DNA from: an uncultured Bacteroidales bacterium
Lineage (GTDB): Bacteria > Bacteroidota > Bacteroidia > Bacteroidales > P3
Assembly: GCA_900315335.1 (NCBI GenBank)
Contig: OMYR01000018.1
Coordinates: 3,516-67,515, forward strand
Reading direction: 5' to 3'
DNA length: 64,000 bases
Shown here: one piece after another, positions 1-64,000 of the stretch
How the letters are laid out: each line of letters opens with the position of its first letter
How positions within the stretch are numbered: the stretch's first letter is position 1
The notes under the pieces: generated by a model
The model's input: the letters and a program-made list of their open reading frames with translations, nothing else
Databases searched by the model: none
What the model was told of the DNA's origin: nothing
Program-made: the position numbers and the translations under genes

Positions 1-3000
1 TGTCTATTCCCCAAGACCAATATGACGTTCCTGTATAAACTTCCCTTAAAGCCAAAGTAACGGAACCTGCATTTTCCAATTGCTCGGAATAAGTGCTCAA
101 ATCAGTTTTGCAAAGAGTCCAAGTAGTTTGAGTCTTTGGCCAGGAAGCCAAAGCGACAAATGATGTAGGATCGTTCAAATCCGTTATATATCCCAATTCC
201 ATATCACCGCCATTAGGACCTTCCGATTTACCATAAAACTGAACTCTAAGTGTCGATAAATCGTTTGTGAATTGTGGCAATGATATTATTGAGTTTGGAG
301 TTGCTTCGTTAGATGTTATTTTAAGGGCTTTTGATCCTGAATGAATGAATTTGGATTCAGTTATAACTTTTATCGGATATGAAGAAGCTTCAGCCACAAC
401 TTCCCAACAATCTACACGTGCCAAATTGTTATATGATTCAAAATCTTGAACATAGTTGTTCTCTCCATCAATTGTGATTGCAGCACAAGGTGTCTTGAAT
501 TTTATTGTTTCGGAAATTTTTGTCGTTCCATCATCGCAAGTGTTCTTAACATACACCTCATATTCGGTACTTGCTTCCAAATCAGTTAGAGAAGCAGTCA
601 ATCCATCAGCAGTTGCTTCCGAATAATTCATATCCGAAGTTTTCTTGTAATAAACATTGAAATCGGTTTGAGAACCTGTTACTGTCCAAGAAAGAGTCGC
701 AGATTCTGCCGTAACATCTGTAATTTTCAAATTACGTGCCTTGTCGCAATCAGGAATCAAATCAACGGATACATCGTCAATATACCAAGCGGCGGAACTT
801 GCGTTGTCATGATTGAATACTATGTATATGTTTTCTCCGTCAATTGTTGCTTCTCCGAAATCAACAACTTCTTCAAAATAGTTGGTAGAAGGATATTGTG
901 TCGCAGATTTTTCCCAAACATAAACGATGTTCGCGGTGTCTGCCATATTCAAAGAATTTGTAAGACCAACTCTCATTCTACCATAAGAACTTGCATTACC
1001 CGTAGGTTTTGAATTGAATGTAAGTCTTAATGTGGTGATATCTTCCGTAAAGCGAGGAAGGGCGATTATGGTATTATCACCTGAATGGGTGTAGAAATAC
1101 ATGCTGTTTGCCCCTGTCTTCGAATTGTAACCGCTAATGGTAGGGTTATAAGAAGCGGTATTAAGTTTTGTCCAGCAATAGTACAAAGAAGTCGTATTCA
1201 AATCTTCAAACGAAGTTTCCCAAGGGATGTCCATTGCAACACAACGAGTGTGGAATAAAGCACTGATAGGATCTGTCAAACCTCCGTCTTCACATACTCC
1301 TGTAACGGATGCTACGTATGATGTATTGTCCGTTAAATTTTCAATGGCAAAGGTATTTTCAGTAACATTTGTTTCATTTATGATCACTTCATTCGTACCA
1401 TCTACAACCACTTTAACATTGTAGGAAGAAGCATCTCCGTTCCAAGTTATGTTTGCAGATGTTACATCAATATCGGAAACAACCAAACCATTAGGATCCG
1501 AACAAGACGGAGCCAATCCCACAGAAAGAGAATCTATATAGCAAGAAAGTTCCGAATAACCGGTATAACCAGGTTTGTTATGACGAAGTGCTATATATTT
1601 ATCAGTACTTTCATCGGCAACGATAGTTTCCGAGAAGTCAGCCATATTTATTTTAAGAAGATTCCAACTGCTGCCTACTTCCGATGCTGTGTAAGATTTC
1701 AATAACACGAATGAGGAAGTGTCAGTCAAATTTGTCAAATAACCTATTTGTAAATCTCCACAAGAATAAGAGGAACTTACTTTTGCATAGAAAGATAATC
1801 TTAGAGTTTCCAAATCGTTGGAGAATTTTGGAAGGGCATACATAGGTTGCGTAGTTCCATTTGCACCATAATCCTGGTAAGGAATGTACAGTCTGAATGA
1901 GTTGTTTCCCGATTTGGATTGACTGACAACACCACTGGTATAATAACTTGAAGAAACAGGAGTCATACTTGTCCAACAATCAGGAGTCGCTCCTACGATG
2001 TAAGTCTCAAAATCTTCAATATATTTGTCGTTATCCGTAATGGTAATTTCATCAGGACAGGCTGTCTTAAACTGAATAGGGTTGCTTGCTACATTTTCAG
2101 CACAAACAACTTCTACATATGCATCATATATGGTTGCAGGATTTAGATCCGTTAAGGTTATAGTAGGAGTACCGCTGACAGTTTGGGTTTGATATTCCGT
2201 TTCGGTTGTTTTTTTGTAATAAACCACCCAGGAAGTGTTCTCATCCGATTGTTGCCATGTAAGAGTTGCTGTCGTTGAAGTTATTGCGTCTGGTGTAGCA
2301 GCCAACTTCGTTGGTTTTGCACATTCAGGAATAATTTCCAATGTAACGTCGTCAATATACCATTGGTAATAATTGCCACCGCTTATGTATTTGATTGCGG
2401 GATAATAAACGGCATCGACGTCAGCAGTAAAATCTTCAAGTGTGTTGAAAGGAGTTATCATTTCATCATAAACCGAACTCGGCCAATCGGTAGCAAGATA
2501 TTCCTTAACGACAACGAATGTATTGGTATCCGTATTGTCTGTCATAAAACCGACTTGCATTTTGCCATAACTTGATGTAGTACCATTAGGTTTTGCCCAG
2601 GCAACAAGTTGCAATTCCGTGATATCTCCCTGATAACCGTTCAAAGTTATCATAAGGGTGCTTGAAGTACCATTTGAGAAATAAATATCCTTTGAACCTG
2701 TTCTTGCCGTATAGTCATAAACACTCGGATATGAGACCGAGCCGGATAGATAGGCAATAGGTGCGGACCAACAATTAGGCATAAGACCTTTCGTCTCATT
2801 TTCAAATCCGTTGTAATAAGGAAGATCGTCCATCGTTAAAGGAACACATTGTGTTTTGAAAGTAACTTTTTCGTTGGATGTTAAAACACTTTCTCCACAT
2901 ACAGAGGCAACTTTTACTTCATAATCAGTCCCCGAAGCCAAATCGTTCAGTGTATATGTGGTTTCATTTGCGGTTTCTTCCGTCCATTCCGTATCGGTAG

Positions 3001-5266
3001 TTTTCTTGTAAAAGACCGTCCATTCTGCTGCAATATCACCATATTGAGACCAAGTTACCTCAGCGGAATTTGTAGTTATTTCACTTACGGCAATATTGTT
3101 AGGTGCAGGACATTCCGGAACTTTATCCAAAACTATATCATCAATGTACCAAGCATATCCGTATGTTTTTGTAGGGTATTTGATAACAGGATAATAAACT
3201 ACACCGTCTTCCACTTCAAAATCCAAACCGGAGAATATAACGTCATATGGTTTATACTCCGTATTTGCCAATTGGGTGGCAACTATTGTCTTTGCTACAT
3301 GGAAAGAAGTTGTATCGTTCAAATCGGTCATAACACCTATCTCGATTTGTCCGTAAGATTGAGTAGTACCTCCCGGTTTAATGTAAGCGGACAATTGAAG
3401 ATCCTTTATATTTCCTTGGTAACCCGGTAATGCAACCATATTGCCATTGGATGTTGTGTTATAAAGTCTCATGCAATTATTTCCGTTGTGTGCTGAATAA
3501 TTTAAGACGTTTGGATAACTATCGTACGAGGTTTGGGCTTTTTCCAAGATTGTCCAGCAGGCAATGTTCATCAACGAATAATTCGCAGCCGTTTCGTTTT
3601 CAAAATCCATCTGATAAGGCAAAGTCGATTCAACAATTGCTTCACAAGGAGTCTTGAATGAAATCGTTGCAACATCCGTAGGTGTTCCGTCCGAACAGAA
3701 ACCTGCTATTGTAACGGTGTATGTCGTTAAAGTCGTAAGTTCCGTCAAATCATAATTTGTTTCCGTAATGTCGGTAAGTGAGGCAACCTCCGTATTGTTT
3801 TCATCTTTCACCGTAATGTTGAATGTAGCGGCTGTTGAAAGCCAACTCAAATTTGCACTTGTAGCCGTCAAGTTGCTTACGGTAAGGTCTGACGGTCCTT
3901 TGCAATCCGGAGTTATCATAACCTGTACACTATCTATATAGTAAAAATTATAGGAAGAAGTTACACCGGAATTTTGGCGTATCGCTATATAAGGAGTGCC
4001 TTCAACTTGCTGCAATTGTTCTGCATAATAATCCAAATCCGCAGTGTATTTTTTCCAAGTGCTTGAGGCTTCTATCGTTTTCAATGCAACAAAAGTGGAA
4101 GAGTCTTCCAAATCCGTTATGTAACCTATCTGCAAGGAGCCGGAATTAGCCGATTCGTATCGTGCATACAATGAAACTCTTAAAGTCGATAAATCATTTG
4201 TAAATTTTGGTAAAGCAATTATAGGTTTTTGGCAATTTGCTGAAGCATACATAGCAAGGGCTTTTGTCCCACCGTTTGCATATATTGATGCAACGTTTGA
4301 CGGATGATTATCGTCTTGCGAAACCATCGTTAAGCAGTTGGGAAAATCTGACACTTGATAAGATTCAAAATCTTCTACATATGTATTTTGTTCATCTATG
4401 GTCAGTTCATCCAAACATTGTGTGGTAAAAGTTCCCAAAATCCATTGACTTGTTCCATCGGTGCCGCAATTGGATCTCAGTTTGTATTTGTAATTCGTTC
4501 CCGGAAGTAGATCGGAAAGCGTAATCGAGTTTGTTTCGCTCGAGATGTTGTCATCATTCCAATCGGCAGTAACCAACTCGTATTCGAAATCATAACTGTC
4601 GGCAGAACCGGTGAAACTAAGTGTTCCGTTATCGGTAACGAACGAACTTACGATATCGGTAGGTGCCGGACAATCGACGTTAGGGATGAAGACATCATCA
4701 ACGTAAATTCCTATACCGTTATTATCCACTACGTGAAATGCAATATAAATGTTTTGCCCGTTATATTCCGACAAATCTATATCATACTTTTGGTAGGTGT
4801 CCGACAAATCAATCGCTTGGATTTGTGTGAAATTTGCCGTGTCGCTTGTTGATGTTGAAACTTCAATGTAGAGTTTGCTATCATCAGCGAAATTAATGTT
4901 CCCTAACTTAGCATAGAAAGACAATGTCATTCCGGTTTTGGCAGCAATCTGCGGAGTAATCAAAAAATTACTGCAACCGCTATAATCATAATCGTGTCGG
5001 GCACAGTAATACCCGGTATGATAATAGTAGGAATGAGCCGACCATTGGGAGGTCTTAGTACCTTTAATTTCCCAACCGTCAGGAGGAAAAGTGTTCTCAA
5101 ATCCTTCCTCCAAAGAGGTTATTTGAGAATATCCGCTTAATGAGAGCAACGTCATAAGCAGACAAAACATAGGAATAACTCCTTTACGTACAGCCCGCAC
5201 AAGGGATCGGATACAATCCGTCCGCCATCGGCTGGATCTCGTTTGAAGATCATGTGTTTTTTTCAT
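1..5266 (-). CDS. Giant modular secreted/cell-surface protein, first 1755 codons (3' end lies beyond the left window edge)
   Basis: Absent from the ORF track because there is no stop inside the window. The minus-strand frame from ATG 5266-5264 stays open to nt 1 in my hand translation. Both ends were checked codon by codon: MKKTHDLQTRSSRW...MFCLLMTLLSLSGYSQ (signal-like) at the start and ...TLALREVYTGTSYWSWGID at nt 58-2. A WYIDD(V/I)-type motif recurs at about nt 780, 1540, 2355, 3145, 3937 and 4700 (760-815 nt spacing). Each copy is followed by P(D/E)C and an Fn3-like segment (e.g. ATLTWQ, YEVYV). The + strand ORFs at 668-3657 are antisense to it. Confidence 0.8.
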   Translation of the reverse strand, partial: MKKTHDLQTRSSRWRTDCIRSLVRAVRKGVIPMFCLLMTLLSLSGYSQITSLEEGFENTFPPDGWEIKGTKTSQWSAHSYYYHTGYYCARHDYDYSGCSNFLITPQIAAKTGMTLSFYAKLGNINFADDSKLYIEVSTSTSDTANFTQIQAIDLSDTYQKYDIDLSEYNGQNIYIAFHVVDNNGIGIYVDDVFIPNVDCPAPTDIVSSFVTDNGTLSFTGSADSYDFEYELVTADWNDDNISSETNSITLSDLLPGTNYKYKLRSNCGTDGTSQWILGTFTTQCLDELTIDEQNTYVEDFESYQVSDFPNCLTMVSQDDNHPSNVASIYANGGTKALAMYASANCQKPIIALPKFTNDLSTLRVSLYARYESANSGSLQIGYITDLEDSSTFVALKTIEASSTWKKYTADLDYYAEQLQQVEGTPYIAIRQNSGVTSSYNFYYIDSVQVMITPDCKGPSDLTVSNLTATSANLSWLSTAATFNITVKDENNTEVASLTDITETNYDLTELTTLTTYTVTIAGFCSDGTPTDVATISFKTPCEAIVESTLPYQMDFENETAANYSLMNIACWTILEKAQTSYDSYPNVLNYSAHNGNNCMRLYNTTSNGNMVALPGYQGNIKDLQLSAYIKPGGTTQSYGQIEIGVMTDLNDTTSFHVAKTIVATQLANTEYKPYDVIFSGLDFEVEDGVVYYPVIKYPTKTYGYAWYIDDIVLDKVPECPAPNNIAVSEITTNSAEVTWSQYGDIAAEWTVFYKKTTDTEWTEETANETTYTLNDLASGTDYEVKVASVCGESVLTSNEKVTFKTQCVPLTMDDLPYYNGFENETKGLMPNCWSAPIAYLSGSVSYPSVYDYTARTGSKDIYFSNGTSSTLMITLNGYQGDITELQLVAWAKPNGTTSSYGKMQVGFMTDNTDTNTFVVVKEYLATDWPSSVYDEMITPFNTLEDFTADVDAVYYPAIKYISGGNYYQWYIDDVTLEIIPECAKPTKLAATPDAITSTTATLTWQQSDENTSWVVYYKKTTETEYQTQTVSGTPTITLTDLNPATIYDAYVEVVCAENVASNPIQFKTACPDEITITDNDKYIEDFETYIVGATPDCWTSMTPVSSSYYTSGVVSQSKSGNNSFRLYIPYQDYGANGTTQPMYALPKFSNDLETLRLSFYAKVSSSYSCGDLQIGYLTNLTDTSSFVLLKSYTASEVGSSWNLLKINMADFSETIVADESTDKYIALRHNKPGYTGYSELSCYIDSLSVGLAPSCSDPNGLVVSDIDVTSANITWNGDASSYNVKVVVDGTNEVIINETNVTENTFAIENLTDNTSYVASVTGVCEDGGLTDPISALFHTRCVAMDIPWETSFEDLNTTSLYYCWTKLNTASYNPTISGYNSKTGANSMYFYTHSGDNTIIALPRFTEDITTLRLTFNSKPTGNASSYGRMRVGLTNSLNMADTANIVYVWEKSATQYPSTNYFEEVVDFGEATIDGENIYIVFNHDNASSAAWYIDDVSVDLIPDCDKARNLKITDVTAESATLSWTVTGSQTDFNVYYKKTSDMNYSEATADGLTASLTDLEASTEYEVYVKNTCDDGTTKISETIKFKTPCAAITIDGENNYVQDFESYNNLARVDCWEVVAEASSYPIKVITESKFIHSGSKALKITSNEATPNSIISLPQFTNDLSTLRVQFYGKSEGPNGGDMELGYITDLNDPTSFVALASWPKTQTTWTLCKTDLSTYSEQLENAGSVTLALREVYTGTSYWSWGID

Positions 5267-5532
5267 TTTAGTAAAATTTTATGTTCAACAATAAATTATT
5301 TGCAATATCCATTCGCAAAACAAATCGCAAAGATACATATTTTCTCAAATATAAAAACGAAAATTTTATTTTTATATTGCAGTTCTTGTTAAATATTCGG
5401 TGATAATGGATGTTATCGGTTGATTGTTTTATTGAAAAATTTCTTTTTATTGCAATCGAATTTTTTTTGATGACACATATTTATTCTTTCGAAATATCAA
5501 AATAAAAAATCATAGGTAATATCGGTTTATTG

Positions 5533-5596
5533 GTGTTAAATATTATTTTGGTAATGTTTAATACTATTTCAACGATGTTTAATACTATTTCAGATA
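5533..5596. repeat. 21-bp-phased repeat array, locus A (3 units)
   Basis: Units are GTGTTAAATATTATTTTGGTAA / TGTTTAATACTATTTCAACGA / TGTTTAATACTATTTCAGATA. Units 2 and 3 start at 5555 and 5576, exactly 21 nt apart. Lies upstream of the giant gene and downstream of pcm. Confidence 0.75.
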
Positions 5597-5654
5597 AAAG
5601 TAGAAATAGTTTGTTCGATATTTATGTCAAGTCGGCAATGAAAACAAAGGCTTT

Positions 5655-6299
5655 TTATTGTTGCTTGTCTTTAAGCATGGGGACGAACTTGAAATTACCG
5701 AAAGTTTCTTTTTTTAATTCGGTTTCCGATATTTTGGTTAGTCTGTACATAGTCTGCGATTCGTCGCCTACGGGAATGACCATGATACCGCCGATTTTCA
5801 ACTGGCTAACCAAGTCTTGCGGAATGAAAGGTGCTCCGCAAGTAACTATAATCTTGTCGAAAGGAGCAAATTGCGGCAATCCTTTGTAACCGTCGCCATA
5901 AAAACATAGCGGATGTATATTCAATTCATCGAAAAGTTTTTGGGCTGACGTGTATAAAGGCTTTTGCCTCTCGATAGTATAAACCCTTGAAGACAATTTG
6001 TACAAAACAGCAGTTTGATAACCGCTGCCCGTGCCGATTTCAAGGATTTTTTCTCTGTTTTTGACTTCCAAAAGTTGGGTTTGAAAAGCGACTGTCGAGG
6101 GTTGAGATATGGTTTGGTCGCAAAGTATTCCTATCGCTCTGTCTTCATAAGCGAGCATTTCCAAAGACCTATCCATAAACAAATGTCGTGGTATCTTGCC
6201 CATAACGTCCAAAACTTTTTGGTCGGTTATACCTTTTGTTATAAGCGTTTCTACCATTTTTTTTCTCATTCCTTGCATCAAGGTCGTTTCTTGTATCAT
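5655..6299 (-). CDS. pcm: Protein-L-isoaspartate O-methyltransferase
   Basis: 214 aa. SAM-binding motif ILEIGTGSGYQTAVL, plus TISQPSTVA and the GGIMVIPVG C-terminal motif typical of PCMT. Confidence 0.9.
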   Translation of the reverse strand: MIQETTLMQGMRKKMVETLITKGITDQKVLDVMGKIPRHLFMDRSLEMLAYEDRAIGILCDQTISQPSTVAFQTQLLEVKNREKILEIGTGSGYQTAVLYKLSSRVYTIERQKPLYTSAQKLFDELNIHPLCFYGDGYKGLPQFAPFDKIIVTCGAPFIPQDLVSQLKIGGIMVIPVGDESQTMYRLTKISETELKKETFGNFKFVPMLKDKQQ

Positions 6300-6354
6300 A
6301 GTTGTTTTAGTCGGGATTAAAAGTATTGTTTTATTTGTTTTGGCTATTATTTAA

Positions 6355-6831
6355 TTAATAACTGATAATATCAATATTGTTTTCGCCGATAAGACCATAC
6401 ATTTTTTTGCTTTCGCAAATCTTTTCGTTCGCTCTTTCGGGGTAAAGAACAATCAGCGGGCATTCAAACGAAAGAATTGTACGCTTGCCCGCCTGACAGA
6501 TTGAGATGTAAGGCAAAATACTATTGTAGTTCATTCGTTCCGAATTGTCTTTTGTGTATGCGGCAATGGCAAAGAAGTTCATAGGAGTCTTAACGGAATT
6601 TTCTACTCTCCAAACCTCGCATCCAAGAGACACATCGCTATGGGTTTCTGCGAAAACATAAGAAATTGTAGAGGCTTTCTTGTTTTTTTGCGTTAAAGAA
6701 AAAATCTTTATTGCTTGATTGTTCTCGCCAATACTGTCTTTGACTTTATACATTTGTGCAGAGCAAATGTCAATGCTTGTAAAGGCAATTAAAAACAAAG
6801 AAACTATGTAAATATTAAAGTACTTCGTCAT
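6355..6831 (-). CDS. Hypothetical secreted protein
   Basis: The ORF track starts at 6903, but the first 24 codons (MIGKIVLNTNIVKTH...) read through repeat locus B. The internal ATG at 6831 gives MTKYFNIYIVSLFLIAFTSIDICSAQ, a clean signal peptide. No family recognised. Confidence 0.5.
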   Translation of the reverse strand: MTKYFNIYIVSLFLIAFTSIDICSAQMYKVKDSIGENNQAIKIFSLTQKNKKASTISYVFAETHSDVSLGCEVWRVENSVKTPMNFFAIAAYTKDNSERMNYNSILPYISICQAGKRTILSFECPLIVLYPERANEKICESKKMYGLIGENNIDIISY

Positions 6832-6870
6832 AGGGTTGTCGCATATTAATTTTGCAATGTGTGTTTTTAC

Positions 6871-6938
6871 GATATTAGTGTTTAATACTATTTTGCCAAT
6901 CAAAGAAAAGAAAAAATTAGTTTCACTAACTATTTTTT
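6871..6938. repeat. 21-bp-phased repeat array, locus B
   Basis: Contains GATATTAGTGTTTAATACTATTTTGCC ... AAAAAATTAGTTTCACTAACTATTTTTT. These are the same words (TTAGTGTTTAA, TTAGTTTCACTAA) as at the other loci. Confidence 0.65.
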
Positions 6939-7705
6939 CGTTTCGACGGAGGAGTCGTGGAATAGGTTAGTCCCTGATTGTCTTGTTTGGATAGTTTTGT
7001 GCCGTCAATGTCGTAAATCTCGTAACCCAAAGGTTTGCCTTCGGAAGAGAAGTATTCCCATTTTCCGATTCTGTTGCCTTTGTTGAATTTACCTGAAATA
7101 ATTTTTTGGCCATTCTCGGCATAAACCGTATAAGTGGAATCCTGCATACCATCTATATAATAATGTATGGAATTGATGTTGCCGTTTTCGTGCCAAGACA
7201 TCGCTTCGCCTTGCGGAATGTTGCCTTTAAGATTAACTCTCTCCATAATTTTGAAAGAATTGAAAAAGCGATAAAATATTTCACCCTTATCATCTTTTTT
7301 TATGCGAACGGAAACGGGAGTACCCTCGTTTGAAAAAGCAATGGCTATAATTTTATCATTTTTATTGACAAGGACGGAGTCTTCATCAAAATAGAATTGC
7401 CAATCTTCGCCGTTCTTGTTTTTTGAATAGTCGGCTTGGGCGAATAAAGTGCCGTCCTCAAAATAATATTTCCAAATACCGCTTTTGTTTTTGTTGTTGA
7501 ATTTTCCTTCCAAGCGTAACTTACCGTTATTGTAGAAATGTTCTTCATATGTTTTGACTTTTTTGCCGTCTTTTGTTTTAAGATATTCGACAATGAACGG
7601 TTTGCCGTCTTCGTAAGATGCTACAACTTTTTTTTCTCCCTTTGAGCAAGAAAACATAATCAAAGATATTAAACATATAAATGCTGTTTTTTTCAAATTA
7701 ATCAT
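6926..7705 (-). CDS. MORN-repeat-variant (YwqK-like) lipoprotein
   Basis: 259 aa. Lipoprotein signal LIMFSCS. Repeated G-x-W-x-Y-(Y/F)-x-x-G units (GIWKYYFEDGTL, GKWEYFSSEGKP, MSWHENGNI). Confidence 0.65.
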   Translation of the reverse strand: MINLKKTAFICLISLIMFSCSKGEKKVVASYEDGKPFIVEYLKTKDGKKVKTYEEHFYNNGKLRLEGKFNNKNKSGIWKYYFEDGTLFAQADYSKNKNGEDWQFYFDEDSVLVNKNDKIIAIAFSNEGTPVSVRIKKDDKGEIFYRFFNSFKIMERVNLKGNIPQGEAMSWHENGNINSIHYYIDGMQDSTYTVYAENGQKIISGKFNKGNRIGKWEYFSSEGKPLGYEIYDIDGTKLSKQDNQGLTYSTTPPSKRKNS

Positions 7706-7958
7706 AGTTGAGATTGTTTTTTCATACGTTTGAAGCGCAAAATTACGAAAACTTTTTCGTCTGGGATATTAAAGTTTTCTTTTTATTGATTTTGACGAAT
7801 TGTTTTGGTAAATGAGCGGATTTTTATTTATGATGAATTTAGGGGATAAATAAGTTTTTTCAATTATTATAATATTGAAAAATAAGATATTAAACAAATG
7901 CGTTTAAGAAATATTGAAAAATTTTTCAAAATCATTACTTCATATCACAAAAAGTTTA

Positions 7959-7966
7959 TATTTTTG
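7959..7966 (+). promoter_or_regulatory. Bacteroides-type -7 box (TATTTTTG) upstream of the ferredoxin gene
   Basis: Matches the TAnnTTTG consensus, 35 nt upstream of ATG 8001. Confidence 0.4.
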
Positions 7967-8000
7967 CAAATAGTTATAAACCTTAAAATACTTAAAAGAA

Positions 8001-8171
8001 ATGGCATACAAAATTTCAGACAATTGTGCAGCATGTGGCACTTGCATTGACGAATGTCCAAACGGAGCAATCTCTGAGGGACCAATTTATAAAATAGACC
8101 CTGACAAATGTGTTGATTGTGGTACTTGCGCAGACGTTTGTCCTATGGAAGCAATTGCTCCTGAGGATTAA
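8001..8171 (+). CDS. 2x[4Fe-4S] ferredoxin (56 aa)
   Basis: Below the ORF-track size cutoff. Hand translation: MAYKISDNCAACGTCIDECPNGAISEGPIYKIDPDKCVDCGTCADVCPMEAIAPED. Two CxxCxxCxxxCP clusters. Stop TAA at 8169-8171. Confidence 0.9.
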   Translation: MAYKISDNCAACGTCIDECPNGAISEGPIYKIDPDKCVDCGTCADVCPMEAIAPED

Positions 8172-8195
8172 AAAGTGAGATAAAGATTGTAATAA

Positions 8196-8230
8196 AGCCC
8201 TGCGAGTATATTTTTTGCAGGGCTTTTTTG
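8196..8230 (+). terminator. Rho-independent terminator after the ferredoxin gene
   Basis: Stem AGCCCTGC ... GCAGGGCT followed by TTTTTTG. Confidence 0.7.
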
Positions 8231-8279
8231 TAAAAATATGGGTTTATAACCTTTATTATATTTAATAATTTAGAAAGAA

Positions 8280-8936
8280 ATGACAAACGAAGAATTGGGT
8301 AAGCAGATTCATAACAAGACCTTACTTTTGAATGATATTTTGGACAAAACTCGTAAAACTTTTGAACTGATGCGTGTTCAGGCAAGAGAGATAATGGAAT
8401 ATATGTCGAAGGAATATCCGAATGAGTTTGTGTTTGAAGACAAAAACAATAACGAATTTGAGATACGTTTTGGTTCGGATATACTTGTTTTTGTTATGCA
8501 CACCAATGTTTTTGAGTTTTCACGCAACCATGAAGTTATGCGTTTGCCGTATGTTCAGCAAGATCGCAACCGTTCTTTTTGTGGAATGATAAATATATAC
8601 AATTTCTTAACGGATTCATTCGATTATAATAGGGATTATGATTTAGGATATTTGATAGGAAGAGTTTTTATAAACAAAGACAATCATTATTTCATCGAAG
8701 GCAAAAGAGAAGTAGGATTGTTGTATTCTTCATTCAATACGGCAGTGATTGATGAGCAAAGCGTTTGTGATATTATTCGCTCTTCAATGGAATATGCGAA
8801 CAATTTTGACCTATTAACACCGCCATTTGATGAGGTAAAAGAGATTTCTGTGTCTGAAATACGCTCTTCTGCGGTATTGGGAGGTAAGATTACGGCTAAA
8901 CGATTGGGCTTTGAGTTTCAACAAGATAAAGAATAG
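8280..8936 (+). CDS. Hypothetical protein (218 aa)
   Basis: Long ORF with typical coding composition. No signal peptide and no motif I recognise. Confidence 0.5.
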   Translation: MTNEELGKQIHNKTLLLNDILDKTRKTFELMRVQAREIMEYMSKEYPNEFVFEDKNNNEFEIRFGSDILVFVMHTNVFEFSRNHEVMRLPYVQQDRNRSFCGMINIYNFLTDSFDYNRDYDLGYLIGRVFINKDNHYFIEGKREVGLLYSSFNTAVIDEQSVCDIIRSSMEYANNFDLLTPPFDEVKEISVSEIRSSAVLGGKITAKRLGFEFQQDKE

Positions 8937-8970
8937 AAATTATTTTTTTTGACAAAAAATTGTGGAAAAG

Positions 8971-9002
8971 TTTGGTGGGTATGTAGAATTGTTATAATTT
9001 TG
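8971..9002 (+). promoter_or_regulatory. Bacteroides-type promoter (TTTG -33, TAATTTTG -7) for tRNA-Glu
   Basis: TTTG at 8971-8974 and TAATTTTG at 8995-9002 with a 20-nt spacer. The tRNA starts about 20 nt downstream. Confidence 0.55.
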
Positions 9003-9022
9003 CAACCTGAAAAACAGACAAC

Positions 9023-9097
9023 GCCCCGTTCGTCTAGTTGGCCTAGGACGCGAGATTTTCATTCTCGAAATCAGGGGTTCAAATCCCCTACGGGGTA
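9023..9097 (+). tRNA. tRNA-Glu (anticodon UUC)
   Basis: Cloverleaf drawn by hand. Acceptor GCCCCGT/ACGGGGT (G1-U72 wobble). D stem GTCT/GGAC. Anticodon stem CGAGA/TCTCG with loop TTTTCAT (anticodon TTC). T stem AGGGG/CCCCT with loop TTCAAAT. CCA is not encoded. Confidence 0.9.
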
Positions 9098-9168
9098 CAA
9101 AGAGAGGCGGAAGAGTTTTTCGCAAAGTGAAGAATAAAGTTTAGGATAAAAGAAAGACTAAAAATAAA

Positions 9169-9420
9169 ATGGCAAATCATAAAAGTGCATTAAAGAGAGT
9201 ACGTCAGAGCGAAAAGAGAAAATTGTACAATCGTTATCATTCAAAAACGATGAGACATGCTTTGAGAGATTTTAGAGCTATTACAGATAAGAAAGAAGCA
9301 GAAGAAAAACTTCCTAAAATGATTTCTGTAATTGATAAGTTGGCACAGCGTTCTATTATTCACAAGAATAAAGCAGCTAACTTGAAATCAAAATGTATGA
9401 AGAAAGTAGCGACTTTGTAG
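9169..9420 (+). CDS. rpsT: 30S ribosomal protein S20
   Basis: 83 aa. N-terminus MANHKSALKRVRQSEKRKLYNR is typical of bS20. Very basic. Confidence 0.92.
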   Translation: MANHKSALKRVRQSEKRKLYNRYHSKTMRHALRDFRAITDKKEAEEKLPKMISVIDKLAQRSIIHKNKAANLKSKCMKKVATL

Positions 9421-9448
9421 TAAATGATTTAGTCGAGAGAAGAAGATA

Positions 9449-9479
9449 AACTCCGTCATTTAGTGGCGGAGTATTTTTG
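9449..9479 (+). terminator. Rho-independent terminator after rpsT
   Basis: Stem ACTCCGTC ... GGCGGAGT (one mismatch) followed by ATTTTTG. Confidence 0.55.
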
Positions 9480-9541
9480 TGTGTTAAGGAGTAGAGTATT
9501 TTTTACTTAATCTAAATGACAAATTCAATAAATAAGATGTT

Positions 9542-10315
9542 ATGATATTAACGGATACGCACACGCATATTTATGGCGAAGAATTTTTGGACGATATAGA
9601 TTCTGTGGTTTTAAGAGCAGAGGAAAATGATGTCAAAAATATTTTTTTGCCGACAACAGAAGCGGAATCTATCTCTCCTATGCTTGATTTGTACAAAACT
9701 AATCCGAAAATGTTTTATGCTTTTGTTGGCTTGTATCCTGGTAGTGTAAATAAAGATGTGTCATTACAGTTGTCTCAAATCAAGCCTTATTTGGACGACA
9801 AGCGTATCAGTGGTATTGGTGAGATTGGATTGGATTTTTATTGGGATAGAGATTTTGTTGAAGAACAGATTACAGCATTCAAAACTCAAATGCAGTGGAG
9901 CAAACAATACAATGATTTGCCTGTATCTATTCATTGCCGTAAGGCCTTTGAGGAAATATTTTCTTGTTTCAATGATTTGAACTATGCCAAATATAATGGA
10001 GTTTTTCATTGTTTTGGCGGTGATATTAATCAAGCCAACAAAGTTATTGAAATGGGCTTTAAGTTAGGCATAGGTGGGGTGGTTACTTTCAAGAATGCTC
10101 ATTTGGCGGAAATCGTTAGGCAGATAGATTTACAAAATATAGTATTGGAAACGGATGCTCCATATATCACACCTGCTCCGTACAGAGGTAAAAGAAACGA
10201 GCCTATGTATATAAAAATAATTGCTCAAAAGATTGCCGAAATTAAAGAAATCACTCTTGAAGAAGTAGCAGAAGTTACGACAGATACCGCAATGAAATTA
10301 TTGACAAGACAATAG
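9542..10315 (+). CDS. TatD-family metal-dependent hydrolase
   Basis: 257 aa. N-terminal DTHTHIY. Also EIGLDFYW, SIHCRKAFEE, VFHCFGG and LETDAPY. Confidence 0.88.
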   Translation: MILTDTHTHIYGEEFLDDIDSVVLRAEENDVKNIFLPTTEAESISPMLDLYKTNPKMFYAFVGLYPGSVNKDVSLQLSQIKPYLDDKRISGIGEIGLDFYWDRDFVEEQITAFKTQMQWSKQYNDLPVSIHCRKAFEEIFSCFNDLNYAKYNGVFHCFGGDINQANKVIEMGFKLGIGGVVTFKNAHLAEIVRQIDLQNIVLETDAPYITPAPYRGKRNEPMYIKIIAQKIAEIKEITLEEVAEVTTDTAMKLLTRQ

Positions 10316-10500
10316 TTTAATATAGTATATGACAAGACAATTGTATAAATACTGATGCTAATAGTATTATGGGCAAACAATATAAATTTTTCATTATTCA
10401 TCTTGCTTGTAATTGTTTTTATTGTTGCTACGAATGTTATCAAAAGCATTAGAAGCAAAAATAATATTTTGAAACCTATTTATATATCTAAAAAATTTCG

Positions 10501-10508
10501 TAATATTG
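10501..10508 (+). promoter_or_regulatory. Candidate -7 box (TAATATTG) upstream of the C25 peptidase gene
   Basis: One mismatch to TAnnTTTG. Lies 24 nt before ATG 10532. Confidence 0.3.
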
Positions 10509-10531
10509 CACGCTGATTTGCAAAGAAAAAT

Positions 10532-13500
10532 ATGAAAGCGAAATTACATATATTTTATTTACTGATAATCCTTGCAACGACTGTTTTTTCGCAAGAAAGA
10601 AAGGTATATATCAAAGAATTTGAAGAGTTTAATCTCGTCCCCATTCTTGCGAACAATCAAACATTTTACACTATTGATTTAGGGAAAGATTTTCGTAATT
10701 CAAATTCAGTAGCCCAGGCCCAATTGCCATTGGAAAATTCATTGGTTACTTATGAGCTTGATAGCGATATTCAAGTTAATGTTATTGTATTGGAAAAAGA
10801 TACAATCAAGATAAAAGACAATATATTGATTTATCCTATCCAAAAATCCAAAATAAAAATCGATACAACATATTCCTTTGTCATTGACAAGAAATATTAC
10901 ACTACCGATGCTTTTCAAGGAGAAAATCTCGTCAAAGTTGATAAAATCGGAGTTATGCGTAACCAAAACGTTGCGGTGGTATCAATCTCGCCATTAAGAT
11001 ATAACCCCGTAAAAAATTTGATTGAAAGGGTAAAAAAACTGCAAGTTGAAATCGTTTCTGTTAAAGATACTTCTTCGGCAGAAGCACATAAAAAAAACCT
11101 TTCTGCCACAGTTTCTCAAACAAATGCTAATTTACCATTGAAATTGGCTATTGTTACCAATGAAGCGTTTAAGGGAAATTTAGCACCTTTTGTAAAATGG
11201 AAAACAATGCAAGGTTTTGAAGTCTTGGAACTATATACCTCTCAAATAGGTAGCGATACGACTCAAATCCGTTCATATCTAAAAAATCTATACACATCAT
11301 CTACGCCTCTGAATACCCCGATAGATTATCTGTTGATTGTTGGCGACACGAACATTGTGCCAACCTTTAAGGGAAAATATAGAATAGAAAATTACCCTGC
11401 ACATTACACTGATTTATATTATGCAGAATACACAGGGGATATACTTCCCGATGCTTTCTATGGCAGAATCTCTATTTCGGATACTCAAACGTTGAACGCT
11501 GTTATTGATAAGACTATAAAATATGAGCAATATCTTTTGGGAGATACGTCATATTTGAATAGTTCGTTATTGGTTGCCGGCAAGGAAGGCTCGGACAATG
11601 CTCCGACTATGACAAACGGACAAAACAATTATCTGAAACATTATTTCCAATCACTAACCGATACAAACGTATATTACAATCCTACAAGTGCTGATAATTC
11701 CCATAAACCGCTTATATACGAAAAACTTTCTTTGGGTAATTCTTTTGTTAGTTATACGGGACACGGCAGTTTTATGGGTTGGCAAAATCCGCCATATAGA
11801 GTAAAGGACGTTGATACTTTGCTAAACAATGTCGGCAAATATGGAATTTTTGTAAATAATTGTTGTCATACGGGGCAGTATGATATGCCTGTTTGTTTTA
11901 CGGAAAGTCTTTTGCAAGCAAAAGATAAAGGCGGAGTGGCGTGTATAGGTTCTTCGGATTACACTCTATGGGACGAGGATTACTATTGGGCAGTCGGCTA
12001 TAAGGATATATCATTGAATCCACAATATGATGCAACCAAATTGGGAATGTATGATAGATTGTTTCACACCCATAATGAAATATTTTTGCAGCGTTATATT
12101 ACTTCTGCTCAAATGGTTCAGAGTGGCAACTTGGCAGTTACTCAGTCTTTGTCGCCATATTACAAGCATTATTGGGAAATGTATAATTTGCAAGGAGACC
12201 CCACTCTTATGCCGTATATAGGAATTCCGAAAACCTTTGAACGGAATTTTCCCGACACATTAATTGTCGGCAAAAAAAATTTAAGTTTCGTGGCAGAGCC
12301 ATATACATATGTGGCTTTGAGTGATGATAACGGTTTGATAACATCTGTTCAAGCCGATTCGCTTGGTGATGTCGATATTGATTTGACTGATATAACCGAA
12401 GCCAAAACGGTAAAAATCGTGCTGACCAATCAATTCTATTGTCCTTTGATTGATTCCATTGTTTTTACGTCCCCGAAAAATGCGTTCGTTGTTTTGAAAA
12501 ACATAAAAATCAAAGATAAAACGACAAATCAAGAAGTGGAAAATCTTTTGCAAGGCGAGCAATATATAGTGGATATTGATGTTACAAATGTGGGTTTAGC
12601 TGATTTGAATGGCGAAAATAATTACATAAAAATAATCACTGATACTGTTTTACTGATGTTAAACACTAATTCATCAGTGTTAAACACTAATTTACCAATT
12701 ACTCACATTAATTCTTTGGAAACACTTCATTTTTCAGACGCATTTGAATTTACTGTAAAAGGTGGGGTTAAAAACTTTTCGTTGGCAGATATTACTTTCG
12801 AGATTTATCAAAATGGAGAAAAAACCAATGAGAAAAAAACAGCGAAAGAAGTATTTGCTCCTCAATTATCCATAAACTCCGCTTCGATGAGTAGAAAAGA
12901 TAATGCTATCTCGCTAAAACTTTTGCTGCAAAACATAGGCAGGCAACCGTCTTCGCAAGGCAGCATCGAGATTGGTGATTTGTCAAGCAATATAAGTGTT
13001 GTTGATTTTATAAATCCAATCAAGTCTTTGGGCGTAAATGAAAAGGATACTGTGAATTTTCAAATTATGTTAACGGATACCACTCAAAGCGGAATTTCGT
13101 TTGATGTGAATTACACGGCAGGAGATTACAATGTTTTGAAATCATTTGATATTGATTTGAAACCAAAGATTGAGGGTTTTGAAAATGGTTTTACTTCATT
13201 GGATTGGCAAAATGATGAAACGAATGCGTGGGTTATAGATTCCACAACATCTTTTAGTGGAAAATATAGTGCAAGGAGCAAAGTGAATTTGGCACACAAC
13301 AAGCGTTCAAGACTTAATTTGAATGTGAATAACGCCGTGTCTTCGACTATTTCATTCTATGCTATGGTGTCAAGTGAAAAGGATTATGACAAATTAGTGG
13401 TCTATTTGGATAATGAGCCTATGTTTGATTTGAGTTTCGGGTATAATGATTTGGGATTGCTTGAAGGCTGGAAGCAATATAGTTTTCCTGTTTCCGACGG

Positions 13501-13867
13501 CAGCCATACGGTCAGTTTTTCTTATGAAAAAGATCAGTCCAACTCTTATGGTGAGGATTGTGCAAGGATTGATAATGTTGTGTTAAGTGTTTGTTCGGAT
13601 TCTGTTGTATTCGGTTTTGACGATTTGATGCAAAGCAATATTGATATGTTCCCAAATCCTGCTGCAAAGACGATAAATTTGAATAATCTGCCACAACATA
13701 ATACCGTAACCATAATAGACAATAACGCAAGGGCGGTTTATTGTGATGATAACATAGGGGAGAGTAAGCAAATAGATATTTCGTTTTTGGAAAACGGAGT
13801 TTATTATGTTGTAATTACCAATCGAAACATTGTTGTGGATAGACGAAAACTTATTGTTGCAAAATAA
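10532..13867 (+). CDS. Peptidase C25 (gingipain/PorU-like) family protein with T9SS C-terminal sorting domain
   Basis: 1111 aa with a signal peptide. Candidate His/Cys dyad contexts are SYTGHGSFMGW and IFVNNCCHTGQYD. A MAM/lectin-like module is present (EGFENGFTSLDWQNDETNAWVIDS...YEKDQS...ARIDNVVL). The C-terminus ISFLENGVYYVVITNRNIVVDRRKLIVAK is a type-A CTD. The ORF contains repeat locus C in frame. Confidence 0.75.
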   Translation: MKAKLHIFYLLIILATTVFSQERKVYIKEFEEFNLVPILANNQTFYTIDLGKDFRNSNSVAQAQLPLENSLVTYELDSDIQVNVIVLEKDTIKIKDNILIYPIQKSKIKIDTTYSFVIDKKYYTTDAFQGENLVKVDKIGVMRNQNVAVVSISPLRYNPVKNLIERVKKLQVEIVSVKDTSSAEAHKKNLSATVSQTNANLPLKLAIVTNEAFKGNLAPFVKWKTMQGFEVLELYTSQIGSDTTQIRSYLKNLYTSSTPLNTPIDYLLIVGDTNIVPTFKGKYRIENYPAHYTDLYYAEYTGDILPDAFYGRISISDTQTLNAVIDKTIKYEQYLLGDTSYLNSSLLVAGKEGSDNAPTMTNGQNNYLKHYFQSLTDTNVYYNPTSADNSHKPLIYEKLSLGNSFVSYTGHGSFMGWQNPPYRVKDVDTLLNNVGKYGIFVNNCCHTGQYDMPVCFTESLLQAKDKGGVACIGSSDYTLWDEDYYWAVGYKDISLNPQYDATKLGMYDRLFHTHNEIFLQRYITSAQMVQSGNLAVTQSLSPYYKHYWEMYNLQGDPTLMPYIGIPKTFERNFPDTLIVGKKNLSFVAEPYTYVALSDDNGLITSVQADSLGDVDIDLTDITEAKTVKIVLTNQFYCPLIDSIVFTSPKNAFVVLKNIKIKDKTTNQEVENLLQGEQYIVDIDVTNVGLADLNGENNYIKIITDTVLLMLNTNSSVLNTNLPITHINSLETLHFSDAFEFTVKGGVKNFSLADITFEIYQNGEKTNEKKTAKEVFAPQLSINSASMSRKDNAISLKLLLQNIGRQPSSQGSIEIGDLSSNISVVDFINPIKSLGVNEKDTVNFQIMLTDTTQSGISFDVNYTAGDYNVLKSFDIDLKPKIEGFENGFTSLDWQNDETNAWVIDSTTSFSGKYSARSKVNLAHNKRSRLNLNVNNAVSSTISFYAMVSSEKDYDKLVVYLDNEPMFDLSFGYNDLGLLEGWKQYSFPVSDGSHTVSFSYEKDQSNSYGEDCARIDNVVLSVCSDSVVFGFDDLMQSNIDMFPNPAAKTINLNNLPQHNTVTIIDNNARAVYCDDNIGESKQIDISFLENGVYYVVITNRNIVVDRRKLIVAK
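12637..12714. repeat. 21-bp-phased repeat array, locus C (inside the C25 peptidase CDS, in frame)
   Basis: Sequence CACTGATACTGTTTTACTGATGTTAAACACTAATTCATCAGTGTTAAACACTAATTTACCAATTACTCACATTAATTC, translated TDTVLLMLNTNSSVLNTNLPITHINS. Closely matches the reverse complement of intergenic locus D (CTGATGTTTAACACTATTTTATTAATCACTCACATTAAT). Confidence 0.7.
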
Positions 13868-13874
13868 ATTGATT

Positions 13875-14798
13875 ATGGCTGAAAATGATACTCTACATAC
13901 TGATTTAACTAATGTGCAACCTGTAAAGGATTCTGTGTTTGTACCTGAGTACGTGCAGAAAAATCCTTTGGAAATGTCGTCAAATACACAGAATGTATCT
14001 TGCAGGCAGTATATTTTCACCTTGATAAAGGATTCTGAGCTTAAACAACAAGAGCGGCTGACGATGTTTAAGGAAAAAACCTATTGTCCAAAGGATATGA
14101 AAATGGAATTAAATATCTATCAATCGCCGTCTAACTGGATATTTGGGATATTTATTTTTATAGTTTTTTCTCTTGTAATGTTTTTGAGGTTTGCAGGAGC
14201 ACAAATGTGGAGTTTCCTTGCCGGTTGTTTTTCAAAGAACCAAATTGCGATAACTACAAAGGACGGCACAACGATACATGCACTTGTTCTTTTACCTATT
14301 GTATTTATTTTGTTTCCGACTATAACTTTTTTACTCTTTGGTATCATTGATTATTATGATTTTGGTAAATATGCTTTTGGGTACTCAAATGCTTTGGATT
14401 TAGTCATAAAAACTCCTATTCTTTTGTGGCTTGGACTTTATTTGGGCTTGACGATAATTTATTTTTTCAAAATATTGCTTATAAAATTCTTCGCATGGGT
14501 ATTCAAGGAACGAAAAATATCCAATTATTATGTGCAAATCGTGCTAAATTTTGGTTTTTTGGCTGGAATTTTATTGATTTTGCCGTCATTTTTCGTGATA
14601 TACGGTGATAAATTTTACACAGAAATTTGTTTTGCTGTGATGGGGATACTGCTTGGTTTATTGTTTGTTACGCGATTGCTACGGTGTTTTTTTGTAATTA
14701 TTGACACCTTTAAGTTTTCTCATATCTATCTTTTTTTCTATCTTTGCATTTTGGAATTGCTACCATTGATAGTTGTAGGAAAAATTCTATTTTTTTAA
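13875..14798 (+). CDS. Polytopic membrane protein (DUF4271-like)
   Basis: The ATG at 13875 (MAENDTL) avoids overlap with the upstream stop at 13867. About 6 hydrophobic helices. From memory, genes of this type sit next to HemD-like genes in Bacteroidota. Confidence 0.6.
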   Translation: MAENDTLHTDLTNVQPVKDSVFVPEYVQKNPLEMSSNTQNVSCRQYIFTLIKDSELKQQERLTMFKEKTYCPKDMKMELNIYQSPSNWIFGIFIFIVFSLVMFLRFAGAQMWSFLAGCFSKNQIAITTKDGTTIHALVLLPIVFILFPTITFLLFGIIDYYDFGKYAFGYSNALDLVIKTPILLWLGLYLGLTIIYFFKILLIKFFAWVFKERKISNYYVQIVLNFGFLAGILLILPSFFVIYGDKFYTEICFAVMGILLGLLFVTRLLRCFFVIIDTFKFSHIYLFFYLCILELLPLIVVGKILFF

Positions 14799-14815
14799 GA
14801 TAAGATATATACTTT

Positions 14816-15805
14816 ATGGCTAAAAGTGCGAAGAATATACTGATTTCCCAAAACGCTCCGGCGGAAAAGGAGCGATCTCAGTATAAGTTATTGGCGGAAA
14901 AATACAATCTTAACCTTACATTTAACAAATTCTTTGAAGTTGTAAGAATCAGTAATAAGGAATTTAGGGCGCAAAGAATTAATCTTTTGGATTATCCTGC
15001 CGTGATAATGACAAGTAAAATGGCTGTGGATAATTACTTTCATTTTGCAGAGCAGATGCGTTTGGTTATTCCCGATGAAATGAAATTCTTTTGCATAACA
15101 GACTCCATTGCCAATTATCTACAAAACTATATTCAGTATCGTAAGCGTAAAATATTTTATGGTAAATTGACTTTTGACGAGTTAATACCTGTTATGTTGA
15201 AGCATAAAGAGGATAAATATTTATTCCCTTGTGCTGAGGACGCTTCGGCAATTAATTTCAAGAAATTGGAAGCGGCTAATATTAATTACACGAAGATTGT
15301 GATGCACCGCTCAGAGCCGAAAGATTTGTCAAAGATAGATATTAAGAAATATGATATGGTTGTTGTGTTTTCACCTATCGGCGTAAAATCGTTCGTAACC
15401 AATTTCCCAAACACTACTTCCGACGATGTGATGTTTGCAGCCTTTGGCAAGCCTACCCAAAAGGCTCTTCAAAAATATAAATTGAAAGTAACCGTTGCGG
15501 CACCTACGGTGAAAAGTCCTTCGATGATAATGGCGTTGGATCATTTCTTTGAAGAGACAGCACAAGCCAAAACTTCAAAGAAAGCAATGGAAACAAAAGA
15601 TGACGAGACTAAAGTCGCAACAGCAGTAAAGAAAACAACCAAAACTACTGCCGCTAAAACAACAACTACAACCGCTAAGAAAACTGCCTCTGCGACTAAG
15701 ACCACTATTTCAAAAGCCACATCGACAACCACAAAACCTAAGACGAGTTCAACAACCAAAACTGCGACAACCAAGACAGCAAAAGCAAAGAAAGCGGATC
15801 AATAA
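14816..15805 (+). CDS. Uroporphyrinogen-III synthase (HemD)-like protein with Thr/Lys/Ala-rich C-terminal tail
   Basis: 329 aa. The first 250 aa or so have a HemD-like two-lobe pattern (VIMTSKMAVDNYF, VVVFSPIGVKSF). The last 70 aa or so are TKVATAVKKTTKTTAAKTTTTTAKKTASATKTT...KTAKAKKADQ. Confidence 0.6.
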   Translation: MAKSAKNILISQNAPAEKERSQYKLLAEKYNLNLTFNKFFEVVRISNKEFRAQRINLLDYPAVIMTSKMAVDNYFHFAEQMRLVIPDEMKFFCITDSIANYLQNYIQYRKRKIFYGKLTFDELIPVMLKHKEDKYLFPCAEDASAINFKKLEAANINYTKIVMHRSEPKDLSKIDIKKYDMVVVFSPIGVKSFVTNFPNTTSDDVMFAAFGKPTQKALQKYKLKVTVAAPTVKSPSMIMALDHFFEETAQAKTSKKAMETKDDETKVATAVKKTTKTTAAKTTTTTAKKTASATKTTISKATSTTTKPKTSSTTKTATTKTAKAKKADQ

Positions 15806-16206
15806 TGTTTGAGTTCGATAAAAAACAGCGATTGTGTTCCAAAAAAAGAATAGAAACTCTTTTCAAACAAGGAAAGAGTTTTTTGGTATATCCTCTTAGC
15901 ATAAGATATGTTTTGCGAAAGGGGTGCGGAGATGTGTCGGTGTTGATAGTTTGTCCTAAGCGGTATCAAAAACATGCAGTCGATAGAAACAGAGTTAAGC
16001 GTCTGATAAGAGAAAATTATAGACAGAGTTCTTTGGATTTGAAACGCTTTGCGAAAGAAAATAATGTTGATATGGATTTTTCAATGCTATATGTAAGCAA
16101 ACATTTAATAAGTTTCGAGGATTTGCATACAGCAATCAAAGACGTGTTATCACATCTGCAAGAAGAGATAACAAAGAATATATCCGTTGAGTCTGAACAA
16201 AAATAA
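15805..16206 (+). CDS. rnpA: Ribonuclease P protein component
   Basis: 133 aa, basic. KKRIETLFKQGKSF and RNRVKRLIRE motifs. TAATG stop/start overlap with the upstream gene. Followed by yidD, the conserved arrangement. Confidence 0.85.
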   Translation: MFEFDKKQRLCSKKRIETLFKQGKSFLVYPLSIRYVLRKGCGDVSVLIVCPKRYQKHAVDRNRVKRLIRENYRQSSLDLKRFAKENNVDMDFSMLYVSKHLISFEDLHTAIKDVLSHLQEEITKNISVESEQK

Positions 16207-16227
16207 TTTCTTTCATACAATAAAGCA

Positions 16228-16479
16228 ATGACAAGGCTGAAAAAAATATTATCCTTTCCATTAAAGATGTTGCAATGGGTTATGATTTTTTTGATAAGGT
16301 TTTATCAAGTCGTGATTTCCCCACATACACCTGCGGCATGTAGATTTACCCCAACGTGTTCGCAATACGCCATGGAAGCTATAAAGAAATACGGCCCTTT
16401 GAAAGGTTTTTGGTTAGCCTTGAAGCGAATCTTGCGTTGCAATCCTTGGGGCGGCAGCGGTTATGACCCTGTTCCGTAA
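16228..16479 (+). CDS. yidD: Membrane protein insertion efficiency factor YidD
   Basis: 83 aa. [23 protein letters not shown] and [14 protein letters not shown] are hallmark motifs. Confidence 0.92.
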
Positions 16480-16545
16480 TTTTCATTAACAGCCTATATT
16501 TGTTTTGTAAGATATACATCCATTAAATAATAATTTCAAAAGATT

Positions 16546-17451
16546 ATGACAGCCATTCCTCCTGCGTTGCAACAAGGCGATAAAGTAGCGATAATATCCA
16601 CCGCCCGTAAAATATCTTCCGAAGAAATCGAAAGCACAAAGCAATTACTTACTTCGTGGAATTTGAATGTTGTTATTGGCAAGACTATAAACGCACAATG
16701 CAATCAATTTGCGGGTAGTGATGATTTAAGAGCCGAAGACCTTCAAACTATGTTAGACGATAAAGAAATAACAGCGGTGTTTTTTGCTCGTGGCGGCTAT
16801 GGTAGTGTGAGGATTTTGGATATGGTCAATTGGCAGAGCCTTGCACAAAACCCTAAATGGCTTATAGGTTATTCCGATGTTACTGCCGTTTTGATGCATG
16901 CTTATTATAATGTGAATACGGCATCTGTTCATGGCATTATGCCGGTCAATATTACGGATACAAAAACCAATGTTGCCGTTTCTTCACTAAGAAATATCTT
17001 GTTTGGAGTTGATAATACGATTACGGCAAAGCCACATAAATTAAATAGGTGTGGCGAAGTGAGTGCAGAAGTTATAGGCGGTAATTTGTCTGTGATATAT
17101 TCGCTTTTGGCAAGCGATAGTTTTCAAAGCTCAGATGATAAAATCCTTGTCATAGAGGACTTGGACGAATACCTGTATCATATCGACAGAATGATGCAGG
17201 GGCTTAAACGTGCTGGCAAATTAAAAAACTTAAAAGCATTGATAGTTGGGCAGTTTTCGGATATGCACGACAATACCATACCTTTTGGTAAGACGGCTTG
17301 CGAGATTATTGCCGAGAGCGTAAAGGATTATGATTTTCCGCTGGCTTTTGATTTTCCGATAGGGCATATAGCAACCAACAATCACGCCTTTATTCACGGC
17401 AAAGCGGCAAGGCTCAATGTAACTCCAAACTCCGTAACGCTTATTCAATAG
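16546..17451 (+). CDS. LD-carboxypeptidase (peptidase S66)
   Basis: 301 aa. GDKVAIISTA, ARGGYGS, nucleophile context LIGYSDVTA, and C-terminal FPIGHI. Confidence 0.85.
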   Translation: MTAIPPALQQGDKVAIISTARKISSEEIESTKQLLTSWNLNVVIGKTINAQCNQFAGSDDLRAEDLQTMLDDKEITAVFFARGGYGSVRILDMVNWQSLAQNPKWLIGYSDVTAVLMHAYYNVNTASVHGIMPVNITDTKTNVAVSSLRNILFGVDNTITAKPHKLNRCGEVSAEVIGGNLSVIYSLLASDSFQSSDDKILVIEDLDEYLYHIDRMMQGLKRAGKLKNLKALIVGQFSDMHDNTIPFGKTACEIIAESVKDYDFPLAFDFPIGHIATNNHAFIHGKAARLNVTPNSVTLIQ

Positions 17452-17499
17452 TACGAAGAGATTTCATTTATAATTGAAATCACGTTTTTGTTGTGTGGA

Positions 17500-17583
17500 A
17501 TTAAAAAATTAGTGTTTGACATTAAAAAATTAATGTGAGTGATTAATAAAATAGTGTTAAACATCAGTTTTGCGATAAGTGAT
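17500..17583. repeat. 21-bp-phased repeat array, locus D (4 exact-phase units)
   Basis: Units are ATTAAAAAATTAGTGTTTGAC / ATTAAAAAATTAATGTGAGTG / ATTAATAAAATAGTGTTAAAC / ATCAGTTTTGCGATAAGTGAT, starting at 17500, 17521, 17542 and 17563. Confidence 0.8.
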
Positions 17584-17619
17584 AAAAGAAAATTATTGCT
17601 TACGGTCGATAAACAAATA

Positions 17620-17662
17620 AACGTCCGTCAAAAAGTTTTTTTTCGGCGGACGTTTTGTTTTT
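17620..17662. terminator. Bidirectional hairpin terminator between convergent genes
   Basis: Stem AACGTCCG (17620-17627) / CGGACGTT (17647-17654), flanked by an A-run and a T-run. Lies between the LD-carboxypeptidase (+) and flavodiiron (-) gene ends. Confidence 0.65.
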
Positions 17663-17677
17663 GATTATTTGAAAGGA

Positions 17678-18838
17678 TTAAATCTTGTCTTCGATTTGTT
17701 TTGTTATTTCATTCAAGCGGTCTTTTGTCGGAACGAATTGTTCGTTGATTGTATCGACAGTTTCAATGCAAGACTCATCAAAGAAACGTTGCATAAACTT
17801 CATACTTAATCCAGCCCAGCCGTAAGAACCGAATAAAAAGCCTTTCTTTCCTTTGACGATAAGTCCTTGTAGATAGGTCATAAAGGAAGCAACGGTAGGA
17901 AGCATTCCCTTGTTCAACGTAGGGGAGCCGACACAAATGTATTCTGCATCCAAACAATCCGCCATAATATCCGAAATATGGTTGCTTTGCAAACAGAACA
18001 TCTTGAATTGATAGCCTTTATTCTCAAACGCTTTGGCAACGGCTTTGGCGATTTTTTCCGTTGAGTGCCACATAGAGTCATATACTATAACGGCTTTCTT
18101 TTCTGTCTTGCCCGTTGCCCAATCCGTATAAAGCGATAAATATTTGTCTAAATCCTTACGGAAGATAAGTCCATGGGAAGGGCAAATCATACGGATGTCC
18201 AAAGTTCCGACAGTTTTCAAAGCATTGACAACTTGTGGGGAATAAGGCATAACTATATTGGCGTAATAGGTTTTTGCTTGTTGGAAAACGAAATCCAAAG
18301 GCAATTCATCGGCGAATATTTCGCTGTGAGCGATGTGCTGTCCGAAAGCATCGTTAGAGAACAACATTTTTTCTTCTTCCAAATACGTAACCATATTGTC
18401 GGGCCAATGCACCATAGGTGTTGCAACGAAATCAAAGGTACGAGAACCTATTTTTCTCTGGTCGCCGCTTTTGATAATATCCCATTTCCAAGCAGTGGTA
18501 TCGTAATGCAATTGCAATTCTTGTTGTGCCTTTGCGGTTGTGATTACTGTTGCGTTTTTTGCAACATTCATAACAACGGGCATAGCACCGGAGTGGTCCA
18601 TTTCAACGTGATTACAGATTACATAATCTATCTTTGACGGGTCGATGATTTCACTTATACGTTCCAAAAGTTCCTCACCGAACGGAGCTTTTACGGTATC
18701 AATCAGAGTTATTTTCTCATCTATAACAAGATAAGCATTGTATGAAGAACCGTAGTGGGTTAAATATCCATGGAAGTTACGAACGTTCCAATCACTTGCA
18801 CCCACCTCAAAAATGTTTTTTGCAATTTCTTTTCTCAT
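17678..18838 (-). CDS. FprA-family A-type flavodiiron protein
   Basis: 386 aa. Metallo-beta-lactamase-like di-iron motif HVEMDHSG. C-terminal flavodoxin-like domain (KAVIVYDSMWHSTEKIAKAV, GSPTLNKG). Confidence 0.88.
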   Translation of the reverse strand: MRKEIAKNIFEVGASDWNVRNFHGYLTHYGSSYNAYLVIDEKITLIDTVKAPFGEELLERISEIIDPSKIDYVICNHVEMDHSGAMPVVMNVAKNATVITTAKAQQELQLHYDTTAWKWDIIKSGDQRKIGSRTFDFVATPMVHWPDNMVTYLEEEKMLFSNDAFGQHIAHSEIFADELPLDFVFQQAKTYYANIVMPYSPQVVNALKTVGTLDIRMICPSHGLIFRKDLDKYLSLYTDWATGKTEKKAVIVYDSMWHSTEKIAKAVAKAFENKGYQFKMFCLQSNHISDIMADCLDAEYICVGSPTLNKGMLPTVASFMTYLQGLIVKGKKGFLFGSYGWAGLSMKFMQRFFDESCIETVDTINEQFVPTKDRLNEITKQIEDKI

Positions 18839-19062
18839 ATTCTATTGTTTTTTAGTATTTGCACGTTTAATTCAATTATTTTCGGATTTTTAAGTATTAA
18901 AAATACTCCCAATTTTATTGGGGTGCAAAGTTACAGAATTTTCTTTATTTCAAAGAAAACACAATTCAAATTATTATAGATTTTCTTCTTTGATTGCAGT
19001 CATTTTGTGGCAAAAAACATTAAAAACTATTGAATTTGCTGTTTTTTATGTACCTTTGCAAT

Positions 19063-20193
19063 ATGAAAAAAAGAGTTTTGGTAAGCGTCAGCAATGATTT
19101 ATATAATGACAATAGGGTTTTGAAGACTTGTAACAGCCTTGAAAAATATGGTTTATCTGTTACTGTCGTTTGCAAAAAGGCTACCAAACAAAGGAAATCC
19201 CAAAACGTTGATTTTTCCACAAAGTATCCGAAATTACAAACTATTCGTCTTAGGTTTTTGTTTAAGAAGAATGTTTTTTATTATGCAGAATTGAATTTGA
19301 GAATGTTTTTCGTTTTGCTTTTCAAGCGTTTTGATGTTTTGTGGGCGAATGATTTGGATACCTTGCCTGCTAATTATCTTGTAAGCAGGCTGAGGAAAAA
19401 ACCTGTTATATTTGATTCTCACGAGATGTTTTGTTATGTTGCCGAATTACGTGTAGGCAGTATTCAGCAACGTGTTTGGCTTGGCTTGGAAAAGGCTATC
19501 GTTCCTCATTTGAAATATATTACGACGGTTTGTGAGCCTATCAAACAATATTTTTTTGACAAATATAAAGTCAATTCCGAAATCATAAGAAACATTCCGC
19601 TATATAGCGAAAGCAATCAAACAAGAAAAAACTATCCCTTTAATGAAAAATATATAATTTGGCAAGGTTCTACAAATATCGATAGAGGTTTGGAAGAGTT
19701 GGTGGAAAGTATGCAATATGTTGATTGCAAATTATATATCTGTGGTAAAGGAGATATTTTTCAAGACTTAAAAAATCTAATCGAGAAGTATAGTTTGCAC
19801 AATAAAGTCTTTTTGCTTGGCAAGTTGCCTTATGAAAAAATGATTGAAAAGACTAAAAACGCCACTTTGGGCATATCGATAGACAAGCCCACTAATAGAA
19901 ACTATGCTATTTCGTTGCCAAACAAAATTTTTGAGTATATCAATTCCGCTGTGCCTGTTTTGTATTCGCCTCTTTGCGAGATAAAAAATATTGAGGACAA
20001 GTTTCGTTGTGGTGTTGAGATTGTTTCGTATCAGCCGTTGGAGTTGGCAAAACAAATAAACGAGTTGATAAATAATGATGACTTGTTACAGAAATTAAGT
20101 GATAACTGTTTGGTTGCACAAAAGCAATTGAATTGGCAACAAGAAGAAAAGACATTATTTAATCTTTTGGATAAAATCAAGGCATTGGATTAA
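19063..20193 (+). CDS. Glycosyltransferase, GT-B fold (GT4-like)
   Basis: ATG 19063 gives MKKRVLVSVSN. The track start at 19030 is a TTG. E-x7-E-like context NKIFEYINSAVPVL. Caveat: a TACCTTTG box sits only 5 nt upstream (19051-19058), so the start site is uncertain. Confidence 0.7.
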   Translation: MKKRVLVSVSNDLYNDNRVLKTCNSLEKYGLSVTVVCKKATKQRKSQNVDFSTKYPKLQTIRLRFLFKKNVFYYAELNLRMFFVLLFKRFDVLWANDLDTLPANYLVSRLRKKPVIFDSHEMFCYVAELRVGSIQQRVWLGLEKAIVPHLKYITTVCEPIKQYFFDKYKVNSEIIRNIPLYSESNQTRKNYPFNEKYIIWQGSTNIDRGLEELVESMQYVDCKLYICGKGDIFQDLKNLIEKYSLHNKVFLLGKLPYEKMIEKTKNATLGISIDKPTNRNYAISLPNKIFEYINSAVPVLYSPLCEIKNIEDKFRCGVEIVSYQPLELAKQINELINNDDLLQKLSDNCLVAQKQLNWQQEEKTLFNLLDKIKALD

Positions 20194-20195
20194 TC

Positions 20196-20268
20196 ATAAA
20201 ATTAGTCTCAGTAATTGTAAAAATAGTTTCACTAACTAAAAAATTAGTTTCACTAATCAATTAACTGA
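20196..20268. repeat. 21-bp-phased repeat array, locus E
   Basis: Sequence AAATTAGTCTCAGTAATTGTAA / AAATAGTTTCACTAACTAAA / AAATTAGTTTCACTAATCAA. Unit starts at 20199, 20221 and 20241. Confidence 0.75.
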
Positions 20269-20350
20269 TATGGCTATTTACTTCACGATTTGCGACATTA
20301 TTTTTTCCAATCTTAAACTTATTGTTTTTACTCCTTTGTTTTGCATTTTT

Positions 20351-21022
20351 TCATCTTGCCTTATCGCGATTTTCATTTTCCTTTCTCAAATCATCAAGTA
20401 TTTTGCCTTTATACGAAAAATATTTTGCTCCTTGATAGGCTCCGGATGTATTCTGGATATCTTCTGGCATAAATGTTCCAACGAAAGGCGACAACTTATA
20501 TATACGACCTTCATATTCGATGGTATCGTCCGATGCTACTTTTACGATTATACCGGTAGGAATGAAAGTAATGTCTTTTCCGATTTTTATGCCGCACATA
20601 CTGAATTTGAAGCGAGATCGCTTAACTTCTCGTTTAATGCTGACAGGTTTTGCGTTGTCAATAGGTTTATTTTCATGGTATAAAATAACTTCTGCATCAT
20701 CAACAGTCGTTGCAATATCGCGAAAAATATCAAGAGCCACTTGTGGAGCGACATTAAAAAATTCGCGATTTTGTCGAATACGCAAGTCTGTTAAACGGTC
20801 TATTGTCTTATGTACTAATTTTTCGACCTCGTTATATTTGCAAGTTTTCATAGTCGCAAGTATCTCAAAAGGTAAAGGTACTGCAGTATTGTCAAGTTCC
20901 TTGGACCTAATATCTACGGGGCGAGAACTTTTGCCAATCTTTACCCAATCCTCTTTGAAACTTGGATTGGTAAGTATATACACATATCCTTTCTCCACGA
21001 CTTTTGCTATTATTTTGGACAA
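20351..21022 (-). CDS. GIY-YIG / T5orf172-type domain protein
   Basis: 223 aa. N-terminal GYVYILTNPSFKEDWVKIGKS ... REFF matches the T5orf172 (GIY-YIG-like) pattern. The C-terminal half is uncharacterised. Confidence 0.6.
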   Translation of the reverse strand: MSKIIAKVVEKGYVYILTNPSFKEDWVKIGKSSRPVDIRSKELDNTAVPLPFEILATMKTCKYNEVEKLVHKTIDRLTDLRIRQNREFFNVAPQVALDIFRDIATTVDDAEVILYHENKPIDNAKPVSIKREVKRSRFKFSMCGIKIGKDITFIPTGIIVKVASDDTIEYEGRIYKLSPFVGTFMPEDIQNTSGAYQGAKYFSYKGKILDDLRKENENRDKAR

Positions 21023-21048
21023 ATTGAAACTACTTGTGTTATAATTTA

Positions 21049-21098
21049 ACGATTAACGGCGGGCATCATTAAATGCTCGCCGTTAATCGTTAAAAGCA
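21049..21098 (-). terminator. Strong hairpin downstream of the 21104-21823 gene
   Basis: Perfect 14-bp stem AACGATTAACGGCG ... CGCCGTTAATCGTT with a 16-nt loop. No clean U-run, so terminator function is inferred from position only. Confidence 0.45.
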
Positions 21099-21103
21099 AT
21101 GAT

Positions 21104-21823
21104 TTAGTGTTTAACTATTAATTTCTTTGTTACCAAAGGTCTTCCGTCAGCAGTGATAGAGTAGAAATAAACTCCATTAACTAAATCTGAAACGTTTAAT
21201 GAAACTTTGCTTGCGCTACCAACTTTCAAATTAACTTCCTTAACTGTTGAACCCAAAGAGTTTCTTACAACCAATTTTGCATTTCTGAAATTTGCAGGAA
21301 TTGAATACGCAACATTCGTTGCAGACATTGCAGGATTAGGCTGTGCATTCAAAGAAAGTTTTACGTTTTTGCTGTTTTGGGAAGTCAATGAACTTTGAAC
21401 TTGATAAATAACGTTCAATGTTTTGAGTACTTCGTTTGTGTTGTGGTCAATGAATTTCACAACAACTGTTGAAGTTACGCCATTGGCATATAGATATTGT
21501 AAATCAAATCCCTCATAAGTTTCCTCCGGATCAATCAATACAGGTGTAGAAACAGTTTCCGTCATACATGTTCCATTAAAACACATCATAACGTCATTAC
21601 CCTCAGAAACGCCTGACTTATCCATTTCGACGCGGAAATTCAATTCGGTATTGGCTTTATTCTGAATATGAATGTAATCTATTCTCATCGGCTGATCCAT
21701 ATCCAATGTAATTGCAAGTTCATTACCCTCAATAACATCATCGTGATACAATAAATCAATGCTTTGGGCACTTGCCATAAAGATGCCTAACACGGCAACC
21801 AAAAACAAATAAATTTTTTTCAT
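21104..21823 (-). CDS. Secreted protein with T9SS C-terminal sorting domain
   Basis: 239 aa. Signal peptide MKKIYLFLVAVLGIFMASAQ. C-terminus VSDLVNGVYFYSITADGRPLVTKKLIVKH is a type-A CTD. Confidence 0.7.
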   Translation of the reverse strand: MKKIYLFLVAVLGIFMASAQSIDLLYHDDVIEGNELAITLDMDQPMRIDYIHIQNKANTELNFRVEMDKSGVSEGNDVMMCFNGTCMTETVSTPVLIDPEETYEGFDLQYLYANGVTSTVVVKFIDHNTNEVLKTLNVIYQVQSSLTSQNSKNVKLSLNAQPNPAMSATNVAYSIPANFRNAKLVVRNSLGSTVKEVNLKVGSASKVSLNVSDLVNGVYFYSITADGRPLVTKKLIVKH

Positions 21824-21922
21824 TTTAATATCCTTTCCTATTTAATTATGTTTATAAATTCTAATTTTGGGCTGCAAAAATACGACATTTTTATAAAATG
21901 ACAAATTTATATTCCAAAAATC

Positions 21923-22768
21923 TTATTCAATATCAATCTCATTTACCTGCAATACTTCACCGTTATCAGCATTAGTTGCGAATACGACTATCTTGCAGTT
22001 GGCTGTGTTCCAAGAAGAATCTATATTAATCTCGTAGTTTTTGTTGATATTTTGATTTGCGCTTGCGGAAGTGAAAAACGAATAATCAACAAGACCATTG
22101 GTTCTTAAAACATGGTTGAATACATAGTCTTTAACCATAGGATTTTCCGCATTGTTGGTCAGTTGTGTGCCTATTATACCATCTTCCAAGACCAAAATAG
22201 TTATTAACACCGGTTGATTAATGTCTTGTAATATTTCACCATTCACACTGACTAAAAATTTATTATCTCTTTTCGTCGCACCAAGATTAATATTCATTGT
22301 GTGCTTTGTTGAAGAAAGTAAAGAGACAATAGTCGAACGCCAATCATCTTTTAGTATTCCTTTTGAGGAACTTGTTCCGTTGCTCTTACGATTTATAACG
22401 CCGATAGGGTTGCTTGTTATTCCAAAATCATTATACCATTTCTCGCCGTATTCAGTACGGAAATCCATATTGCCATTTGCGGAACTTGGTCTTGCAAAAG
22501 CACCTGCATGAACAGCCATAGCAACCAACTTTTCGCCAAATTCATTCTGTAAATCAGTTACAAGTTCTGCCGCCGCAGGACAATTGACACAACTCCAACC
22601 GGTGTAATCCTCCAAAAGTATTGCTTGTTCGTTTTGCTTTTTTGTTATAGGGGTTTGCTCGGAAGTTTCACCCTCGGGATAGATAACATATTCGTTTTCT
22701 TCAAAATTATCACAAGCCACAAACATTAACGGCAGCACTGCCAATGTTATATATTTCAAAATTTTCAT
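21923..22768 (-). CDS. Omp28-related thioredoxin-fold outer membrane lipoprotein
   Basis: 281 aa. Lipobox LMFVACD. LLEDYTGWSCVNCPAAAE carries a CxxC in the context I associate with Omp28-related proteins. Confidence 0.6.
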   Translation of the reverse strand: MKILKYITLAVLPLMFVACDNFEENEYVIYPEGETSEQTPITKKQNEQAILLEDYTGWSCVNCPAAAELVTDLQNEFGEKLVAMAVHAGAFARPSSANGNMDFRTEYGEKWYNDFGITSNPIGVINRKSNGTSSSKGILKDDWRSTIVSLLSSTKHTMNINLGATKRDNKFLVSVNGEILQDINQPVLITILVLEDGIIGTQLTNNAENPMVKDYVFNHVLRTNGLVDYSFFTSASANQNINKNYEINIDSSWNTANCKIVVFATNADNGEVLQVNEIDIE

Positions 22769-22830
22769 ACCTATTTATATTTTAATGTTCTTTCAAATAA
22801 GCCATAAATTTACCCAATGGGATATTTTTT

Positions 22831-24531
22831 CTAAAAACTTGAAGTTATTGTCATAAACATACCGTTGCTTGCAGGTACTTCTCTACAAACTCCGCCTATA
22901 CACATGATGCCTTGACGCTGTTTTCCGTAAGAAAGACTAAATCTTGTTGTCCCGAAAGTGCAACCGGCAGAGACATTATAATAATGTACTTTGTCGCCCT
23001 GCTCTGTTCCGTAGTTCCATTGGTCGGAAGCAGCCAAAAACCAATGACCCGCAAAATTGTATTCCGCACCATATTGGAACCAATTGCCTTTTGCAAATTC
23101 GTCATAGTCTTGCTTGGTAAATAATGCTTGAATTTCTCCTTTGATTGACTGATGTGCAGCCAATTTGTATGTTCCGTCGATAACGGCAACGTGTGCGTAA
23201 ATCATAGGATTGCCTGCATGACCGTATGCAATAGGGTTGAACTCTTGGTAAGAATACATAAAGTTCATCTTGAAATTAGAAGAGATTTTTTTGTTTATCT
23301 CCAAATTTATTTCAGAGAAGTATTTTTCTTCGCCAATACTGAATAAATCTGTCTCATATCCGTTAGTACCTGCTTCAAATAAAGCATAGCCGTCAATAGG
23401 AGTCATATCCAAAGAATGAATATTGGAATAATTCAATTTTATTGAAGTTCCGTATTTACCACCAAGCAAAGTGCCTTTTGGAATCTTGTACATAATATCG
23501 GCACTAAAACCAATCTCGCCGTTGATTTGTGTTGCATAGGAATACATACTCATCAAAGAGTAAGAGTGATTACGAGTGATTGACGGCAAATAATTAACGT
23601 TTAACATATTTCCTGTTTCGGTACGTTTGGATTTGAAAGACATATTATCTATACGTTTTCCCTCCAAACGGATTCCTAAACCTTTAATGGAATATTCGGC
23701 AGTAAGCAATTGGGCATTACCCTTGCGATAGATATAGTTATTTACCGCATTTGGGTCTTGACCTTTGAAAGCAAATTCTCCCGACAAAGCGAAAGCGTTA
23801 TAACCGAAATTGAAACGCACTGCACCTGCACCTATATTTTCGGGAAGATTTAGTTTGTAGTTGTCATTGTTTCTTGTTATGTATTTAGTACCTGCTTTTT
23901 CATAAGTGGAAACAAAACTACCGCCCAAAGATAAACTTACGGGGGAAGAAGCAAGCGAAGGAATCATTTCACTTAATGAAAATTCGCCGTCAATACCACG
24001 AACAAGACCATTATCGTTTTGCCAAATATCGTCCCAATAGTATCTTTGCTTTCCAATAACACCTTTAAGGATTATTCCTTTATAAGGCCTTGCTACGACA
24101 CGAACTCCGTCCATAGCATTATCCAAGCCAAGGTTTCTTTCTTCGTAAGAACGGAATATTAATCCGTTGCCGAATTGTTCGTAGTAATTACCTGCGGTTA
24201 TTTCCAAAAAATCTTTTTTGTAAGAAACAAAACGATAAGGAACACCGGAACCTTTGTATTGTTTATCAAAGCCCAAAATAGGATTTAGATAAGATTCAAA
24301 TCTTACACCGGCTGAAAAATCTCCGTTAGTATATAAAATATTCGCAAAAGTATTCGACAATAATTTTTCATCAACTTTTTGAGCCCCGATAGTTTTGTCT
24401 TCTTTGGACATTTGAATATCGGTTTGGAAATTGCCAGTAACTTTGCCTCCAAGTATTCCTTGTGCGTTTGCATGTACGAACACAAAAGAAACAGAGGCCA
24501 ATAATACAATTATTTTCTTCATTATTTTCAA
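22831..24531 (-). CDS. Outer membrane beta-barrel protein (DUF6029-like)
   Basis: 566 aa with a signal peptide, an alternating beta-strand pattern and a C-terminal ...FMTITSSF. From memory, this family neighbours TlpA-like genes. Confidence 0.55.
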   Translation of the reverse strand: MKIMKKIIVLLASVSFVFVHANAQGILGGKVTGNFQTDIQMSKEDKTIGAQKVDEKLLSNTFANILYTNGDFSAGVRFESYLNPILGFDKQYKGSGVPYRFVSYKKDFLEITAGNYYEQFGNGLIFRSYEERNLGLDNAMDGVRVVARPYKGIILKGVIGKQRYYWDDIWQNDNGLVRGIDGEFSLSEMIPSLASSPVSLSLGGSFVSTYEKAGTKYITRNNDNYKLNLPENIGAGAVRFNFGYNAFALSGEFAFKGQDPNAVNNYIYRKGNAQLLTAEYSIKGLGIRLEGKRIDNMSFKSKRTETGNMLNVNYLPSITRNHSYSLMSMYSYATQINGEIGFSADIMYKIPKGTLLGGKYGTSIKLNYSNIHSLDMTPIDGYALFEAGTNGYETDLFSIGEEKYFSEINLEINKKISSNFKMNFMYSYQEFNPIAYGHAGNPMIYAHVAVIDGTYKLAAHQSIKGEIQALFTKQDYDEFAKGNWFQYGAEYNFAGHWFLAASDQWNYGTEQGDKVHYYNVSAGCTFGTTRFSLSYGKQRQGIMCIGGVCREVPASNGMFMTITSSF

Positions 24532-24586
24532 TTATAAATTTGAAAAACTTATAACAACCCTATTTATTAAATTCTTTTCAGGAATG

Positions 24587-25081
24587 TTATTTGTTTGATA
24601 ACTCTTTGTATTTTGCTATTGTGTTTTGCTCATCTCCTTCTGCATAGCCTGCGTGTTGCCACAATATCGTACCGTCAGCACCAACGATAAAAGTATGAGG
24701 AGGATTATTTACGCCCATCGCACGTTTGAAATCCGAATTTTCATCAATAACAACTTCATATTCCCATTCGGAACTATTGACAAGTGTCTTGACTTTGCCT
24801 TTTGTTCTTGTATCATCGATAGAAACGGCATATACCTTAACTCCCGTTTCTTCCCTCCAATCGGAATACAATTCAGCTATAGCGTTTAGTTCATCTAAAC
24901 AAGGGTGGCACCATGTTGCCCAAAAACAAACGATATAAGGTTTGCCGTCATTAGAGAAACTACCTGTATTGACTACTTTACCATTTACGTCTTTTACGTC
25001 TATCTTTGCAATCTTAGCATCTTGTGCATTTACACAGAACGCAAACAATGCCATAGCTGCAAGTAAAAATATCTTTTTCAT
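24587..25081 (-). CDS. TlpA-family thiol:disulfide oxidoreductase
   Basis: 164 aa with a signal peptide. Active site FWATWCHPC. Confidence 0.85.
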   Translation of the reverse strand: MKKIFLLAAMALFAFCVNAQDAKIAKIDVKDVNGKVVNTGSFSNDGKPYIVCFWATWCHPCLDELNAIAELYSDWREETGVKVYAVSIDDTRTKGKVKTLVNSSEWEYEVVIDENSDFKRAMGVNNPPHTFIVGADGTILWQHAGYAEGDEQNTIAKYKELSNK

Positions 25082-25136
25082 ATCGGTTAAGATTTTTTGT
25101 GTTGTTATTAATTCTACGTTATTTACTTATTTTGCT

Positions 25137-26114
25137 TTATTTATTGCGTATTGTCAAATATTGTACCAATGCTCTGAGGTTTATGGAATATTCGTTGAGT
25201 GGCATATTATCCACAATCTTTAATGCTTTATCGGAATAATTTTTTTGAACTTTGAAAGTCTTTTGCAAAGCACCACTCTCATTTACCTTTTCAATGAAAT
25301 CCTCTATTTCTTCCTTAGATTTGTTGTCTCCAAAGAAGAAATCAACAGCCTTATCTTTCTCTTTGTCGCTAAGAGTTTCCAAATAATGAATGAAAGGTAA
25401 GGTTATTTTCTTTTCTCTAATGTCGTTGCCAAGCCCTTTGCCCATAAGGTTATTTGCATCATAGTCCAAAATATCGTCTCGTATTTGGAACGCCATTCCT
25501 ATATGCTCGCCAAGTTCGGCTATTTCTTTAAGATTTACGTTTTTGTTGCCGCAACTTCTTGCACCGCACTCGGTGGAAGCGCATATCAATGATGCAGTTT
25601 TGTAGTATATGACTTTGGAGTATGATTCAATAGAAGTGTCTTTGTCGTTGGTTATATCCGTTTCTTTAATCTCGCCGGCAGGCAAATTGAGTGCAATGCG
25701 GGCAAACACGTCCATTAAATTAAAATCTTCTTGTGTTTTTATCGTAGCAAGAGCCTTGCCATAAAGATAATCGCCTACCAATATCGCAGGGCGATCACCG
25801 AATAATGCATTGACAGTTGTTTTATTACGGCGTATTTTAGAGGAATCGATGACATCATCGTGCAGAAGAGAAGCAGTATGCAAGAGTTCAATAATAATGG
25901 CGGCCCTAAGCGTTTGGGGAGTTATATCGCCAAAAGTTTTTGCAATCAAAAACACGAGCAGTGGTCTTATTCTCTTACCTTTGAGTGAATTTGTATGGGT
26001 AAGTATAGTATTCAAAAGAGCATCGTCAGTGTGAAAATTTTTATCAAAAGCCTCCTCAAACTGTTGCATCGGTTGTTGCAAACATTCAATAATATCTTCA
26101 AGTCTATTATCCAT
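25137..26114 (-). CDS. Polyprenyl diphosphate synthase (trans-IPPS)
   Basis: 325 aa. First DDxxD motif LLHDDVID. Second motif FQIRDDILD. Confidence 0.88.
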   Translation of the reverse strand: MDNRLEDIIECLQQPMQQFEEAFDKNFHTDDALLNTILTHTNSLKGKRIRPLLVFLIAKTFGDITPQTLRAAIIIELLHTASLLHDDVIDSSKIRRNKTTVNALFGDRPAILVGDYLYGKALATIKTQEDFNLMDVFARIALNLPAGEIKETDITNDKDTSIESYSKVIYYKTASLICASTECGARSCGNKNVNLKEIAELGEHIGMAFQIRDDILDYDANNLMGKGLGNDIREKKITLPFIHYLETLSDKEKDKAVDFFFGDNKSKEEIEDFIEKVNESGALQKTFKVQKNYSDKALKIVDNMPLNEYSINLRALVQYLTIRNK

Positions 26115-26193
26115 CTAAAACAAGTTTATCAAGGTGCAAAGATACACATTTTTTGTAATAAATGTTTCATTTTGTAAGAAAAACGAATATTTT

Positions 26194-26278
26194 CAAGTGT
26201 TATCAGTTTTTTAGTGTTAATGATTATTGTCGTGATGTGAGAGATTAATTTTTTAGTGTTAAACACTATTTTGATAAA
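26194..26278. repeat. 21-bp-phased repeat array, locus F
   Basis: TTAGTGTTAATGATTATTGTCGTGATGTGAGAGATTAATTTTTTAGTGTTAAACACTATTTTGATAAA. The two TTAGTGTT words start at 26211 and 26253, which is 42 nt or 2 x 21. Confidence 0.75.
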
Positions 26279-26317
26279 TATTCATAATATTTTAGTCGTA
26301 TGAGAAACGGTTGATTT

Positions 26318-27973
26318 TTATGCAAATACAGACGTAAATTCAAATGACTTCGCATCAAACAAACCCTTATCGCTGAGTTTTATTTCGGGGATTACCAAAA
26401 GAGCCATAAACGCCATAGTCATAAACGGTGCATTCATCTTGCAGCCCAATGATTTGGCAAAATTATTCAGGCTTTCATACTTGCTTGAAACAACATCTAT
26501 TGTTTCGTTACTCATAAGTCCTGCAATAGGTAGTGGTAGAGTTTCTGTTTTTTCTCCATTTGTAATACATATACCACCTTTGTTTGCAACGAGTTGGTTG
26601 ATAACTTTAACAATAAGTTCATCGCTTGTTCCAACGGCAATTATGTTGTGGGAATCGTGGGCTATCGTAGAAGCCATTGCACCATTCTTTAATCCGAAAC
26701 CATTAATGAATGCAACGGCAGGCTTTGTATTATTGTACCTGTTACATACCACCAATTTCAAGATATCGTTCTTTGTATCGGATACTACAAAATTATCTTG
26801 GATTTTAGCATTACAAACAATGCTTTCTGTATATAATTCCTTGTCTTTGGCTTTAATTACTTTGATTGCAGATGTTTGAGCAATTAATTTAATATCTGTT
26901 TCAGTGATTTCGCTTCTGTTGAAATTGTTAATAATATTTGTATTATCGCTAAGTAAATCGTTGCAAACAAGATTATTATTTGTCTTATCAAAGACTTGTT
27001 TGCCCGAAATGAAAGTAGATTGTATTTCAAAGTATTTTAGATTATTTACAACGATAAAGTCTGCTTGGTCGTCTTTTCTCAGTATTCCGATTGGTAGTTT
27101 GTAATGTGAGATAGGATTTAACGAGCTTGTTTGCAGTATGTTGAATAAAGACAATCCTTTTTCCATACTTCGCTTTACGAGTGTATCAATATAAGAATTT
27201 TGAAGTTCGTTCGGGTGAATGTCATCACTGCAAAACATAGTCATTGTAGGGTATTTGTCAATCAGTTGCCATAGATTATCAAAGTTTTTTGCAGCACTGC
27301 CTTCACGAATCAAGCACTTTATTCCATATTTTATTTTAGTCTCCGCTTCAACGTATGAAGAACTTTCATGGTCAGTGGAAATACCTGCAAGCGAGTATGC
27401 TAAAATATCTTTGTCCTCTAACATCGGAGCATGGCCGTCAATAGGTTTTCCGACTTGTTTGGCGTATTCGATTTTCCTTAGCACTTCCTCGTTTTTGTTC
27501 AATACACCAGGAAAATTCATCATCTCTGCAAGAGCGTATATCTCCTTTTTCTCCAACAATTGTTTGACGTCTTGGCTGTTCAAGGTGTAGCCCGAAGTCT
27601 CGAAATTCGTTGCCGGAACGCAAGAAGGAGCCGTGAAAGCAAAATGAAAACACGATTGTTTGCTGTTTTCAATCATAAAATTTATTCCTTGCGTACCACA
27701 CACGTTTGCTATCTCGTGAGGATCGCATACAGCACCTACAATACCGTGGCGTACAGCTTCTTTTGCATATTGAGGGGGCAATAGCATTGAACTTTCAATA
27801 TGAACATGGGAATCAATCAAGCCGGGAAGAATATATGGTGCGTTGCTATCAATGTCGGGTATTGGAATAATATCCTCAATCTTACCATTCTTAACGTACA
27901 ACTCTCCATCTATAAGTGTTTTGTCTGCAACGGATAAGATATGTCCTTTTATTACGAAATTATTGTTTAACAT
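26318..27973 (-). CDS. ade: Adenine deaminase
   Basis: Amidohydrolase motif GLIDSHVHIESS, then CDPHEIANV and DGHAP. Start moved to ATG 27973 (MLNNNFVIKGHIL). The 21 extra codons in the ORF track are read-through of repeat locus G. Confidence 0.85.
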   Translation of the reverse strand: MLNNNFVIKGHILSVADKTLIDGELYVKNGKIEDIIPIPDIDSNAPYILPGLIDSHVHIESSMLLPPQYAKEAVRHGIVGAVCDPHEIANVCGTQGINFMIENSKQSCFHFAFTAPSCVPATNFETSGYTLNSQDVKQLLEKKEIYALAEMMNFPGVLNKNEEVLRKIEYAKQVGKPIDGHAPMLEDKDILAYSLAGISTDHESSSYVEAETKIKYGIKCLIREGSAAKNFDNLWQLIDKYPTMTMFCSDDIHPNELQNSYIDTLVKRSMEKGLSLFNILQTSSLNPISHYKLPIGILRKDDQADFIVVNNLKYFEIQSTFISGKQVFDKTNNNLVCNDLLSDNTNIINNFNRSEITETDIKLIAQTSAIKVIKAKDKELYTESIVCNAKIQDNFVVSDTKNDILKLVVCNRYNNTKPAVAFINGFGLKNGAMASTIAHDSHNIIAVGTSDELIVKVINQLVANKGGICITNGEKTETLPLPIAGLMSNETIDVVSSKYESLNNFAKSLGCKMNAPFMTMAFMALLVIPEIKLSDKGLFDAKSFEFTSVFA

Positions 27974-27977
27974 TATT

Positions 27978-28061
27978 AAAATAGTTATGGAGATTAATTT
28001 ATTAGTGTCCATAACTATTTTAATAACTATGGACACTAATTTTTCAGTTATTGAGATTATT
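27978..28061. repeat. 21-bp-phased repeat array, locus G (4 exact units, palindromic pair)
   Basis: Units are AAAATAGTTATGGAGATTAAT / TTATTAGTGTCCATAACTATT / TTAATAACTATGGACACTAAT / TTTTCAGTTATTGAGATTATT. Units 2 and 3 form ATTAGTGTCCATA...TATGGACACTAAT, with perfect 13-bp arms. Confidence 0.8.
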
Positions 28062-28915
28062 TATAGGAATGCAGCATTCATTCCAGATTTCTTTAACGGC
28101 ACGCAAATCACAGGTACTTTTGCATAGCGGACAACATCTTGGGCTCTTGGGTCAGCGGCAAAATCCGTAGTAATATCCCTACCCATAACGATGCACATAT
28201 CCACACCGTTCGCCTCATTATTCATAAATTTTATTGATTCATCGGCGAAATCCTTACTTTGTGCAAGCATAGGCATCTTCACAACATTGCATTCCACACC
28301 TTTTGAAAGTATGAAATTTTCTGCTTTTGAGGCCGTGTATTCCAAATGTAATTTTTGGTCGCTTTCTATTCCGTCCCAAGAGCCGATTAATATCGTGATT
28401 TTTGCTCCATATTCTTTTGCCAATTTTATTGCAGTTGGAACTTTTTGTCTTGAAGAAAGATTTAATTCAAGAGGCAAAAGAATATTTCTTATAGGTTTCG
28501 GCTCAATATTGACAGCAACCGTCATCAAAGGTATTTCAGCCGTGCGAATAAGTTTATGAGTGTTCGCTCCAATTGTATTCAAACCGGTATTGGAAGTACC
28601 AACGACAAGCAAATCAATCTTATTTTCTCTTATGAAATTATTAATCTCGCCCGTGATACGTCCTCTGCGAATGTAGGCTGTAACATCCAATCCGTACAGA
28701 GTTTTGATATTTTTCTGCAATTCGGAGAAATGCAGCCTTTGAACATCTTCCGAAACTTCTTGTTGTCCCAAAAGTTTGCCGAAAAAACCAACCTCTTCAC
28801 TGACGTGTAACAATGAATAATTGGTATCAGAATCTTTGAATAAGAATTTACAGAATTTCAAACAAGCATTTAAACTTAAATCGTTGAAATCTGTCGTTAT
28901 CAAAATATTTCTCAT
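28061..28915 (-). CDS. Tandem universal stress protein (UspA) domain protein
   Basis: 284 aa in two halves of about 140 aa. Each half ends in a USP-like nucleotide-binding segment (LLVVGTSNTG...IGANTHKLIR; MCIVMGRD...VVRYAKVPVICV). Confidence 0.65.
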   Translation of the reverse strand: MRNILITTDFNDLSLNACLKFCKFLFKDSDTNYSLLHVSEEVGFFGKLLGQQEVSEDVQRLHFSELQKNIKTLYGLDVTAYIRRGRITGEINNFIRENKIDLLVVGTSNTGLNTIGANTHKLIRTAEIPLMTVAVNIEPKPIRNILLPLELNLSSRQKVPTAIKLAKEYGAKITILIGSWDGIESDQKLHLEYTASKAENFILSKGVECNVVKMPMLAQSKDFADESIKFMNNEANGVDMCIVMGRDITTDFAADPRAQDVVRYAKVPVICVPLKKSGMNAAFL

Positions 28916-29047
28916 TTTATTTTAATTTTTATTATCTCTTGAAATTGTTTGTTCGCAAGAACAAATTACTATTATTAATGTATATGTATAAATTACTATG
29001 CAAAACTATTGTTTATTCCGTATTCAAACAGTGTTTATTGTAAAATA

Positions 29048-29962
29048 TCAGAAAATGGACTCTTTTGTTTCAGTCGTTAGTAATTCCAAAAATTTCATAC
29101 CTACAACCGAATTGCCCTTTTCATTTAAGCGTGGCGAGAATACTGTTACCGCATATCTTTGTGGATATATTGCAGAAATTCCACCACCTACGCCGCTTTT
29201 TCCGGGCAGACCCACCAAATAAGAGAAGTCTCCCGATTCATCGTAAAAACCACATGTAAGCATTATTGCATTTATTCGTTTGACTTGTGAAGCCGTTAAA
29301 TGAACGTTTGCATAATTAAACTCTTTTTTGTGGTCAGCAAAGCAAATGAATGCCTTTGATAATTCTTTGCAATTCATTTCTATGCTGCACATCAATAGAT
29401 AGAATTGTAATACATGTTCAATGTCGTTTTCTATATTGTGATAATATTTCAGCATATTGGTTATTGCTGCGTTCAAATAGCCGCAACTTCTTTCCGAACG
29501 GGCAACAGAAAAATTGTAATTGACCGTTTCGCTTTGCGATATGCAACGTACAAAATCAAGAAAATCACTCTCGGGATTTGGTAAGTGAGAAAGAAGAATG
29601 TCTGCCACTACAATCGCTCCTGCATTGATAAACGGATTACGTGGAATGCCATGTTCAAATTCTAATTGAACCAAAGAATTAAACGCACTGCCCGAAGGCT
29701 CTTTTCCCATACGATTCCATAATTTATCTCCCTCCAAGGCAAAAGCCATTGCGAATGAAAAAACTTTTGAAATACTTTGAATGGAAAATCTTGTGTCTGC
29801 TTTGCCACATTGATACTGATCTCCATTAAGTGTTTGCAGACAAACGCCTATTTGGTCGGGATTTACTTTTTCCAACGCAGGTATATAATCTGCTTGCTTG
29901 CCTATTTGACGATATTGTTGTACTTTCTCGTAAATATTTTCTATGATTTGTTGATAGTCCAT
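29048..29962 (-). CDS. glsA: Glutaminase A
   Basis: Serine-beta-lactamase-like S-x-x-K motif in FSIQSISKVF. Also INAGAI and GLPGKSGVGGGI. Start moved to ATG 29962 (MDYQQIIENIY) to remove overlap with the upstream gene stop at 29988. Confidence 0.88.
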   Translation of the reverse strand: MDYQQIIENIYEKVQQYRQIGKQADYIPALEKVNPDQIGVCLQTLNGDQYQCGKADTRFSIQSISKVFSFAMAFALEGDKLWNRMGKEPSGSAFNSLVQLEFEHGIPRNPFINAGAIVVADILLSHLPNPESDFLDFVRCISQSETVNYNFSVARSERSCGYLNAAITNMLKYYHNIENDIEHVLQFYLLMCSIEMNCKELSKAFICFADHKKEFNYANVHLTASQVKRINAIMLTCGFYDESGDFSYLVGLPGKSGVGGGISAIYPQRYAVTVFSPRLNEKGNSVVGMKFLELLTTETKESIF

Positions 29963-29987
29963 GTCGTAAAAATATGTTTTTGTAATA

Positions 29988-32411
29988 TTAGAACGGATAA
30001 CCGATACCAAATTGTATTGCAATATCGGAAAATTTTGCATTATCCAATACAAAACGTTCAGTCAAGTCTCTACTCGGGTCCCAAACTTTTATTGCGAAAT
30101 CCAATCTGAAAAGAAAGATTCCAAAGTTCAAACGAGCTCCCAAACCGGTTCCACACGCAATTTCTTTGTAGAAGTCTTTGCTGATTGTACCTCCTTCCAA
30201 TCCGACTTGGTCTGATAATGTCCAAATATTTCCTAAGTCTAAAAACATTGCACCTTCCAAAAAGCCTGCAATAGGGAAACGATATTCAAAATTGGCTCCT
30301 ATTGCAATATCGCCTGCTCTGTCATATTTTCTATCGCCTGACGGAGTGCTGCTGCCCGGACCTAAACTTCTAAGTTGCCAAGCACGTAAGCCATTGGCTC
30401 CACCACCGAAAAAGGCTTTCTCATAAGGTAAGGCTTCTGCATTGGCATAAGGAATACCTATGCCACCATAAATTTTATATACGAATGAAGTGTTTTGTGT
30501 CAAATAATTATAGTGCGTGAAAGAAAAGTCAGTTCTTACATATTGGGCAAAAGGAATGTGAAACAAAGTGTAATGTCCGTCATCATCCTTGCTTTGATTA
30601 AACGTCATGGAGTATAAATCCAAGACATTTCCTGCTGTTTCAATATTCCAAGAAAAGTAATTGAAGTCTTGTTTTTGTGTTGTTTGCTGACCGTTGTAAT
30701 TATAAGAAAAACGAATTGCCATAACCAAGTGGTCGGACATCTGATATTGTATTCTTTTGTCCATATTGTTTATGATTTCAGCGTATTGGGGGTCGGTTAT
30801 CTCCATATTTACGAAATTCACTTCCAAAGGTATAATGGCAAAATATTTCTTTTCGGTTGTATTCCACGAGTATCCGTAATTAAGATTAAATATTGAGCGT
30901 TCGTAATAAGAACGTTTCTGAATGTTATATCCAGTTTTGATACTCGTATGAGGATGAAATTTCATAGAATAGAATGATGTTTTGAAAGGGGCTAAGAATC
31001 TTGGTATTTCTATACCGAAATCCAATCCTGCTTCAAAAGCATTGAATACGTCCCAACCTGCTTTGGTATTGTTTTTTCTAAAAATGTTGCTGTTGATTTC
31101 TGCTGCCAATTTAAGATTTGCAGTGAATATTTCTGCTCCATGTAACAAGTTTTTGTCAGAGTAAGACAAATTGCCTGCCATACCAAGATTTGACGACGAT
31201 GAATTCGTTGTATTATTCATAGGGTCGTTTGTTGCCGAATAGTTCAACTCAAAAGATGAAGAAAGACTTATCGGTTTGTTTCTTGTGAGGCGGATATAAC
31301 AAGCCAAATCGTTAGTATCTTTATCTTCCTTGGTTATATCTTCGTAGAAAATGTCTATATACTTAAAGTTTCTTAATTGGAACAACGATGAATAAGTACT
31401 CTGACTTGCTTCGGGCGAAAAGAGATTGTTGTTTGTCATTAAAATACTCCTCATAATGGTACGTTCTTTTATCGCAGGCTTTTCCGTGTTATATATAAAG
31501 TAAAGCGGAGTCGGTTTATAGCCTTTTTGCTGTTTGTGATAGAAAAGAACGGTATCTATATCGGGTATATAGTCGGGCGATTGTGGTGAAACGTAGTTCG
31601 GATGCAGATATATTTTTGATATTTTGTATGGTTTGTGTCTTGTGATATTGACAGAATCGGAACCACTGCCGATAGGATTTTTTACAAGCATGATGATACT
31701 CGTTTTATCAATGCCATTAGTTGTGTCGATATTGAAAGTAATATATTTTGGCACGAATGTATAATAACCTTTGGACAACATACCTTGCGAAACATCGTTA
31801 CGTATTTTTACAAGATGCTCTTCGTTATATATTTCGCCTTTTTGAGGAATGTTTTTAATGAAATTTTTTATTTCTTTATCGATGTCAGTATCTTCAACCT
31901 GAACGATAAAAGTGTCGATAATCGCACAAGTAGGGGCATCTATATTATAGTTTATTACACGGCGACGCTTGTAATAACTCCAAGGGGCATACCATTTTCT
32001 GACAGGCGAAAAAGAAGTGGTAACCACCGCATTGAAACAACCATGTGTTTTCAAATATTTTTTAATGTTTTGACAAGATACTTCCGTCAAGTCATCGTTT
32101 ATTTCCACAGGCTTGTCGCCCAATCTACGTAAGACATATTTTTCAAGAAAGTTGCATGTGCTGTCGTCTCCCGGGCTGGAAGCGGAATAGATATACATAC
32201 CTATTTTTGCACCCAATATCTTGTGATTAGGGTCTTGCTGTATGTATTTTGTAATATCGCCTTTTGAAATATTTTTGTTGTTAATCTCGATTTTGTTCTT
32301 GCTTAATAAATAACCGTTCTTGGAAAGATGACGATTTGGAGAGCAAGAGCAAACAGCAACTACTATAACAAAAAGCAGGATTATAATATTATATTTTTTC
32401 AAACACTTCAT
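29988..32411 (-). CDS. Omp85/BamA-TamA-family outer membrane protein
   Basis: 807 aa with an N-terminal signal/lipobox-like VAVCSC. Long C-terminal beta-barrel with GGANGLRAW and a terminal ...IQFGIGYPF. Confidence 0.6.
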   Translation of the reverse strand: MKCLKKYNIIILLFVIVVAVCSCSPNRHLSKNGYLLSKNKIEINNKNISKGDITKYIQQDPNHKILGAKIGMYIYSASSPGDDSTCNFLEKYVLRRLGDKPVEINDDLTEVSCQNIKKYLKTHGCFNAVVTTSFSPVRKWYAPWSYYKRRRVINYNIDAPTCAIIDTFIVQVEDTDIDKEIKNFIKNIPQKGEIYNEEHLVKIRNDVSQGMLSKGYYTFVPKYITFNIDTTNGIDKTSIIMLVKNPIGSGSDSVNITRHKPYKISKIYLHPNYVSPQSPDYIPDIDTVLFYHKQQKGYKPTPLYFIYNTEKPAIKERTIMRSILMTNNNLFSPEASQSTYSSLFQLRNFKYIDIFYEDITKEDKDTNDLACYIRLTRNKPISLSSSFELNYSATNDPMNNTTNSSSSNLGMAGNLSYSDKNLLHGAEIFTANLKLAAEINSNIFRKNNTKAGWDVFNAFEAGLDFGIEIPRFLAPFKTSFYSMKFHPHTSIKTGYNIQKRSYYERSIFNLNYGYSWNTTEKKYFAIIPLEVNFVNMEITDPQYAEIINNMDKRIQYQMSDHLVMAIRFSYNYNGQQTTQKQDFNYFSWNIETAGNVLDLYSMTFNQSKDDDGHYTLFHIPFAQYVRTDFSFTHYNYLTQNTSFVYKIYGGIGIPYANAEALPYEKAFFGGGANGLRAWQLRSLGPGSSTPSGDRKYDRAGDIAIGANFEYRFPIAGFLEGAMFLDLGNIWTLSDQVGLEGGTISKDFYKEIACGTGLGARLNFGIFLFRLDFAIKVWDPSRDLTERFVLDNAKFSDIAIQFGIGYPF

Positions 32412-32416
32412 ACAAA

Positions 32417-33628
32417 CTAAAAAATCTCAGTTAAAATCTTATTTGTCGCTCCTATATTTTCTTTAACATAAGCCCCTGCAATATTAGCGGTATTCGTGTA
32501 AATAGTTTCATTATTCAGTAAATTAGTTAGCCACACTGATAAATTAGTTTCATTGATTATTTCTTTGGCTCCACCAAGTGCGATAAGGTCTTGTGCTTCT
32601 TTGAATTTTTTATTATTAGGACCGAAAGCAACAGGTTTATTGAATACCGCCGCTTCCAATATGTTATGAATGCCTGCTCCAAAACCGCCACCGATATATG
32701 CAATGTCGCAAAGAGAATATAAAAACATAAGCATACCTATATTGTCTATGATAAGCACACGATAGTTTTTCGCATTTTCTTCACTTAAAGACGAAAAAGC
32801 AATACTATTGTCAAACTGCGAAAGTAGTGCTGATATATGATTTTTATCTATCAAGTGCGGGGCTAATATAATCTTCAAATCGTTTAGATTATCCGTTGCC
32901 TTTTTGATTATTTTCTCGTCCTCAGGCCACGAACTTCCTGCGATAAAAACTTTCTTGCCGTCGATGAATTTATTTATTATAGGAAAAGTTTTATGCTCTT
33001 TGCTCATAGAATAAACTCTGTCAAAACGGGTATCGCCACATATTTTGTTATTTGTGTAGTTTATCGAATTTAGAAGAGATGCCGTTTTTTTGTCTTGGAC
33101 AAAAAACATATTGAAATTACTTAACTGCTTTCTGAACCAAGATGAGTAAGATTTGAAGATATAATGCTTTTCCCTCAAAATAAGACTTACCGAATACAAT
33201 GGAGTGTTCTTTAATTCGAAGATATAGTTCCACCAAAATTCGTATTTAACGAAAAACACCATATCGGGTTTTGTCAAAGCGACGAAACGTTTTGCATTTT
33301 TTATTGTATCAAAAGGCAGATAAACGACACAATCGGCATAAGCATAGTTTTGTCTTACTTCATAGCCGGAAGGAGAGAAAAAAGTGAGTAGTATTTGGTA
33401 TTCGGGCTTAGTTGTTTTGATTTCTTCGATAAGATTTCTTGCTTGTTCGAACTCACCAAGCGATGCACAATGAAACCACGCTGTTTTTTTGTTTTTATCC
33501 AATAGCGAGAGTTTTTGCCACGTCTGACTTTGTCCTTTACACATCGTGCGAATTTTTTCGCTGAACAATGCAGCAATATTACACGCAAAAGAAAAAATGA
33601 TTATACCTAAATTATATATAAGTCTCAT
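32417..33628 (-). CDS. waaA: 3-deoxy-D-manno-octulosonic acid (Kdo) transferase
   Basis: 403 aa. WFHCASLGEFEQARNLIEEIK matches the KdtA N-terminal signature. C-terminal GGGFGAGIHNILEAAVFNKPV. Confidence 0.85.
   Translation of the reverse strand: MRLIYNLGIIIFSFACNIAALFSEKIRTMCKGQSQTWQKLSLLDKNKKTAWFHCASLGEFEQARNLIEEIKTTKPEYQILLTFFSPSGYEVRQNYAYADCVVYLPFDTIKNAKRFVALTKPDMVFFVKYEFWWNYIFELKNTPLYSVSLILREKHYIFKSYSSWFRKQLSNFNMFFVQDKKTASLLNSINYTNNKICGDTRFDRVYSMSKEHKTFPIINKFIDGKKVFIAGSSWPEDEKIIKKATDNLNDLKIILAPHLIDKNHISALLSQFDNSIAFSSLSEENAKNYRVLIIDNIGMLMFLYSLCDIAYIGGGFGAGIHNILEAAVFNKPVAFGPNNKKFKEAQDLIALGGAKEIINETNLSVWLTNLLNNETIYTNTANIAGAYVKENIGATNKILTEIF
32498..32565. repeat. 21-bp-phased repeat-like array, locus H (inside the waaA 3' coding region)
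   Basis: Units AATAGTTTCATTATTCAGTA / AATTAGTTAGCCACACTGATA / AATTAGTTTCATTGATTATTT. The third unit matches locus K (AAATTAGTTTCATTAATCATTT) at about 20 of 23 positions. Confidence 0.5.
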
Positions 33629-33683
33629 CGCAGAAATATAACAATTAAATATTGGTCGGAATAAAGATTAGCGTCAAACAATA

Positions 33684-34481
33684 TTAGTAATAATATATTT
33701 TATCAGCCGAACGTCCGAAAAATGGAAACATCCAACCAACTTTTAATGTGAGCATGTGGTCGGTATAACGAGTATTGTCTCCGCCTTGTAAGTCGGCTTG
33801 ATAACTACGGGTCATTTTAGTCCAAGCAATCTTCCAATCAATGCCGACAAACCAGTTGGCGTAAGATTTTTTGCTTATATGACGATAGCCTAAGAACAAA
33901 CCGGTCATTGGGCCACGCATCTGACGGTCGTAAAGATATTTGTAATCGCCCTCTAATTGATAAACTCTACTTAGAGTTGCCTCATAAATAATTTGGTGTT
34001 GCAAGAAACCGCCCCACAGTGTAACTTCCAAACCGCTATTTGGGTTGCTACCAAAAATTGGAAAGATTTTACCTATACCCAAACACAAAGAAAGATTTCT
34101 GTTGTAAGCAACCACTCCTGCATCTGTTCCGTCCGAACCAACGATTATCGGTTTTTCGCCCGTTGTGTATAATGTTGCCAAATAATCTTTCATGTGTTTT
34201 ATGTTGTCTGAGCCAAACTGAAAACCGAAATCCACATTGATTATCCAATTGTTTAACGTCTTCCAACCCAAATCGGCATTGACATTGAAAAATGATGAAT
34301 ATCTGTTTCCCATTTCACCAAAAGGCATTGTCCAACCTGCCGATGCTGCAAAGAATGGGGTAGATATATTTGTATCTTGCCCCGTTATTTTCGCAGATTC
34401 CTTATCGTTTTGAGCTAATAGCCCGACAGATGATAACACCAATGCCAATATCATTATGATGAATATATTTGTCTTTTTCAT
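33684..34481 (-). CDS. Hypothetical outer-membrane beta-barrel candidate
   Basis: 265 aa with a signal peptide. Alternating hydrophobic strands and an aromatic C-terminus (KIYYY). No family recognised. Confidence 0.4.
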   Translation of the reverse strand: MKKTNIFIIMILALVLSSVGLLAQNDKESAKITGQDTNISTPFFAASAGWTMPFGEMGNRYSSFFNVNADLGWKTLNNWIINVDFGFQFGSDNIKHMKDYLATLYTTGEKPIIVGSDGTDAGVVAYNRNLSLCLGIGKIFPIFGSNPNSGLEVTLWGGFLQHQIIYEATLSRVYQLEGDYKYLYDRQMRGPMTGLFLGYRHISKKSYANWFVGIDWKIAWTKMTRSYQADLQGGDNTRYTDHMLTLKVGWMFPFFGRSADKIYYY

Positions 34482-34485
34482 TTTA

Positions 34486-35892
34486 TTATTGTTTTATGAT
34501 TTTTCGAGTAATTATTTCTTGTTTGTCATTATACGTTTTTATGATATATGAACCTAATGGTAGGTTTTGTATATCTATTGTCGTTAAAGGTGGGTTTATT
34601 ACACCTTTGTCTGCAATCCGTGCATTGAGGTCAAATATTTCGTATCTTAAATTCTGATTTGACTGTACGTTTATTATGTTTTGTGCAGGGATTGGATAGA
34701 TTTGGATTTGTGGAGATAGTGTTTCGTTTAAGGACGTGTTTATCGGAGACAATTCCACGTTGTTTTCAGTTAGGATATCGCCGATGGAAATTTCCATAGT
34801 CTTTGAATGATAACCGTCTTTTGAGAAAGTAACAGAATAAGTGCCGTTCAAAATCGGGCGGAAATAGTATCCGTTATTGTTAGTATAAACTTGCGAAGAT
34901 TCTGTGTCGTGATTCTCTATGCTTATCATTACATCGTTTATAGGTTGATTGGTTATGCTATCGGTAACAATCCCTTGAAAACCTATGTTGCAGTAATCAA
35001 AAAATGTAAATAATGAATTTTTTAATCTATACCAATAATCGTTTAGCAATGATTCCTTAGGCATATAGTCCATACTTATTTCCAAAGTAATTTCTCTGCA
35101 ATGAGCGAAATAAGTACTCCAATCCTGCCTTGAACCATAAATAACATACCAATCACCACCATTTACAACGCCGTTGTTATTAACATCAGTAAAATAGTTA
35201 CTGTAATCATTTTGCAGATGTTTAACAAAATTTTCGCCTAATGAGTCAAACCAAATCTTATCGGCGTGAGTCTTTTGATTTGAGCGGTAAGTATCCCAAG
35301 GATAATTGAAAACTTCGCTGCCGGTGTGAATGTTACAAGATATATTAAAGCGTTCCTTGTTTTGATATTCAATAAAGGCAGTGGTTTCTTTTTGTTGCAA
35401 TTCTCCGTCAGAGTTATTATTTGAGCGAATATCGGGGAAATTTCTATTCAAATCGACGTAATTGGCGTTATACCTTATAGCACTTTTTATATTGTCGTTA
35501 CCACCGTACCAAGTGCCGTCAGGATTTGCAAAAGGACATATATAAATATCGGGCAAATTGGAAGTTGTAATCAGTTCGGGATTGTTTATCAAAGAATCAA
35601 TCAAACGCAAAAGCATAACAGACCCCGTCAATTCGTTTCCGTGTATGGCAGCAGAATAAAAGAACTTAGGCTTGTTGAGATTACTATTCGGCTCAGAGGA
35701 AATCTTCAAACATAAAATCAATCTTTTGTTGATGCTTGTGCCGATAGTGTCCAAGCGGCAAATATCACTATGGTCTTTTGCTGTTTGTTGCATATAGGTT
35801 ACAAAGGTACTGTAAGTAGGGTAATGTTCCCACTTTTCAGCCTTTGCAGATAAACAATACAAAAATAATAACAACAAAAAAATTCTTTTCAT
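34486..35892 (-). CDS. M14 zinc carboxypeptidase with T9SS C-terminal sorting domain
   Basis: Start at ATG 35892 (MKRIFLLLLFLYCLSAKA). Zn motif AAIHGNELTG (HxxE). Carboxypeptidase-regulatory-like segment (GIVTDSITNQPINDVMI). CTD ending LPLGSYIIKTYNDKQEIITRKIIKQ. Confidence 0.8.
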   Translation of the reverse strand: MKRIFLLLLFLYCLSAKAEKWEHYPTYSTFVTYMQQTAKDHSDICRLDTIGTSINKRLILCLKISSEPNSNLNKPKFFYSAAIHGNELTGSVMLLRLIDSLINNPELITTSNLPDIYICPFANPDGTWYGGNDNIKSAIRYNANYVDLNRNFPDIRSNNNSDGELQQKETTAFIEYQNKERFNISCNIHTGSEVFNYPWDTYRSNQKTHADKIWFDSLGENFVKHLQNDYSNYFTDVNNNGVVNGGDWYVIYGSRQDWSTYFAHCREITLEISMDYMPKESLLNDYWYRLKNSLFTFFDYCNIGFQGIVTDSITNQPINDVMISIENHDTESSQVYTNNNGYYFRPILNGTYSVTFSKDGYHSKTMEISIGDILTENNVELSPINTSLNETLSPQIQIYPIPAQNIINVQSNQNLRYEIFDLNARIADKGVINPPLTTIDIQNLPLGSYIIKTYNDKQEIITRKIIKQ

Positions 35893-36101
35893 AAAGAAAT
35901 CCAAATTAGGACGCAAAGGTACAAAAAAAACATATCATAAAAAGCAAACTTATTAAAATATTGTTGTTTTAGGGATATTTGTAAGAATTTTGTGGTGTTA
36001 ATATTCATTAGACTGATAAATGACAGCGATTGTACGATTTTTGACAACATTTTTTGTTTTCTTACAATAAAGAGGGAGAAAATAGAGTTTATAAATAGTT
36101 T

Positions 36102-36827
36102 ATGAGTGGAAAAATTTTCAAGATATTGTGTGTGATAGTTGTTGGGGCATTGTGTTTAGTATATAGTAATGATGCAAAAACGCAAAACGTTCCTCAAAAT
36201 TCGCCTAAGTATGATACAAAGCCTGTTATCTTTGGTTGGTATGTGGGATTTAATACTATGTATTCAACTCTTTCCGGTAAAAAAAATATTCCTTACAACG
36301 ATACCATTATGGCGTTTCATTCCAATACGAAAGTAGGTGCTCAAATAGGGGTTTTGGCAGATTTGCGTATTTTTTCTTTTCTAAATCTTAGATTTTTGCC
36401 CAATATATCTTTCAGTGATAGGAATTTCACTTTTTTGATTAAAAACGGCGATAAATTTCGCGAAGCAAACCAAAATTTTGAGGTTATTTATTTGGATTTA
36501 CCCATAGAGTTCAAACTTTCTGCTAAACGTTGGAATAATTTTCGCCCTTATGTGCTTGGTGGAATGAAATACGATTACGATATGGGTTCCATAAGAAGAA
36601 AAAAAATAGGAGATAACGAGTTTTTATTCAAAATAAACGAAAGCGAATTGTTTTATACATTGGGTGTAGGCTTTGATTTTTATTTTTCTTTCTTCAAAAT
36701 GACTCTTGAAATCAAGAACTCTTTCGGTTTGACGGACGTTCTTAACAAGGACTATAAGACCGTTTATTCCGATTGTATAGAAAAAATGAAAAGTCAGATG
36801 TTTTCCATAAATTTAATATTCCAATAA
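36102..36827 (+). CDS. Small outer membrane beta-barrel protein (OMP_b-brl_2 / PorT-like)
   Basis: 241 aa with a signal peptide. About 8-10 predicted strands and a terminal ...FSINLIFQ. Size and pattern resemble the PorT/SprT family, but I cannot confirm that. Confidence 0.5.
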   Translation: MSGKIFKILCVIVVGALCLVYSNDAKTQNVPQNSPKYDTKPVIFGWYVGFNTMYSTLSGKKNIPYNDTIMAFHSNTKVGAQIGVLADLRIFSFLNLRFLPNISFSDRNFTFLIKNGDKFREANQNFEVIYLDLPIEFKLSAKRWNNFRPYVLGGMKYDYDMGSIRRKKIGDNEFLFKINESELFYTLGVGFDFYFSFFKMTLEIKNSFGLTDVLNKDYKTVYSDCIEKMKSQMFSINLIFQ

Positions 36828-36829
36828 CG

Positions 36830-38365
36830 ATGCGTAAGACCATACAAATTACACTAACTCCCGAAGATTATTACGATAAAAATACTTTTGAAAAAACTAT
36901 TGCAAAAAAGAGCGGAATAAATAGCAAGTACTTGTCTTATATGATTAACAAGGAAAGTTTAGATGCTCGTAAAATACCGGTGTATCATTTGGAAATTATA
37001 ACCTCGCCTGATAACGATTTGCCAAATATTAATCCCGAACCATTTTTGAATGTAAGCAATTCTCTTCCTGTTATTGTTGTGGGGGCAGGTCCTTGTGGGC
37101 TTATGGCAGCATTGAAACTTATTCAAAAAGGATTAAAACCTATAATCATAGAACGAGGTTCGGTGGTAGAGAAACGTAAAAAAGATGTTGCTTTGATTGT
37201 TAGGAACGAAGCCCTTAATGAAGAAAGCAATTTTTGTTTTGGAGAGGGCGGAGCAGGTACTTTTTCTGACGGCAAGTTATATACACGCAGTAGCAAAAAA
37301 GGTAATATCGAAGAAGTCTTGCAACTGTTTGTTTATTTCGGTGCAAACAAACAAATACTCTATCAATCACATCCTCATATAGGTACAGATGTCTTATCCC
37401 GAGTTGTTAAAAACATAAGAGAGAAAATACTGCAATGCGGTGGAGAGTATAGATTCGATTCCAAGGTCGTGGATTTTATTGTAAAAAATGATGAGGTTAT
37501 CGGAGTAATTACTGCAAGTGGCGAAGAGATTTTAGCAAACAAAGTGATTTTGGCAACGGGGCATTCGGCAAGTGATATATACCAATTATTCTATGATAGA
37601 AATTGGCATATAGAAGCCAAACCTTTTGCAATGGGTGTAAGAGTCGAGCATCCACAAGAAATGATAAACGCTAACCAATATCATAACAAAAAATATTCAA
37701 CACTACTTCCTCCTGCCGAATATTCATTGACAACAAACAATGAGGGTAGGGGCGTGTTTTCTTTTTGTATGTGTCCGGGAGGAATGGTTGTCCCAACACC
37801 GGATAAAGAAGGGATAATGGTAGTTAATGGAATGTCTTCTTCCACAAGAGGCGGCAGGTTTGCAAATAGTGCAATAGTGGTTACGGTAAATGAGGGGGAC
37901 GCACAAGAGTTTAGTGATTTTGGAGCGTTGTCTTTATTGAAATTTCAGCAGCAATGGGAAAAAAATATGTATTTCGATAAAAGAATATGCCCTGCACAAA
38001 GGCTAAGCGATTTTGTAAATAATAGAGTTTCTTCGTCTTTATCGGAAAGTTCGTATAGGCCTTCTCTTGTCGCTTGTGATATGAAAGAAAGATTGCCAAA
38101 AGTTGTAAGCAAAAATTTGCAGTTAGGTTTTTCTGTCTTTGATAGAAAGATAAAAGGATTTATTACAGACCAAGCCAATATCATAGGATTGGAGAGCAGA
38201 ACGTCTTCCCCTGTTCGTATTCCAAGAGATAAGGAAACGATGCAGCATATAACTCTAAAAAATCTTTATCCTTGCGGAGAAGGGGCAGGTTATGCAGGAG
38301 GAATAACGTCTTCTGCCATAGACGGAATAAATGCAGCGAAAAAGATAGCCGAAGCATTGGCGTAA
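36830..38365 (+). CDS. FAD-dependent oxidoreductase (COG2509-like)
   Basis: Start at ATG 36830 (MRKTIQITL), 3 nt after the upstream stop. Dinucleotide-binding motif VIVVGAGPCGLMAALKL. C-terminal GEGAGYAGGI. Confidence 0.75.
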   Translation: MRKTIQITLTPEDYYDKNTFEKTIAKKSGINSKYLSYMINKESLDARKIPVYHLEIITSPDNDLPNINPEPFLNVSNSLPVIVVGAGPCGLMAALKLIQKGLKPIIIERGSVVEKRKKDVALIVRNEALNEESNFCFGEGGAGTFSDGKLYTRSSKKGNIEEVLQLFVYFGANKQILYQSHPHIGTDVLSRVVKNIREKILQCGGEYRFDSKVVDFIVKNDEVIGVITASGEEILANKVILATGHSASDIYQLFYDRNWHIEAKPFAMGVRVEHPQEMINANQYHNKKYSTLLPPAEYSLTTNNEGRGVFSFCMCPGGMVVPTPDKEGIMVVNGMSSSTRGGRFANSAIVVTVNEGDAQEFSDFGALSLLKFQQQWEKNMYFDKRICPAQRLSDFVNNRVSSSLSESSYRPSLVACDMKERLPKVVSKNLQLGFSVFDRKIKGFITDQANIIGLESRTSSPVRIPRDKETMQHITLKNLYPCGEGAGYAGGITSSAIDGINAAKKIAEALA

Positions 38366-38382
38366 ATAGTATGTGATACTGC

Positions 38383-38470
38383 AAAATTAGTGTTAAGCAT
38401 TATCAAATTAGTGTTAAACATTGGTAAAATAATATTAAACATCAGTAAAACGATTAGTGGTACCGTGATT
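38383..38470. repeat. 21-bp-phased repeat array, locus I
   Basis: Units AATTAGTGTTAAGCATTATCA / AATTAGTGTTAAACATTGGTA / AAATAATATTAAACATCAGTA / AAACGATTAGTGGTACCGTGA. ATTAGTG words start at 38386 and 38407. Confidence 0.8.
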
Positions 38471-38617
38471 GCACTATGTTTTAATAATATTTTGTGTTCT
38501 CTTTATTGCTGCTTTTGTAATATATGAGTGGTTATTTAACTTGTGAAAGATATTGTAGAACCGTGCTTGTTTTGAATAATTATTTTGTAGAACTCACGTA
38601 GTTTGAAAAAAATGTTG

Positions 38618-38625
38618 TAATTTTG
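38618..38625 (+). promoter_or_regulatory. Bacteroides-type -7 box (TAATTTTG) upstream of the mltD-like gene
   Basis: Exact TAnnTTTG match, 53 nt upstream of ATG 38678. Confidence 0.4.
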
Positions 38626-38677
38626 ACAACCTTAAATCCCCTCTGAGGTTGGGGTAACAAATAAATCAGACATAAAT

Positions 38678-40336
38678 ATGATACTATATAAAAAAATACT
38701 GTTGCTGTTGATTGCTGCTATTTCGTTACAGGTGGTTGTGGCTCAAAACGATGATGAAATATATTCCAACTTTGAACGTAACTATAATGAGTTGCTGCAA
38801 TCATACTATATGAAGACTAATGAGAAGCAGAACAACCAAAATTATTCGGGTACTACGTACGGTCGTAAAAAGGCATCGGAACTGACGGACGAAGAAATTA
38901 AAAATCGATTGAAAGTTATACCTTCTTGCGTGCCTCTTGTATATAATTCTGTTGTAAGGAATCACATTGTTTATTATATAGACCGTATTGGTGACAGAGT
39001 TGGTGTGATGTTGGGTGTAAGTAAGTATTATTTTCCGATTTTCGAGAATATTTTGGACGCTTACGGTGTGCCGAGTGATTTGAAATACCTTGTTGTCATA
39101 GAATCTGCGTTTAATCCAAAGGCTGTATCCCGTGCAGGTGCGACAGGTCTTTGGCAGTTTATGTATGCAACGGGACGTAATTACGATTTAAGGGTTAATA
39201 GTATTGTTGATGATAGACGAGACCCGATAAAATCAACTATTGCGGCGGCTCAATACCTTAAAGACTTATATTCTATTTATCATGATTGGTCTTTGGTGTT
39301 GGCTGCATATAATTGTGGGCCTGGTAATGTCAATAAGGCTATCAAACGTTCGGGGAAAAATGACTTTTGGCAAATATATTCTTACTTACCAAAAGAGACA
39401 AGAAACTATGTTCCCGCTTTTATTGCTGCAACCTACGCAATGAACTATGCCGATAAACACGGCATATGTGCAGCTAATTTATCGAAACCTTTGGATTTGA
39501 TAAACGATACTGTCAATGTTTCAAGAGATATTTATTTTGGTCAAATTGAAAAAGTGTTGGGTATATCTGTTGAGCAAATAAAGGAGATGAACCCGCAATA
39601 TAAAATGAACTATATTCCCGGGACAACGGCTAAATACTCATTGCGGTTGCCACTTAAAAACATTGAGGAGTTTATTGAATTGGAAGATTCCATCGCTTCT
39701 ACCGATACGAATTTGTATAATTTAAGGAATTTGGCTTCCGATGGTACGATTAAAATGAATGTAAATTGTGATTCACAATCGGATGCTGTGTATATTACCA
39801 AAACAATTACTCATAAGGTACAATCAAGAGAAAGTTGGTCGTCAATTGCAAGAAGATATGGAGTTAGCGTCAGCGATTTGAGAAAATGGAACAGAAAAGT
39901 TAAGACAAATAAATTGCGTAAAGGTACATTGCTTTCGGTAAAACAGCGTGTGGCTGTTGAAAAACAGAAATATATTCCACAGAGCGAAAGCGAAAAAGAG
40001 AGTATTGTTGAAGAAAGCATAACGGCTGCCGATAACGAGAACAATCAAGTGGAACAAATAACGGCAAACAACACTAACAAGTCTTCTGTTAATAACACTT
40101 CGTCTAAAAACAAAACCAATATTAACAGTAAAACAAATAACACTAAGGCAAACAATAATAATAAAAAAGCAACTAACCAGAAAACATCTAAAACGCATAC
40201 CGTTAAAAGCGGCGATACTATTACCAAGATTGCCGCAAGGTACAACACAACGGTTGAAAAAATTATGAAGTTAAACAATATGGATAAGAAATCTGCCGAC
40301 AGACTTCGTTTAGGACAAAAGATAAAAGTAAAGTAA
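38678..40336 (+). CDS. Lytic murein transglycosylase (MltD-like) with LysM domains
   Basis: 552 aa. SLT catalytic region VVIESAFNPKAVSRAGATGLWQFM...AAYNCGPGNV. LysM repeats (HKVQSRESWSSIARRYGVSVSDLRKWN; HTVKSGDTITKIAARYNTTVEKIMKLNN) are separated by an Asn/Lys/Thr-rich linker. Confidence 0.88.
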   Translation: MILYKKILLLLIAAISLQVVVAQNDDEIYSNFERNYNELLQSYYMKTNEKQNNQNYSGTTYGRKKASELTDEEIKNRLKVIPSCVPLVYNSVVRNHIVYYIDRIGDRVGVMLGVSKYYFPIFENILDAYGVPSDLKYLVVIESAFNPKAVSRAGATGLWQFMYATGRNYDLRVNSIVDDRRDPIKSTIAAAQYLKDLYSIYHDWSLVLAAYNCGPGNVNKAIKRSGKNDFWQIYSYLPKETRNYVPAFIAATYAMNYADKHGICAANLSKPLDLINDTVNVSRDIYFGQIEKVLGISVEQIKEMNPQYKMNYIPGTTAKYSLRLPLKNIEEFIELEDSIASTDTNLYNLRNLASDGTIKMNVNCDSQSDAVYITKTITHKVQSRESWSSIARRYGVSVSDLRKWNRKVKTNKLRKGTLLSVKQRVAVEKQKYIPQSESEKESIVEESITAADNENNQVEQITANNTNKSSVNNTSSKNKTNINSKTNNTKANNNNKKATNQKTSKTHTVKSGDTITKIAARYNTTVEKIMKLNNMDKKSADRLRLGQKIKVK

Positions 40337-40361
40337 TAACAAACAAGTCAGACTTACTAAG

Positions 40362-41723
40362 ATGAAAATCTCTAAACTCATCTTAACTTTTTCCGCAGTT
40401 TTATTGTTGTTGGGTGTTATCGTATTGGTATTTCCGAAAGGCGGATTGAAAATCGGGATGTTGGAATTGAGATTCCCAACCTTTGAGGAGTTGTTTTTAA
40501 CAGAGAAGGTACAGTATTCAGATATTGATGTTTTGTTTGATGAAGACACATCGAAGCAAAATCTTGATAAAGACGACAAACAAGTAAAAATAAAAGAAGA
40601 TAATCTCGTTAAAATAGAACTTCCACAAGATAATCTTCATTATTTGGATAAACTATTTGCTTCGTTGGATAGCATAAGCATAAATAATGATAAGGTAAGA
40701 ATTATTCATTACGGCGATTCTCAAATAGAAGGCGACAGAATTACCTCTTATTTACGTTTGCGTCTGCAAAATCAATTCGGCGGCAAGGGACAAGGCGAGA
40801 TACCACTGCATTCATTATCCAATATTAAGAATGTTAGTTTTGAATACTCAGATAACTGGAATTTTTATTCGATTATAGATTTGGAAAAACACGATTTTCA
40901 TCGCTACGGTCTTATGCAAGCAGCCACTATTCCCGAAGATGAAAATTCTTTTGTAAAACTAAACTTCGCCAAAGCGATTAGCGGCGATATTACTCTGTAT
41001 TATGGAAACCACAGCGAGAATACTCAAATCGGTTTTGTTGCAAATAAAGATACATTGGCTTCGTATTCATTGGATAATGAAGTGCTACTTTCCAAACAAA
41101 GCTGCCATATAACCAAGCCTACCAAATCACTGACTATTTCTGTCAAAGGTCGTCCCGAATTGTATTCTTTGGATTTCAGCAATGGTGGTGGGGTATATTT
41201 TGACAATGTGTCGTTGAGAGGCTCATCGGGTTATGGCTTTAACAAAAACAATGTAGATTTCCTTTGCCGAATGAGTAATATGCTTAATGTTAAATTGATT
41301 ATTCTTCAATTCGGTGTTAATGCCGTGCCGCAAGATGAACAGACTATTGTTTCTTCATATCAATTCTACAAAACCAATCTCAAAAGACAAGTCGATTTTA
41401 TTAAACGTACCAATCCGCAAGCGGCTATAATTATCGTCGGTATATCCGATAGAAGTCGTAAAAAGGGAGATAATTATGAGACAAACCCTAATATTCCAAA
41501 AATTCTCGCCGTTCAAAAGCAGGTCGCCCAAGAATGCGGCGTTGCTTTTTGGAATTTGTTTGAGGCTATGGGAGGAAACAATTCCATGCCCTCATGGGTA
41601 TTAAGGGACAAGCCGTTGGCGAATAAGGATTTTACACATTTCAACGATGCGGGGGCTAAATATGTCGGCGAGATGTTTTATAAAGCATTGGAAAACGCTT
41701 ATAAAGATTACAAAACAAGATAA
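40362..41723 (+). CDS. SGNH/GDSL-family hydrolase
   Basis: 453 aa with an N-terminal TM/signal. Block I is IIHYGDSQIEGDR. Also ILQFGVNA and a C-terminal DFTHFN (DxxH-like). Confidence 0.7.
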   Translation: MKISKLILTFSAVLLLLGVIVLVFPKGGLKIGMLELRFPTFEELFLTEKVQYSDIDVLFDEDTSKQNLDKDDKQVKIKEDNLVKIELPQDNLHYLDKLFASLDSISINNDKVRIIHYGDSQIEGDRITSYLRLRLQNQFGGKGQGEIPLHSLSNIKNVSFEYSDNWNFYSIIDLEKHDFHRYGLMQAATIPEDENSFVKLNFAKAISGDITLYYGNHSENTQIGFVANKDTLASYSLDNEVLLSKQSCHITKPTKSLTISVKGRPELYSLDFSNGGGVYFDNVSLRGSSGYGFNKNNVDFLCRMSNMLNVKLIILQFGVNAVPQDEQTIVSSYQFYKTNLKRQVDFIKRTNPQAAIIIVGISDRSRKKGDNYETNPNIPKILAVQKQVAQECGVAFWNLFEAMGGNNSMPSWVLRDKPLANKDFTHFNDAGAKYVGEMFYKALENAYKDYKTR

Positions 41724-41749
41724 ATAAACACATAAATATATCACGAGTT

Positions 41750-43222
41750 ATGAAAGATTTTATTAAAAACAATTATCATTATATTTGCATTGCGGCGATA
41801 ATGATAATTTCGTTTTGCTTCTATTCTTATTTGCGTTACCCTTTGTTAAATTCGGACGATGCATGGTGTGTGCTTATGGCTCAAACGTTTCATCTACCCG
41901 ACGATTTATTTGCTTGGAATCAATCACGTGGTGGCAATATTGTAGCTATGATTGCCCAAATATTTATGTGGTGCGGTTTTAGAACGATAACGGCAGTAAG
42001 TATTGCGGAATATCTTTTACTACTGGTCGGAGTACTTTGCTTCGGGACATTATTCAAACGTAAAAGCAACAAAATATTTGTAGCAATAATTTTCTTTCTA
42101 CCCTTTCAAAGGTTTATAGATATAACTCGGTTCTTTATAGGTTGGGAATATAGTGTGTTGGCTGTGTCGGTTATGTTTATCAATAAAGTTTGGGATATGG
42201 ATAAAAACACATTGAAAGCCAAAGTATTTATGTGTCTTGCAATGTTGTTTATGGTTATTGCTATATGGGTTCTTTACAACGCTATATTTAGCATCATTTT
42301 TTTGATTGTTGTTCTTTTGTTCTACAATGGCAAAAAATTACCGCATAAGAATGTTTGTTTATTCTCTGTTATTGGTGGTATTGTGGCTTTGGCTTTGATA
42401 AAATTTATTTATTCTTTCAATGCAGCGGAATGCGCCGAATGCAATAAAATCAGCGGAATAAAAGATATATTGAAAGCACTACTTATTCTGTACTACGATT
42501 ACAGAGCCATACTTGTTTTCCATACCAAAGAATACATTGTCAGCATTCACACCTATTTATGTCTTATCTTTTTAATCACACTGACATATTTTATAATCAA
42601 GAAAAAATGGTACAAAGTTCTGTTGAAAGACAAATGGATTACTTTTTTCTTCCTTGATTTCTGTGCATTTTATGGCATATACTTACTTTCTTTATGGGTG
42701 ATGAAGAATGGTATGGGACGTTGGTATTATGTTTCTTGTTATATATCTTTATCTATGTGTGTATTGCTTATATTCGACAGGTTGTATGACGAGAAACTTA
42801 TGCGTTATTTAAGGAAATTTTTATACGTTGTATTGTTCGTTGGAGCGATAAGTCCTGTCTATACTATGTTGGAATCGAAACCAAAAAACCTTAAACCTAT
42901 GGAGCGATACGCTAATGAATTGGAGCCTTTGGGCAAGTGCGGAATTATTGGCGATTGGTGGCATTCTTATATTTGCTCCGTTGCACATCCCGACAAAGTG
43001 CTTTCCACTCCGCACCAAGACGATTGGGCATACACTCGTAACCCTCAAAGAGCTACACAAGTCGCAGCAATGGATACTATATACATCGTTAAAGATGGTT
43101 GGCTTGATGATTTTCCCGATACAATGCAGCAATTCGGTTACAAATTTAGGCGACACGGCAACGGCTTTCATCTTGGCAATTGGGATTTGTGTCAATATAT
43201 CAATGAAGGTAAGGTAGAATAA
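41750..43222 (+). CDS. Polytopic integral membrane protein, unknown function
   Basis: 490 aa. About 10-11 hydrophobic helices followed by a roughly 110-aa soluble C-terminal domain. No family recognised. Confidence 0.55.
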   Translation: MKDFIKNNYHYICIAAIMIISFCFYSYLRYPLLNSDDAWCVLMAQTFHLPDDLFAWNQSRGGNIVAMIAQIFMWCGFRTITAVSIAEYLLLLVGVLCFGTLFKRKSNKIFVAIIFFLPFQRFIDITRFFIGWEYSVLAVSVMFINKVWDMDKNTLKAKVFMCLAMLFMVIAIWVLYNAIFSIIFLIVVLLFYNGKKLPHKNVCLFSVIGGIVALALIKFIYSFNAAECAECNKISGIKDILKALLILYYDYRAILVFHTKEYIVSIHTYLCLIFLITLTYFIIKKKWYKVLLKDKWITFFFLDFCAFYGIYLLSLWVMKNGMGRWYYVSCYISLSMCVLLIFDRLYDEKLMRYLRKFLYVVLFVGAISPVYTMLESKPKNLKPMERYANELEPLGKCGIIGDWWHSYICSVAHPDKVLSTPHQDDWAYTRNPQRATQVAAMDTIYIVKDGWLDDFPDTMQQFGYKFRRHGNGFHLGNWDLCQYINEGKVE

Positions 43223-43244
43223 ATAGTTTGCACGGAAGCGAAAA

Positions 43245-43335
43245 ATAATGTTTAACACTAAAAAATTAATCTCTCACATTAATAAATTAGTGTTAAACAT
43301 TAAAAAATTAGTTTCTCATACTGTAAAACCGATTA
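43245..43335. repeat. 21-bp-phased repeat array, locus J (clearest palindromic words)
   Basis: Units AATAATGTTTAACACTAAAAA / ATTAATCTCTCACATTAATAA / ATTAGTGTTAAACATTAAAAA / ATTAGTTTCTCATACTGTAAA, starting at 43245, 43266, 43287 and 43308. Confidence 0.8.
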
Positions 43336-43394
43336 AATGACTTTGAAAAACCATAAAAGACGCCGAAAAATCATTGAAAGGCAAAAAAATTTCA

Positions 43395-43402
43395 TACCTT
43401 TG
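43395..43402 (+). promoter_or_regulatory. Bacteroides-type -7 box (TACCTTTG) upstream of pyrH
   Basis: Exact TAnnTTTG match, 21 nt before ATG 43423. Confidence 0.45.
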
Positions 43403-43422
43403 CACGACAAAATCAAAAGGCT

Positions 43423-44136
43423 ATGAAGTATAAAAGAATATTATTGAAACTTTCCGGCGAGAGTCTTATGGGAAACCAATCCTACGGTATTTCTCCCGAG
43501 ATGCTGACGATGTATTGCAGCGAAATCAAACAAGCATACGAAAAAGGCGTTGAGGTTGCTGTCGTTATAGGCGGTGGCAATATCTATCGCGGAATGCAAG
43601 GTTCGGCGAAAGGTATGGACAGAGTGCAAGGCGATTATATGGGAATGATGGCTACGATGATTAATTCTTTGGCACTGCAAGGCGAATTGGAACGTCAAGG
43701 TGTGAAAACGGAATTATTGGGCGGCTTAGCCATAGAACCTATAAGCAAGGCTTTCTCTCGAAGACGTGCAATAGAAGCATTGGAGTCAAAGAAGGTTGTT
43801 ATCATTGGCGGAGGAACGGGTAATCCTTTCTTTACAACCGATACCGCTTCCACATTAAGAGCCATAGAAATCAAAGCCGATGTTATCTTGAAGGGAACAA
43901 GAGTCGATGGCGTCTATACCGCAGACCCCGAGAAGGACAAAAACGCAAAGAAATACGAAACGCTTTCATTCGACGAAGCGATGAATAAGAAACTAAAAGT
44001 TATGGATTTGACGGCTTTTGCCTTGTGTCAGGAGAACAATCTTCCGATATATGTCTTTGATATGAACAAACAAGGCAACTTGCAACGTGTTGTACAAGGC
44101 GAAAACATCGGAACATTGGTTTGTCAGAACGTATAA
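43423..44136 (+). CDS. pyrH: UMP kinase
   Basis: 237 aa. YKRILLKLSGESL, VVIGGGNIYRG, and GGGTGNPFFTTDTA. Confidence 0.93.
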   Translation: MKYKRILLKLSGESLMGNQSYGISPEMLTMYCSEIKQAYEKGVEVAVVIGGGNIYRGMQGSAKGMDRVQGDYMGMMATMINSLALQGELERQGVKTELLGGLAIEPISKAFSRRRAIEALESKKVVIIGGGTGNPFFTTDTASTLRAIEIKADVILKGTRVDGVYTADPEKDKNAKKYETLSFDEAMNKKLKVMDLTAFALCQENNLPIYVFDMNKQGNLQRVVQGENIGTLVCQNV

Positions 44137-44169
44137 AACGAAAATATAATTTACAATAACAATAATAAG

Positions 44170-45900
44170 ATGAGAAGAAAGAGTATTTTGGCGGGATTAT
44201 TATTCACCACCGCCTTAGCATTAAGCACGGCAGCCTTTGCTTGCACCAATTTCTTATTCACAAAAGGTGCTACAAAGGACGGCTCAACGATGATTACCTA
44301 TGCGGCAGATTCTCATACCTTGTATGGAGAACTTTATTACAGACGTGCTGCACAATATCCGGCAGGAACGATGATTCAAATCATTGAATGGGACACCGGC
44401 AAGCCGCTTATCAAAATTCCACAAGCAGCACAAACCTACACCACCGTTGGAAATATGAATGAATGGGGTTTGGTTATAGGTGAAACGACTTACGGCGGCA
44501 GAGAAGAATGTTGGGATTTGGGCAACGGCATAGACTACGGCTCATTGATATACTTAACATTGCAAAGAACCAAGACCGCTCGTGAAGCAATCAAGCAAAT
44601 AGCGGATTTTATGGCTACATACGGCTACGCTTCGGAGGGAGAAAGTTTTTCCATAGCCGACGGAGAAGAAGTTTGGATAATGGAACTTATCGGCAAGGGC
44701 AAAGGTAACAAAGGTGCCGTTTGGGTTGCAAGAATGATACCCGACGGTTATGTTTCGGGACACGCAAACCAAGCACGTATAACCACATTCCCTTTGGAGA
44801 CAAAGAAGAACACAACATCTATCTCCTACAAAAACATTAAGAAAATATTCGATAAAAACATTACAACCGTATATGCTGACGACGTTATCACATTTGCACG
44901 TTCCAAGGGTTGGTTCAATGGTAAGGATTCCGAATTTTCTTTTTCCGACACCTACGCTCCATTGACTTTCTCGGGCGTCAGAGGTTGCGAGGCCAGAGTT
45001 TATGCAATGTTTAACCGCATCAACTCAACTATGCACAAATACGAAGACTACGCAATGGGCAAAACTTTGGCTTCGGTTAATGTTGAAAGAATGCCTCTTT
45101 GGATTAAACCCGACCATAAAGTGAGCGTTAAGGAAGTTATGGACTTGATGCGTGATTATTATCAAGGTACGGCAATGGATATGTCTAAGGATTTGGGAGC
45201 AGGTCCTTATGGTTGTCCTTACCGTTGGAGACCTATGACTTGGAGTGTCGATGGTCAAAACTATATTCACGAAAGAGCAACTTCCACCCAGCAGACAGGC
45301 TTTTCATTTGTCGGACAAACCAGAAGTTGGATGCCTGCAAAAGCCAAAGGTATCTTATGGTTCGGTGTAGATGACACATATACTACGGTCTATGTGCCTA
45401 TGTATGGTTCTATCGCCAAAGTTCCTCATTGCTTTGAGGAGGGTAACGGTTCTATGGTCGAATATTCGCCAACTTCCGCTTTCTGGAAATTCAACCAAGT
45501 TACGAACTGGGTATATACCCGTTGGAAAGATATGATTGTCGATTTGCAAAAAGTACAAAACAACTTGGAAAACTCATTCATTAAAGAGGTAGAACAAATC
45601 GACGCTAAGGTAAAGAATATGGACGATGTTGATGCAATGTGTAAGATATTGACAGACTTTTCCGTTGCAAAGGGAGACCAAACTTTCGAGGCTTGGAGCA
45701 ATCTTTACAATTACTTATTGGTTAAATACATCGACGGTAATATCAAGAAAGAAAAGGACGGCAAATTTGAGGAGACCGGCTACCGCAAGGGTGATTGTGT
45801 CTTTCCGCAGCAGCCTGCTTATCCGGAAGAATGGTATCGTATGATTGTCAAAGACCACGGAGACGTTATCAAGGACCTTAGCCCGAAGGAGACCAAATAA
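44170..45900 (+). CDS. C69-family dipeptidase
   Basis: 576 aa. Signal peptide followed by the nucleophile context AFACTNFLF. Size and overall pattern fit peptidase C69. Confidence 0.8.
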   Translation: MRRKSILAGLLFTTALALSTAAFACTNFLFTKGATKDGSTMITYAADSHTLYGELYYRRAAQYPAGTMIQIIEWDTGKPLIKIPQAAQTYTTVGNMNEWGLVIGETTYGGREECWDLGNGIDYGSLIYLTLQRTKTAREAIKQIADFMATYGYASEGESFSIADGEEVWIMELIGKGKGNKGAVWVARMIPDGYVSGHANQARITTFPLETKKNTTSISYKNIKKIFDKNITTVYADDVITFARSKGWFNGKDSEFSFSDTYAPLTFSGVRGCEARVYAMFNRINSTMHKYEDYAMGKTLASVNVERMPLWIKPDHKVSVKEVMDLMRDYYQGTAMDMSKDLGAGPYGCPYRWRPMTWSVDGQNYIHERATSTQQTGFSFVGQTRSWMPAKAKGILWFGVDDTYTTVYVPMYGSIAKVPHCFEEGNGSMVEYSPTSAFWKFNQVTNWVYTRWKDMIVDLQKVQNNLENSFIKEVEQIDAKVKNMDDVDAMCKILTDFSVAKGDQTFEAWSNLYNYLLVKYIDGNIKKEKDGKFEETGYRKGDCVFPQQPAYPEEWYRMIVKDHGDVIKDLSPKETK

Positions 45901-45930
45901 TAAACTACATTTAATTTTCAATATATTGAC

Positions 45931-45965
45931 AAACCGCCGCAATTATGTGGCGGTTTATTTTATTT
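45931..45965 (+). terminator. Rho-independent terminator after the dipeptidase gene
   Basis: Stem AAACCGCC ... GGCGGTTT followed by ATTTTATTTATTT. Confidence 0.7.
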
Positions 45966-46088
45966 ATTTGAATTTGTGTCGTTCCGCACTGCCATTAATA
46001 TATAATGATGTACTTCTTTCGTCCCATTGTCTTTAATTTTTATTTGAAACACCCCATTTTTTATCCGCTACACGCCACTTAGAGTTTC

Positions 46089-46295
46089 AAATACGCAGGT
46101 TTGTGTTCCAAACACGGTAGTTCTCGTTCCAAACACGGAGGTTCGTGATGTATATAGTACTATATAGCGACTATATATAGTACTATATAGTAACCGTATA
46201 TAGTACTATCTGCGTCACGAATCTCCGTGTTTGGAACGAAAACCTGCGTGTTTGGAACGAGAACTACCGTGTTTGGAATATAAACCTGCGTATTT
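46089..46295. repeat. 207-bp composite inverted-repeat element (iteron arms plus three central palindromes)
   Basis: The left arm AAATACGCAGGTTTGTGTTCCAAACACGGTAGTTCTCGTTCCAAACACGGAGGTTCGTGATG matches the reverse complement of the right arm, except that the right arm carries one extra unit of about 21 nt (GCAGGTTTTCGTTCCAAACAC). The centre holds TATATAGTACTATATA at 46151 and 46174 plus a partial copy at 46197 (23-nt period). Confidence 0.85.
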
Positions 46296-46402
46296 TTATT
46301 AAAAACTGCCGTATCTTGAATGAGAAATAAAGAATCCGCCGATAGTTCTACCGACGGATTCTCAAAAAATGAACAATTAGGTAATGAAATTTGTTTGCCA
46401 AA

Positions 46403-46954
46403 TTATTTGATGTCCCTTAAAAATTCTTCCAATTGCGAGCGGGTGGGATTATTTAGAAGTTTGCCGCCTTTGATATTGACTTTCGGGTTGGCGGATTTAA
46501 GGTCTTGAACGGCTTTATCGATAGTGCTGCCGCCCGAAGTGGCGAATAGAATAACGGTTTTGCCGCTTAAATCGTAGGTTTCAAAGAAAGTGTCAATGAT
46601 TTCGGGGTTGCTGTACCACCAGATAGGGAAGCCGACGTAGATAATGTCGTAAGAGGTTACGTTGTCAGCCTTTTTGATTGCAGGGCGTAAGTCGTCGCGA
46701 TGCTCAATTGTGGAGCGGGAGTTTTTGTCCGTCCAATCCAAATCGGCATCGGTGTATGCCTTTTCGGGAGTTATGGGTTGAATGTCGGCGTTAGCCATCG
46801 AAGCCAATTGTTTAGCCACTGCTTCGGTTGTTCCCGTGGCGGAGAAATAAGTTACAAGCGTTTTCATTTGTTTGCCCTCCTTGTTGTGTTTTTGACCGCA
46901 CGCCGTAAAAGCTAAGATAGAAAGTGCGGCGATGATTAATAAAATGCGTTTCAT
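46403..46954 (-). CDS. Flavodoxin with lipoprotein signal peptide
   Basis: 183 aa. Lipobox ILAFTACGQ. FMN-phosphate loop KTLVTYFSATGTTEAVAKQLA. Also GFPIWWYS. Confidence 0.8.
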   Translation of the reverse strand: MKRILLIIAALSILAFTACGQKHNKEGKQMKTLVTYFSATGTTEAVAKQLASMANADIQPITPEKAYTDADLDWTDKNSRSTIEHRDDLRPAIKKADNVTSYDIIYVGFPIWWYSNPEIIDTFFETYDLSGKTVILFATSGGSTIDKAVQDLKSANPKVNIKGGKLLNNPTRSQLEEFLRDIK

Positions 46955-46977
46955 TTGTGTTTTAGTTTTTGAGTTAC

Positions 46978-47019
46978 AAGAAAAAAACGGAAAAAATAAA
47001 TTTATATTGTTTTCCGTTT
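46978..47019 (-). terminator. Rho-independent terminator after the beta-lactamase gene
   Basis: On the minus strand: AAACGGAAAA - loop - TTTTCCGTTT followed by TTTTCTTG. Confidence 0.7.
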
Positions 47020-47040
47020 ATTCATTATGTTAAAAAAACA

Positions 47041-47973
47041 CTAATTTGAAGAACAAATAAATTGATATATCGTCTTTGAAATTTCGGCAATAACTTTCTC
47101 GGCTTCTTCCTGTGTTCCCTTGTAATCTTTTACAAGAATGACAACCGTATATGTTTTGCCATCGGGAAGAGTTATGAACCCACCGTCATTAACAGCGGCA
47201 ATTTCTCCTTTTTCGTTAGTGTAGCCCGAGCCTGTTCTGTGTGCGAAAGTTATGTTTTTATTTTTTGGAAGTCCTGCCGCTATACGGTTCATTCCTGTCT
47301 GACATAGTTGCATTGTGTGTTTGATATAGTCTTGACAAGGTTTGCAAGTCAGACTGTCGGTAAATACTTTATGGACAAGTTTTGCAAAGGACATTGGAGA
47401 AGTTACGTTGGAATACGCAAGCGAATGGTCTTTCGACATATCGGCTTCTTTGTATATGAGTTTGAAACCGCGTTCGGGCAATATGGTAGAGGCTATTATG
47501 CTGTCGGTATTTGCAACATTTACAATGCGGTCAAAAAGAATATTGCTTGCATTGTTGTCGCTATCTACCATAAGATACATAATCAAATCCTTTATGCTTA
47601 TATCAAAACCTTCGTGGCTGTACTGTTTCAACATAGGGCTCCATGTGTTGGTATCTATTTCATTGCTGTTTATGGTTATAACGCTGTCAAGCGAAGTGTT
47701 GCTTTTGCTTAAAACGTTACATACGGCAATGGACTGATGAAGTTTGAACATACTCATCAACGGATAAGTTGCGGTGTTGTTCATTGCAAAAGAGTTGCTG
47801 TCGATGATTATCGCAATGCCGAATTGTCCTTTTTCGTCTGCAATTATCTTTTTTATATTGTTTTCAAGTGGAGCGAAATCCCCTGCATTGTTTGGCGAAC
47901 AGGCAGAAAACAGTTGTATCAAGACAGCAAAAGCAATAACTATGTTTGCTTTCAATCTAAATAATCTATACAT
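47041..47973 (-). CDS. Class A beta-lactamase
   Basis: 310 aa with a signal peptide/lipobox (LFSACS). S-x-x-K in PLMSMFKLHQ. SDN in VDSDNNASN. K/R-T-G in FAHRTGSG. The pattern resembles Bacteroidota class A (CfxA/CepA/CblA-like) enzymes. Confidence 0.8.
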   Translation of the reverse strand: MYRLFRLKANIVIAFAVLIQLFSACSPNNAGDFAPLENNIKKIIADEKGQFGIAIIIDSNSFAMNNTATYPLMSMFKLHQSIAVCNVLSKSNTSLDSVITINSNEIDTNTWSPMLKQYSHEGFDISIKDLIMYLMVDSDNNASNILFDRIVNVANTDSIIASTILPERGFKLIYKEADMSKDHSLAYSNVTSPMSFAKLVHKVFTDSLTCKPCQDYIKHTMQLCQTGMNRIAAGLPKNKNITFAHRTGSGYTNEKGEIAAVNDGGFITLPDGKTYTVVILVKDYKGTQEEAEKVIAEISKTIYQFICSSN

Positions 47974-47984
47974 AGCAAAGAGAT

Positions 47985-49028
47985 TTAGAAGATATATTGT
48001 AAGCCGATTTGATAACCTATGTATAAAGATTGGGAGTTGCCGTTGTCAATCTTGTTCCAAAGATTGTCGGAAGGGAGAATGTTATCAAAGTCGGTGGAAG
48101 AAGAATAGAAGTAGTTAAGGCTTACGCCTGCGAAGATATTGTAATGTTTTGCAAGAGTGAATGACGGAGCAAGAAGATAAGAGAAATTTGCTGCCGAGGA
48201 TTCATCGGAATTGTTACTTATCGAAGTGGCTTTTATTTCGTTGTCGATTCTGAAATAGTTGGTAATAGGGATATGTACGCCGTAACCGCCTTCGGCAACG
48301 AAATTATTGTCTTGGTTTGTCTTGGTGTTAAGACCCAAACCTAAGATACCGTAAGTGTATTTACCGCCCGAACGAAAAGATATAACGGCATTGGACAATA
48401 AATCGTAGGATATTGCGATGCCTTTTTCACCTTTTTTGATGATGTTGATAAGTCCTATCGGGTATTCGCATTGGTCGGCGATATTGATTAAGCCTGCGAA
48501 CTGCACGCCTTTAACATCTTTGGCTATGTTGATAAGTCCGGAAAATTGCAGACCATAGACATTGTTTGCAATATTGGAGAGCCCTGCGAATTGCAAGCCT
48601 TTAACATTTTTGGCAGTATTGACTGCTCCCGATAATTGCAGACCTTTGAAATCTACTTTGACGATATTTGCTAATCCGCCTACTTGTATTCCTTTGAAAG
48701 AGCCGCCTACCGTATTGACACCTCCTGCTATGGCAATTCCTTTACCGTAATTTCCGATATGATTGGAGATTCCTGCCAATTGAAATCCCTTTGCGTTTTG
48801 AGAAATAACGTTGCTTATGGACGCTATTGCGAAGCTTTCCTCATTTTTTGAAACTCCTACCAATAGATTAAGAGAAGCCCCGTTGGTATATTCTTTTGCA
48901 TTTGCTCCGTTAGTCCCCACAGGATATGTGAAAGTAAATTGGAAAGGAGAGAATAATTCTTCTTGTTGAGCATTAGACGTTATGACGGCGATTAAACATA
49001 AAGCCAAGCATACTAAAAGTCTTTTCAT
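47985..49028 (-). CDS. Outer-membrane/surface repeat protein (about 7 tandem 15-16-aa KG-x-Q-x-x-G-x-x-N units plus C-terminal barrel-like region)
   Basis: 347 aa with a signal peptide. Repeats are KGFQLAGISNHIGNYG / KGIAIAGGVNTVGGSF / KGIQVGGLANIVKVDF / KGLQLSGAVNTAKNV / KGLQFAGLSNIANNVY / GLQFSGLINIAKDV / KGVQFAGLINIADQ. C-terminus is ...GYQIGLQYIF. Confidence 0.6.
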   Translation of the reverse strand: MKRLLVCLALCLIAVITSNAQQEELFSPFQFTFTYPVGTNGANAKEYTNGASLNLLVGVSKNEESFAIASISNVISQNAKGFQLAGISNHIGNYGKGIAIAGGVNTVGGSFKGIQVGGLANIVKVDFKGLQLSGAVNTAKNVKGLQFAGLSNIANNVYGLQFSGLINIAKDVKGVQFAGLINIADQCEYPIGLINIIKKGEKGIAISYDLLSNAVISFRSGGKYTYGILGLGLNTKTNQDNNFVAEGGYGVHIPITNYFRIDNEIKATSISNNSDESSAANFSYLLAPSFTLAKHYNIFAGVSLNYFYSSSTDFDNILPSDNLWNKIDNGNSQSLYIGYQIGLQYIF

Positions 49029-49274
49029 AGTTATTGTTTTTAAGTTTCCTAAGTTCCAAAGGAAGGTTAATAAATTCGTATCAAAAGCGTGGAACTTTGT
49101 TGCTGTTGAGACATAACGCTTTTGTCAAAAAACCGCAAGCAAATCCGAAAACATAATAATGAATATTAAGACTATGTTGTCGAAATATGTGGCGGCTTTA
49201 TACGGCTGCAAAATTACAAACTATTTTTTATATGACAAAAAACGGGAATTGGCGAATGTGGTGGCAATGATTAT

Positions 49275-49799
49275 TTAGAGGGTTATTTTGTAAAGCACGT
49301 GTGGATTGAGAATGGAGTCGGCAGCAAGAGTCGGAATGTTAAATTCGCATAATTTGGTCATACCGATTTTCTGCATTACCCGTTCGGAGGGTTTATTAAT
49401 CTTGGCTGTAAAGGAATACAATTCTTTAATTCCTATTTTCCTTGCCAAAGTGATAACGGCTGTGGCGGCTTCGGGAGCGTATCCGCATTTATGGTATTTG
49501 CTTGCAAGCCTCCAACCTATTTCTATACCTGAGACAACATCGGATTTGAAACCGATTTGATGTAGTCCGACATAGCCGATAAACTCTTTGGTCGCTTTTA
49601 ATTCAATTGCGTAAAGACCGTAGCCTTTTTGTTGAAATTCCAAAGATATTCTCTCATAAAACGCTTCTGTTTCTGCGTCCGAAAGCAAAGCAGGAAAGTA
49701 TTTCATTACTTCCTTGTCCTTGTTCATTTGTTTGAATAGTGCAATATCTTCCGTTTTCCACGAACGAATGATAAGTCTTTCGGTTTGTGTGAATATCAT
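49275..49799 (-). CDS. GNAT-family N-acetyltransferase (RimJ/RimL-like)
   Basis: 174 aa. TERLIIRSW N-terminus, FIGYVGL, and a KYHKCGYAPEAA acetyl-CoA-binding-like segment. Confidence 0.7.
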   Translation of the reverse strand: MIFTQTERLIIRSWKTEDIALFKQMNKDKEVMKYFPALLSDAETEAFYERISLEFQQKGYGLYAIELKATKEFIGYVGLHQIGFKSDVVSGIEIGWRLASKYHKCGYAPEAATAVITLARKIGIKELYSFTAKINKPSERVMQKIGMTKLCEFNIPTLAADSILNPHVLYKITL

Positions 49800-49836
49800 A
49801 ATGATGCGGTGTTTAAGAGTTAAGGATATGGCAGGA

Positions 49837-50976
49837 TTAAGAGTCTTTGTTGAGGTTTTTGATTTTAACGTCTTTATAATAAAACTCTATAACCTCCCAA
49901 TACTCATAACCGCTCTCGCACATATTGACAGCACCCTCTTGGCTCATACCTACACCGTGTCCGTAGCCTCTGCCTTTGAGTTTAATGTTGCTACCCCAAA
50001 CAATAACGTCAAAATATGTACTTTTCAAATTGAAATCTTTACGAATTTGCGTCAAAGGAACGCCTAATATGTCGGTTTTTCTGCCTTGTGATTGAGAGAA
50101 AGAAAGCAGCTCGTCTTTGTTTTTCTTTGTGTTGATGCCCTTGCCTTTGAAATAGTTCAGCCATTGCTTTTGTGTTATTTCTTTTTCCCATTTTGCGTTC
50201 GGCATATTCAAGGAAAAAGAATCCACAACGCTGCGTAGGTACGGAATTTTATTACTCCATACATCTTCGCTGTTAGATGTCTGTCCGCCACTGTTGGAGT
50301 GAAAAAGCGTTTCTATGATTTTGTCATTTTCATCTACTATAATCTCGCCGTTTGTACTTGCAGCCCCTTCGATACATTGCGGCTTGTTCGCACGAGAAAG
50401 ATATACTTGACAATTTACGTCATCGCAAAGGTTGTAGCCGTCCTTGGCGTGTTTGTTTATAAACCTATACATATAACTTCTGCAACAAATGGCCTGAACC
50501 TTGAAGAACTCCACATTGTCGCTCGCTCCACCGGCTTCGCTTTGCACAACACCCGCCAAATAATTGTCTTGACTTACATCGTTTATAATTATAAGATTCT
50601 TTTTGGCAACGTCTAACTTTATTATGATATTGTTGTCATATCGTCTTGGTTTGACGTTATCAGGCGTAATTTGGACAAAACATTTCAAATCTTCACTTGA
50701 TATTTTTACGCTGTCGGTCTTTGCAATCGTTTTGTCGTTTAACGAAACTGCAATTTTGCAGTCATTGACCGATATATTGACTTTATTGCTTTTGTTTAGT
50801 TTTATTGAATCGTTCAAAGTGTAAGCACCAAAGGACGGGGTAAGGGTTAATGACGTTATGTTGCAAGTGGAAAAAACTCTTACCCTTACGTTTTGTGCCA
50901 TTGTCTTGGTGGTGCAGGCTGCAAATAAAGTTATAGTAAGAATATTTATGCTTAATAAATAAAGTATCTTTTTCAT
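49837..50976 (-). CDS. SpoIID/LytB-domain protein
   Basis: 379 aa with a signal peptide. YLAGVVQSEAG, LFHSNSGGQTSNSEDVW, and GYGHGVGMSQEGA. Confidence 0.8.
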   Translation of the reverse strand: MKKILYLLSINILTITLFAACTTKTMAQNVRVRVFSTCNITSLTLTPSFGAYTLNDSIKLNKSNKVNISVNDCKIAVSLNDKTIAKTDSVKISSEDLKCFVQITPDNVKPRRYDNNIIIKLDVAKKNLIIINDVSQDNYLAGVVQSEAGGASDNVEFFKVQAICCRSYMYRFINKHAKDGYNLCDDVNCQVYLSRANKPQCIEGAASTNGEIIVDENDKIIETLFHSNSGGQTSNSEDVWSNKIPYLRSVVDSFSLNMPNAKWEKEITQKQWLNYFKGKGINTKKNKDELLSFSQSQGRKTDILGVPLTQIRKDFNLKSTYFDVIVWGSNIKLKGRGYGHGVGMSQEGAVNMCESGYEYWEVIEFYYKDVKIKNLNKDS

Positions 50977-51055
50977 TTTTGTTGTTATTTCTTTTGTTGT
51001 CGGTTTAATATTGTTGTTTATGGTGATTGTTTGTTAAGTTATCGTTTGCGTTATA

Positions 51056-52270
51056 TCATTGTTTCTTGCGGAAAAGACAAGCATCGCCGTAAGAAAGAAA
51101 TCTGTAATTATTTTCCATTGCGTGCAGATAAACTTTTTTCCAATCCTCGCCAATCATTGCACTGACAAGCAAGAGCAAAGTACTCTTAGGCTGATGAAAA
51201 TTAGTTACCATACCTTTGACAATCTTGTATTCATATTGCGGTGTTATGATTAACTGTGTTTGACCATACACGCTCTGCATATTGTTATTGTTAAGCATAT
51301 CAAGGATAGCCGTCAGGGATTCTTTTGTTGTGATGTGCTTATGATTTTCGTATGGATACCATTGTTTGATGTCGATTTCGCTATACGTTTTGCCGTTTTC
51401 AATTAAATCGACACCGAACCAATAAAGCGATTCTATCGTACGAACGGACGTTGTACCCACACAGATAATCTCTTTGTCGATATAATTCAAAAGATTTTCG
51501 ATTACATGCTTTGCAATAGTGATTTTCTCGGTGTGCATTATGTGGCCGCCGATTGTTTCTGTGGTAACGGGTTTGAAAGTTCCCGCACCGACATGAAGAG
51601 TAATGAAATCGGTTTTGATGTTCCTTAATTTCAAATCTTCAAAAGTCTTGTCCGTGAAGTGCAATCCCGCCGTTGGAGCGGCAACAGAGCCGTTGAAATG
51701 TGCATAAACGGTTTGGTAGTCTTGTTTGTCTTGTTCTTCGGATTGTCTGTTAAGATAAGGAGGCAGTGGTATGACACCGAAATGTTGCATAATCTCGGCA
51801 AAAGAAAAGTCTTTGTCCCAAGAAAATTCAACAGCCCAACTCTCGTTTTCGTTGTACAATCTTTTGGCATTAAGTGTTACAGCCTTCCCATTGATTGTTT
51901 TGGTTTGAGACAATATGCCGTCTTTCCATTTTTTGTTGTTACCAATCAAACATTTCCAGGTGGTTGTCCCGGTTTGATAGAATGCAAGTTGAAAATCGTT
52001 AGGTGTTATCGGCTCCAAGCAAAATATTTCTATCGTGCTGCCTGTTGGTTTCTTGAAAAACAAGCGTGCATAAACGACTTTCGTATCATTGAAAATCAAA
52101 AGAGTGTTACTATCTAAAATATACGGCAGTTGCTTGAATATCTTGTCTTCTATTGTCGTTCCGTTGAAGCATAATAACTTTGCCTCATCACGTTTTTGCA
52201 GGGCAAATTTTGCAATCTTTTCTTCTTTCAACGGATAATTAAAGTCCTTTATCTGAATATCTTTTACCAC
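51056..52270 (-). CDS. queA: S-adenosylmethionine:tRNA ribosyltransferase-isomerase
   Basis: 404 aa. IPLPPYLNR, YQTVYA, VAAPTAGLHFT, ITLHVGAGTFKPV, GTTSVRTIES, VTNFHQPKSTLLLLVSA and YRFLSYGDA all align with E. coli QueA as I recall it. Confidence 0.9.
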   Translation of the reverse strand: MVKDIQIKDFNYPLKEEKIAKFALQKRDEAKLLCFNGTTIEDKIFKQLPYILDSNTLLIFNDTKVVYARLFFKKPTGSTIEIFCLEPITPNDFQLAFYQTGTTTWKCLIGNNKKWKDGILSQTKTINGKAVTLNAKRLYNENESWAVEFSWDKDFSFAEIMQHFGVIPLPPYLNRQSEEQDKQDYQTVYAHFNGSVAAPTAGLHFTDKTFEDLKLRNIKTDFITLHVGAGTFKPVTTETIGGHIMHTEKITIAKHVIENLLNYIDKEIICVGTTSVRTIESLYWFGVDLIENGKTYSEIDIKQWYPYENHKHITTKESLTAILDMLNNNNMQSVYGQTQLIITPQYEYKIVKGMVTNFHQPKSTLLLLVSAMIGEDWKKVYLHAMENNYRFLSYGDACLFRKKQ

Positions 52271-52390
52271 TTCTGTACTTTTTGATATTGCAAACCATAT
52301 TTTTGGGGTTTGCGTGTGATTATCAAACTGCTTTAATGAATTTTTTGCAAAGGTAACTCATTTTAATAATTTACAAGGTTTATCAAACCA

Positions 52391-52497
52391 AAAAATAATT
52401 TCAATAACCAATAAAATAATCTCAATGATTAGTAAATTAGTTTCATTAATCATTTTGCTGATGTTTAACACTAATTTTGCAATAACACTTATTAATT
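52391..52497. repeat. 21-bp-phased repeat array, locus K (divergent queA/ackA intergenic region)
   Basis: Units AAAATAATCTCAATGATTAGT / AAATTAGTTTCATTAATCATT / TTGCTGATGTTTAACACTAAT / TTTGCAATAACACTTATTAAT. Confidence 0.75.
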
Positions 52498-52577
52498 TTC
52501 TGTAAGTGTATTTGTGATTTTCGGCGAGTATCGAAAACTCTGTTTTGCGGTAAAAGAGAGAAAAATAAAATAAAGGC

Positions 52578-52608
52578 TTTGTCGTTTTGAAAAATAGTTG
52601 TAATTTTG
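52578..52608 (+). promoter_or_regulatory. Bacteroides-type promoter (TTTG / TAATTTTG) for ackA
   Basis: TTTG at 52578-52581 and TAATTTTG at 52601-52608 with a 19-nt spacer. About 100-nt leader to ATG 52712. Confidence 0.5.
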
Positions 52609-52711
52609 AAAATCGTTTCCAAAAAAGGGATAATGATGATAATTTTTGCTTTTAAGGAAAACGAAAAATTGGTACAAGTAAGACAAAGAAGGTAAAAATA
52701 AAAAGAATATT

Positions 52712-53917
52712 ATGAAGATATTAGTTTTGAATTGCGGAAGTTCTTCAATCAAGTATCAGTTGATTGATATTATTAACGACAATGAGTCGAAACTTTTGGC
52801 AAAGGGTCTTTGCGAGAGAGTGGGTTTGGAAATGGGTGAATTTACACACAAACCACAAGGCAAGGACAAATATTACGAGAAAGTCCCTATTCCAACTCAT
52901 AAGGACGGTATCAATATGATATTAAAAGCCTTGACAGATGAGAAGATGGGCGTTGTATCATCTCTTAGTGAGATAGAGGCTTGCGGACATAGGGTTGCTC
53001 ATGGTGGAGAAGTATTCACAAAGAGCGTTCTTGTAGATGATAAGGTAAAACAACATATAAGGAATTTGATTTCTTTGGCACCTTTGCACGCTCCTGCGAA
53101 TTTGGCAGGTATAGAAGCAATGGAGCATTTGCTTCCTAATGCACCTCAGGTTGCAGTGTTTGATACCGCTTTTCACCATACTATGCCTGCTAAGGCGTAT
53201 TTGTATGGTATTCCTATCAAATATTACGAAAAAGACAGAATACGTCGTTACGGTTTTCACGGAACATCTCACAGATATGTTGCACCTAAGGCTGCGGCAA
53301 TGGTTGGAATGGATATAAACAATTCTAAAATCATTTCTTGCCACTTAGGTAGCGGTGCTTCGGTAGCAGCCATTGTCAATGGAAAGAGTATAGATACTTC
53401 TATGGGATTTACCACGGTTGAAGGATTGATGATGGGTAGCCGTTGCGGAGATATTGATGTTGGAGCAGTGTTGTATATTGGCGAAAAAGAAGGTTGGGGT
53501 TATAAGGAATTAAACAAATTCATTACCAAAGATTGCGGTCTTAATGGTTTGACGGAAGGTGTAACCGATATGCGAGATATTATGGCAGGAAAACGAGAGG
53601 GTAATCAACGTTTGAGCGATGCTTTTGATGTTTTCGCTTATAGAGTTAAGAAATATATAGGTGCTTATGCGGCTGCAATGGGTGGAGTCGATATTATCCT
53701 ATTTACGGGAGGTATCGGAGAGAATGCTTGGTGGCAAAGAGAGGCAATATCTACCGGCTTGGAGTTTTTGGGTGCAAAAATTGACAAACAAATCAACGAG
53801 CAGACGGCAGGTAAAGACGGTATAATTTCAACGCCTGACAGCAAAGTCAAATTATTGTCTGTAACAACGGACGAGGAATATGTAATTGCGAAAGATACTT
53901 ACCTTTTGGCTAAATAA
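52712..53917 (+). CDS. ackA: Acetate kinase
   Basis: 401 aa. MKILVLNCGSSSIKYQL, RVAHGG, FDTAFHHTMP, YGFHGTSH and FTGGIGEN. Confidence 0.94.
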   Translation: MKILVLNCGSSSIKYQLIDIINDNESKLLAKGLCERVGLEMGEFTHKPQGKDKYYEKVPIPTHKDGINMILKALTDEKMGVVSSLSEIEACGHRVAHGGEVFTKSVLVDDKVKQHIRNLISLAPLHAPANLAGIEAMEHLLPNAPQVAVFDTAFHHTMPAKAYLYGIPIKYYEKDRIRRYGFHGTSHRYVAPKAAAMVGMDINNSKIISCHLGSGASVAAIVNGKSIDTSMGFTTVEGLMMGSRCGDIDVGAVLYIGEKEGWGYKELNKFITKDCGLNGLTEGVTDMRDIMAGKREGNQRLSDAFDVFAYRVKKYIGAYAAAMGGVDIILFTGGIGENAWWQREAISTGLEFLGAKIDKQINEQTAGKDGIISTPDSKVKLLSVTTDEEYVIAKDTYLLAK

Positions 53918-54483
53918 TGAAGTTATTAGGTAAGATAATATTAAAACTCGGCGGTTTTCGTCTCCAATCGGATTTTTCACAGGAGATGAAAAACGCCGTT
54001 ATCATAGAAGCCCCTCATACAAGTATGTGGGATTTTGTGTGGGGGAGAGCAGGATTATGGGCGTTGGGGGTGAAATCTCATTTCCTTATCAAGAAGGAGA
54101 TGTTCTTCTTTCCTTTGGGAGGAATCCTCAAATGCTTGGGTGCAGTGCCTGTCAATAGAGGGCATGACGGCAAAGGATTTTTCGATGACATTATCCATGA
54201 ATTGAAAACCAACAAGGATTTTTCGTTGGTACTTACACCCGAAGGCACACGTAAGAAAACCAATAATTGGAAGAAAGGTTTTTATTATATTGCACAAGCA
54301 AGTGAAAAACCAATCTTCTTGGCATGGATTGATTATGAAAAGAAAACTTGCGGAATGGACAAATCAAGCAAAATAATCCCGACCGGTGATTACGCAAAAG
54401 ATTTCAAACAAATTGAAGAATTTTATAAAACCGTTAGAGCAAAGTACCCGTTACAATTCAATTTGAGTAAAGAAAATTTATAA
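53917..54483 (+). CDS. 1-acyl-sn-glycerol-3-phosphate acyltransferase-like protein
   Basis: 188 aa. HX4D motif APHTSMWDF. Also LTPEGTRKK. Start overlaps the ackA stop (TAATG). Confidence 0.75.
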   Translation: MKLLGKIILKLGGFRLQSDFSQEMKNAVIIEAPHTSMWDFVWGRAGLWALGVKSHFLIKKEMFFFPLGGILKCLGAVPVNRGHDGKGFFDDIIHELKTNKDFSLVLTPEGTRKKTNNWKKGFYYIAQASEKPIFLAWIDYEKKTCGMDKSSKIIPTGDYAKDFKQIEEFYKTVRAKYPLQFNLSKENL

Positions 54484-54522
54484 ATTTTATTAATCTTGTT
54501 GTTAGTCTTGCTCAAAATATTA

Positions 54523-54530
54523 TAATTTTG
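54523..54530 (+). promoter_or_regulatory. Bacteroides-type -7 box (TAATTTTG) upstream of aspS
   Basis: Exact TAnnTTTG match, 51 nt before ATG 54581. Confidence 0.45.
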
Positions 54531-54580
54531 CATTGTCATTTACATATTGTGAATGAGTAATTATCTTTATATATACGAAT

Positions 54581-56335
54581 ATGCTTAGAACAAAAACTTG
54601 CGGAGAATTAAGAATAGAAGATTGCGGTCAAAAGGTTGTACTATGTGGTTGGTTGCAAAAATCACGTGATTTGGGAAGTATGACTTTTATTGATTTAAGA
54701 GACCGTTACGGAATAACGCAATTGGTTTGCAATATCGATACAAACAAAGAGCTTTACACTCAAACGAAGAGCCTTAACAGAGAATATGTCCTTCAAGTTA
54801 CAGGCACGGTAAGAGAGAGAAGTAATAAAAACAAAAACATACCTACCGGTGATATTGAGATAGAAGTAGAAAAGATAAACATCTTGAATACCGCCAAATT
54901 ACCGCCTTTTACGATAGAAGACAATACTGACGGTGGCGATGAATTAAGAATGAAGTATCGTTATTTGGATTTACGTCGTCCTGTTGTCAGGAAGAATTTG
55001 GAATTAAGACATAGATTGGCACGTTTGATAAGAAATTATCTTTCTGACGAAAGTTTTCTTGAAATAGAGACGCCTTTCTTGATTCGTTCCACCCCGGAAG
55101 GAGCAAGAGATTTCGTTGTTCCGTCAAGAATGAACCCTAATCAGTTTTATGCTTTGCCACAAAGTCCGCAGCAATATAAACAACTGCTTATGGTTGCAGG
55201 CTTTGACAGGTATTTTCAGATAGTTAAATGTTTTAGAGACGAAGATTTGCGTGCAGACCGTCAGCCTGAATTTACACAGATAGACTGTGAGATGTCTTTT
55301 GTTGAGCAGGAAGATGTCCTTGTAATGTTTGAAGGTTTGATAAAACATTTGTTTGAACAAGAAAAAGGCTTGAAATTTGACAAATTCCCGAGAATGACTT
55401 GGCAAGATGCGATGAAATATTACGGAAGTGATAAACCTGATTTGCGTTTTGATATGAAATTTGTTGAACTTAACGATGTGGCACAAGGTAAAGGCTTTTC
55501 TGTTTTCGATGATGCTGAATTGGTTGTAGGTATTTGTGCCAAAGGTTGCGCATCTTACACAAGAAAACAATTGGACGCTTTGACGGATTTCGTTAAACGT
55601 CCGCAAGTCGGTGCAAAAGGTCTTGTTTATATCAAATACAATGAGGACGGAACTTTCAAATCATCAATCGATAAATTCTATTCGCAAGAGGATTTGCAGC
55701 GATTTGCAACAAAATTCGGTGCAGAAAAAGGCGATTTGATGCTTGTAATGTCGGGTAAAACTATGCAGGTTCGCACTCAACTTTGTGCATTACGTTTGGA
55801 AATGGGTTCTCAACTTAATCTTAGAAATCCATTCAACTACGCTATAACTTGGATAACCGATTTTCCATTGTTGGAATGGAGTGAAGAGGATAAGCGTTTC
55901 TATGCTATGCACCACCCATTCACATCTCCAAACCCGGAGGATTATCCTGAGTTGTTGGATAAAGATCCGGGCAAAGTACGTGCTTGGGCATACGACTTGG
56001 TTATTAATGGAACGGAAGTCGGTGGCGGCAGCGTGAGAATACATGACAGAAATATGCAGATGCGTATGTTTGAGGCGTTGGGCTTTACTCCTGAGTCGGC
56101 AATGGCTCAGTTCGGATTCTTTATGAATGCTTTTGAATACGGAGCGCCACCTCACGCAGGTATAGCCTTTGGTTTTGACCGTTTGTGTTCAATATTTGCG
56201 GGCGTTGAGAGTATTCGAGATTTCATAGCCTTTCCTAAGAACAACAGCGGTAGAGACCTTATGAGTGATTCGCCAAATGTTATCGACCAAAAACAATTGG
56301 ACGAATTGTACTTATCATTGGTTAAACCCGAATAA
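54581..56335 (+). CDS. aspS: Aspartate--tRNA ligase
   Basis: 584 aa. OB-fold N-terminus ([22 protein letters not shown]). Class II motifs [42 protein letters not shown] and GIAFGFDRL. Confidence 0.95.
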
Positions 56336-56380
56336 TGATTGGTTAAATTAAATAGTGATTAGTTAAATCACATAATGCTT
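56316..56380. repeat. Repeat-family-like array, locus L (overlaps the aspS stop codon)
   Basis: CATTGGTTAAACCC / GATTGGTTAAATTA / GATTAGTTAAATCA, with units starting at about 56316, 56337 and 56357 (21 and 20 nt apart). A weaker member of the family. Confidence 0.45.
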
Positions 56381-56416
56381 AATGGGGATTGCCGCGACTT
56401 TGCGGCAATCCCCATT
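56381..56416 (+). terminator. Hairpin terminator after aspS
   Basis: Perfect 15-bp stem AATGGGGATTGCCGC - GACTTT - GCGGCAATCCCCATT followed by TGTTTAT. Confidence 0.7.
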
Positions 56417-56673
56417 GTTTATATCTATTGCTGTGAATTTTTATAACTTTCCAATTTACTATGTAAATTTTTTATAATTTTGCATCTCAAATAAAAGTTT
56501 AATAAAGAATTATTTTGTATTGGAAGCCGAATTAGTTTTGGAAATATTAAATTTGTTTTTACATTATCATCGGAAATTCAAAAAGTCATTTTTTGCAAAA
56601 CGTTTGGTCATTTTTTCAAAAAAGAAAAGCAGAGCGAAGTTGCCCTGCTTTTGGAGAAAAAAAAGAAAATTTT

Positions 56674-56713
56674 TTTGCTTTTCGTTTTGAGAAAATTTGC
56701 TTTTCGTTTTGAG
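56674..56713. repeat. Direct repeat 2 x TTTGCTTTTCGTTTTGAG (22-nt period)
   Basis: Copies at 56674-56691 and 56696-56713, just upstream of the MurG-like fragment. Confidence 0.8.
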
Positions 56714-56748
56714 GATTATAATCGGAAAAATAAACCATATATCATCCT

Positions 56749-56982
56749 ATGAACAACAACAGACATATAAGAAGTCTCATTAGCGGAGGTGGCAATCAGG
56801 GGAATATCCTGTTGGCAGTTAAAATCGCTGACAGACTAAAGGAGATGAATCCAGCAAATGAAATTCTTTTTATCGGAGTTAAAGACCGTGAGGAGATGGA
56901 AATCGTTTCAAAACATGGTTATGACATTGTTGGCATACCTGCTGCAAGGATAGTGAAAGGGGCTTTTATGTCTTATGTGCTA
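56749..56982 (+). pseudogene. 5' fragment of a MurG-like (GT28 N-terminal domain) glycosyltransferase gene, truncated by the IS
   Basis: RSLISGGGNQGNILLAVKIADRLKEMNPANEILFIGVKDREEMEIVSKHGYDIVGIPAA parallels the MurG N-terminus (ISGGGTGGHIFPA...ILFVG...ME...GY.I.G), with a degenerate G-loop. The reading frame runs into the IS terminal repeat after about 78 codons. No continuation is found on the far side of the IS. Confidence 0.65.
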
Positions 56983-58305
56983 TCATTGCTGTCCGGAGAA
57001 ATTTTACCATAAAGTGAGTTGCCTGGCAGAGTCGTCCTCCGGAACATTTAACGGCTCAACAGGTTTGTTATAAAAATCTCGGATGTCTCCTCTTTTGAAG
57101 AGAATCTGTCCGATGGAATTAGAAATTGTATGAAGACTGGGCTTCAATCCATATTGCTTCTTTGCTATAATAAGCAGCAGATAGTCACAAATGGCTATCC
57201 ATATCTGCGTATAGACAGCATTCCTGGATGTGCCATAGAATGTCTTGATATGCAGATGCTGCTTAATCCATTTGAAGAATATTTCAATCTGCCATCTCTC
57301 CCGATACAGTTCAGCAACTGTAAGTGCTTCGACGATGAAGTTATTGGTGAGAAAACGGTAGACTTTTCCATCCCTAAAATCCTCATACACTACAAGCCTG
57401 AGATTATCGGGGTACTTCTTGGAAGTATAATATCCGGAAAGTTTGACCGTTTCGTCAGAAATAAGACCGGCGTGCGAATCAACTTCACGAGACTCGACAA
57501 CTTCGTACAACATATTATCCTTGGCTCTCGTAACGAACCACGCGTGGTTTTGATGGAAGTGCTTGTAAAGCGTATCAAATTTCACATAACCTTTATCCAT
57601 GAGATAGTAGGCGTTCGCTTCTACGGGTATTTCTTCCATAATCTTGGAATCGTGTACAGAGGCTTCTGTGAGGCGGATAAAAGTAGGGATAGAACCATTC
57701 AAATCCATAAGCGTATGCATCTTGAAACCTCCTTTCCCGTGATGAAGCGTGGCCCATGGACACAGAGAAAGACACAATTCAATGGTACTGCTGTCAAACG
57801 CACAAACCATTTCATCAAGGTCAAGTCTGAGTCTTTCTCCCTCATACAACTTCTTGGCCTTCTGTATCAAGACGTAACCAAAGTCCTGATAAATACGCCA
57901 GTCCCTTTTCTCGTTCGCTTCCGCAAGTGTGGATTTCGGCATAATCTTCAGACCGGATCTATACAAGTCTTGCGAGCAAAGATCAAGAGTAGTCTCAATA
58001 TCTCTCAAACCGCTTCTGTCTGTGAATTGCGCAAAACTCATTACCAAGAACTGGTCTCGGCAATTAAACTTTATTGCATGTCGGTCACCTTTGTAATGTT
58101 TGACACACTTGCTGAATTCATATTCGGTAAAAAGAGACATAAGTTGAGCGAAGATTGTTTTGCCTTTATTCATGACTTGCAGAAACTGGATTTAATACCA
58201 TTCTGCAAACTTACGAGTTCTAATCGAAAAATAATTTTTGCCTTGTAACTTATTATATTTTAAATAATTAAATGCTATCGGAGATTTTTTCTCCGGACAC
58301 TAATG
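56983..58305 (-). mobile_element. IS4-family insertion sequence (about 1.32 kb)
   Basis: Terminal inverted repeats CATTGCTGTCCGGAGAAA (56983-57000) and TTTCTCCGGACACTAATG (58288-58305), matching at 16 of 18 positions. A single transposase ORF lies inside. I could not find a flanking direct repeat. Confidence 0.8.
57004..58173 (-). CDS. IS4-family DDE transposase
   Basis: 389 aa. N-terminal MNKGKTIFAQLMSLFTEYEFSKCV (DUF4372-like region common in Bacteroidota IS4 transposases). DDE-region contexts AFDSSTI, YYLMDKGY and ERWQIEIFFKWIKQ. Confidence 0.85.
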   Translation of the reverse strand: MNKGKTIFAQLMSLFTEYEFSKCVKHYKGDRHAIKFNCRDQFLVMSFAQFTDRSGLRDIETTLDLCSQDLYRSGLKIMPKSTLAEANEKRDWRIYQDFGYVLIQKAKKLYEGERLRLDLDEMVCAFDSSTIELCLSLCPWATLHHGKGGFKMHTLMDLNGSIPTFIRLTEASVHDSKIMEEIPVEANAYYLMDKGYVKFDTLYKHFHQNHAWFVTRAKDNMLYEVVESREVDSHAGLISDETVKLSGYYTSKKYPDNLRLVVYEDFRDGKVYRFLTNNFIVEALTVAELYRERWQIEIFFKWIKQHLHIKTFYGTSRNAVYTQIWIAICDYLLLIIAKKQYGLKPSLHTISNSIGQILFKRGDIRDFYNKPVEPLNVPEDDSARQLTLW

Positions 58306-58546
58306 AATGAGTACATGTACACATATATACCTGTGTACATAGACACAGACGATGCCTGTCCACGAATGTTGAACGCACTAATTACTTTTTCTCATAACTG
58401 AGGGGTGCCTGCTCGTGATGAGTAGGCACCCTTGCCTTTTATGATAAAAACATGGGAATGGTCATGGAATGAATCTCGTATTTCATGCAATTAAAGCAAG
58501 GGAAACTAAAAAAATGCACCGTTTGCGTCATTTTTACGCCAAAATA

Positions 58547-58578
58547 TTTGGTTGCGTCAAAATAACGCATTAGCTTTG
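58547..58578 (+). promoter_or_regulatory. Bacteroides-type promoter (TTTG / TAGCTTTG) with embedded palindrome, upstream of the Nudix cassette
   Basis: TTTG at 58547-58550 and TAGCTTTG at 58571-58578 with a 20-nt spacer. TGCGTcaaaataACGCA (58553-58569) lies between the two boxes. Confidence 0.5.
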
Positions 58579-58604
58579 CACCTGTAATTGATAAATCATT
58601 TGGC

Positions 58605-59342
58605 ATGTACACATATAAATATCCTCATCCTGCTGTCACTACAGACAGTGTTATCTTTGGCTTTGATGGGTCGAGCATAAATATTCTCCTCATAGAGCGA
58701 GGTTTGGAGCCTTACAAAGGAACTTGGGCTTTGCCAGGTGGTTTCCTCTGCATGGACGAGACGGTCGAGGAGGGAGCCAAAAGAGAACTTTGTGAAGAGA
58801 CAAACATAAATAATGTCTATCTGGAGCAGTTTCATGTATTCAGTGAGGTTAATCGTGACCCTCGTGAAAGAGTGTTGACTGTTGCATTCTTTGCTTTGGT
58901 GAGCAAAAATGATTTCAAGGTTATAGCTGGTGATGATGCGAGCAAGGCTCAATGGTACGAGTGGAATCACCTGCCCCCTTTAGCCTTTGATCATTCTGAA
59001 ATCATCTCTATGGCAAGAAGGAAACTACAGGAAAAACTTAGAGTGTCACCCATCGCTTTCAAATTATTGGACAACGAGTTTAAGATGGACGAGCTGCAGC
59101 GAATCTATGAGTTAATACACGAGAAGAAGTATGACCGTCGCAATTTCCTTCGCAAGATGGAGGCTTCCGGGTTTCTCATAAAAAAGGAACAGGAAGATAA
59201 TCGTGTATGTGGTATGATGCTCCCTGACGTAATGGAAGACGCTGCTTCCCCACATACCCTCTATGCGTATTCATTTGATGAAGAAGCATTTGCAAAGGCA
59301 AGCACATCCAAAGAATGGCGTAAATATCCTTTTGACTTTTAA
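58605..59342 (+). CDS. Nudix hydrolase fused to a winged-helix domain (NrtR-like ADP-ribose-responsive regulator/pyrophosphatase)
   Basis: 245 aa. Intact Nudix box GGFLCMDETVEEGAKRELCEETNI. The C-terminal 80 aa or so (FKLLDNEFKMDELQRIYELIHEKKYDRRNFLRKMEASGFLI) matches the NrtR wHTH pattern as I recall it. Confidence 0.7.
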   Translation: MYTYKYPHPAVTTDSVIFGFDGSSINILLIERGLEPYKGTWALPGGFLCMDETVEEGAKRELCEETNINNVYLEQFHVFSEVNRDPRERVLTVAFFALVSKNDFKVIAGDDASKAQWYEWNHLPPLAFDHSEIISMARRKLQEKLRVSPIAFKLLDNEFKMDELQRIYELIHEKKYDRRNFLRKMEASGFLIKKEQEDNRVCGMMLPDVMEDAASPHTLYAYSFDEEAFAKASTSKEWRKYPFDF

Positions 59343-59354
59343 TATTATTTGACT

Positions 59355-59867
59355 ATGAGAACAATTAGAATCAACAGAAACTCAGATTTGAGATTACCTC
59401 ATTCTGTACGCTCTTATATTGACGGATGTGCACATGAGTTTTCCGAAACGGATGAATGGACAAAAATCGCTCACATAGCCTATAGGATAAAGCGTGGAGC
59501 AAATCTTCTGCCTTCTTTCATGGAAGACATAGAACGACACATGGCAGATCCAGCCTACCACGACTATGAGAATACGGCAAAGCAAAGTATCGCATCCTAT
59601 ATAGAACTGTTGCGTATTGATGAGAACTATGTCCTTACGATGGAACTGGCAGAAAGCAACAGTTTCCCGAAACTCTTTCAATTATTGACAGAAGAAATAC
59701 TCTATCGCTATTGGGAAAACATCAATGATGGCAAGGTAGAATGTCATTTCGATGATGTACATTATGACTACGATGAGATAGCCTCACGTTATGCAGATGT
59801 GACTACGGCAAGACGTGACTTCATCAAGTACATTTCAACCTCTCAGGAACACACTCCGCAACATTGA
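59355..59867 (+). CDS. Hypothetical protein (170 aa, acidic), cassette gene 2
   Basis: ATG at 59355, 12 nt after the Nudix stop. The track start at 59349 is a TTG. No recognisable motif. Confidence 0.55.
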   Translation: MRTIRINRNSDLRLPHSVRSYIDGCAHEFSETDEWTKIAHIAYRIKRGANLLPSFMEDIERHMADPAYHDYENTAKQSIASYIELLRIDENYVLTMELAESNSFPKLFQLLTEEILYRYWENINDGKVECHFDDVHYDYDEIASRYADVTTARRDFIKYISTSQEHTPQH

Positions 59868-59868
59868 C

Positions 59869-60666
59869 GTGGAAAAACATAACATCAAGCAGAAAAATGG
59901 GTGGGCAACGGTTGCTGAAAGCCTTTATGGTTATACGCTATGGTCTGACAAAGAAGAGGATGAACGCATATATCCTGGTGATGCCACGTTTATCCACGAC
60001 TTCAACAGCAAGGTGGATTCAAAATACAAGTATGTTGTGGGCGTGCCTCCTATGCCATTCTCAGGTAATTTGCTTGACGCCAAGGTTGTCATTCTGACGC
60101 TGAACCCTGGATATGTGGAAAAGGTTAACAAGGACTTATGTATGAACATGAACGATTCAGAGAAAGAGCAGTTGTTATGCTTAATGAGAAACGCACTATC
60201 CTTTCAGGGAGAAGGCATCTATGATGGTAACAAGTGTTCAAGAGCGCAAGGTAATTATTACTGGCAGCAGGCTTTTGACCAACTTGCAATAGAAGCATAC
60301 GGCAAGCCTTCATCAGAGATATACCATCCCATCTTTCACGATATAGCCATCTTTCAGCTCATCGGTTATCACTCAGAAAAATTTAGATACTCTTCGGGCA
60401 TAAAACATCTTCCTTCGACGATATTCACCAATCTGTTGGCAAAATATCTTGCCACGAAGACAGACAAGACCTTTCTCATTCTACGCTCAGAATCACTTTG
60501 GAAGGAAACCTTCGGCGAAGAACTGTGGAGCAAACTGGAGAAAGAAGACCGCCTCATTACCAAGGGGCATAAGGGGATGTCTCAGAAAATCACACGAGGC
60601 AACCTCCAAAAAGACAATGGTTTTGATAAACTTGTCAAACTTTTAAGGAATGATAGTCATGAGTAA
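59869..60666 (+). CDS. Hypothetical protein (265 aa from GTG 59869; 283 aa if ATG 59815), cassette gene 3
   Basis: The in-frame GTG at 59869 lies immediately after the upstream stop (TGA 59865-59867). ATG 59815 would overlap the upstream gene by 53 nt. Contains GNLLDAKVVILTLNPGY and FQLIGYHSEKF. No family confidently recognised. Confidence 0.55.
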   Translation: MEKHNIKQKNGWATVAESLYGYTLWSDKEEDERIYPGDATFIHDFNSKVDSKYKYVVGVPPMPFSGNLLDAKVVILTLNPGYVEKVNKDLCMNMNDSEKEQLLCLMRNALSFQGEGIYDGNKCSRAQGNYYWQQAFDQLAIEAYGKPSSEIYHPIFHDIAIFQLIGYHSEKFRYSSGIKHLPSTIFTNLLAKYLATKTDKTFLILRSESLWKETFGEELWSKLEKEDRLITKGHKGMSQKITRGNLQKDNGFDKLVKLLRNDSHE

Positions 60667-61108
60667 AAACAGAACAGAAAACCCAAATATAGCCTCAGAT
60701 AGAATCGATATTCTTGAAAAGGGTGAGATTTTCGTCTTTTGCAGTAATCTTGCCGGTCATCACATGGGTGGAGCTGCAAGAGCTGCTCACAAGAAGTTCG
60801 GCGCAGAATGGGGCGTTGGTGTAGGACTTACAGGTCAGTCCTATGCCATACCTACCATGCAGGGAGGTGTTGAAACTATCAAACCCTACGTTGATGAGTT
60901 CATTGAGTTTGCAAATCAGCACCAGGATATGAAGTTTCTGGTAACACGTATTGGATGCGGTATAGCAGGCTTCAAGGACGAAGAGATTGCTCCACTTTTC
61001 AGGAATGCTGTCCTTTCAAGCAACATTTACCTGCCACAGACGTTCTTCGACATCCTGCGCTGTCGTTCCCGTCGCCGAGAAATAGGCTACCAGTATTTTG
61101 TCGTTTGA
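60662..61108 (+). CDS. Macrodomain-like protein (A1S_2505-like phage-type family), 3' end chimeric
   Basis: ATG 60662 overlaps the upstream stop (ATGAGTAA). VFCSNLAGHHMGGAARAAHKKFGA and TRIGCGIAGF resemble the two macrodomain signatures. GQSYAIPT is a motif I associate with a phage-borne family. The last 20 codons or so (RCRSRRREIGYQYFVV) are antisense read-through of the truncated flavodoxin gene. Confidence 0.55.
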   Translation, partial: SKNRTENPNIASDRIDILEKGEIFVFCSNLAGHHMGGAARAAHKKFGAEWGVGVGLTGQSYAIPTMQGGVETIKPYVDEFIEFANQHQDMKFLVTRIGCGIAGFKDEEIAPLFRNAVLSSNIYLPQTFFDILRCRSRRREIGYQYFVV

Positions 61109-61198
61109 TTTTCCTTTGCCCATATCCTGTCTTTGCTGTGCGTCGGTGGCGGTCGCCATGCCGACCACCGACAGCAATATCAATAAGAACCTATACAT
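61016..61198 (-). pseudogene. Truncated flavodoxin gene (5' end of about 50 codons only)
   Basis: MYRFLLILLSVVGMATATDAQQ (signal) ... KILVAYFSATGTTAQDVEERL parallels the intact flavodoxin at 46403-46954 (KTLVTYFSATGTTEAVAKQL). It then diverges (WQVNVA) and stops. Full-length flavodoxins are about 160-185 aa. Confidence 0.7.
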
Positions 61199-61206
61199 GA
61201 TGTTTA

Positions 61207-62022
61207 CTATTTGAGTTTGTCATATTCCTCGTCAGTTACGGGTTCCAGCCACTCATTGGAAGCGTTTTCACCTGAAATCTCGAATGCGAGGTGCGCAAAC
61301 CAGCTGTCTGCCGCTGCTCCGTGCCAATGCTTCACATTTGCAGGAATGTGGATGACCGTTCCGGGCAGAATCTCTACGGCAGGTTTGCCTTCTTCCTGAT
61401 ACCAGCCGCGCCCGGCAACACCGATAAGCATCTGTCCGCCGCCTTTCGTTGCTTTGTGGATGTGCCAGTTGTTACGACAACGTGGCTCGAAGGTGACATT
61501 GGATATGTTCACCTGCTCCCGCGAAACCGGTGCGAGATAGCTATTGCCTGTGAAGTACTTGGCATAAGCTGTGTTCGGTTCTCCTATGGGAAAGATCATT
61601 TCACGCTGGAAAGCCGCCTTGGCATCCCCTCCTGTCGTGTCTTCTGCCCACACGTTCTTAGCGAGGTTGAATGCCGCCCAAGCCTTGGGCCATCCGGCAT
61701 AAAAACCGATGTGGGTGATAATCTCGGCAATTTCAGTGCGGGTGATGCCGTTTTTCTTCGCCTCCTGAAGATGAAAACCAAGTGAATTGTCTGTAATTCC
61801 TTGACTGATGAGCGAGGTAATTGTTACAAGACTACGGTCGCGAAGACCGAGTTTATCAGTACGACTCCACACCTCACCGAAGAGGACATCATCGTTAAGC
61901 TCCGCAAACTTGGGAGCGAACTCGCCGAGCTGGTTGCGCCCGGCCGTTTGTACTATCTTTTCCTGTGCCATAACATTGAATGTTAAAATGCTGAATATTG
62001 AAATTAAAATGATTTTATTCAT
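61207..62022 (-). CDS. Carboxymuconolactone decarboxylase-family / cupin fusion protein with signal peptide
   Basis: 271 aa. Signal MNKIILISIFSILTFNVMAQ. CMD region (VWSRTDKLGLRDRSLVTITSL...ITHIGFYAGWPKAW). Cupin region (NNWHIHKATKGGGQMLIGVAGRGWYQ...HWHGA). Confidence 0.75.
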   Translation of the reverse strand: MNKIILISIFSILTFNVMAQEKIVQTAGRNQLGEFAPKFAELNDDVLFGEVWSRTDKLGLRDRSLVTITSLISQGITDNSLGFHLQEAKKNGITRTEIAEIITHIGFYAGWPKAWAAFNLAKNVWAEDTTGGDAKAAFQREMIFPIGEPNTAYAKYFTGNSYLAPVSREQVNISNVTFEPRCRNNWHIHKATKGGGQMLIGVAGRGWYQEEGKPAVEILPGTVIHIPANVKHWHGAAADSWFAHLAFEISGENASNEWLEPVTDEEYDKLK

Positions 62023-62027
62023 GATTC

Positions 62028-63023
62028 TTACTGAATGAAGTTATTGATTCGGTTTGCAGGGTTAAGCGGTGTCTGGTCAGTCAGCACCAGTGACTTGACC
62101 ATGTGCAGCGTTCCCTGCTTGTATTTCTGAAAATGCTCCGAGGCAATGTGCTTCTCGTAGGCTTCACGGCTTGCGTAGGTTTCGAGAATGGTTATCTTGC
62201 AGGGATTCTCTTTTTCACCGACAGCGTACATGGTCAGTACGCCCGGTTCGGTACGCAGGGAGACTTCGCCAACCTCGGTTGCGTATTTCATATACTCGTC
62301 GAGATACTGCGGGTAAACCTCGATTTTCGACAGGCGCACGATACCGTTGGCACCCATCGCTTCCTTGACGCACATTCCCGGCTGCTTGTCCAAGTTCAAA
62401 CATTTTCCGATAATCTCTCCGGTGGCAATATAGGAATAGGTCGGAAACTCGAACAGTACAGGTTTCAATCTTGTATAGTCGAGTTTCCCGTCAGCGTCAA
62501 GTACATCCGGAGCAGCGTAAGTGTTGGCAATGGAGCAGATGAAGTTGTCGAAGCCTTCGGTTTCGTAGATGTCCACCACGTCACACTCCATCGTCAGCGG
62601 TGAGGCATCGATTACGGGCGTTCCGTTTTCTCCCCAATGGTATTCGAATAGGTTTGATTTATCGACCGATGCACCGCTCACGCTGCCCACATAGTCGGCT
62701 TTCGGCAACATTTCGCGACTGACAAGGTTGATAGAAAGTTTCTTTGACTCACGTATCCCTTGATTGGTGTAGTGGCTTTTACTCATGCTCACGAGAATCC
62801 GGTCGTGACCGATGATACCCGTATGTCCCACAACAAGCCAGTTTACCTTGCCCTCTACCTCCGCACCGACAACGGTCATTGGCTTGGGATAGAGAGCAAG
62901 CAGGTTTCCGATATTCTTCTTTTCCATTTCCGTACTGTTTTGTTTGTTTGTCTCTTTTGTCGGCTGCGTATTGCACGACAACAAAAGGGAGAGAAACAAG
63001 ATGGTTAATATTGATTTTCTCAT
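62028..63023 (-). CDS. Flavin reductase-like / ABM (antibiotic biosynthesis monooxygenase) fusion lipoprotein
   Basis: 331 aa. Lipobox LLLSCNTQ. Flavin-reductase-like N-domain (PKPMTVVGAEVEGKVNWLVVGHTG). C-terminal ABM-like domain (IVRLSKIEVYPQYLDEY...TILETYASREAYEKHIASEHFQKY). Confidence 0.7.
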   Translation of the reverse strand: MRKSILTILFLSLLLSCNTQPTKETNKQNSTEMEKKNIGNLLALYPKPMTVVGAEVEGKVNWLVVGHTGIIGHDRILVSMSKSHYTNQGIRESKKLSINLVSREMLPKADYVGSVSGASVDKSNLFEYHWGENGTPVIDASPLTMECDVVDIYETEGFDNFICSIANTYAAPDVLDADGKLDYTRLKPVLFEFPTYSYIATGEIIGKCLNLDKQPGMCVKEAMGANGIVRLSKIEVYPQYLDEYMKYATEVGEVSLRTEPGVLTMYAVGEKENPCKITILETYASREAYEKHIASEHFQKYKQGTLHMVKSLVLTDQTPLNPANRINNFIQ

Positions 63024-63038
63024 TCTTATGATTGCATT

Positions 63039-63614
63039 TCAGATACTTTTAATCATTTTTGCCGGGACACCGCCCACGACCGTATTGACCGCTACGTCTT
63101 TCGTAACGACTGCACCTGCCGCGACAATGGCATTGTCACCGATAGTCACACCTTGTAATATCGTGGCATTAGAGCCAATCCATACATTCTTACCAAGCAC
63201 GATTGGTGCCGGATACGTGTGCTTACGTTCTTCGGGAGCAAGGCCGTGGTTAAGCGTGGCAAAGACTACATTATGCCCGATTTGGCATCCGTCGCCTATC
63301 GTGACACCGCCATGATCCTGAAAATGACAACAAGCGTTGATGAACACTCCTTCGCCTACGGTGATGTTTTTCCCGAAATCAGCGTAAAACGGCGGGAAAA
63401 CACGAAGCGACTGCGGTACTTCATAGCCGAGCAACTCGGATAGCATTCCGCGCACTTCATCCGGCGTATGATAAGCCGTATTCAGACGAAAAGTGATGCG
63501 ACGGGCCTCGTTGCTCATCTCATCCATAAAGCAGTGTATCTCTTCTGTATCAAGAGGTTTGCCCGCATTTGCATATATCTTAAAATCTTCGATTGTCATA
63601 TTTATTTTTTTCAA
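63039..63614 (-). CDS. Sugar O-acetyltransferase (maltose/galactoside acetyltransferase-like, left-handed beta-helix)
   Basis: 191 aa. Hexapeptide repeats (IGDGCQIGHNVVF, IGSNATILQGVTIGDNAIVAAGAVV). Mac-type N-terminus. Start may be ATG 63599 (MTIEDF). Confidence 0.8.
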   Translation of the reverse strand: MKKINMTIEDFKIYANAGKPLDTEEIHCFMDEMSNEARRITFRLNTAYHTPDEVRGMLSELLGYEVPQSLRVFPPFYADFGKNITVGEGVFINACCHFQDHGGVTIGDGCQIGHNVVFATLNHGLAPEERKHTYPAPIVLGKNVWIGSNATILQGVTIGDNAIVAAGAVVTKDVAVNTVVGGVPAKMIKSI

Positions 63615-64000
63615 ATTTAACCTTTATATCTCCGCCTACTGTCAGAGCAGAAATGCCATCGTCATCTATATGTCCAATCCTAATCAGGTCATTGCTGTGT
63701 GACCAGTTCTTGCAAAAAATAGCCACGTTGCCCCACGGAGCATATATCGTAATATCGCCGGGAACAGGTGCGCAACCGCGTTTTACCCCTTCAAGTGTCA
63801 AAGCCGGATCAGGATAAAATATTTTCTCTGTCGTATTATTAAAGTCGTTCAGCGTAACTTCCAACGGCAGACGGGAAAGGAAATCCCTGCCTGCCGCATT
63901 GTCTTCCATTGTGGCGGAAATTATCCGGTCGCCTACTATGATGTTCACTTTCAAAGAAGTTGCGTCCGGCGTATCGGGTTCGCCCGGTTCTTCCCGGCTT
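63580..64000 (-). CDS. Cyclophilin-like-fold protein, partial (5' end beyond the right window edge)
   Basis: The ORF track starts at a TTG (63954), but the frame stays open to nt 64000. My hand translation upstream reads SREEPGEPDTPDATS, a typical post-lipobox linker. The core is VNIIVGDRIISATMEDNAAGRDFLSRLPL...GDITIYAPWGNVAIF. Confidence 0.65.
   Translation of the reverse strand, partial: SREEPGEPDTPDATSLKVNIIVGDRIISATMEDNAAGRDFLSRLPLEVTLNDFNNTTEKIFYPDPALTLEGVKRGCAPVPGDITIYAPWGNVAIFCKNWSHSNDLIRIGHIDDDGISALTVGGDIKVKFEKNKYDNRRF

Follow-up and report, generated by a model that had tools for sequence, protein, structure and literature searches.

Mycobacterial interspersed repetitive units (MIRU) form a dispersed minisatellite family in intergenic spacers, in which the number of units varies between strains. 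Their units are 40-100 bp long and are found at about 40 loci, where they sit in operons alongside coupled small ORFs; rewriting inside conserved enzymes is not known for them. Uptake sequences of the USS/DUS type have a relatively even distribution. In Pasteurellaceae and Neisseriaceae, these sequences accumulate in place in coding DNA, where they favour residues of low conservation and certain reading frames (Findlay & Redfield 2009, PMC2817400). Rickettsia palindromic elements (RPEs) are dispersed non-autonomous repeats that occur between genes as well as in frame in unrelated housekeeping genes (PMC10969869). RPEs were also the comparison drawn in the first-pass annotation of the window considered here, i.e. 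the whole stretch of 64,000 nt that was analysed, in which a 78-nt segment of a peptidase gene was proposed to be an in-frame copy of an intergenic repeat. Literature searches on RPEs, Bacteroidetes, 21-bp repeats, minisatellites and uptake sequences yielded no description of the array family to which this segment belongs.

The gene hosting the segment (10532..13867, + strand; assigned by ORF, translation and Pfam) encodes a C25-family, gingipain-like cysteine peptidase of 1111 aa with a T9SS C-terminal sorting domain. All four features of a C25-type T9SS cargo protein are present, namely the C25 propeptide (PF08126 Propeptide_C25, 2.7e-13), the catalytic domain (PF01364 Peptidase_C25, 3.7e-55), the C-terminal Ig domain (PF03785 Peptidase_C25_C, 2e-07) and the T9SS sorting domain (PF18962 Por_Secre_tail, 1.2e-09), and the motifs GHG and NCCHTG were found in the translation by eye. 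The flagged segment was located by string match and translation at 12637..12714 on the + strand, in frame as had been claimed; it covers residues T703-S728 and reads TDTVLLMLNTNSSVLNTNLPITHINS. Its codons fall into heptads. Heptad 1 (ITDTVLL, 12635..12655, +) is a degenerate unit that aligns with xSDxNLL of the orthologues in the codon alignment and that, in the structure model, closes strand 698-703 and opens strand 707-709. Heptad 2 (MLNTNSS, 12656..12676, +; core ATGTTAAACACTAAT) is the sole indel relative to the orthologues in the alignments. Heptad 3 (VLNTNLP, 12677..12697, +) carries the core GTGTTAAACACTAAT of the palindromic class as an exact word match, and heptad 4 (ITHINSL, 12698..12718, +; detected by PWM) carries the core ATTACTCACATTAAT of the CACTCAC class. 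The core of heptad 4 is one mismatch away from the recurrent unit AATCACTCACATTAA, and INS is conserved across orthologues.

The repeat family was captured in a PWM derived from 236 intergenic arrays with 614 units and the consensus TTTAYTAATGTTTAACACTAA; arrays were assigned to it when at least three consecutive units in a 21-nt register matched TTTAYTAATGTTTAACACTAA with at least 30 bits. The peptidase gene contains three consecutive units in this register, each a T-rich spacer plus a 15-nt core, at 12649..12711 on the + strand. They reach 58.0 bits by PWM (23.6, 18.6 and 15.8 bits for the units, the last two for heptads 3 and 4), whereas triplet-shuffled genomes give maxima of 14-25 bits and no position of at least 30 bits. 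With this score, the peptidase array ranks 67th among 677 PWM hits genome-wide and is the third best among the scored arrays of the window. Two of its cores, GATGTTAAACACTAA and AGTGTTAAACACTAA, match recurrent unit variants of the intergenic arrays exactly, and AATTACTCACATTAA differs from AATCACTCACATTAA by one mismatch. The first-pass annotation had pointed to the same word at other loci, and with up to 2 mismatches GTGTTAAACACTAAT indeed occurs 13 times in the window, where 0.31 occurrences are expected. Of the frames of the T-rich strand, only the one in which the segment is read is free of stops (..LLM[LF]NTN..). The 78-nt peptidase segment is thus confirmed as a true member of a genome-wide array family with a period of 21 nt, translated in frame.

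Further intergenic arrays of the window were detected by PWM at 5526..5588 (+, 52.8 bits), 20202..20264 (-, 40.6 bits, with TAGTGAAAC-type cores), 26207..26269 (+, 47.6 bits), 27998..28060 (+, 40.7 bits), 38387..38449 (-, 61.7 bits) and 43245..43307 (-, 61.9 bits), as well as in a divergent spacer at 52395..52457 (-, 37.6 bits) and in a convergent spacer at 17509..17571 (-, 55.3 bits). The array in the convergent spacer, called locus D in the first-pass annotation, holds the closest single match to the peptidase copy, and the proposed reverse-complement relationship was recovered at 17524-17563 with 85% identity over 40 nt. The array at 27998..28060 makes a false N-terminal extension of the ORF 26318..28036. 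A weak array (32502..32564, -, 25.5 bits by PWM) lies within the Kdo transferase (waaA) ORF at 32417..33628, in its 3' part.

In the 2.1-Mb rumen Bacteroidales genome from which the window derives (G000), the family comprises about 308 arrays with 1,110 units. Arrays consist of 3-7 units of 21 nt, each with a T-rich spacer and a 15-nt core that is often palindromic. The frame-preserving unit length stated in the first-pass annotation is borne out by TRF, in which 330 of the 738 tandem arrays of the genome have a period of 21, and no 7-nt sub-period was found in the arrays. Cores of the class GTTWAAC account for 46% and those of the class CACTCAC/GTGAGTG for 21%, while 28% belong to other classes; several classes are often present within one array. 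Arrays are about 40-fold depleted in ORFs as classified with a crude greedy longest-ORF map. Many of the 'in-ORF' hits near 5' ends represent over-extended ORFs and not real coding copies. Tandem, convergent and divergent spacers have arrays at equal density and without orientation bias, on which grounds a role as terminator or promoter was rejected; such a distribution is in keeping with a non-regulatory element that selection filters. A structured RNA was rejected because the arrays have no Rfam family and no consistent fold, with z-scores of -1.1 to -1.7 in three of four arrays tested; in the Rfam search of the window only tRNA was matched. Selection for translatability was also rejected, as the consensus unit is closed in four of the six frames. 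No match for a Y1/RAYT transposase gene (PF01797) was obtained in G000, with positive controls. Arrays in G000 are spaced more evenly than expected at random (CV 0.67 vs 0.89±0.05), with 3.1% of gaps above 12 kb vs 8.5% and 4% below 1.5 kb vs 17-19%. When in-ORF arrays are dropped, the number of long gaps doubles. The sister species G003 shows the same trend only (p about 0.06), and in TRF-based samples of three other genomes (G019, G002 and G010) evenness did not reach significance.

Arrays are copied between loci, including whole three-unit blocks transferred to unrelated loci. An identical three-unit block of 63-68 nt is present at C56:81808 and C35:1350 with unrelated flanks, and exact 42-mers are common to 8 arrays, where 0.3 are expected with units shuffled among arrays. 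Neither TIRs nor TSDs were found at the two copied loci inspected; the element is a tandem array of 21-nt units. A comparison of 29 array pairs between G000 and G003 showed that arrays gain and lose 21-nt units and are occasionally rewritten: it revealed 4-5 single-unit indels, one array-bearing block of 143 nt that G000 has and G003 lacks, and one in-ORF array that has been rewritten (3 vs 4 units, with different cores). Point hypermutability was rejected, since divergence is 4.9% inside stable arrays and 6.2% in their flanks. As array divergence does not exceed that of the flanks, rewriting is episodic, and it was directly seen in only one of the 29 pairs. Between the two species, the 78-nt peptidase segment has 1 difference, and the whole gene differs by 6.2% (93.8% nt identity).

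Peptidase orthologues are intact in 20 genomes of the genus. The first-pass annotation had suggested that the segment of roughly 26 aa is an indel, which did not hold: 19 orthologues from the genus and 10 more distant homologues align through the segment, nearly all of them gap-free, as exemplified by TNDPYVT-LTDTVQS-WGDIANG. Relative to these proteins, only one 21-nt unit is extra (+21 nt, i.e. the 7 aa MLNTNSS of heptad 2), and this unit is also found in G003. The outgroups already display a weak xxDxxxx periodicity at this position. The alignments show a homologous segment in all orthologues, which points to an ancestral coding segment beneath the peptidase array. The annotation had set ancestral coding sequence against an inserted element by presupposing orthologues without the repeats, whereas the orthologues that retain the segment come from genomes with their own intergenic repeats. 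The inter-domain loop that it had raised for checking is contradicted by the AF2 model (pLDDT 88.9), in which the segment is predicted to form beta-strands and a hairpin inside a domain, namely an Ig-like beta-sandwich located after the C25 catalytic and Ig domains. Residues 713-717, the only within-model stretch with pLDDT below 50, form the tip of the hairpin loop. The extra unit MLNTNSS models as this tip, a putatively permissive position of the structure. Foldseek against the PDB returned only generic Ig, macroglobulin and integrin sandwiches, and a search of a set of 5.8 billion proteins with the peptidase recovered only the G003-like protein.

The same site of the peptidase is array-like in further species of the genus, and the dialect of the array differs among them. 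G000 and G003 have GTGTTAAACAC, G019 has TTTTCAGAAAAG and G002 has ATCAGCGAT; the site is array-like with other dialects in G011 and G014 as well. In a PWM cross-matrix for nt 2075-2157 of the peptidase CDS, the own family scored 52-63 bits, whereas unrelated dialects reached at most 20 bits. When cores were cross-tabulated between genomes with 1 mismatch allowed, the G000 peptidase cores had 159-182 hits in G000, 19 per 200 kb in G003 and none in G019, G002 and G010. The G019 peptidase core had 14 hits per 200 kb in G019, all of them intergenic and on another contig, and the G002 core had 7 hits per 200 kb, in G002 only. Palindromic cores are frequent in G000, G019 and G022, whereas those of G002 are not palindromic. 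The peptide at the segment varies between species exactly as the DNA dialect does. At the level of sequence comparison, other species are therefore shown to carry the repeat dialect of their own genome at the same peptidase codons. Because the orthologues have their own dialect at the site, the data indicate in-situ rewriting of an ancestral coding segment and not a single insertion.

Coding copies are not restricted to the peptidase; a search for other CDSs with the element had been proposed in the first-pass annotation. AroC (+20 aa) and MurE (+19 aa) contain clean in-frame insertions, which are found in G000 and G003 only, so that an insertion relative to orthologues of the kind known from RPEs is observed in both enzymes. 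AroA, in contrast, has been rewritten in place with unchanged length, its three cores being in 21-nt phase while the spacers are ancestral (Gly-Ala and Glu-Thr). As the cores are in phase and the spacers ancestral, block copying is not an easy explanation for AroA, and the pattern resembles an in-place drive toward the motif. The array copies of PolA and FtsK sit in linkers. The array family rewrites coding DNA without breaking the protein.

The proposed likeness to RPEs thus stands for the family as a whole, with AroC and MurE as insertions, but not for the peptidase locus as an insertion relative to orthologues lacking the element, since only 7 aa are extra there and the remainder aligns. 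Like RPEs, the arrays are intergenic and in frame in housekeeping genes, affect permissive protein regions and have no associated transposase. However, an RPE is a single element of ~100-150 bp and not a series of 3-7 tandem 21-nt units, and the phylum of the RPEs differs from the Bacteroidota of the array family. Unlike RPEs, several copies, among them those in the peptidase and AroA, overlay ancestral coding sequence rather than adding to it, and the dialect of the copy in the gene shifts along with that of the family across the genome. USS/DUS share with the arrays the hundreds to thousands of copies, the species-specific dialects, a relatively even distribution (for the arrays, in G000) and the lack of a transposase, and accumulation in place in coding DNA may be a further parallel in view of AroA. 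Each uptake sequence is one motif of 9-12 nt, or of up to about 29 nt, and 35-65% of them lie in ORFs, whereas the arrays are phased and tandem, about 40-fold depleted in ORFs on the crude ORF map, and copied and pasted as multi-unit blocks. REP/BIME/REPIN sequences resemble the family as short palindromic extragenic units with hundreds of species-specific copies in spacers of all orientations. In contrast to the arrays, they go with RAYT transposases, for which G000 has no gene, and form inverted doublets instead of head-to-tail repeats with a strict 21-nt period and in-frame coding copies. Simple-sequence repeats of heptamers have a 7-nt unit, while TRF finds a 21-nt unit of spacer plus core, the core often palindromic. 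As a dispersed minisatellite in spacers, the family is also MIRU-like.

With a probability of roughly 0.58, the peptidase segment represents a resident copy, lying over an ancestral beta-hairpin, of a non-coding, minisatellite-like family found throughout the genus, and it evolves in concert with the family of its genome. We read this as RPE-like in-frame repeat colonisation with concerted evolution. The site would have become array-like early in the clade L001-L010, and copying at the DNA level, probably by ectopic conversion or template switching from other arrays, would have kept it in step with the evolving family of each genome. The extra 21-nt unit may have arisen by replication slippage. 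Selection at the protein level would only filter the outcomes for an open frame, a roughly constant length and a tolerated hairpin, and the peptide would have no function of its own. Counted against this reading are the lack of any copying enzyme or mechanism found, including a Y1/RAYT gene, the difference of only 1 nt between the peptidase arrays of G000 and G003, and the conceivable case of independent replacement at the site in several lineages. A single RPE-like insertion of a mobile element of ~78 nt into a previously uninterrupted peptidase gene of this lineage is very unlikely: the aligned segment of matching length in orthologues and distant homologues leaves only 21 nt as extra, G019, G002, G011 and G014 show array-like sequence of other dialects at the site, and the segment is predicted to form strands of a folded domain, even though the family inserts cleanly into AroC and MurE, copies blocks between loci and has a 143-nt array-bearing block in G000 that G003 lacks. 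A heptad peptide repeat (x-S/T-D/N-x-N-L-L) selected in the protein, whose AT-rich codons would mimic intergenic repeats by coincidence, is highly improbable. The periodicity of the outgroups and the family spacer AAT-TTA-TTA, which reads N-L-L with common codons, speak for it, but in three independent lineages the 15-nt cores match genome-specific intergenic units letter for letter, far beyond codon bias, the peptide follows the DNA dialects of the species, and the randomness at synonymous sites that this explanation requires is not seen in the segment. Mis-joining of repeat DNA into the gene during assembly or binning, as repeats can bring about in a MAG such as this one of 66 contigs, can almost be dismissed. 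An independent MAG from GenBank (NWBO01000141, 'Bacteroidales bacterium Phil12') shares this 1111-aa ORF, including the segment, which differs there by 1 nt; moreover, the reading frame is uninterrupted and the domain was modelled with confidence.

Even array spacing in G000 is not predicted by a purely selfish element. As a tentative alternative, the arrays could be phased binding sites whose cores recur at intervals of two helical turns, recognised by a sequence-specific factor of species-varying specificity such as a nucleoid or chromosome-organising protein or, as for USS/DUS, a DNA-uptake receptor. The sites would evolve in place by selection or molecular drive and would lie inside tolerant coding segments where long genes leave no spacer. 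This is consistent with the in-phase cores and retained spacers of AroA, with the constant length of the peptidase site while its dialect changes, with species-specific and often palindromic cores (G000, G019, G022), with even spacing in G000, its trend in G003 and equal density in all spacer types, and with the precedent of uptake sequences accumulating in place at poorly conserved coding positions (PMC2817400). Several unrelated core classes, however, coexist in one genome and often in one array, and identical multi-unit blocks, including their idiosyncratic spacers, at unrelated loci show copy-paste and not convergent evolution in place. Moreover, even spacing is not significant in the TRF-based samples, no candidate binding protein was found and the cores of G002 are non-palindromic. 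Doubtful is the further step that the arrays are evenly spaced, phased recognition sites of a fast-evolving, sequence-specific DNA-binding system of Bacteroidales, be it a chromosome-organising protein or a receptor for DNA uptake or self-recognition, for which the peptidase hairpin and AroA would have been remodelled in place to supply sites lacking in spacers.

Under the preferred reading of a resident copy evolving in concert with its family, the peptidase site would represent a codon-resolved case in which a dispersed repeat family and a translated segment evolve together, and it would be a natural marker for the rate and route of short-repeat copying around a bacterial chromosome. AroA, AroC, MurE, PolA and FtsK are housekeeping enzymes that tolerate this repeat traffic. 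In annotation, the arrays also give rise to spurious ORFs and to false N-terminal extensions. They equip surface proteins with lineage-specific peptide loops and could be used to tell species or strains apart in rumen metagenomes. If even spacing and in-place rewriting reflect binding, the family would point to an undescribed chromosome-level recognition system in Bacteroidota.

The 78-nt segment at 12637-12714 (+ strand) of the window, which corresponds to C24:3516-67515 of the 2.13-Mb, 66-contig source genome G000, lies inside ORF 10532..13867 and is translated as TDTVLLMLNTNSSVLNTNLPITHINS, residues 703-728. This ORF encodes a peptidase with C25 propeptide, C25 catalytic, and C25 C-terminal Ig domains and a T9SS sorting tail. 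The nearest public relatives of G000 are uncultured rumen and gut Bacteroidales MAGs (Phil12, RGIG5007, RUG501); all genomes considered here are MAGs, and gene calls come from a crude ORF map. The first-pass annotation had regarded the segment as a repeat-family member read in frame, and this is borne out. Bases 12649-12711 score 58.0 bits with a position weight matrix (PWM) of the 21-nt family, with 23.6, 18.6, and 15.8 bits for the individual units, and rank 67 of 677 genome-wide and third among the window arrays scored. Of the three peptidase cores, two match recurrent intergenic variants exactly and one differs by a single mismatch. The segment is a strong member of the 21-nt array family.

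In the window, GTGTTAAACACTAAT occurs in 13 copies with up to two mismatches versus 0.31 expected, and repeat finding revealed a dozen loci with a 21-nt register. TRF detects 738 tandem arrays in G000, 330 with period 21 and 31 with period 42; of 331 arrays after merging, 262 lie between genes according to the crude ORF map, which is 86% coding. The G000 PWM was trained on 236 intergenic arrays (614 units), and its consensus is TTTAYTAATGTTTAACACTAA, in which a T-rich spacer precedes a 15-nt core. A three-consecutive-unit scan of G000 yields 308 distinct loci of at least 30 bits, a score never reached in triplet-shuffled genomes; these loci comprise about 1,110 units, each array having 3-7 of them. 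Among the cores, the palindrome GTTWAAC accounts for 46%, CACTCAC/GTGAGTG for 21%, and TTATTGAG for 5%, the rest being other. The peptide flavour common to read-through arrays that had been noticed earlier is real and is explained by the consensus unit having one open frame per strand, LLM[FL]NTN on the T-rich strand and LVLN[IT][NS]K on the other. With four of its six frames closed, the unit gives no indication of being selected for translatability.

Two further loci of the window deserve mention. The intergenic array at 27998-28060 is open on both strands and lengthens ORF 26318..28036 upstream, an annotation trap typical of the family. Where a C69 peptidase gene and a flavodoxin gene converge, the spacer carries an imperfect palindrome (46037-46329, about 290 nt). 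Units of 21 nt (..GTTCCAAACACGG..) form its arms and TATATAGTAC-type repeats of 23-nt period its centre, and its PWM score of -0.7 bits excludes it from the main family.

The peptidase alignment covers 19 same-genus orthologues (36-93% identity), all of which align across the segment. The sole indel is MLNTNSS (21 nt), which is also present in the 93%-identical orthologue of the sister species G003, and a stretch of equivalent length, e.g. TNDPYVT-LTDTVQS-WGDIANG, occurs there in ten remoter homologues, which belong to other genera and families. The proposal that the whole segment of about 26 residues is an indel is therefore not upheld, as only seven residues are extra, and a single-insertion model fails at this locus. 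The segment is not a simple insertion. In an AlphaFold2 model of residues 560-900 (21-sequence alignment, mean pLDDT 88.9), the region is predicted to form three Ig-like sandwiches, for which Foldseek returned only generic Ig or macroglobulin-type sandwiches. The segment contributes the modelled strands 698-703, 707-709, and 720-722, and internal confidence is low only at 713-717, the tip of the hairpin that the extra heptad makes longer.

At the same codons, the orthologues bear 21-nt tandem repeats of their own. The heptads read FSEKNLL FSEKNFF FSEKDFG in the same-genus relative G019 (L010), ISDKNLL ISEDNLL ISDIISG in G002 (L009), and VSEEDLV VSEEDFF FSQESSL in G011 (L007). Relatives were sampled as stretches of 38-200 kb; in the samples of 120-200 kb examined for dialects, period-21 (or 22) arrays prevail in every one, and their units are species-specific, namely AATGTTTAACACTAA in G000 and G003, TTCTTTTCTGAAAAGAAT in G019 and G010, and ATTAATCAGCGATAAAAAT in G002. 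With one mismatch allowed, the G000 peptidase core occurs 159-182 times in G000, 19 times per 200 kb in G003, and not in G019, G002, or G010. The G019 core occurs 14 times per 200 kb in G019, all intergenic and on another contig, 15 times per 120 kb in G010, and about zero times in the rest, and the G002 core seven times per 200 kb in G002 and nowhere else. At CDS nt 2075-2157, the peptidases of G000, G003, G019, and G002 score 52-63 bits with the PWM of their own family and at most 20 bits with those of unrelated dialects; matches are intermediate in G014 (37 bits, G002 PWM) and G011 (27-35 bits, G019/G010 PWMs). These species-own dialects suggest that an ancestral coding hairpin was overwritten, its text changing along with the genome-wide family. 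The key finding is that the peptidase site follows the repeat dialect of each genome.

Arrays of 21 nt are present genus-wide. Some palindromic ones (TATTTTCAAGGCTTGAAAGTA) occur in the sister genus G022, and essentially none were found in two further genera of the same family (G023, G024) or in samples from two other families. G019 has a second repeat type, the composite motif GTTTTCAGAAAAGAAAAATAAAAAACATATGTATTTTTTCA, which contains the G019 core; over 200 kb of contig C11 (L021-L030), five or more spacers carry it (e.g. 3960, 72260, 86559, 97715, 182051).

Family arrays in other coding sequences, AroC, MurE, AroA, PolA, and FtsK among them, were confirmed by a genome-wide search. In total, 38 loci of at least 30 bits lie inside crude ORFs; many are 5' over-extensions and several are deep in recognisable genes. 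The insertion model holds for AroC (aa 170-190, a clean three-unit insertion of 20 aa) and MurE (aa 97-117, a loop insertion of about 19 aa), both restricted to G000/G003, but not for the peptidase; the MurE loop of other species holds short insertions as well, but different ones. In AroA (EPSP synthase; aa 268-288, C13:9606-9668), length is unchanged versus 20 orthologues (+5 versus PDB 5xwb), and three family cores stand in 21-nt phase while the spacers retain ancestral Gly-Ala and Glu-Thr codons, a pattern that simple block copying does not explain. The family thus both inserts into and overwrites coding sequence. Further arrays are located in linkers of PolA (aa 321-341) and FtsK (aa 333-353), in an SBP_bac_5 protein (aa 165-185), and in a Mur-ligase fusion protein (aa 146-166), where the array is rewritten between G000 and G003. 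Within its 3' part, the Kdo transferase (waaA) ORF 32417..33628 of the window contains a weak array of three units (25.5 bits; 32502-32564, -), which may be a further in-frame copy. A 1245-aa ORF at C65:2083-5820, Cas12a-like by eye, contains a weak family-like stretch (31-bit) near aa 1114-1134.

Array dynamics were assessed at 29 loci whose two flanks could both be located in a 200-kb sample of G003. Length is equal at 15 and differs by one unit (21 nt) at 4-5, and at C56:6747-7049 G000 has a 143-nt array-bearing block that the orthologous G003 spacer lacks. The array in the Mur-ligase fusion ORF (C56:16441-16503) has three units in G000 and four in G003 with different cores, flanked by coding DNA of about 95% identity. 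Arrays are not hot spots of point divergence, which is 4.9% within stable arrays and 6.2% in flanks. Exact strings are common to 91 arrays at k=30 and to 8 at k=42, versus 36±7.5 and 0.3 expected from shuffling units across arrays. A three-unit block of 63-68 nt, idiosyncratic in both its cores and its spacers, occurs in identical form at C56:81808-81870 and C35:1350-1412 between unrelated flanks, which proves that multi-unit blocks are copy-pasted between loci. No TIR or TSD is evident at these two loci, and membership in the REP/RAYT system fails because G000 contains no Y1/RAYT gene.

A terminator or promoter role is unlikely, as array density is alike in tandem, convergent, and divergent spacers (about 0.8-1.1 per kb) without orientation bias; no Rfam family matched and no consistent RNA fold was found. 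The main rival explanation regards the arrays as phased binding sites that evolve in place for a putative species-specific DNA-binding factor. The AroA case and the species dialects speak for it, as does the unexpectedly even spacing of arrays in G000, itself a lead rather than a result. The coefficient of variation of inter-array gaps (median about 4 kb) is 0.67 versus 0.89±0.05 under random placement of one array per spacer (minimum 0.74 in 400 runs); gaps above 12 kb make up 3.1% versus 8.5%, and gaps below 1.5 kb 4% versus 17-19%. Arrays within ORFs fill half of the gaps above 12 kb, and the number of long gaps doubles without them. G003 shows a similar trend (0.71 versus 0.92±0.15, p ~0.06), and TRF-based samples of G019, G002, and G010 gave no significant evenness. 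That blocks are demonstrably copied and that unrelated core classes coexist, however, favours a resident copy of a mobile array family over binding sites, although the two readings are compatible with each other.

No published description of the 21-nt array family was found in the literature. For its in-frame colonisation, the nearest analogue is provided by RPEs (PMC10969869); for its dialects and its build-up in place within coding sequence, by uptake sequences (PMC2817400). In the best-supported reading, a mobile, minisatellite-like array family would have a resident copy in the peptidase segment, lying over a hairpin that belongs ancestrally to an Ig-like domain, and this copy has probably become longer by one unit. 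DNA-level copying would keep this copy in step with the family, and protein-level selection would act only as a filter.

Follow-up and report, generated by a model that had tools for sequence, protein, structure and literature searches.

A dispersed family of 21-bp-phased palindromic repeat arrays in an uncultured Bacteroidales species of family P3

Short tandem arrays of palindromic words with a period of about 21 bp recur along the window, i.e. the whole 64-kb stretch of Bacteroidales DNA analysed here. Do they constitute a genuine repeat family and, if so, to what kind of element do they belong and what might they do? The original prediction named 12 loci, and all of them were found in their places. 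In a self-match scan of the window (locus called at 28 or more matches out of 42 for a given offset, periods 6-44), ten loci were detected at period 21 and none or one at other periods, the harmonic 42 excepted, which upholds the claim of strict 21-bp phasing. Tandem Repeats Finder independently called the same period at 17500, 20191, 43241 and 52386. Period-21 repeats at 46084-46295 are part of another structure, separate from the array family. In 225 kb of the same species (see below), 50 loci with period 21 were counted versus 0-2 at other periods.

Word counts were compared with expectation. Word A (TTAGTGTTWAACACTAA, up to 3 mismatches) has 12 matches in the window versus 0.46 expected, a number reached by none of 100 shuffles. 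Word C (TTAATGTGAGAGATTAA) occurs 3 times versus 0.7 expected and word B (AATTAGTTTCACTAA) 12 times versus 6.5, an excess that is weak taken alone. The described geometry, palindromic words plus A/T runs with a common vocabulary in both orientations, is correct. The 21-bp array feature is real and abundant. Detected loci are listed below, without strand for the repeats themselves.

5533..5596: array of three A-type units with T-run spacers, 3' of the stop codon of a minus-strand PCMT-like gene (5655-6299); right edge of a strain-variable, non-homologous block
6871..6938: A word (6875-6891) and perfect B word (6915-6929) at a distance of 42 bp; the gene on either side is on the minus strand
12637..12714: in-frame array of A, A and C-type units inside a plus-strand C25-peptidase/T9SS gene (10532-13867), encoding LMLNTNS SVLNTNL PITHINS
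17500..17583: array of A, C and A units with A-run spacers, 49 bp past the stop codon of an S66 LD-carboxypeptidase gene; it separates two convergent genes, and a GC-rich hairpin terminator (~17620-17660) lies downstream of it
20196..20268: array of three B-type units, starting 3 bp past the stop codon of a GT4 glycosyltransferase gene and adjoined by a minus-strand T5orf172 gene (20351-21022)
21104..21120: solo A-like word where a Por_Secre_tail gene has its 3' end, with 3 mismatches; the window's only word outside an array
26194..26278: array of four units separated by T-runs, in the order A-like, A-like, C and A; both flanking genes are on the minus strand, and the stop codon of an adenine-deaminase-like gene is 40 bp away
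27957..28061: array of five units including an inverted pair (TTAGTGTCCATAACTA / TAACTATGGACACTAA), abutting the stop codon of a minus-strand gene (28061-28915); a long hairpin as RNA (z = -6.5)
32498..32565: B-like, 21-nt-phased stretch of ambiguous membership, within the 3' portion of the minus-strand gene kdtA (32417-33628)
38362..38470: array of four to five units after an FAD-dependent protein gene; the terminal one, of TGTGATA type, overlaps the stop codon, and A, A and A' follow
43245..43335: array of A, C (reversed), A and B/C-like units, 23 bp past a stop codon and ~65 bp upstream of the TAnnTTTG -7 box of pyrH; units 1 and 3 are reverse complements and form an RNA hairpin (z = -6.9)
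52391..52497: intergenic array of five units between the divergent genes queA and ackA, three B-like (A spacers) followed by two A-like (T spacers)
56316..56380: weak array of period 20-21, overlapping the aspS stop codon and followed by a GC-rich terminator hairpin

The predicted list stands as far as the existence of its 12 sites is concerned. Three of them are of lesser standing: 6871 consists of two words flanking a 21-mer foreign to the family, 56316 is weak and 32498 is ambiguous. The solo word at 21104 was absent from that list. The segment right of 56.98 kb had been described as free of arrays, and it is. This segment begins at ~57 kb with an IS4-type transposase (57004-58173) cutting a murG-like ORF. 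Plasmid or phage iterons and operators, which are confined to a replication origin or regulatory region of a mobile replicon, were rejected, all 12 loci being dispersed over the preceding 57 kb in the company of housekeeping genes.

A scan of 185,579 species genomes with AAATTAGTGTTWAACAYTAA retrieved 41 stretches, 30 of which come from a single MAG, 'Bacteroidales bacterium Phil12'. Remaining stretches are isolated chance words, and arrays were found in the Phil12 MAG only. Phil12 is 96.4% identical to the window over 8 kb at one locus and 93-95% identical over 18 kb at another, thus the window represents the same species. The GTDB genus Phil12 corresponds to Ca. Scybalousia of the family P3, known from mammalian guts (PMC8957277). 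The genes of the window are those of a T9SS-bearing Bacteroidota, and near-identical contigs originate from cattle rumen metagenomes. Near-identical strains (L001-L006) are more than 99.8% identical and uninformative for comparison. A scan of JGI metagenomes gave 32 chance singletons only, the species being absent from that collection. Phage origin was rejected as well, since a scan of viral contigs yielded 64 isolated chance words and 0 arrays.

Anatomy of the repeats was derived from 29 Phil12 loci together with the window, comprising about 55 family arrays; copy number amounts to ~198 units in ~290 kb. Each unit consists of a 17-bp imperfect palindrome with consensus TTAGTGT-NNN-ACACTAA and of a 4-nt A- or T-run (unit consensus AAAATTAGTGTTAAACACTAA), the conserved end motif being TTAGT/ACTAA. 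The three central bases are free: TAA/TTA is found in 82 of the 198 units, GAG/CTC in 33 and CCC/GGG in 7. The 4-nt spacer takes one of two forms, NAAA as an extension of the word that follows or TTTN as an extension of the word before. As the ideal site is a 23-bp palindrome (AAATTAGTGTTWAACACTAATTT), the 21-bp frame leaves space for one flank only. Asymmetry of the centre (TTAAA or TTTAA) follows the type of spacer, therefore units have an orientation.

Two geometries share the same frame. Word A is built as TTAGT-N7-ACTAA and word B as TTAGT-N3-ACTAA (in full AATTAGT-NNN-ACTAATT); in the latter the same pentamers lie 4 bp closer and longer A-runs compensate, so that both words recur at period 21. 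The TTAGT/ACTAA pentamers are placed every 10.5 bp on average and would thus share one face of the helix. On the other hand, one rigid dimer could not read both words, given the 4-bp difference. All nine copies of word B scored for strand are on the plus strand, in 5 loci only, and GC skew follows the gene strand.

Array size is narrow: 3-5 units with mode 4 and maximum 6, without long expansions. Solo words are rare, with a single case among 12 in the window, and it is the array, not the single word, that behaves as a unit. Units are mostly arranged head-to-tail, inverted pairs being present in some arrays only (43245, 27957). Adjacent units share on average 11.1 of 17 positions, versus 9.0 for units taken from different arrays, which indicates that local duplication contributes to the period. 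Best identity between arrays is 85-92% over 48-80 bp; near-identical recent copies are absent.

Further, distribution of arrays with respect to genes was determined. About 47 of the 55 arrays (~85%) are intergenic (P ~1e-24 against a coding fraction of at least 79%), and 10 of the 30 intergenic gaps of the window hold one. Median distance to stop codons is ~20-50 bp, some arrays overlapping the stop, and distance to start codons is ~100-200 bp. Arrays occur in all four gene-pair contexts and without link to gene class; 27 lie between tandem, 10 between convergent and 7 between divergent genes, the last being promoter regions. Promoter function was considered. A sigma-70 promoter scan, whose model is ill-suited to Bacteroidota, gave no enrichment over shuffles, and tandem promoters of the Bacteroidetes -33/-7 type were rejected by inspection: their TTTG-to-TTTG distance would be ~27 bp and not 21, and TAnnTTTG is present in few units.

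The 12 loci of the window have a mean spacing of 4.6 kb with a coefficient of variation of 0.48, versus ~0.9 under three null models including uniform and intergenic-restricted placement (P ~0.006). The test was post hoc, on one window with n=12 and two weak loci included, so even spacing is a lead rather than a result. Without the two intragenic loci, the stretches in which they lie would each be devoid of arrays for ~10 kb.

Arrays located inside genes differ in their relation to protein length. In the C25 peptidase, exactly 7 amino acids are added at the array in comparison with 18 homologues; its two A units are a 21-nt tandem duplicate, the source of the additional residues. AroA (EPSP synthase) of Phil12 contains three A words in phase, encoding ETVFNTN GAMFNIN ETVFNTK, and is ~5 amino acids longer than solved homologues. 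Six units are held by an HTH_3 protein, and the C-terminal tail of a PBP2 is read from an array. Although CoaX (type III pantothenate kinase) contains a perfect 23-bp A palindrome and two further units, it aligns colinearly with its T. maritima counterpart and is unchanged in length. KdtA at 32498 is colinear with 30 homologues without any indel, and for this reason family membership of this stretch is ambiguous. A-type arrays within genes (C25, AroA, CoaX, L092) are read in the palindrome's one open frame, xxx-GTG-TTW-AAC-ACT-AAT, which owing to the symmetry is available on both strands; the PBP2 tail uses a different frame. Replacement of native codons by family words at unchanged length is hard to achieve by simple insertion. 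To judge from the aligned sequences, it suggests either conversion-like overwriting or selection for the DNA motif.

Comparison of the window with Phil12 reveals how arrays change. The 38383, 43245 and 6871 arrays keep their place and unit number, the last with 3 substitutions. The 20196 array has three units in the window and two in Phil12, a clean 21-bp indel. Unit 1 of the 17500 array is A-type in the window and C-type in Phil12, with 7 clustered changes between flanks that are 95% identical, and in the 5533 array a C-type unit replaces unit 2 at the same site and register. Divergence of arrays (5.2%) is not raised in comparison with other intergenic sequence (6.9%); that of CDS is 4.6%. 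Half-sites decay independently, mainly by G-to-A and C-to-T changes.

More distant relatives were compared at syntenic loci. In L122, whose C25 peptidase is 50% identical, there are four intergenic arrays of GATAATATTCAAATATTCTTT-type units at period 21; one of these, with 7 units and directly after the S66 peptidase stop codon, is orthologous to the 17500 array. L120 (57% identical) carries period-21 arrays of TTTTCAGAAAA palindromes, and L124 (41% identical) has arrays of other words at 21, 22 and 23 bp. No arrays were found in the syntenic loci of L125 and L126 or in L112 and L114, two relatives selected by FprA, a marker that performs poorly here owing to loss of synteny. Arrays of syntenic relatives are built from words unrelated to those of the window, and words are mutually exclusive between lineages, while the 21-bp period is retained. 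Judged from these loci, the 21-bp frame is kept across related species while its words are replaced.

How does the family relate to described repeats? By sequence it is distinct from REP/BIME, Correia, ERIC and CRISPR elements, as the original prediction had maintained: there is no GTAG/CGTC tag, no spacers other than the short A/T runs and no Rfam hit. In the window, Rfam and tRNA scans detected tRNA-Glu only. No published description of this family was found, and it belongs to the known class of dispersed palindromic intergenic repeats. In behaviour it resembles the REP/BIME elements of Enterobacteria and Pseudomonas. Both are short imperfect palindromes (20-40 bp in REP) in hundreds of copies, extragenic, located mostly at 3' ends of genes or operons and assembled into mosaic clusters of several sequence types in both orientations. 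In both, sequences differ from species to species, a copy is occasionally found inside a gene, and elements persist by vertical descent in orthologous positions. With a core of 17 bp, 23 bp with flanks, the units here agree with REPs in palindrome size, high copy number and extragenic location. In contrast, they lack the conserved GTAG or CGTC tetranucleotide that tags one end of a REP palindrome (PMC3733652), their stems are AT-rich and weak, and they follow head-to-tail at a strict 21-bp period, whereas REPs and REPINs form inverted pairs 20-100 bp apart. The REPIN inverted doublet was accordingly rejected as the basic unit, since most arrays are head-to-tail. REP systems typically include a single-copy RAYT gene, encoding a Y1/HUH transposase and flanked by REPs. 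A protein with Pfam domain PF01797 was not found among called genes of ~60 kb of annotated loci, nor was a RAYT gene in the ~10% of the genome examined. To our knowledge, REP/RAYT systems are essentially undescribed in Bacteroidales.

The one published Bacteroidales analogue, to which no match by sequence was found, is BrickBuilt of Porphyromonas gingivalis, a 23-nt minisatellite within an IS5-type MITE with 19 copies per genome (PMC4596501). Both families are species-specific and consist of imperfect tandem direct repeats of about two helical turns without spacers, and copy number varies between strains in both. BrickBuilt is strictly intergenic and contains 1-23 repeats between a leader and tail of up to ~300 nt with IS5-like TIRs, whereas arrays here have 3-6 units and none of these parts; furthermore, their units are palindromic and their density extrapolates to hundreds of arrays. 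Neither TIRs, leader, tail, target duplications nor long flank homology were detected, flank-against-flank BLAST showing only degenerate edge units shared within ~40 bp. Assignment to MITEs was rejected on these grounds. The 23-nt BrickBuilt period and the 22- and 23-bp arrays of L124 indicate that 'two turns' is not absolute.

Other classes share single features with the arrays. Rickettsia RPEs are likewise in-frame palindromes in protein genes, including housekeeping ones, and are translated, but they are single elements of 100-150 bp that add residues, whereas units here are 21 bp long, phase-locked and add none in CoaX and KdtA. Neisseria NIME/dRS3 and pneumococcal BOX are modular, species-specific intergenic mosaics of variable unit number as well; their units of 45-150 bp, with boxA/boxC or dRS3 boundaries, are without 21-bp helical phasing. 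CRISPR was rejected because units are contiguous with 4-nt A/T spacers, 3-6 of them occur at each of many loci and no cas genes are present in the annotated loci. Closest in geometry are tandem operators, such as ARG boxes (18-bp palindromes 21 bp apart) and lambda OR1-3 (17-bp sites 23-24 bp apart). Palindromes of 17-18 bp at a centre spacing of 21-24 bp are used by cooperative dimers or hexamers in these systems. Like the arrays here, tandem operators consist of imperfect AT-rich palindromes whose centre is left uncontacted, and two, three or more of them are grouped at a one-face spacing of about two turns. They occur at few promoters, however, whereas the arrays occupy hundreds of loci, mostly gene 3' ends, and use several word types with different half-site spacing; the analogy is functional only.

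What then could be the role of such arrays? Location just past stop codons and closer to stops than to starts might suggest that they act as RNA, i.e. as tandem 3' UTR hairpins stabilising mRNA ends or terminating transcription, as proposed for REP and BOX. The 17500 and 56316 arrays lie between a stop codon and a GC-rich terminator hairpin and are thus probably transcribed, some arrays fold well (z = -3.9, -6.5 and -6.9), and canonical terminators are not enriched in the genome over shuffles (17 versus 12.4 and 19 versus 13.3 expected). Nevertheless, the units show no RNA-type constraint. In the symmetric pair with the highest variability, the two positions change independently (GC 31, GT 21, AC 19, AT 11), there is no compensatory covariation in hairpin pairs and no G:U bias (27 sense-strand G:T versus 22 A:C mismatches). 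Orientation with respect to transcription is not significant, with ratios of 16:9, 30:18 (units) and 13:6 (arrays), and leans towards an A-run before the hairpin in sense direction, the reverse of the hairpin and U-tract of an intrinsic terminator. Fold z-scores range from +0.5 to -6.9, half of the arrays being no better than shuffles. Taken together, these results do not support selection at the RNA level. As seven arrays lie between divergent genes, the strict 21-nt phase has no RNA rationale and L122 words are barely self-complementary, we regard a role of this kind as improbable. Still less probable is intrinsically curved DNA, in which phased A-tracts would act without a specific protein, e.g. 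as supercoil or promoter-upstream elements. Curvature had been put forward in the original prediction and failed in the comparison with controls: arrays have 35.1 degrees versus 33.2 in equally AT-rich 84-bp windows (P = 0.18) in the Bolshoy-Trifonov wedge model, and the 25 most curved sites of the window include no array. It is true that inside the unit two A/T-rich blocks, AAAATTA and TTAAA, take turns at intervals of 10-11 bp, that by the same model curvature of an idealised array peaks at period 21 (68 degrees versus 30-45 at 19 and 23-26) and that real arrays reach the 89th-99th curvature percentile by position, except 56316 (64th). Curvature nonetheless leaves conserved specific words and species specificity unexplained.

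There remain two readings, with and without a function for the host. We tentatively favour a lineage-specific non-coding repeat family that would act at the DNA level, its REP/BIME-like one-face arrays being read by a lineage-specific protein. Conservation of the frame across words and species, behaviour of the array as a unit, its narrow size, the presence of some arrays within enzymes at unchanged protein length, even spacing and absence of RNA constraint all argue for such a role. Binding sites for a dimeric protein, as suggested in the original prediction, are plausible and indirectly favoured by the lack of covariation, the constant period across word types and species, the arrays embedded in coding sequence at unchanged length and the even spacing. 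Species-specific words and unit turnover, however, would equally fit a selfish or neutral minisatellite that has dispersed without host function, akin to REP/REPINs, RPEs or MITE remnants. It would be spread by a putative transposase or by ectopic conversion and replication slippage, tolerated at 3' ends and, in the one open frame, in tolerant protein segments, and would decay by mutation. This alternative we consider possible but rather unlikely. It agrees with confinement of the words to one species in the genome scan, with strain differences by a 21-bp indel and whole-unit swaps, with independent half-site decay and with the higher likeness of adjacent units. In-frame copies in coding sequences (C25 with its 7 extra residues, the HTH_3 protein, the PBP2 tail) recall RPEs, one array is situated at the edge of a strain-variable block, and BrickBuilt provides a Bacteroidales precedent of a species-specific minisatellite. 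It is opposed by the lack of the terminal structures and flank homology searched for above; by the lack of any multicopy ORF in ~300 kb and of a transposase adjoining arrays; and by the absence of near-identical recent copies and of long expansions. The CoaX and KdtA arrays, moreover, leave length unchanged, unlike a simple insertion, the period stays constant while words and internal geometry change, and loci are evenly spaced.

Under the favoured DNA-level reading, arrays of 3-5 units, about every 5 kb and mostly past stop codons, would serve as cooperative one-face platforms for a putative binding or processing protein. The family would be renewed by whole-unit steps, i.e. 21-bp gain or loss and swap of word type, and words and protein would co-evolve and diverge between related species while the 21-bp frame stays. 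That a protein binds the arrays, and that they are useful rather than merely tolerated, is what we infer from these patterns. The T5orf172 protein was rejected as a candidate: its gene adjoins one array, and no paralogues or further association were seen. A bolder version, which we consider quite unlikely, is a genome-structuring system of P3 bacteria, in which a fast-evolving, sequence-specific DNA-binding or DNA-writing protein would maintain hundreds of two-turn, operator-like arrays at roughly regular ~5-kb intervals. Where intergenic space is missing, arrays would then be imposed on coding sequence with protein length unchanged. Such a system, if true, would represent a novel type of element that organises the bacterial chromosome or marks the boundaries of its domains.

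As far as we know, dispersed palindromic repeats such as REP/BIME and REPINs are understood almost only in Proteobacteria, and the sole Bacteroidales analogue is a low-copy MITE. The family described here occupies about one third of intergenic regions of an abundant uncultured rumen and hindgut bacterium. Its unusual traits are strict two-turn phasing, a lineage-wide frame in which words are replaced and embedding in coding sequences without change of length. Species-specific words and unit-number polymorphisms offer strain-typing markers for metagenomes, and the arrays probably cause assembly breaks. Should there be a cognate protein, the family would be a tractable case of co-evolution between a DNA site and its protein, and could mark the domain organisation of the chromosome in Bacteroidota.

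Two palindromic structures, one in the window and one in another Bacteroidales genome, contain 21-bp units:

window 46085-46295, near-perfect palindrome of ~205 nt between the C69 peptidase and flavodoxin genes
L113 11302-11664 (GCA_965316055, Bacteroidales, 49% GC), palindromic array structure downstream of the FprA gene

The window palindrome has a DNA folding energy of -79.7 kcal/mol (z = -14.5). Each of its arms comprises three 21-bp units, GTTCCAAACACGGNGGTTCNC, and its middle consists of TATATAGTACTATATA palindromes with a 23-bp period. The GTGTT..AACAC core of the units is similar to word A, the TTAGTGT-NNN-ACACTAA type unit of the intergenic family. In L113, four 22-bp AATTGACAGTCAATT palindromes are embedded between inverted 21-bp arrays (TCGTTTT... 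/ ...AAAACGA). Both structures share the same architecture; the L113 genome is unrelated.

Comparison with L117, a locus from a second strain of the same species, revealed a block that is non-homologous between the strains (window 3640-5646 vs L117 3052-5114). Its left flank (595-3640), coding for a giant fn3/T9SS protein, displays only 80% identity; the right boundary coincides with the site of the 5533 array. Two further genes were noted in the window:

window 20351-21022, T5orf172/MUG113 gene (predicted DNA-binding or GIY-YIG-like)
window 57004-58173, minus strand, IS4-type transposase gene (DDE_Tnp_1 + DUF4372)

The former is flanked by a B-type array (20196-20268; pentamers TTAGT/ACTAA 4 bp closer than in word A) and a solo A-like word (21104). 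In L120, a locus of a related species, the glycosyltransferase gene is directly followed by ftsZ, with neither the T5orf172 gene nor the array present. The transposase gene truncates a murG-like ORF (56749-57012) and marks where a segment of higher GC content (reaching 47-48%) begins; no arrays were found in this segment.

Repeats with similar periods also occur in coding sequences:

window 15635-15707, Lys/Thr/Ala-rich coding repeat forming the C-terminal tail of HEM4 (uroporphyrinogen-III synthase)
L117 15106-15231, L120 15028-15168 and L122 15034-15250 (the last from a related species), the same tail repeat
L090 636-1364 (MAG Phil12, same species as the window), gene of a Cro/C1-type HTH_3 protein, 242 aa

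The HEM4 repeat, with periodicity of 15/21/24 nt and length variable across strains and species, is without relation to the intergenic 21-bp family. In the control set of viral contigs (L007-L070, 594 kb), 21 is likewise the commonest long period (19 loci, every other reaching at most 11); they probably represent operators or heptad repeats within coding sequence. C25 peptidase homologues P0125 and P0129 contain heptads around aa 700 (FSEKNLL FSEKNFF FSEKDFG; VSEEDLV VSEEDFF), the DNA of which bears no relation to the intergenic word of the respective species. The relatives' peptidase is natively heptad-repetitive at the segment holding the window's in-gene array.

The linker of the HTH_3 protein (aa 76-121, heptads xxxETN/DTNL) is encoded by a 6-unit array, the longest seen. 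This may be a coincidence, or the HTH_3 protein may be a candidate for the cognate protein of the arrays.

Follow-up and report, generated by a model that had tools for sequence, protein, structure and literature searches.

A 21-bp iteron palindrome between two convergent genes of an uncultured Bacteroidales bacterium: a candidate docking site for a putative DNA-binding protein

Genomic setting and anatomy of the element

The element is located in a 64-kb stretch of Bacteroidales DNA (the whole of the sequence analysed, referred to as the window) between a C69 dipeptidase gene (44170-45900, + strand) and a flavodoxin gene (46403-46954, - strand), which are convergent as had been described in the earlier note on this sequence. 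That note had also remarked that the architecture is not that of a simple terminator, and indeed both genes possess their own canonical intrinsic terminators outside of the element: the dipeptidase gene is followed by an 11-bp stem with 6 GC pairs and ATTTTATTTA (45931-45956, + strand; 2 of 32 positions are substituted in L006, an assembly with the diverged haplotype of the locus), the flavodoxin gene by a 15-bp stem and TATTTCTCAT (46363-46330, - strand). The latter hairpin is kept in L006, where the flavodoxin gene is missing and the hairpin lies 3' of a beta-lactamase gene. Both flanking hairpins are of the short GC-rich type; the element itself has a stem of approximately 100 bp and a U-tract on the + strand alone (46290-46299). 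As there is one terminator per flanking gene, the element occupies the zone between the two, which is predicted to be untranscribed. The exact Bacteroidetes -7 box TAnnTTTG is present on neither strand between 45850 and 46450; together with the bracketing terminators, its absence argues for an element that is probably not related to transcription. A sigma-54-like or ECF-like promoter reading of TGGAAC...CGT was rejected because of the wrong spacing (judged by eye).

The neighbouring genes encode UMP kinase (pyrH), a GDSL lipase, a class A beta-lactamase, an acetyltransferase, SpoIID, QueA (queA) and two membrane/surface proteins. There is no DNA-binding gene within approximately 10 kb, the nearest such domain being that of an NrtR-like regulator approximately 12 kb off, and the scan of the 54 ORFs of the window yielded no candidate binding protein among the neighbouring genes; the neighbouring 490-aa and 347-aa proteins were dismissed as binding partners, as they are membrane/surface proteins and not DNA binders. 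The sole mobile element of the window is an IS4-family insertion sequence (56983-58306), whose terminal repeats (TCATTGCTGTCCGGAGAAA) are unrelated to the element. A scan of the window with Rfam 15 gave a single match, a tRNA at 9023-9097. Between 34 and 60 kb, the cumulative GC skew shows a steady climb over genes of both strands, the + strand being G-rich on either side of the element irrespective of gene direction; the + strand at the element is therefore probably the leading strand. The window furthermore contains a dispersed AT-rich 21-mer family (AAAATTAGTGTTWAAC; 24 matches versus 8 expected), whose members are often paired at a phasing of 21 bp and in some cases paired in inverted orientation; the assignment of the iteron unit to this family was rejected, its match to the consensus (12 of 21 positions, permutation p = 0.03) being too weak.

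The extent of 207 bp (46089-46295) originally given for the palindrome proved to be too short, as degenerate 21-nt units reach to approximately 46042 on the left and approximately 46321 on the right. In total, five units of 21 nt are present per arm (L5-L1, 46042-46146; R1-R5, 46217-46321), each of them comprising 12 nt of core and 9 nt of spacer and spaced by exactly 21 nt. Repeat quality falls with the distance from the centre: the inner cores alone are intact, the outer units are degenerate. The dyad axis (46181/46182) coincides with the centre of the middle one of three central palindromes.

In the left arm (+ strand), the outer degenerate units L5 (ATTTGAAACACC and CCATTTTTT) and L4 (ATCCGCTACACG and CCACTTAGA) are arranged at 21-nt spacing (46042-46083); this region is 72-78% complementary to 46241-46328 and differs at 4 of 52 positions between the haplotypes. 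L3 (46084-46104) combines the degenerate core GTTTCAAATACG, a copy of GTTCCAAACACG at 46084 with two mismatches, with the spacer CAGGTTTGT; it pairs with 46282-46295 and holds the sequence AAATACGCAGGTTT, correctly recognized before as the start of the arm (46089-46102, reverse complement at 46282-46295). L2 (46105-46125) and L1 (46126-46146) possess the exact core GTTCCAAACACG followed by the spacers GTAGTTCTC (shared with R3) and GAGGTTCGT, respectively, and L1 includes a variable block at 46136-46143. In the right arm (- strand), R1 (46217-46237; core GTTCCAAACACG, spacer GAGATTCGT) holds the mirrored variable block (46220-46227); R2 (46238-46258; core GTTCCAAACACG, spacer CAGGTTTTC) is the extra right-arm unit already noticed, which has no left partner and leaves a 21-nt gap in the arm alignment; R3 (46259-46279) has the core ATTCCAAACACG with one mismatch, which is more decayed in L006 (46271 G>T), and the spacer GTAGTTCTC. 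The outer degenerate units R4 (AATAAAAATACG and CAGGTTTAT) and R5 (ATTCAAGATACG and GCAGTTTTT) follow at 46280-46321, giving 5 copies at 21-nt spacing; in this region, 7 of 29 positions are substituted between the haplotypes and a 5-nt indel is present. At the right edge, TATTTTTATT comes after the long stem on the + strand.

The iteron GTTCCAAACACG had been reported twice in the left and three times in the right arm: four copies are exact (46105 and 46126 on the + strand, 46226 and 46247 on the - strand), the fifth (46268, - strand) being the mismatched ATTCCAAACACG, and no further exact copy exists within the 64 kb, in agreement with the previous statement that a second copy of the element is missing from the window. 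The partial arm terminus placed at 46301 is present as AAAACTGCCGTAT and starts at 46302 (46301 only if a fifth A is counted). Towards the centre, the spacer types succeed each other in the order C-B-A in the left and C-B-C'-A in the right arm, R2 being unpaired; apart from this one 21-nt unit, the arms (46089-46143 and 46217-46295) are complementary.

The AT-rich centre (46151-46212, no strand; 74% AT) consists of three 16-bp palindromes with AGTACT in the middle and a phasing of 23 bp. As described, TATATAGTACTATATA is exact at 46151 and 46174 and partial at 46197 (two mismatches), with approximately 0.5 matches of this type expected in the whole window; between 46144 and 46219, a single substitution separates the haplotypes. 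A restriction-site cluster was rejected as an explanation of the centre, AGTACT being merely mildly under-represented (12 observed versus 21 expected). The 207 nt folded as DNA reach -79 kcal/mol compared with -20 +/- 3 for shuffled sequences (z = -18), and the 306-nt region folded as RNA -146 kcal/mol (z = -20), so that the structure is far above chance; R2 is bulged out in both the DNA and the RNA fold.

Occurrence and divergence between two haplotypes

Among species representatives, Bacteroidales bacterium Phil12 (NWBO01000141) is the closest, with a dipeptidase identity of 99%. Four independent assemblies of 33-129 kb (L001, L002, L006, L252) span the element, ENA and Logan supply identical copies in independent assemblies from several samples, and a diverged copy is present in Phil12 and at least four further assemblies. 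The spanning assemblies and the existence of two diverged haplotypes demonstrate that the element is no assembly artefact, and the long contigs that run through it speak against additional near-identical copies in the respective genomes. Breaks within the arms or the centre are seen in Logan contigs and in several short contigs from assemblies, as is expected of an inverted repeat. An inversion of the centre was not found, as all 10 full or partial contigs share one orientation.

Among the reachable data (dipeptidase search of genome contigs, cluster members and contig look-ups), two haplotypes were detected, the genomes of which are approximately 94-96% identical over 14 kb; the flavodoxin gene is missing from the Phil12 type. 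Relatives with a dipeptidase identity of 90% or less have different downstream genes and no element. The 64 kb and 2.1 Mb of fetched loci contained no second copy of the element beyond those of this very locus; BLAST searches gave no match in 72,556 plasmids and chance matches alone in 50,697 phages. A metagenome scan for GTTCCAAACA-N11-GTTCCAAACA resulted in 54 matches, none of which is the element (unrelated 21-bp arrays, coding repeats, and cyanobacterium-like arrays with the same 12-nt core). The element is likewise absent from the scanned viral collections, with a single, intragenic chance match, and the 16-bp palindrome alone occurred there in one copy each in 102 contigs, which corresponds to chance level.

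Within the five inner units, 1 of 12 columns is variable in the core compared with 7 of 9 in the spacer (Fisher p = 0.002), the invariant core being GTTCCAAACA(CG). Any two of the spacer types A, B and C' are distinguished by 4 of 9 positions (approximately 44%), their cores being identical. Such a combination of invariant cores and variable spacers represents the classical iteron pattern; neutral decay of duplicates would strike both alike. Between the haplotypes, the stretch 46089-46295 shows 14 substitutions and no indels, with 11 of the 14 concentrated in the blocks 46136-46143 and 46220-46227. Outside both blocks, the window and L006 differ at 3 of 191 positions (1.6%) versus 21 of 185 (approximately 11%, plus indels; p = 8e-5) in the adjoining intergenic DNA and 16 of 227 at the four-fold sites of the dipeptidase gene (p = 0.008); these statistics are based on two haplotypes and small counts, and the low divergence of the element is to be read against values of 3 to 15% in other intergenic regions nearby. 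The unit number is the same in both haplotypes. Approximately 70 bp to the left, a 21-bp tandem duplication (TTAATATATAATGATGTACTG) is present or absent even inside the Phil12 type. The sequence comparison argues for an element that is probably under purifying selection.

In L1 and R1, the innermost units, the two blocks comprise the last 2 core bases and 6 bases of the spacer; they read CGGAGGTT and AATCTCCG in the window and GTCTGATA and TATTAGCC in L006. The differences (6 of 8 positions in the left, 5 of 8 in the right block) are mirror images of each other: in four of the eight pairs, the partners are cleanly exchanged (C-G>G-C, G-C>C-G, A-T>T-A, T-A>A-T), the remaining ones being changed in one arm only or unchanged. 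The blocks form 7 Watson-Crick pairs and 1 G.U pair in the window and 6 Watson-Crick pairs, 1 G.U pair and 1 mismatch in L006. With 11 changes in 16 nt at a genome divergence of 5%, stepwise compensatory evolution is impossible. A donor for the L006 block sequence was not found nearby, and we can name no other mechanism than a change of several bases in one arm and its transfer to the other by template switching. Template switching within quasi-palindromes is established in E. coli. Elsewhere, single substitutions (46123, 46271) are without compensation in the partner arm; in consequence, the pairing is free of strict continuous selection.

Possible functions and origins

The element is probably neither a gene nor a mobile element; it is known from one locus and restricted to one lineage. 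It looks most like a docking site for a putative DNA-binding protein, with transposon, origin and terminator being disfavoured. At a probability of roughly 37%, we regard it as a cis-acting phased array for putative protein binding, the symmetry of which would be kept by intra-palindrome template switching. According to this model, recognition cores of 10-12 bp (GTTCCAAACA[CG]) would recur every 21 bp on each arm; as 21 bp correspond to two helical turns, the cores of one arm would share the same face of the helix. The arms would face each other across the 74% AT palindromic centre, and a DNA-binding protein with sequence specificity, the gene of which would lie elsewhere in the genome, would occupy the phased cores of both arms cooperatively, with the readily melted or extruded centre placed between both protein arrays. 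The outcome would be a symmetric nucleoprotein complex in the putatively untranscribed zone between the terminators, which might act as a chromosome-organising site, as a barrier or insulator between the convergent transcription units, or as a protein-titrating site; both the protein binding and the role of the complex are what we infer from the arrangement described above. Intact inner cores and decayed outer units would be expected if the centre-proximal sites alone were used. The model also has a wider context, as 21-22-bp phasing prevails among the intergenic tandem repeats of the fetched Bacteroidales loci and a related genome holds a second composite palindrome of like architecture and different sequence (for both, see below). 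A protein array needs no mirrored spacers, so that the co-variation of the blocks requires template switching as a second process: a long palindrome would give rise to template switching at replication and, thus, to the mirrored 8-nt block change, and the arms would additionally be homogenised in this way. Since relatives with a dipeptidase identity of 90% or less have no element and a broken synteny, any function would be young or dispensable. Furthermore, the clade forms 21-bp arrays readily, so part of the regularity may be mutational.

The latter consideration leads to the main rival, a selectively neutral palindromic minisatellite with no dedicated function, which we judge to be somewhat unlikely. 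An ancestral hairpin in an unconstrained spacer flanked by the two convergent terminators would have been extended by 21-bp slippage on both arms, each carrying the same slippage-prone sequence in mirrored form, and the arms would have been homogenised by template switching. Indeed, the intergenic tandem arrays in 0.95 Mb of Bacteroidales loci peak sharply at 21-22 bp (31 of 98 arrays; the period that ranks next accounts for 8), a 21-bp array is present in 4 of the 5 convergent intergenic regions of the window, and mixed direct and inverted 21-22-bp modules also occur in the locus L013 and, smaller in size, in L015, L067 and L214. The fresh polymorphic 21-bp duplication that adjoins the element, the gradual decay at its edges, the unequal unit numbers of the arms and the limitation to a lineage at approximately 95% ANI conform to this explanation as well, and the mirrored block suits template switching better than stepwise compensatory substitution. 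However, neutral decay would be equal in cores and spacers, whereas the cores are constant in the same units whose spacers are approximately 44% different; the divergence outside the blocks is 1.6% versus 11% in the adjoining intergenic DNA; and the unit number is fixed between the haplotypes, whereas minisatellites normally vary (the BrickBuilt repeats, for example, in numbers from 1 to 22.8; PMC4596501). A minisatellite thus accounts well for the origin of the structure, but not for the core conservation, the low divergence and the fixed unit number.

The third of the previously proposed interpretations, a very long structured RNA, is improbable. In this reading, read-through of the dipeptidase terminator would produce a long hairpin RNA from the + strand. 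The RNA would serve both as an RNase III target and as a fail-safe terminator and would keep sense transcripts out of the flavodoxin gene, to which they are antisense. The mismatches of the main stem are biased accordingly (G.U on the + strand in 5 of 6), in both haplotypes the fold of the + strand is favoured over that of the - strand by 13-17 kcal/mol, the stem on the + strand is followed by UAUUUUUAUU (kept in L006), the pairing survives the 8-nt block change, and for the composite palindrome at locus L013 (see below), too, the strand that carries the flanking genes gives the more stable fold. The + strand is, however, G-rich on both sides and probably the leading strand, and a C>T mutation bias alone would yield the same G.T asymmetry. 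The TAnnTTTG box is missing, terminators stand on either side with a good one 130 nt upstream, and the substitutions at 46123 and 46271 in L006 are uncompensated. A hairpin, moreover, has no need of identical cores, which favour out-of-register pairing, and at relaxed Rfam thresholds generic miRNA-precursor hairpin models alone were matched (45 bits versus 130 required). An RNA gene is therefore weakly supported.

The resemblance to a plasmid-like origin or centromere pointed out in the earlier note holds with respect to the iteron signature, i.e. the core/spacer pattern, the 21-bp phasing and the AT-rich centre. It is nevertheless very improbable that the element is a replication origin (a relic or a satellite), a partition centromere or a fork trap of opposed terminator sites, although inverted site arrays recall the paired Ter sites known from R6K and from IRI/IRII of B. 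subtilis. No rep, par, tus or rtp-like gene is located nearby; the DnaA box TTATCCACA does not occur with up to one mismatch in 45000-47500, nor parS (TGTTTCACGTGAAACA) with up to three mismatches in the window, in which parA, parB and parR genes were not found either. A dif site was searched for and rejected. The skew rises through 46 kb without inflection, and its positive value for the + strand on either side indicates neither an origin nor a terminus. Plasmid matches are missing, phage matches are at chance level, and the flanks consist of housekeeping genes (pyrH, dipeptidase).

Likewise very improbable is an interpretation as a MITE, i.e. a non-autonomous transposon, or as a relic of paired Tn7/Mu-type ends with the 21-bp units as transposase sites. 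The ends of Tn7 and Mu likewise contain multiple phased sites in unequal number per end, and the element possesses several sites phased by approximately 21 bp in each arm, in unequal numbers, as well as terminal inverted repeats (arms complementary except for one unit); the locus is a synteny breakpoint beside a gene presence/absence difference, and Bacteroidales are known for MITEs with 22-23-nt minisatellites (BrickBuilt, PMC4596501). Yet the MITE proposal fails, as there is no target-site duplication (the flanks GAGTTTC/AAATACG... and ...CGTATTT/TTATTAA share no direct repeat), the palindrome extends outward and fades with the outermost units being the most degenerate, which is the reverse of transposon ends, the 64 kb and the 2.1 Mb of fetched loci yielded no second copy apart from those of this same locus, contigs assemble through the element, and it has no likeness to the ends of the IS4-family element of the window or the IS5-like terminal repeats of BrickBuilt. 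As to Tn7/Mu, 5'-TG...CA termini are absent (the candidates are TGTG at 46102 and, on the opposite strand, TATA), the candidate flanks AGGTT and AACCT are reverse complements instead of direct repeats, and neither rve nor a Mu transposase is encoded in the window.

Should a protein assemble at the proposed docking site, the element would constitute a gene-unlinked iteron platform on the chromosome, and this in a phylum in which the organisation of the chromosome and cis-elements other than promoters have received very little study. The mirrored block would be a clean natural case of palindrome arms co-evolving, and the 21-22-bp intergenic periodicity of the sampled Bacteroidales loci would hint at a general architectural rule. 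Even if merely a neutral minisatellite, the element still breaks short-read assemblies and marks a lineage-specific habit of 21-bp duplication.

Comparison with known systems

MITE, origin, centromere, terminus and known RNA family each fail defining features that were tested, and comparison with described systems yields partial likenesses. In quasi-palindromes, multi-base changes are reportedly mirrored between imperfect arms (Ripley model and studies of the E. coli thyA quasi-palindrome). Template switching of this kind accounts for the likeness of the arms at 46136-46143 and 46220-46227, but not for the core conservation; it is a mutational process and defines no functional class.

The iterons of theta-replicating plasmids and phages (RK2 oriV, pSC101, P1, lambda ori) are 17-22-bp repeats phased by approximately two helical turns, in which variable spacers separate the conserved cores contacted by the protein, beside an AT-rich melting region. 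Phasing, core/spacer pattern and AT-rich part are likewise present in the element, its arrays, however, being inverted around the AT-rich part (those of the plasmids and phages are direct and on one side), and its position being chromosomal between housekeeping genes, with no initiator gene, no DnaA boxes and no homology to plasmids or phages. In partition centromeres (R1 parC, P1 parS, heptad arrays of pSM19035), phased repeats are bound cooperatively into one complex; the element shares two short phased repeat sets around a central region, but is not on a plasmid, has no parA, parR or parB nearby and possesses a core unlike parS.

REP/BIME/REPIN, BOX and Correia elements are extragenic, hairpin-forming and modular, are often located between convergent genes (BOX with internal repeats) and occur in tens to hundreds of copies per genome, the REPs together with a RAYT transposase. 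The core of the element, in contrast, is present at one locus in 64 kb, and there is no RAYT/Y1 transposase among the 54 ORFs of the window. Within the same order, Porphyromonas gingivalis possesses intergenic tandem repeats of 22, 23 and 41 nt, some of them inside the BrickBuilt MITE, which has direct 23-nt repeats, leader and tail segments, IS5-like terminal repeats and approximately 19 copies (PMC4596501). BrickBuilt and PgRS (PMC4596501) resemble the element in being strictly intergenic and in having units with a conserved and a variable part; the element differs by its palindromic, inverted arrangement, its period of 21 nt, its detection at one locus only, its fixed unit number and the lack of a GAGACCTTTGCA-like end.

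A second composite palindrome of the same architecture was found in a related rumen Bacteroidales MAG (L013:3515-3928; JAGBJI010000009). It is as yet undescribed, unrelated in sequence, larger (approximately 414 bp), less perfect (70-74%) and located upstream of a TonB-dependent-receptor-like gene instead of between convergent genes. It is quite unlikely that both represent an undescribed class of Bacteroidales sites, "palindromic iteron platforms", with putative unlinked proteins on inverted 21-bp-phased arms and an extrudable centre; the present element would be its best-preserved and the L013 palindrome its second example, the 21-22-bp repeat peak would reflect a family of such assemblies, and the proteins could be, e.g., LytTR-like readers, barriers or chromosome organisers. 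In both palindromes, inverted arrays of 21-nt units (in L013 AAACGCCGAAGAAAAATAAA and its reverse complement) surround phased perfect palindromes, those of L013 (AAAAGTCGGACTTTT) being spaced by 21-22 bp.

Sequence variation and assembly breaks around the element

Immediately beside the composite palindrome (window 46089-46295), the Phil12 type, a second haplotype approximately 95% identical genome-wide to the window type, carries a 21-bp tandem duplication, TTAATATATAATGATGTACTG, at the position of window 46003-46023 (L006:7827-7870 in the Phil12-type contig L006). The duplication was found in most Phil12-type contigs and was missing from contig L254 and from the window type; because it is present in some contigs and absent in others, 21-bp duplication is shown to be still ongoing in this lineage. 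The element locus itself breaks assemblies into fragments: contigs from Logan, as well as several short assembly contigs, terminated within one of its arms or within its centre (L003, L005, L244-L246, L253-L256 and L261), and the locus could be overlooked or misjoined in MAGs.

The flavodoxin gene on one side of the element is missing from Phil12-type genomes (window 46374-46990), with a clean junction of approximately 10 bp overlap; the terminator hairpin that follows flavodoxin in the window stands instead after the beta-lactamase gene. The latter (window 47041-47973) encodes a CfxA-like class A (subclass A2) beta-lactamase that scored under the family-specific cut-offs, and exhibited the highest divergence of any gene between the two haplotypes (8.8%).

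Repeats of 21-bp period in the window and its relatives

An AT-rich 21-mer family with a consensus of about AAAAATTAGTGTTTAACATTA is scattered across the window, with 24 matches observed versus 8 expected (12658-12694, 17500-17571, 20191-20257, 26237-26273, 27956-28042, 38383-38419, 43241-43319, 52386-52478 and 56331-56381). Its copies form pairs or arrays at 21-bp phase, and in some cases inverted pairs; several are positioned 100-300 bp upstream of genes and in the same orientation as the gene, and others occupy convergent intergenic regions. The family might be REP-like, or its copies might form an array to which a regulator binds. Among the intergenic tandem repeats of the window and the comparison loci L007-L085 (0.95 Mb), whose density was maximal among organisms closely related to that of the window, a period of 21-22 bp formed a sharp peak (31 of 98 arrays), the second most frequent period accounting for 8 arrays.

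Composition of the window

An IS4-family IS (DDE_Tnp_1 and DUF4372; 19-bp terminal inverted repeats) is present at window 56983-58306. To its right (58000-64000), the G+C content rises from approximately 0.37 to 0.47, and this DNA, including an NrtR-like regulator, may have been acquired. The 6-bp palindromes ACTAGT, AGATCT, CTTAAG and GTATAC had zero copies in the whole window versus approximately 21 expected for each, which suggests restriction-site avoidance.

Related architectures in other contigs

A second composite palindrome was located in a related rumen MAG (L013:3515-4145; JAGBJI010000009), upstream of a TonB-dependent-receptor-like gene: eight palindromic AAAAGTCGGACTTTT units lie between inverted 21-nt arrays, and a 42-bp TATATA-rich array comes after them. 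A chromosomal contig of 37% G+C (L214:4370-4720) revealed approximately eight direct 21-bp units, TGTTCCAAACATTATCGTTTT, with two copies in inverted orientation and further short repeats after them; a housekeeping gene borders this region on one side and an IS3-family IS on the other. Long direct 21-bp arrays without an inverted partner were present in five metagenome contigs of approximately 42-45% G+C; four of these (L200, L233, L238 and L240) have the 12-nt core GTTCCAAACACG of the element, and L221 has 11 nt of it, with unrelated spacers. The common core is probably coincidental; L238 looks cyanobacterial because of its GCGATCGC motifs.
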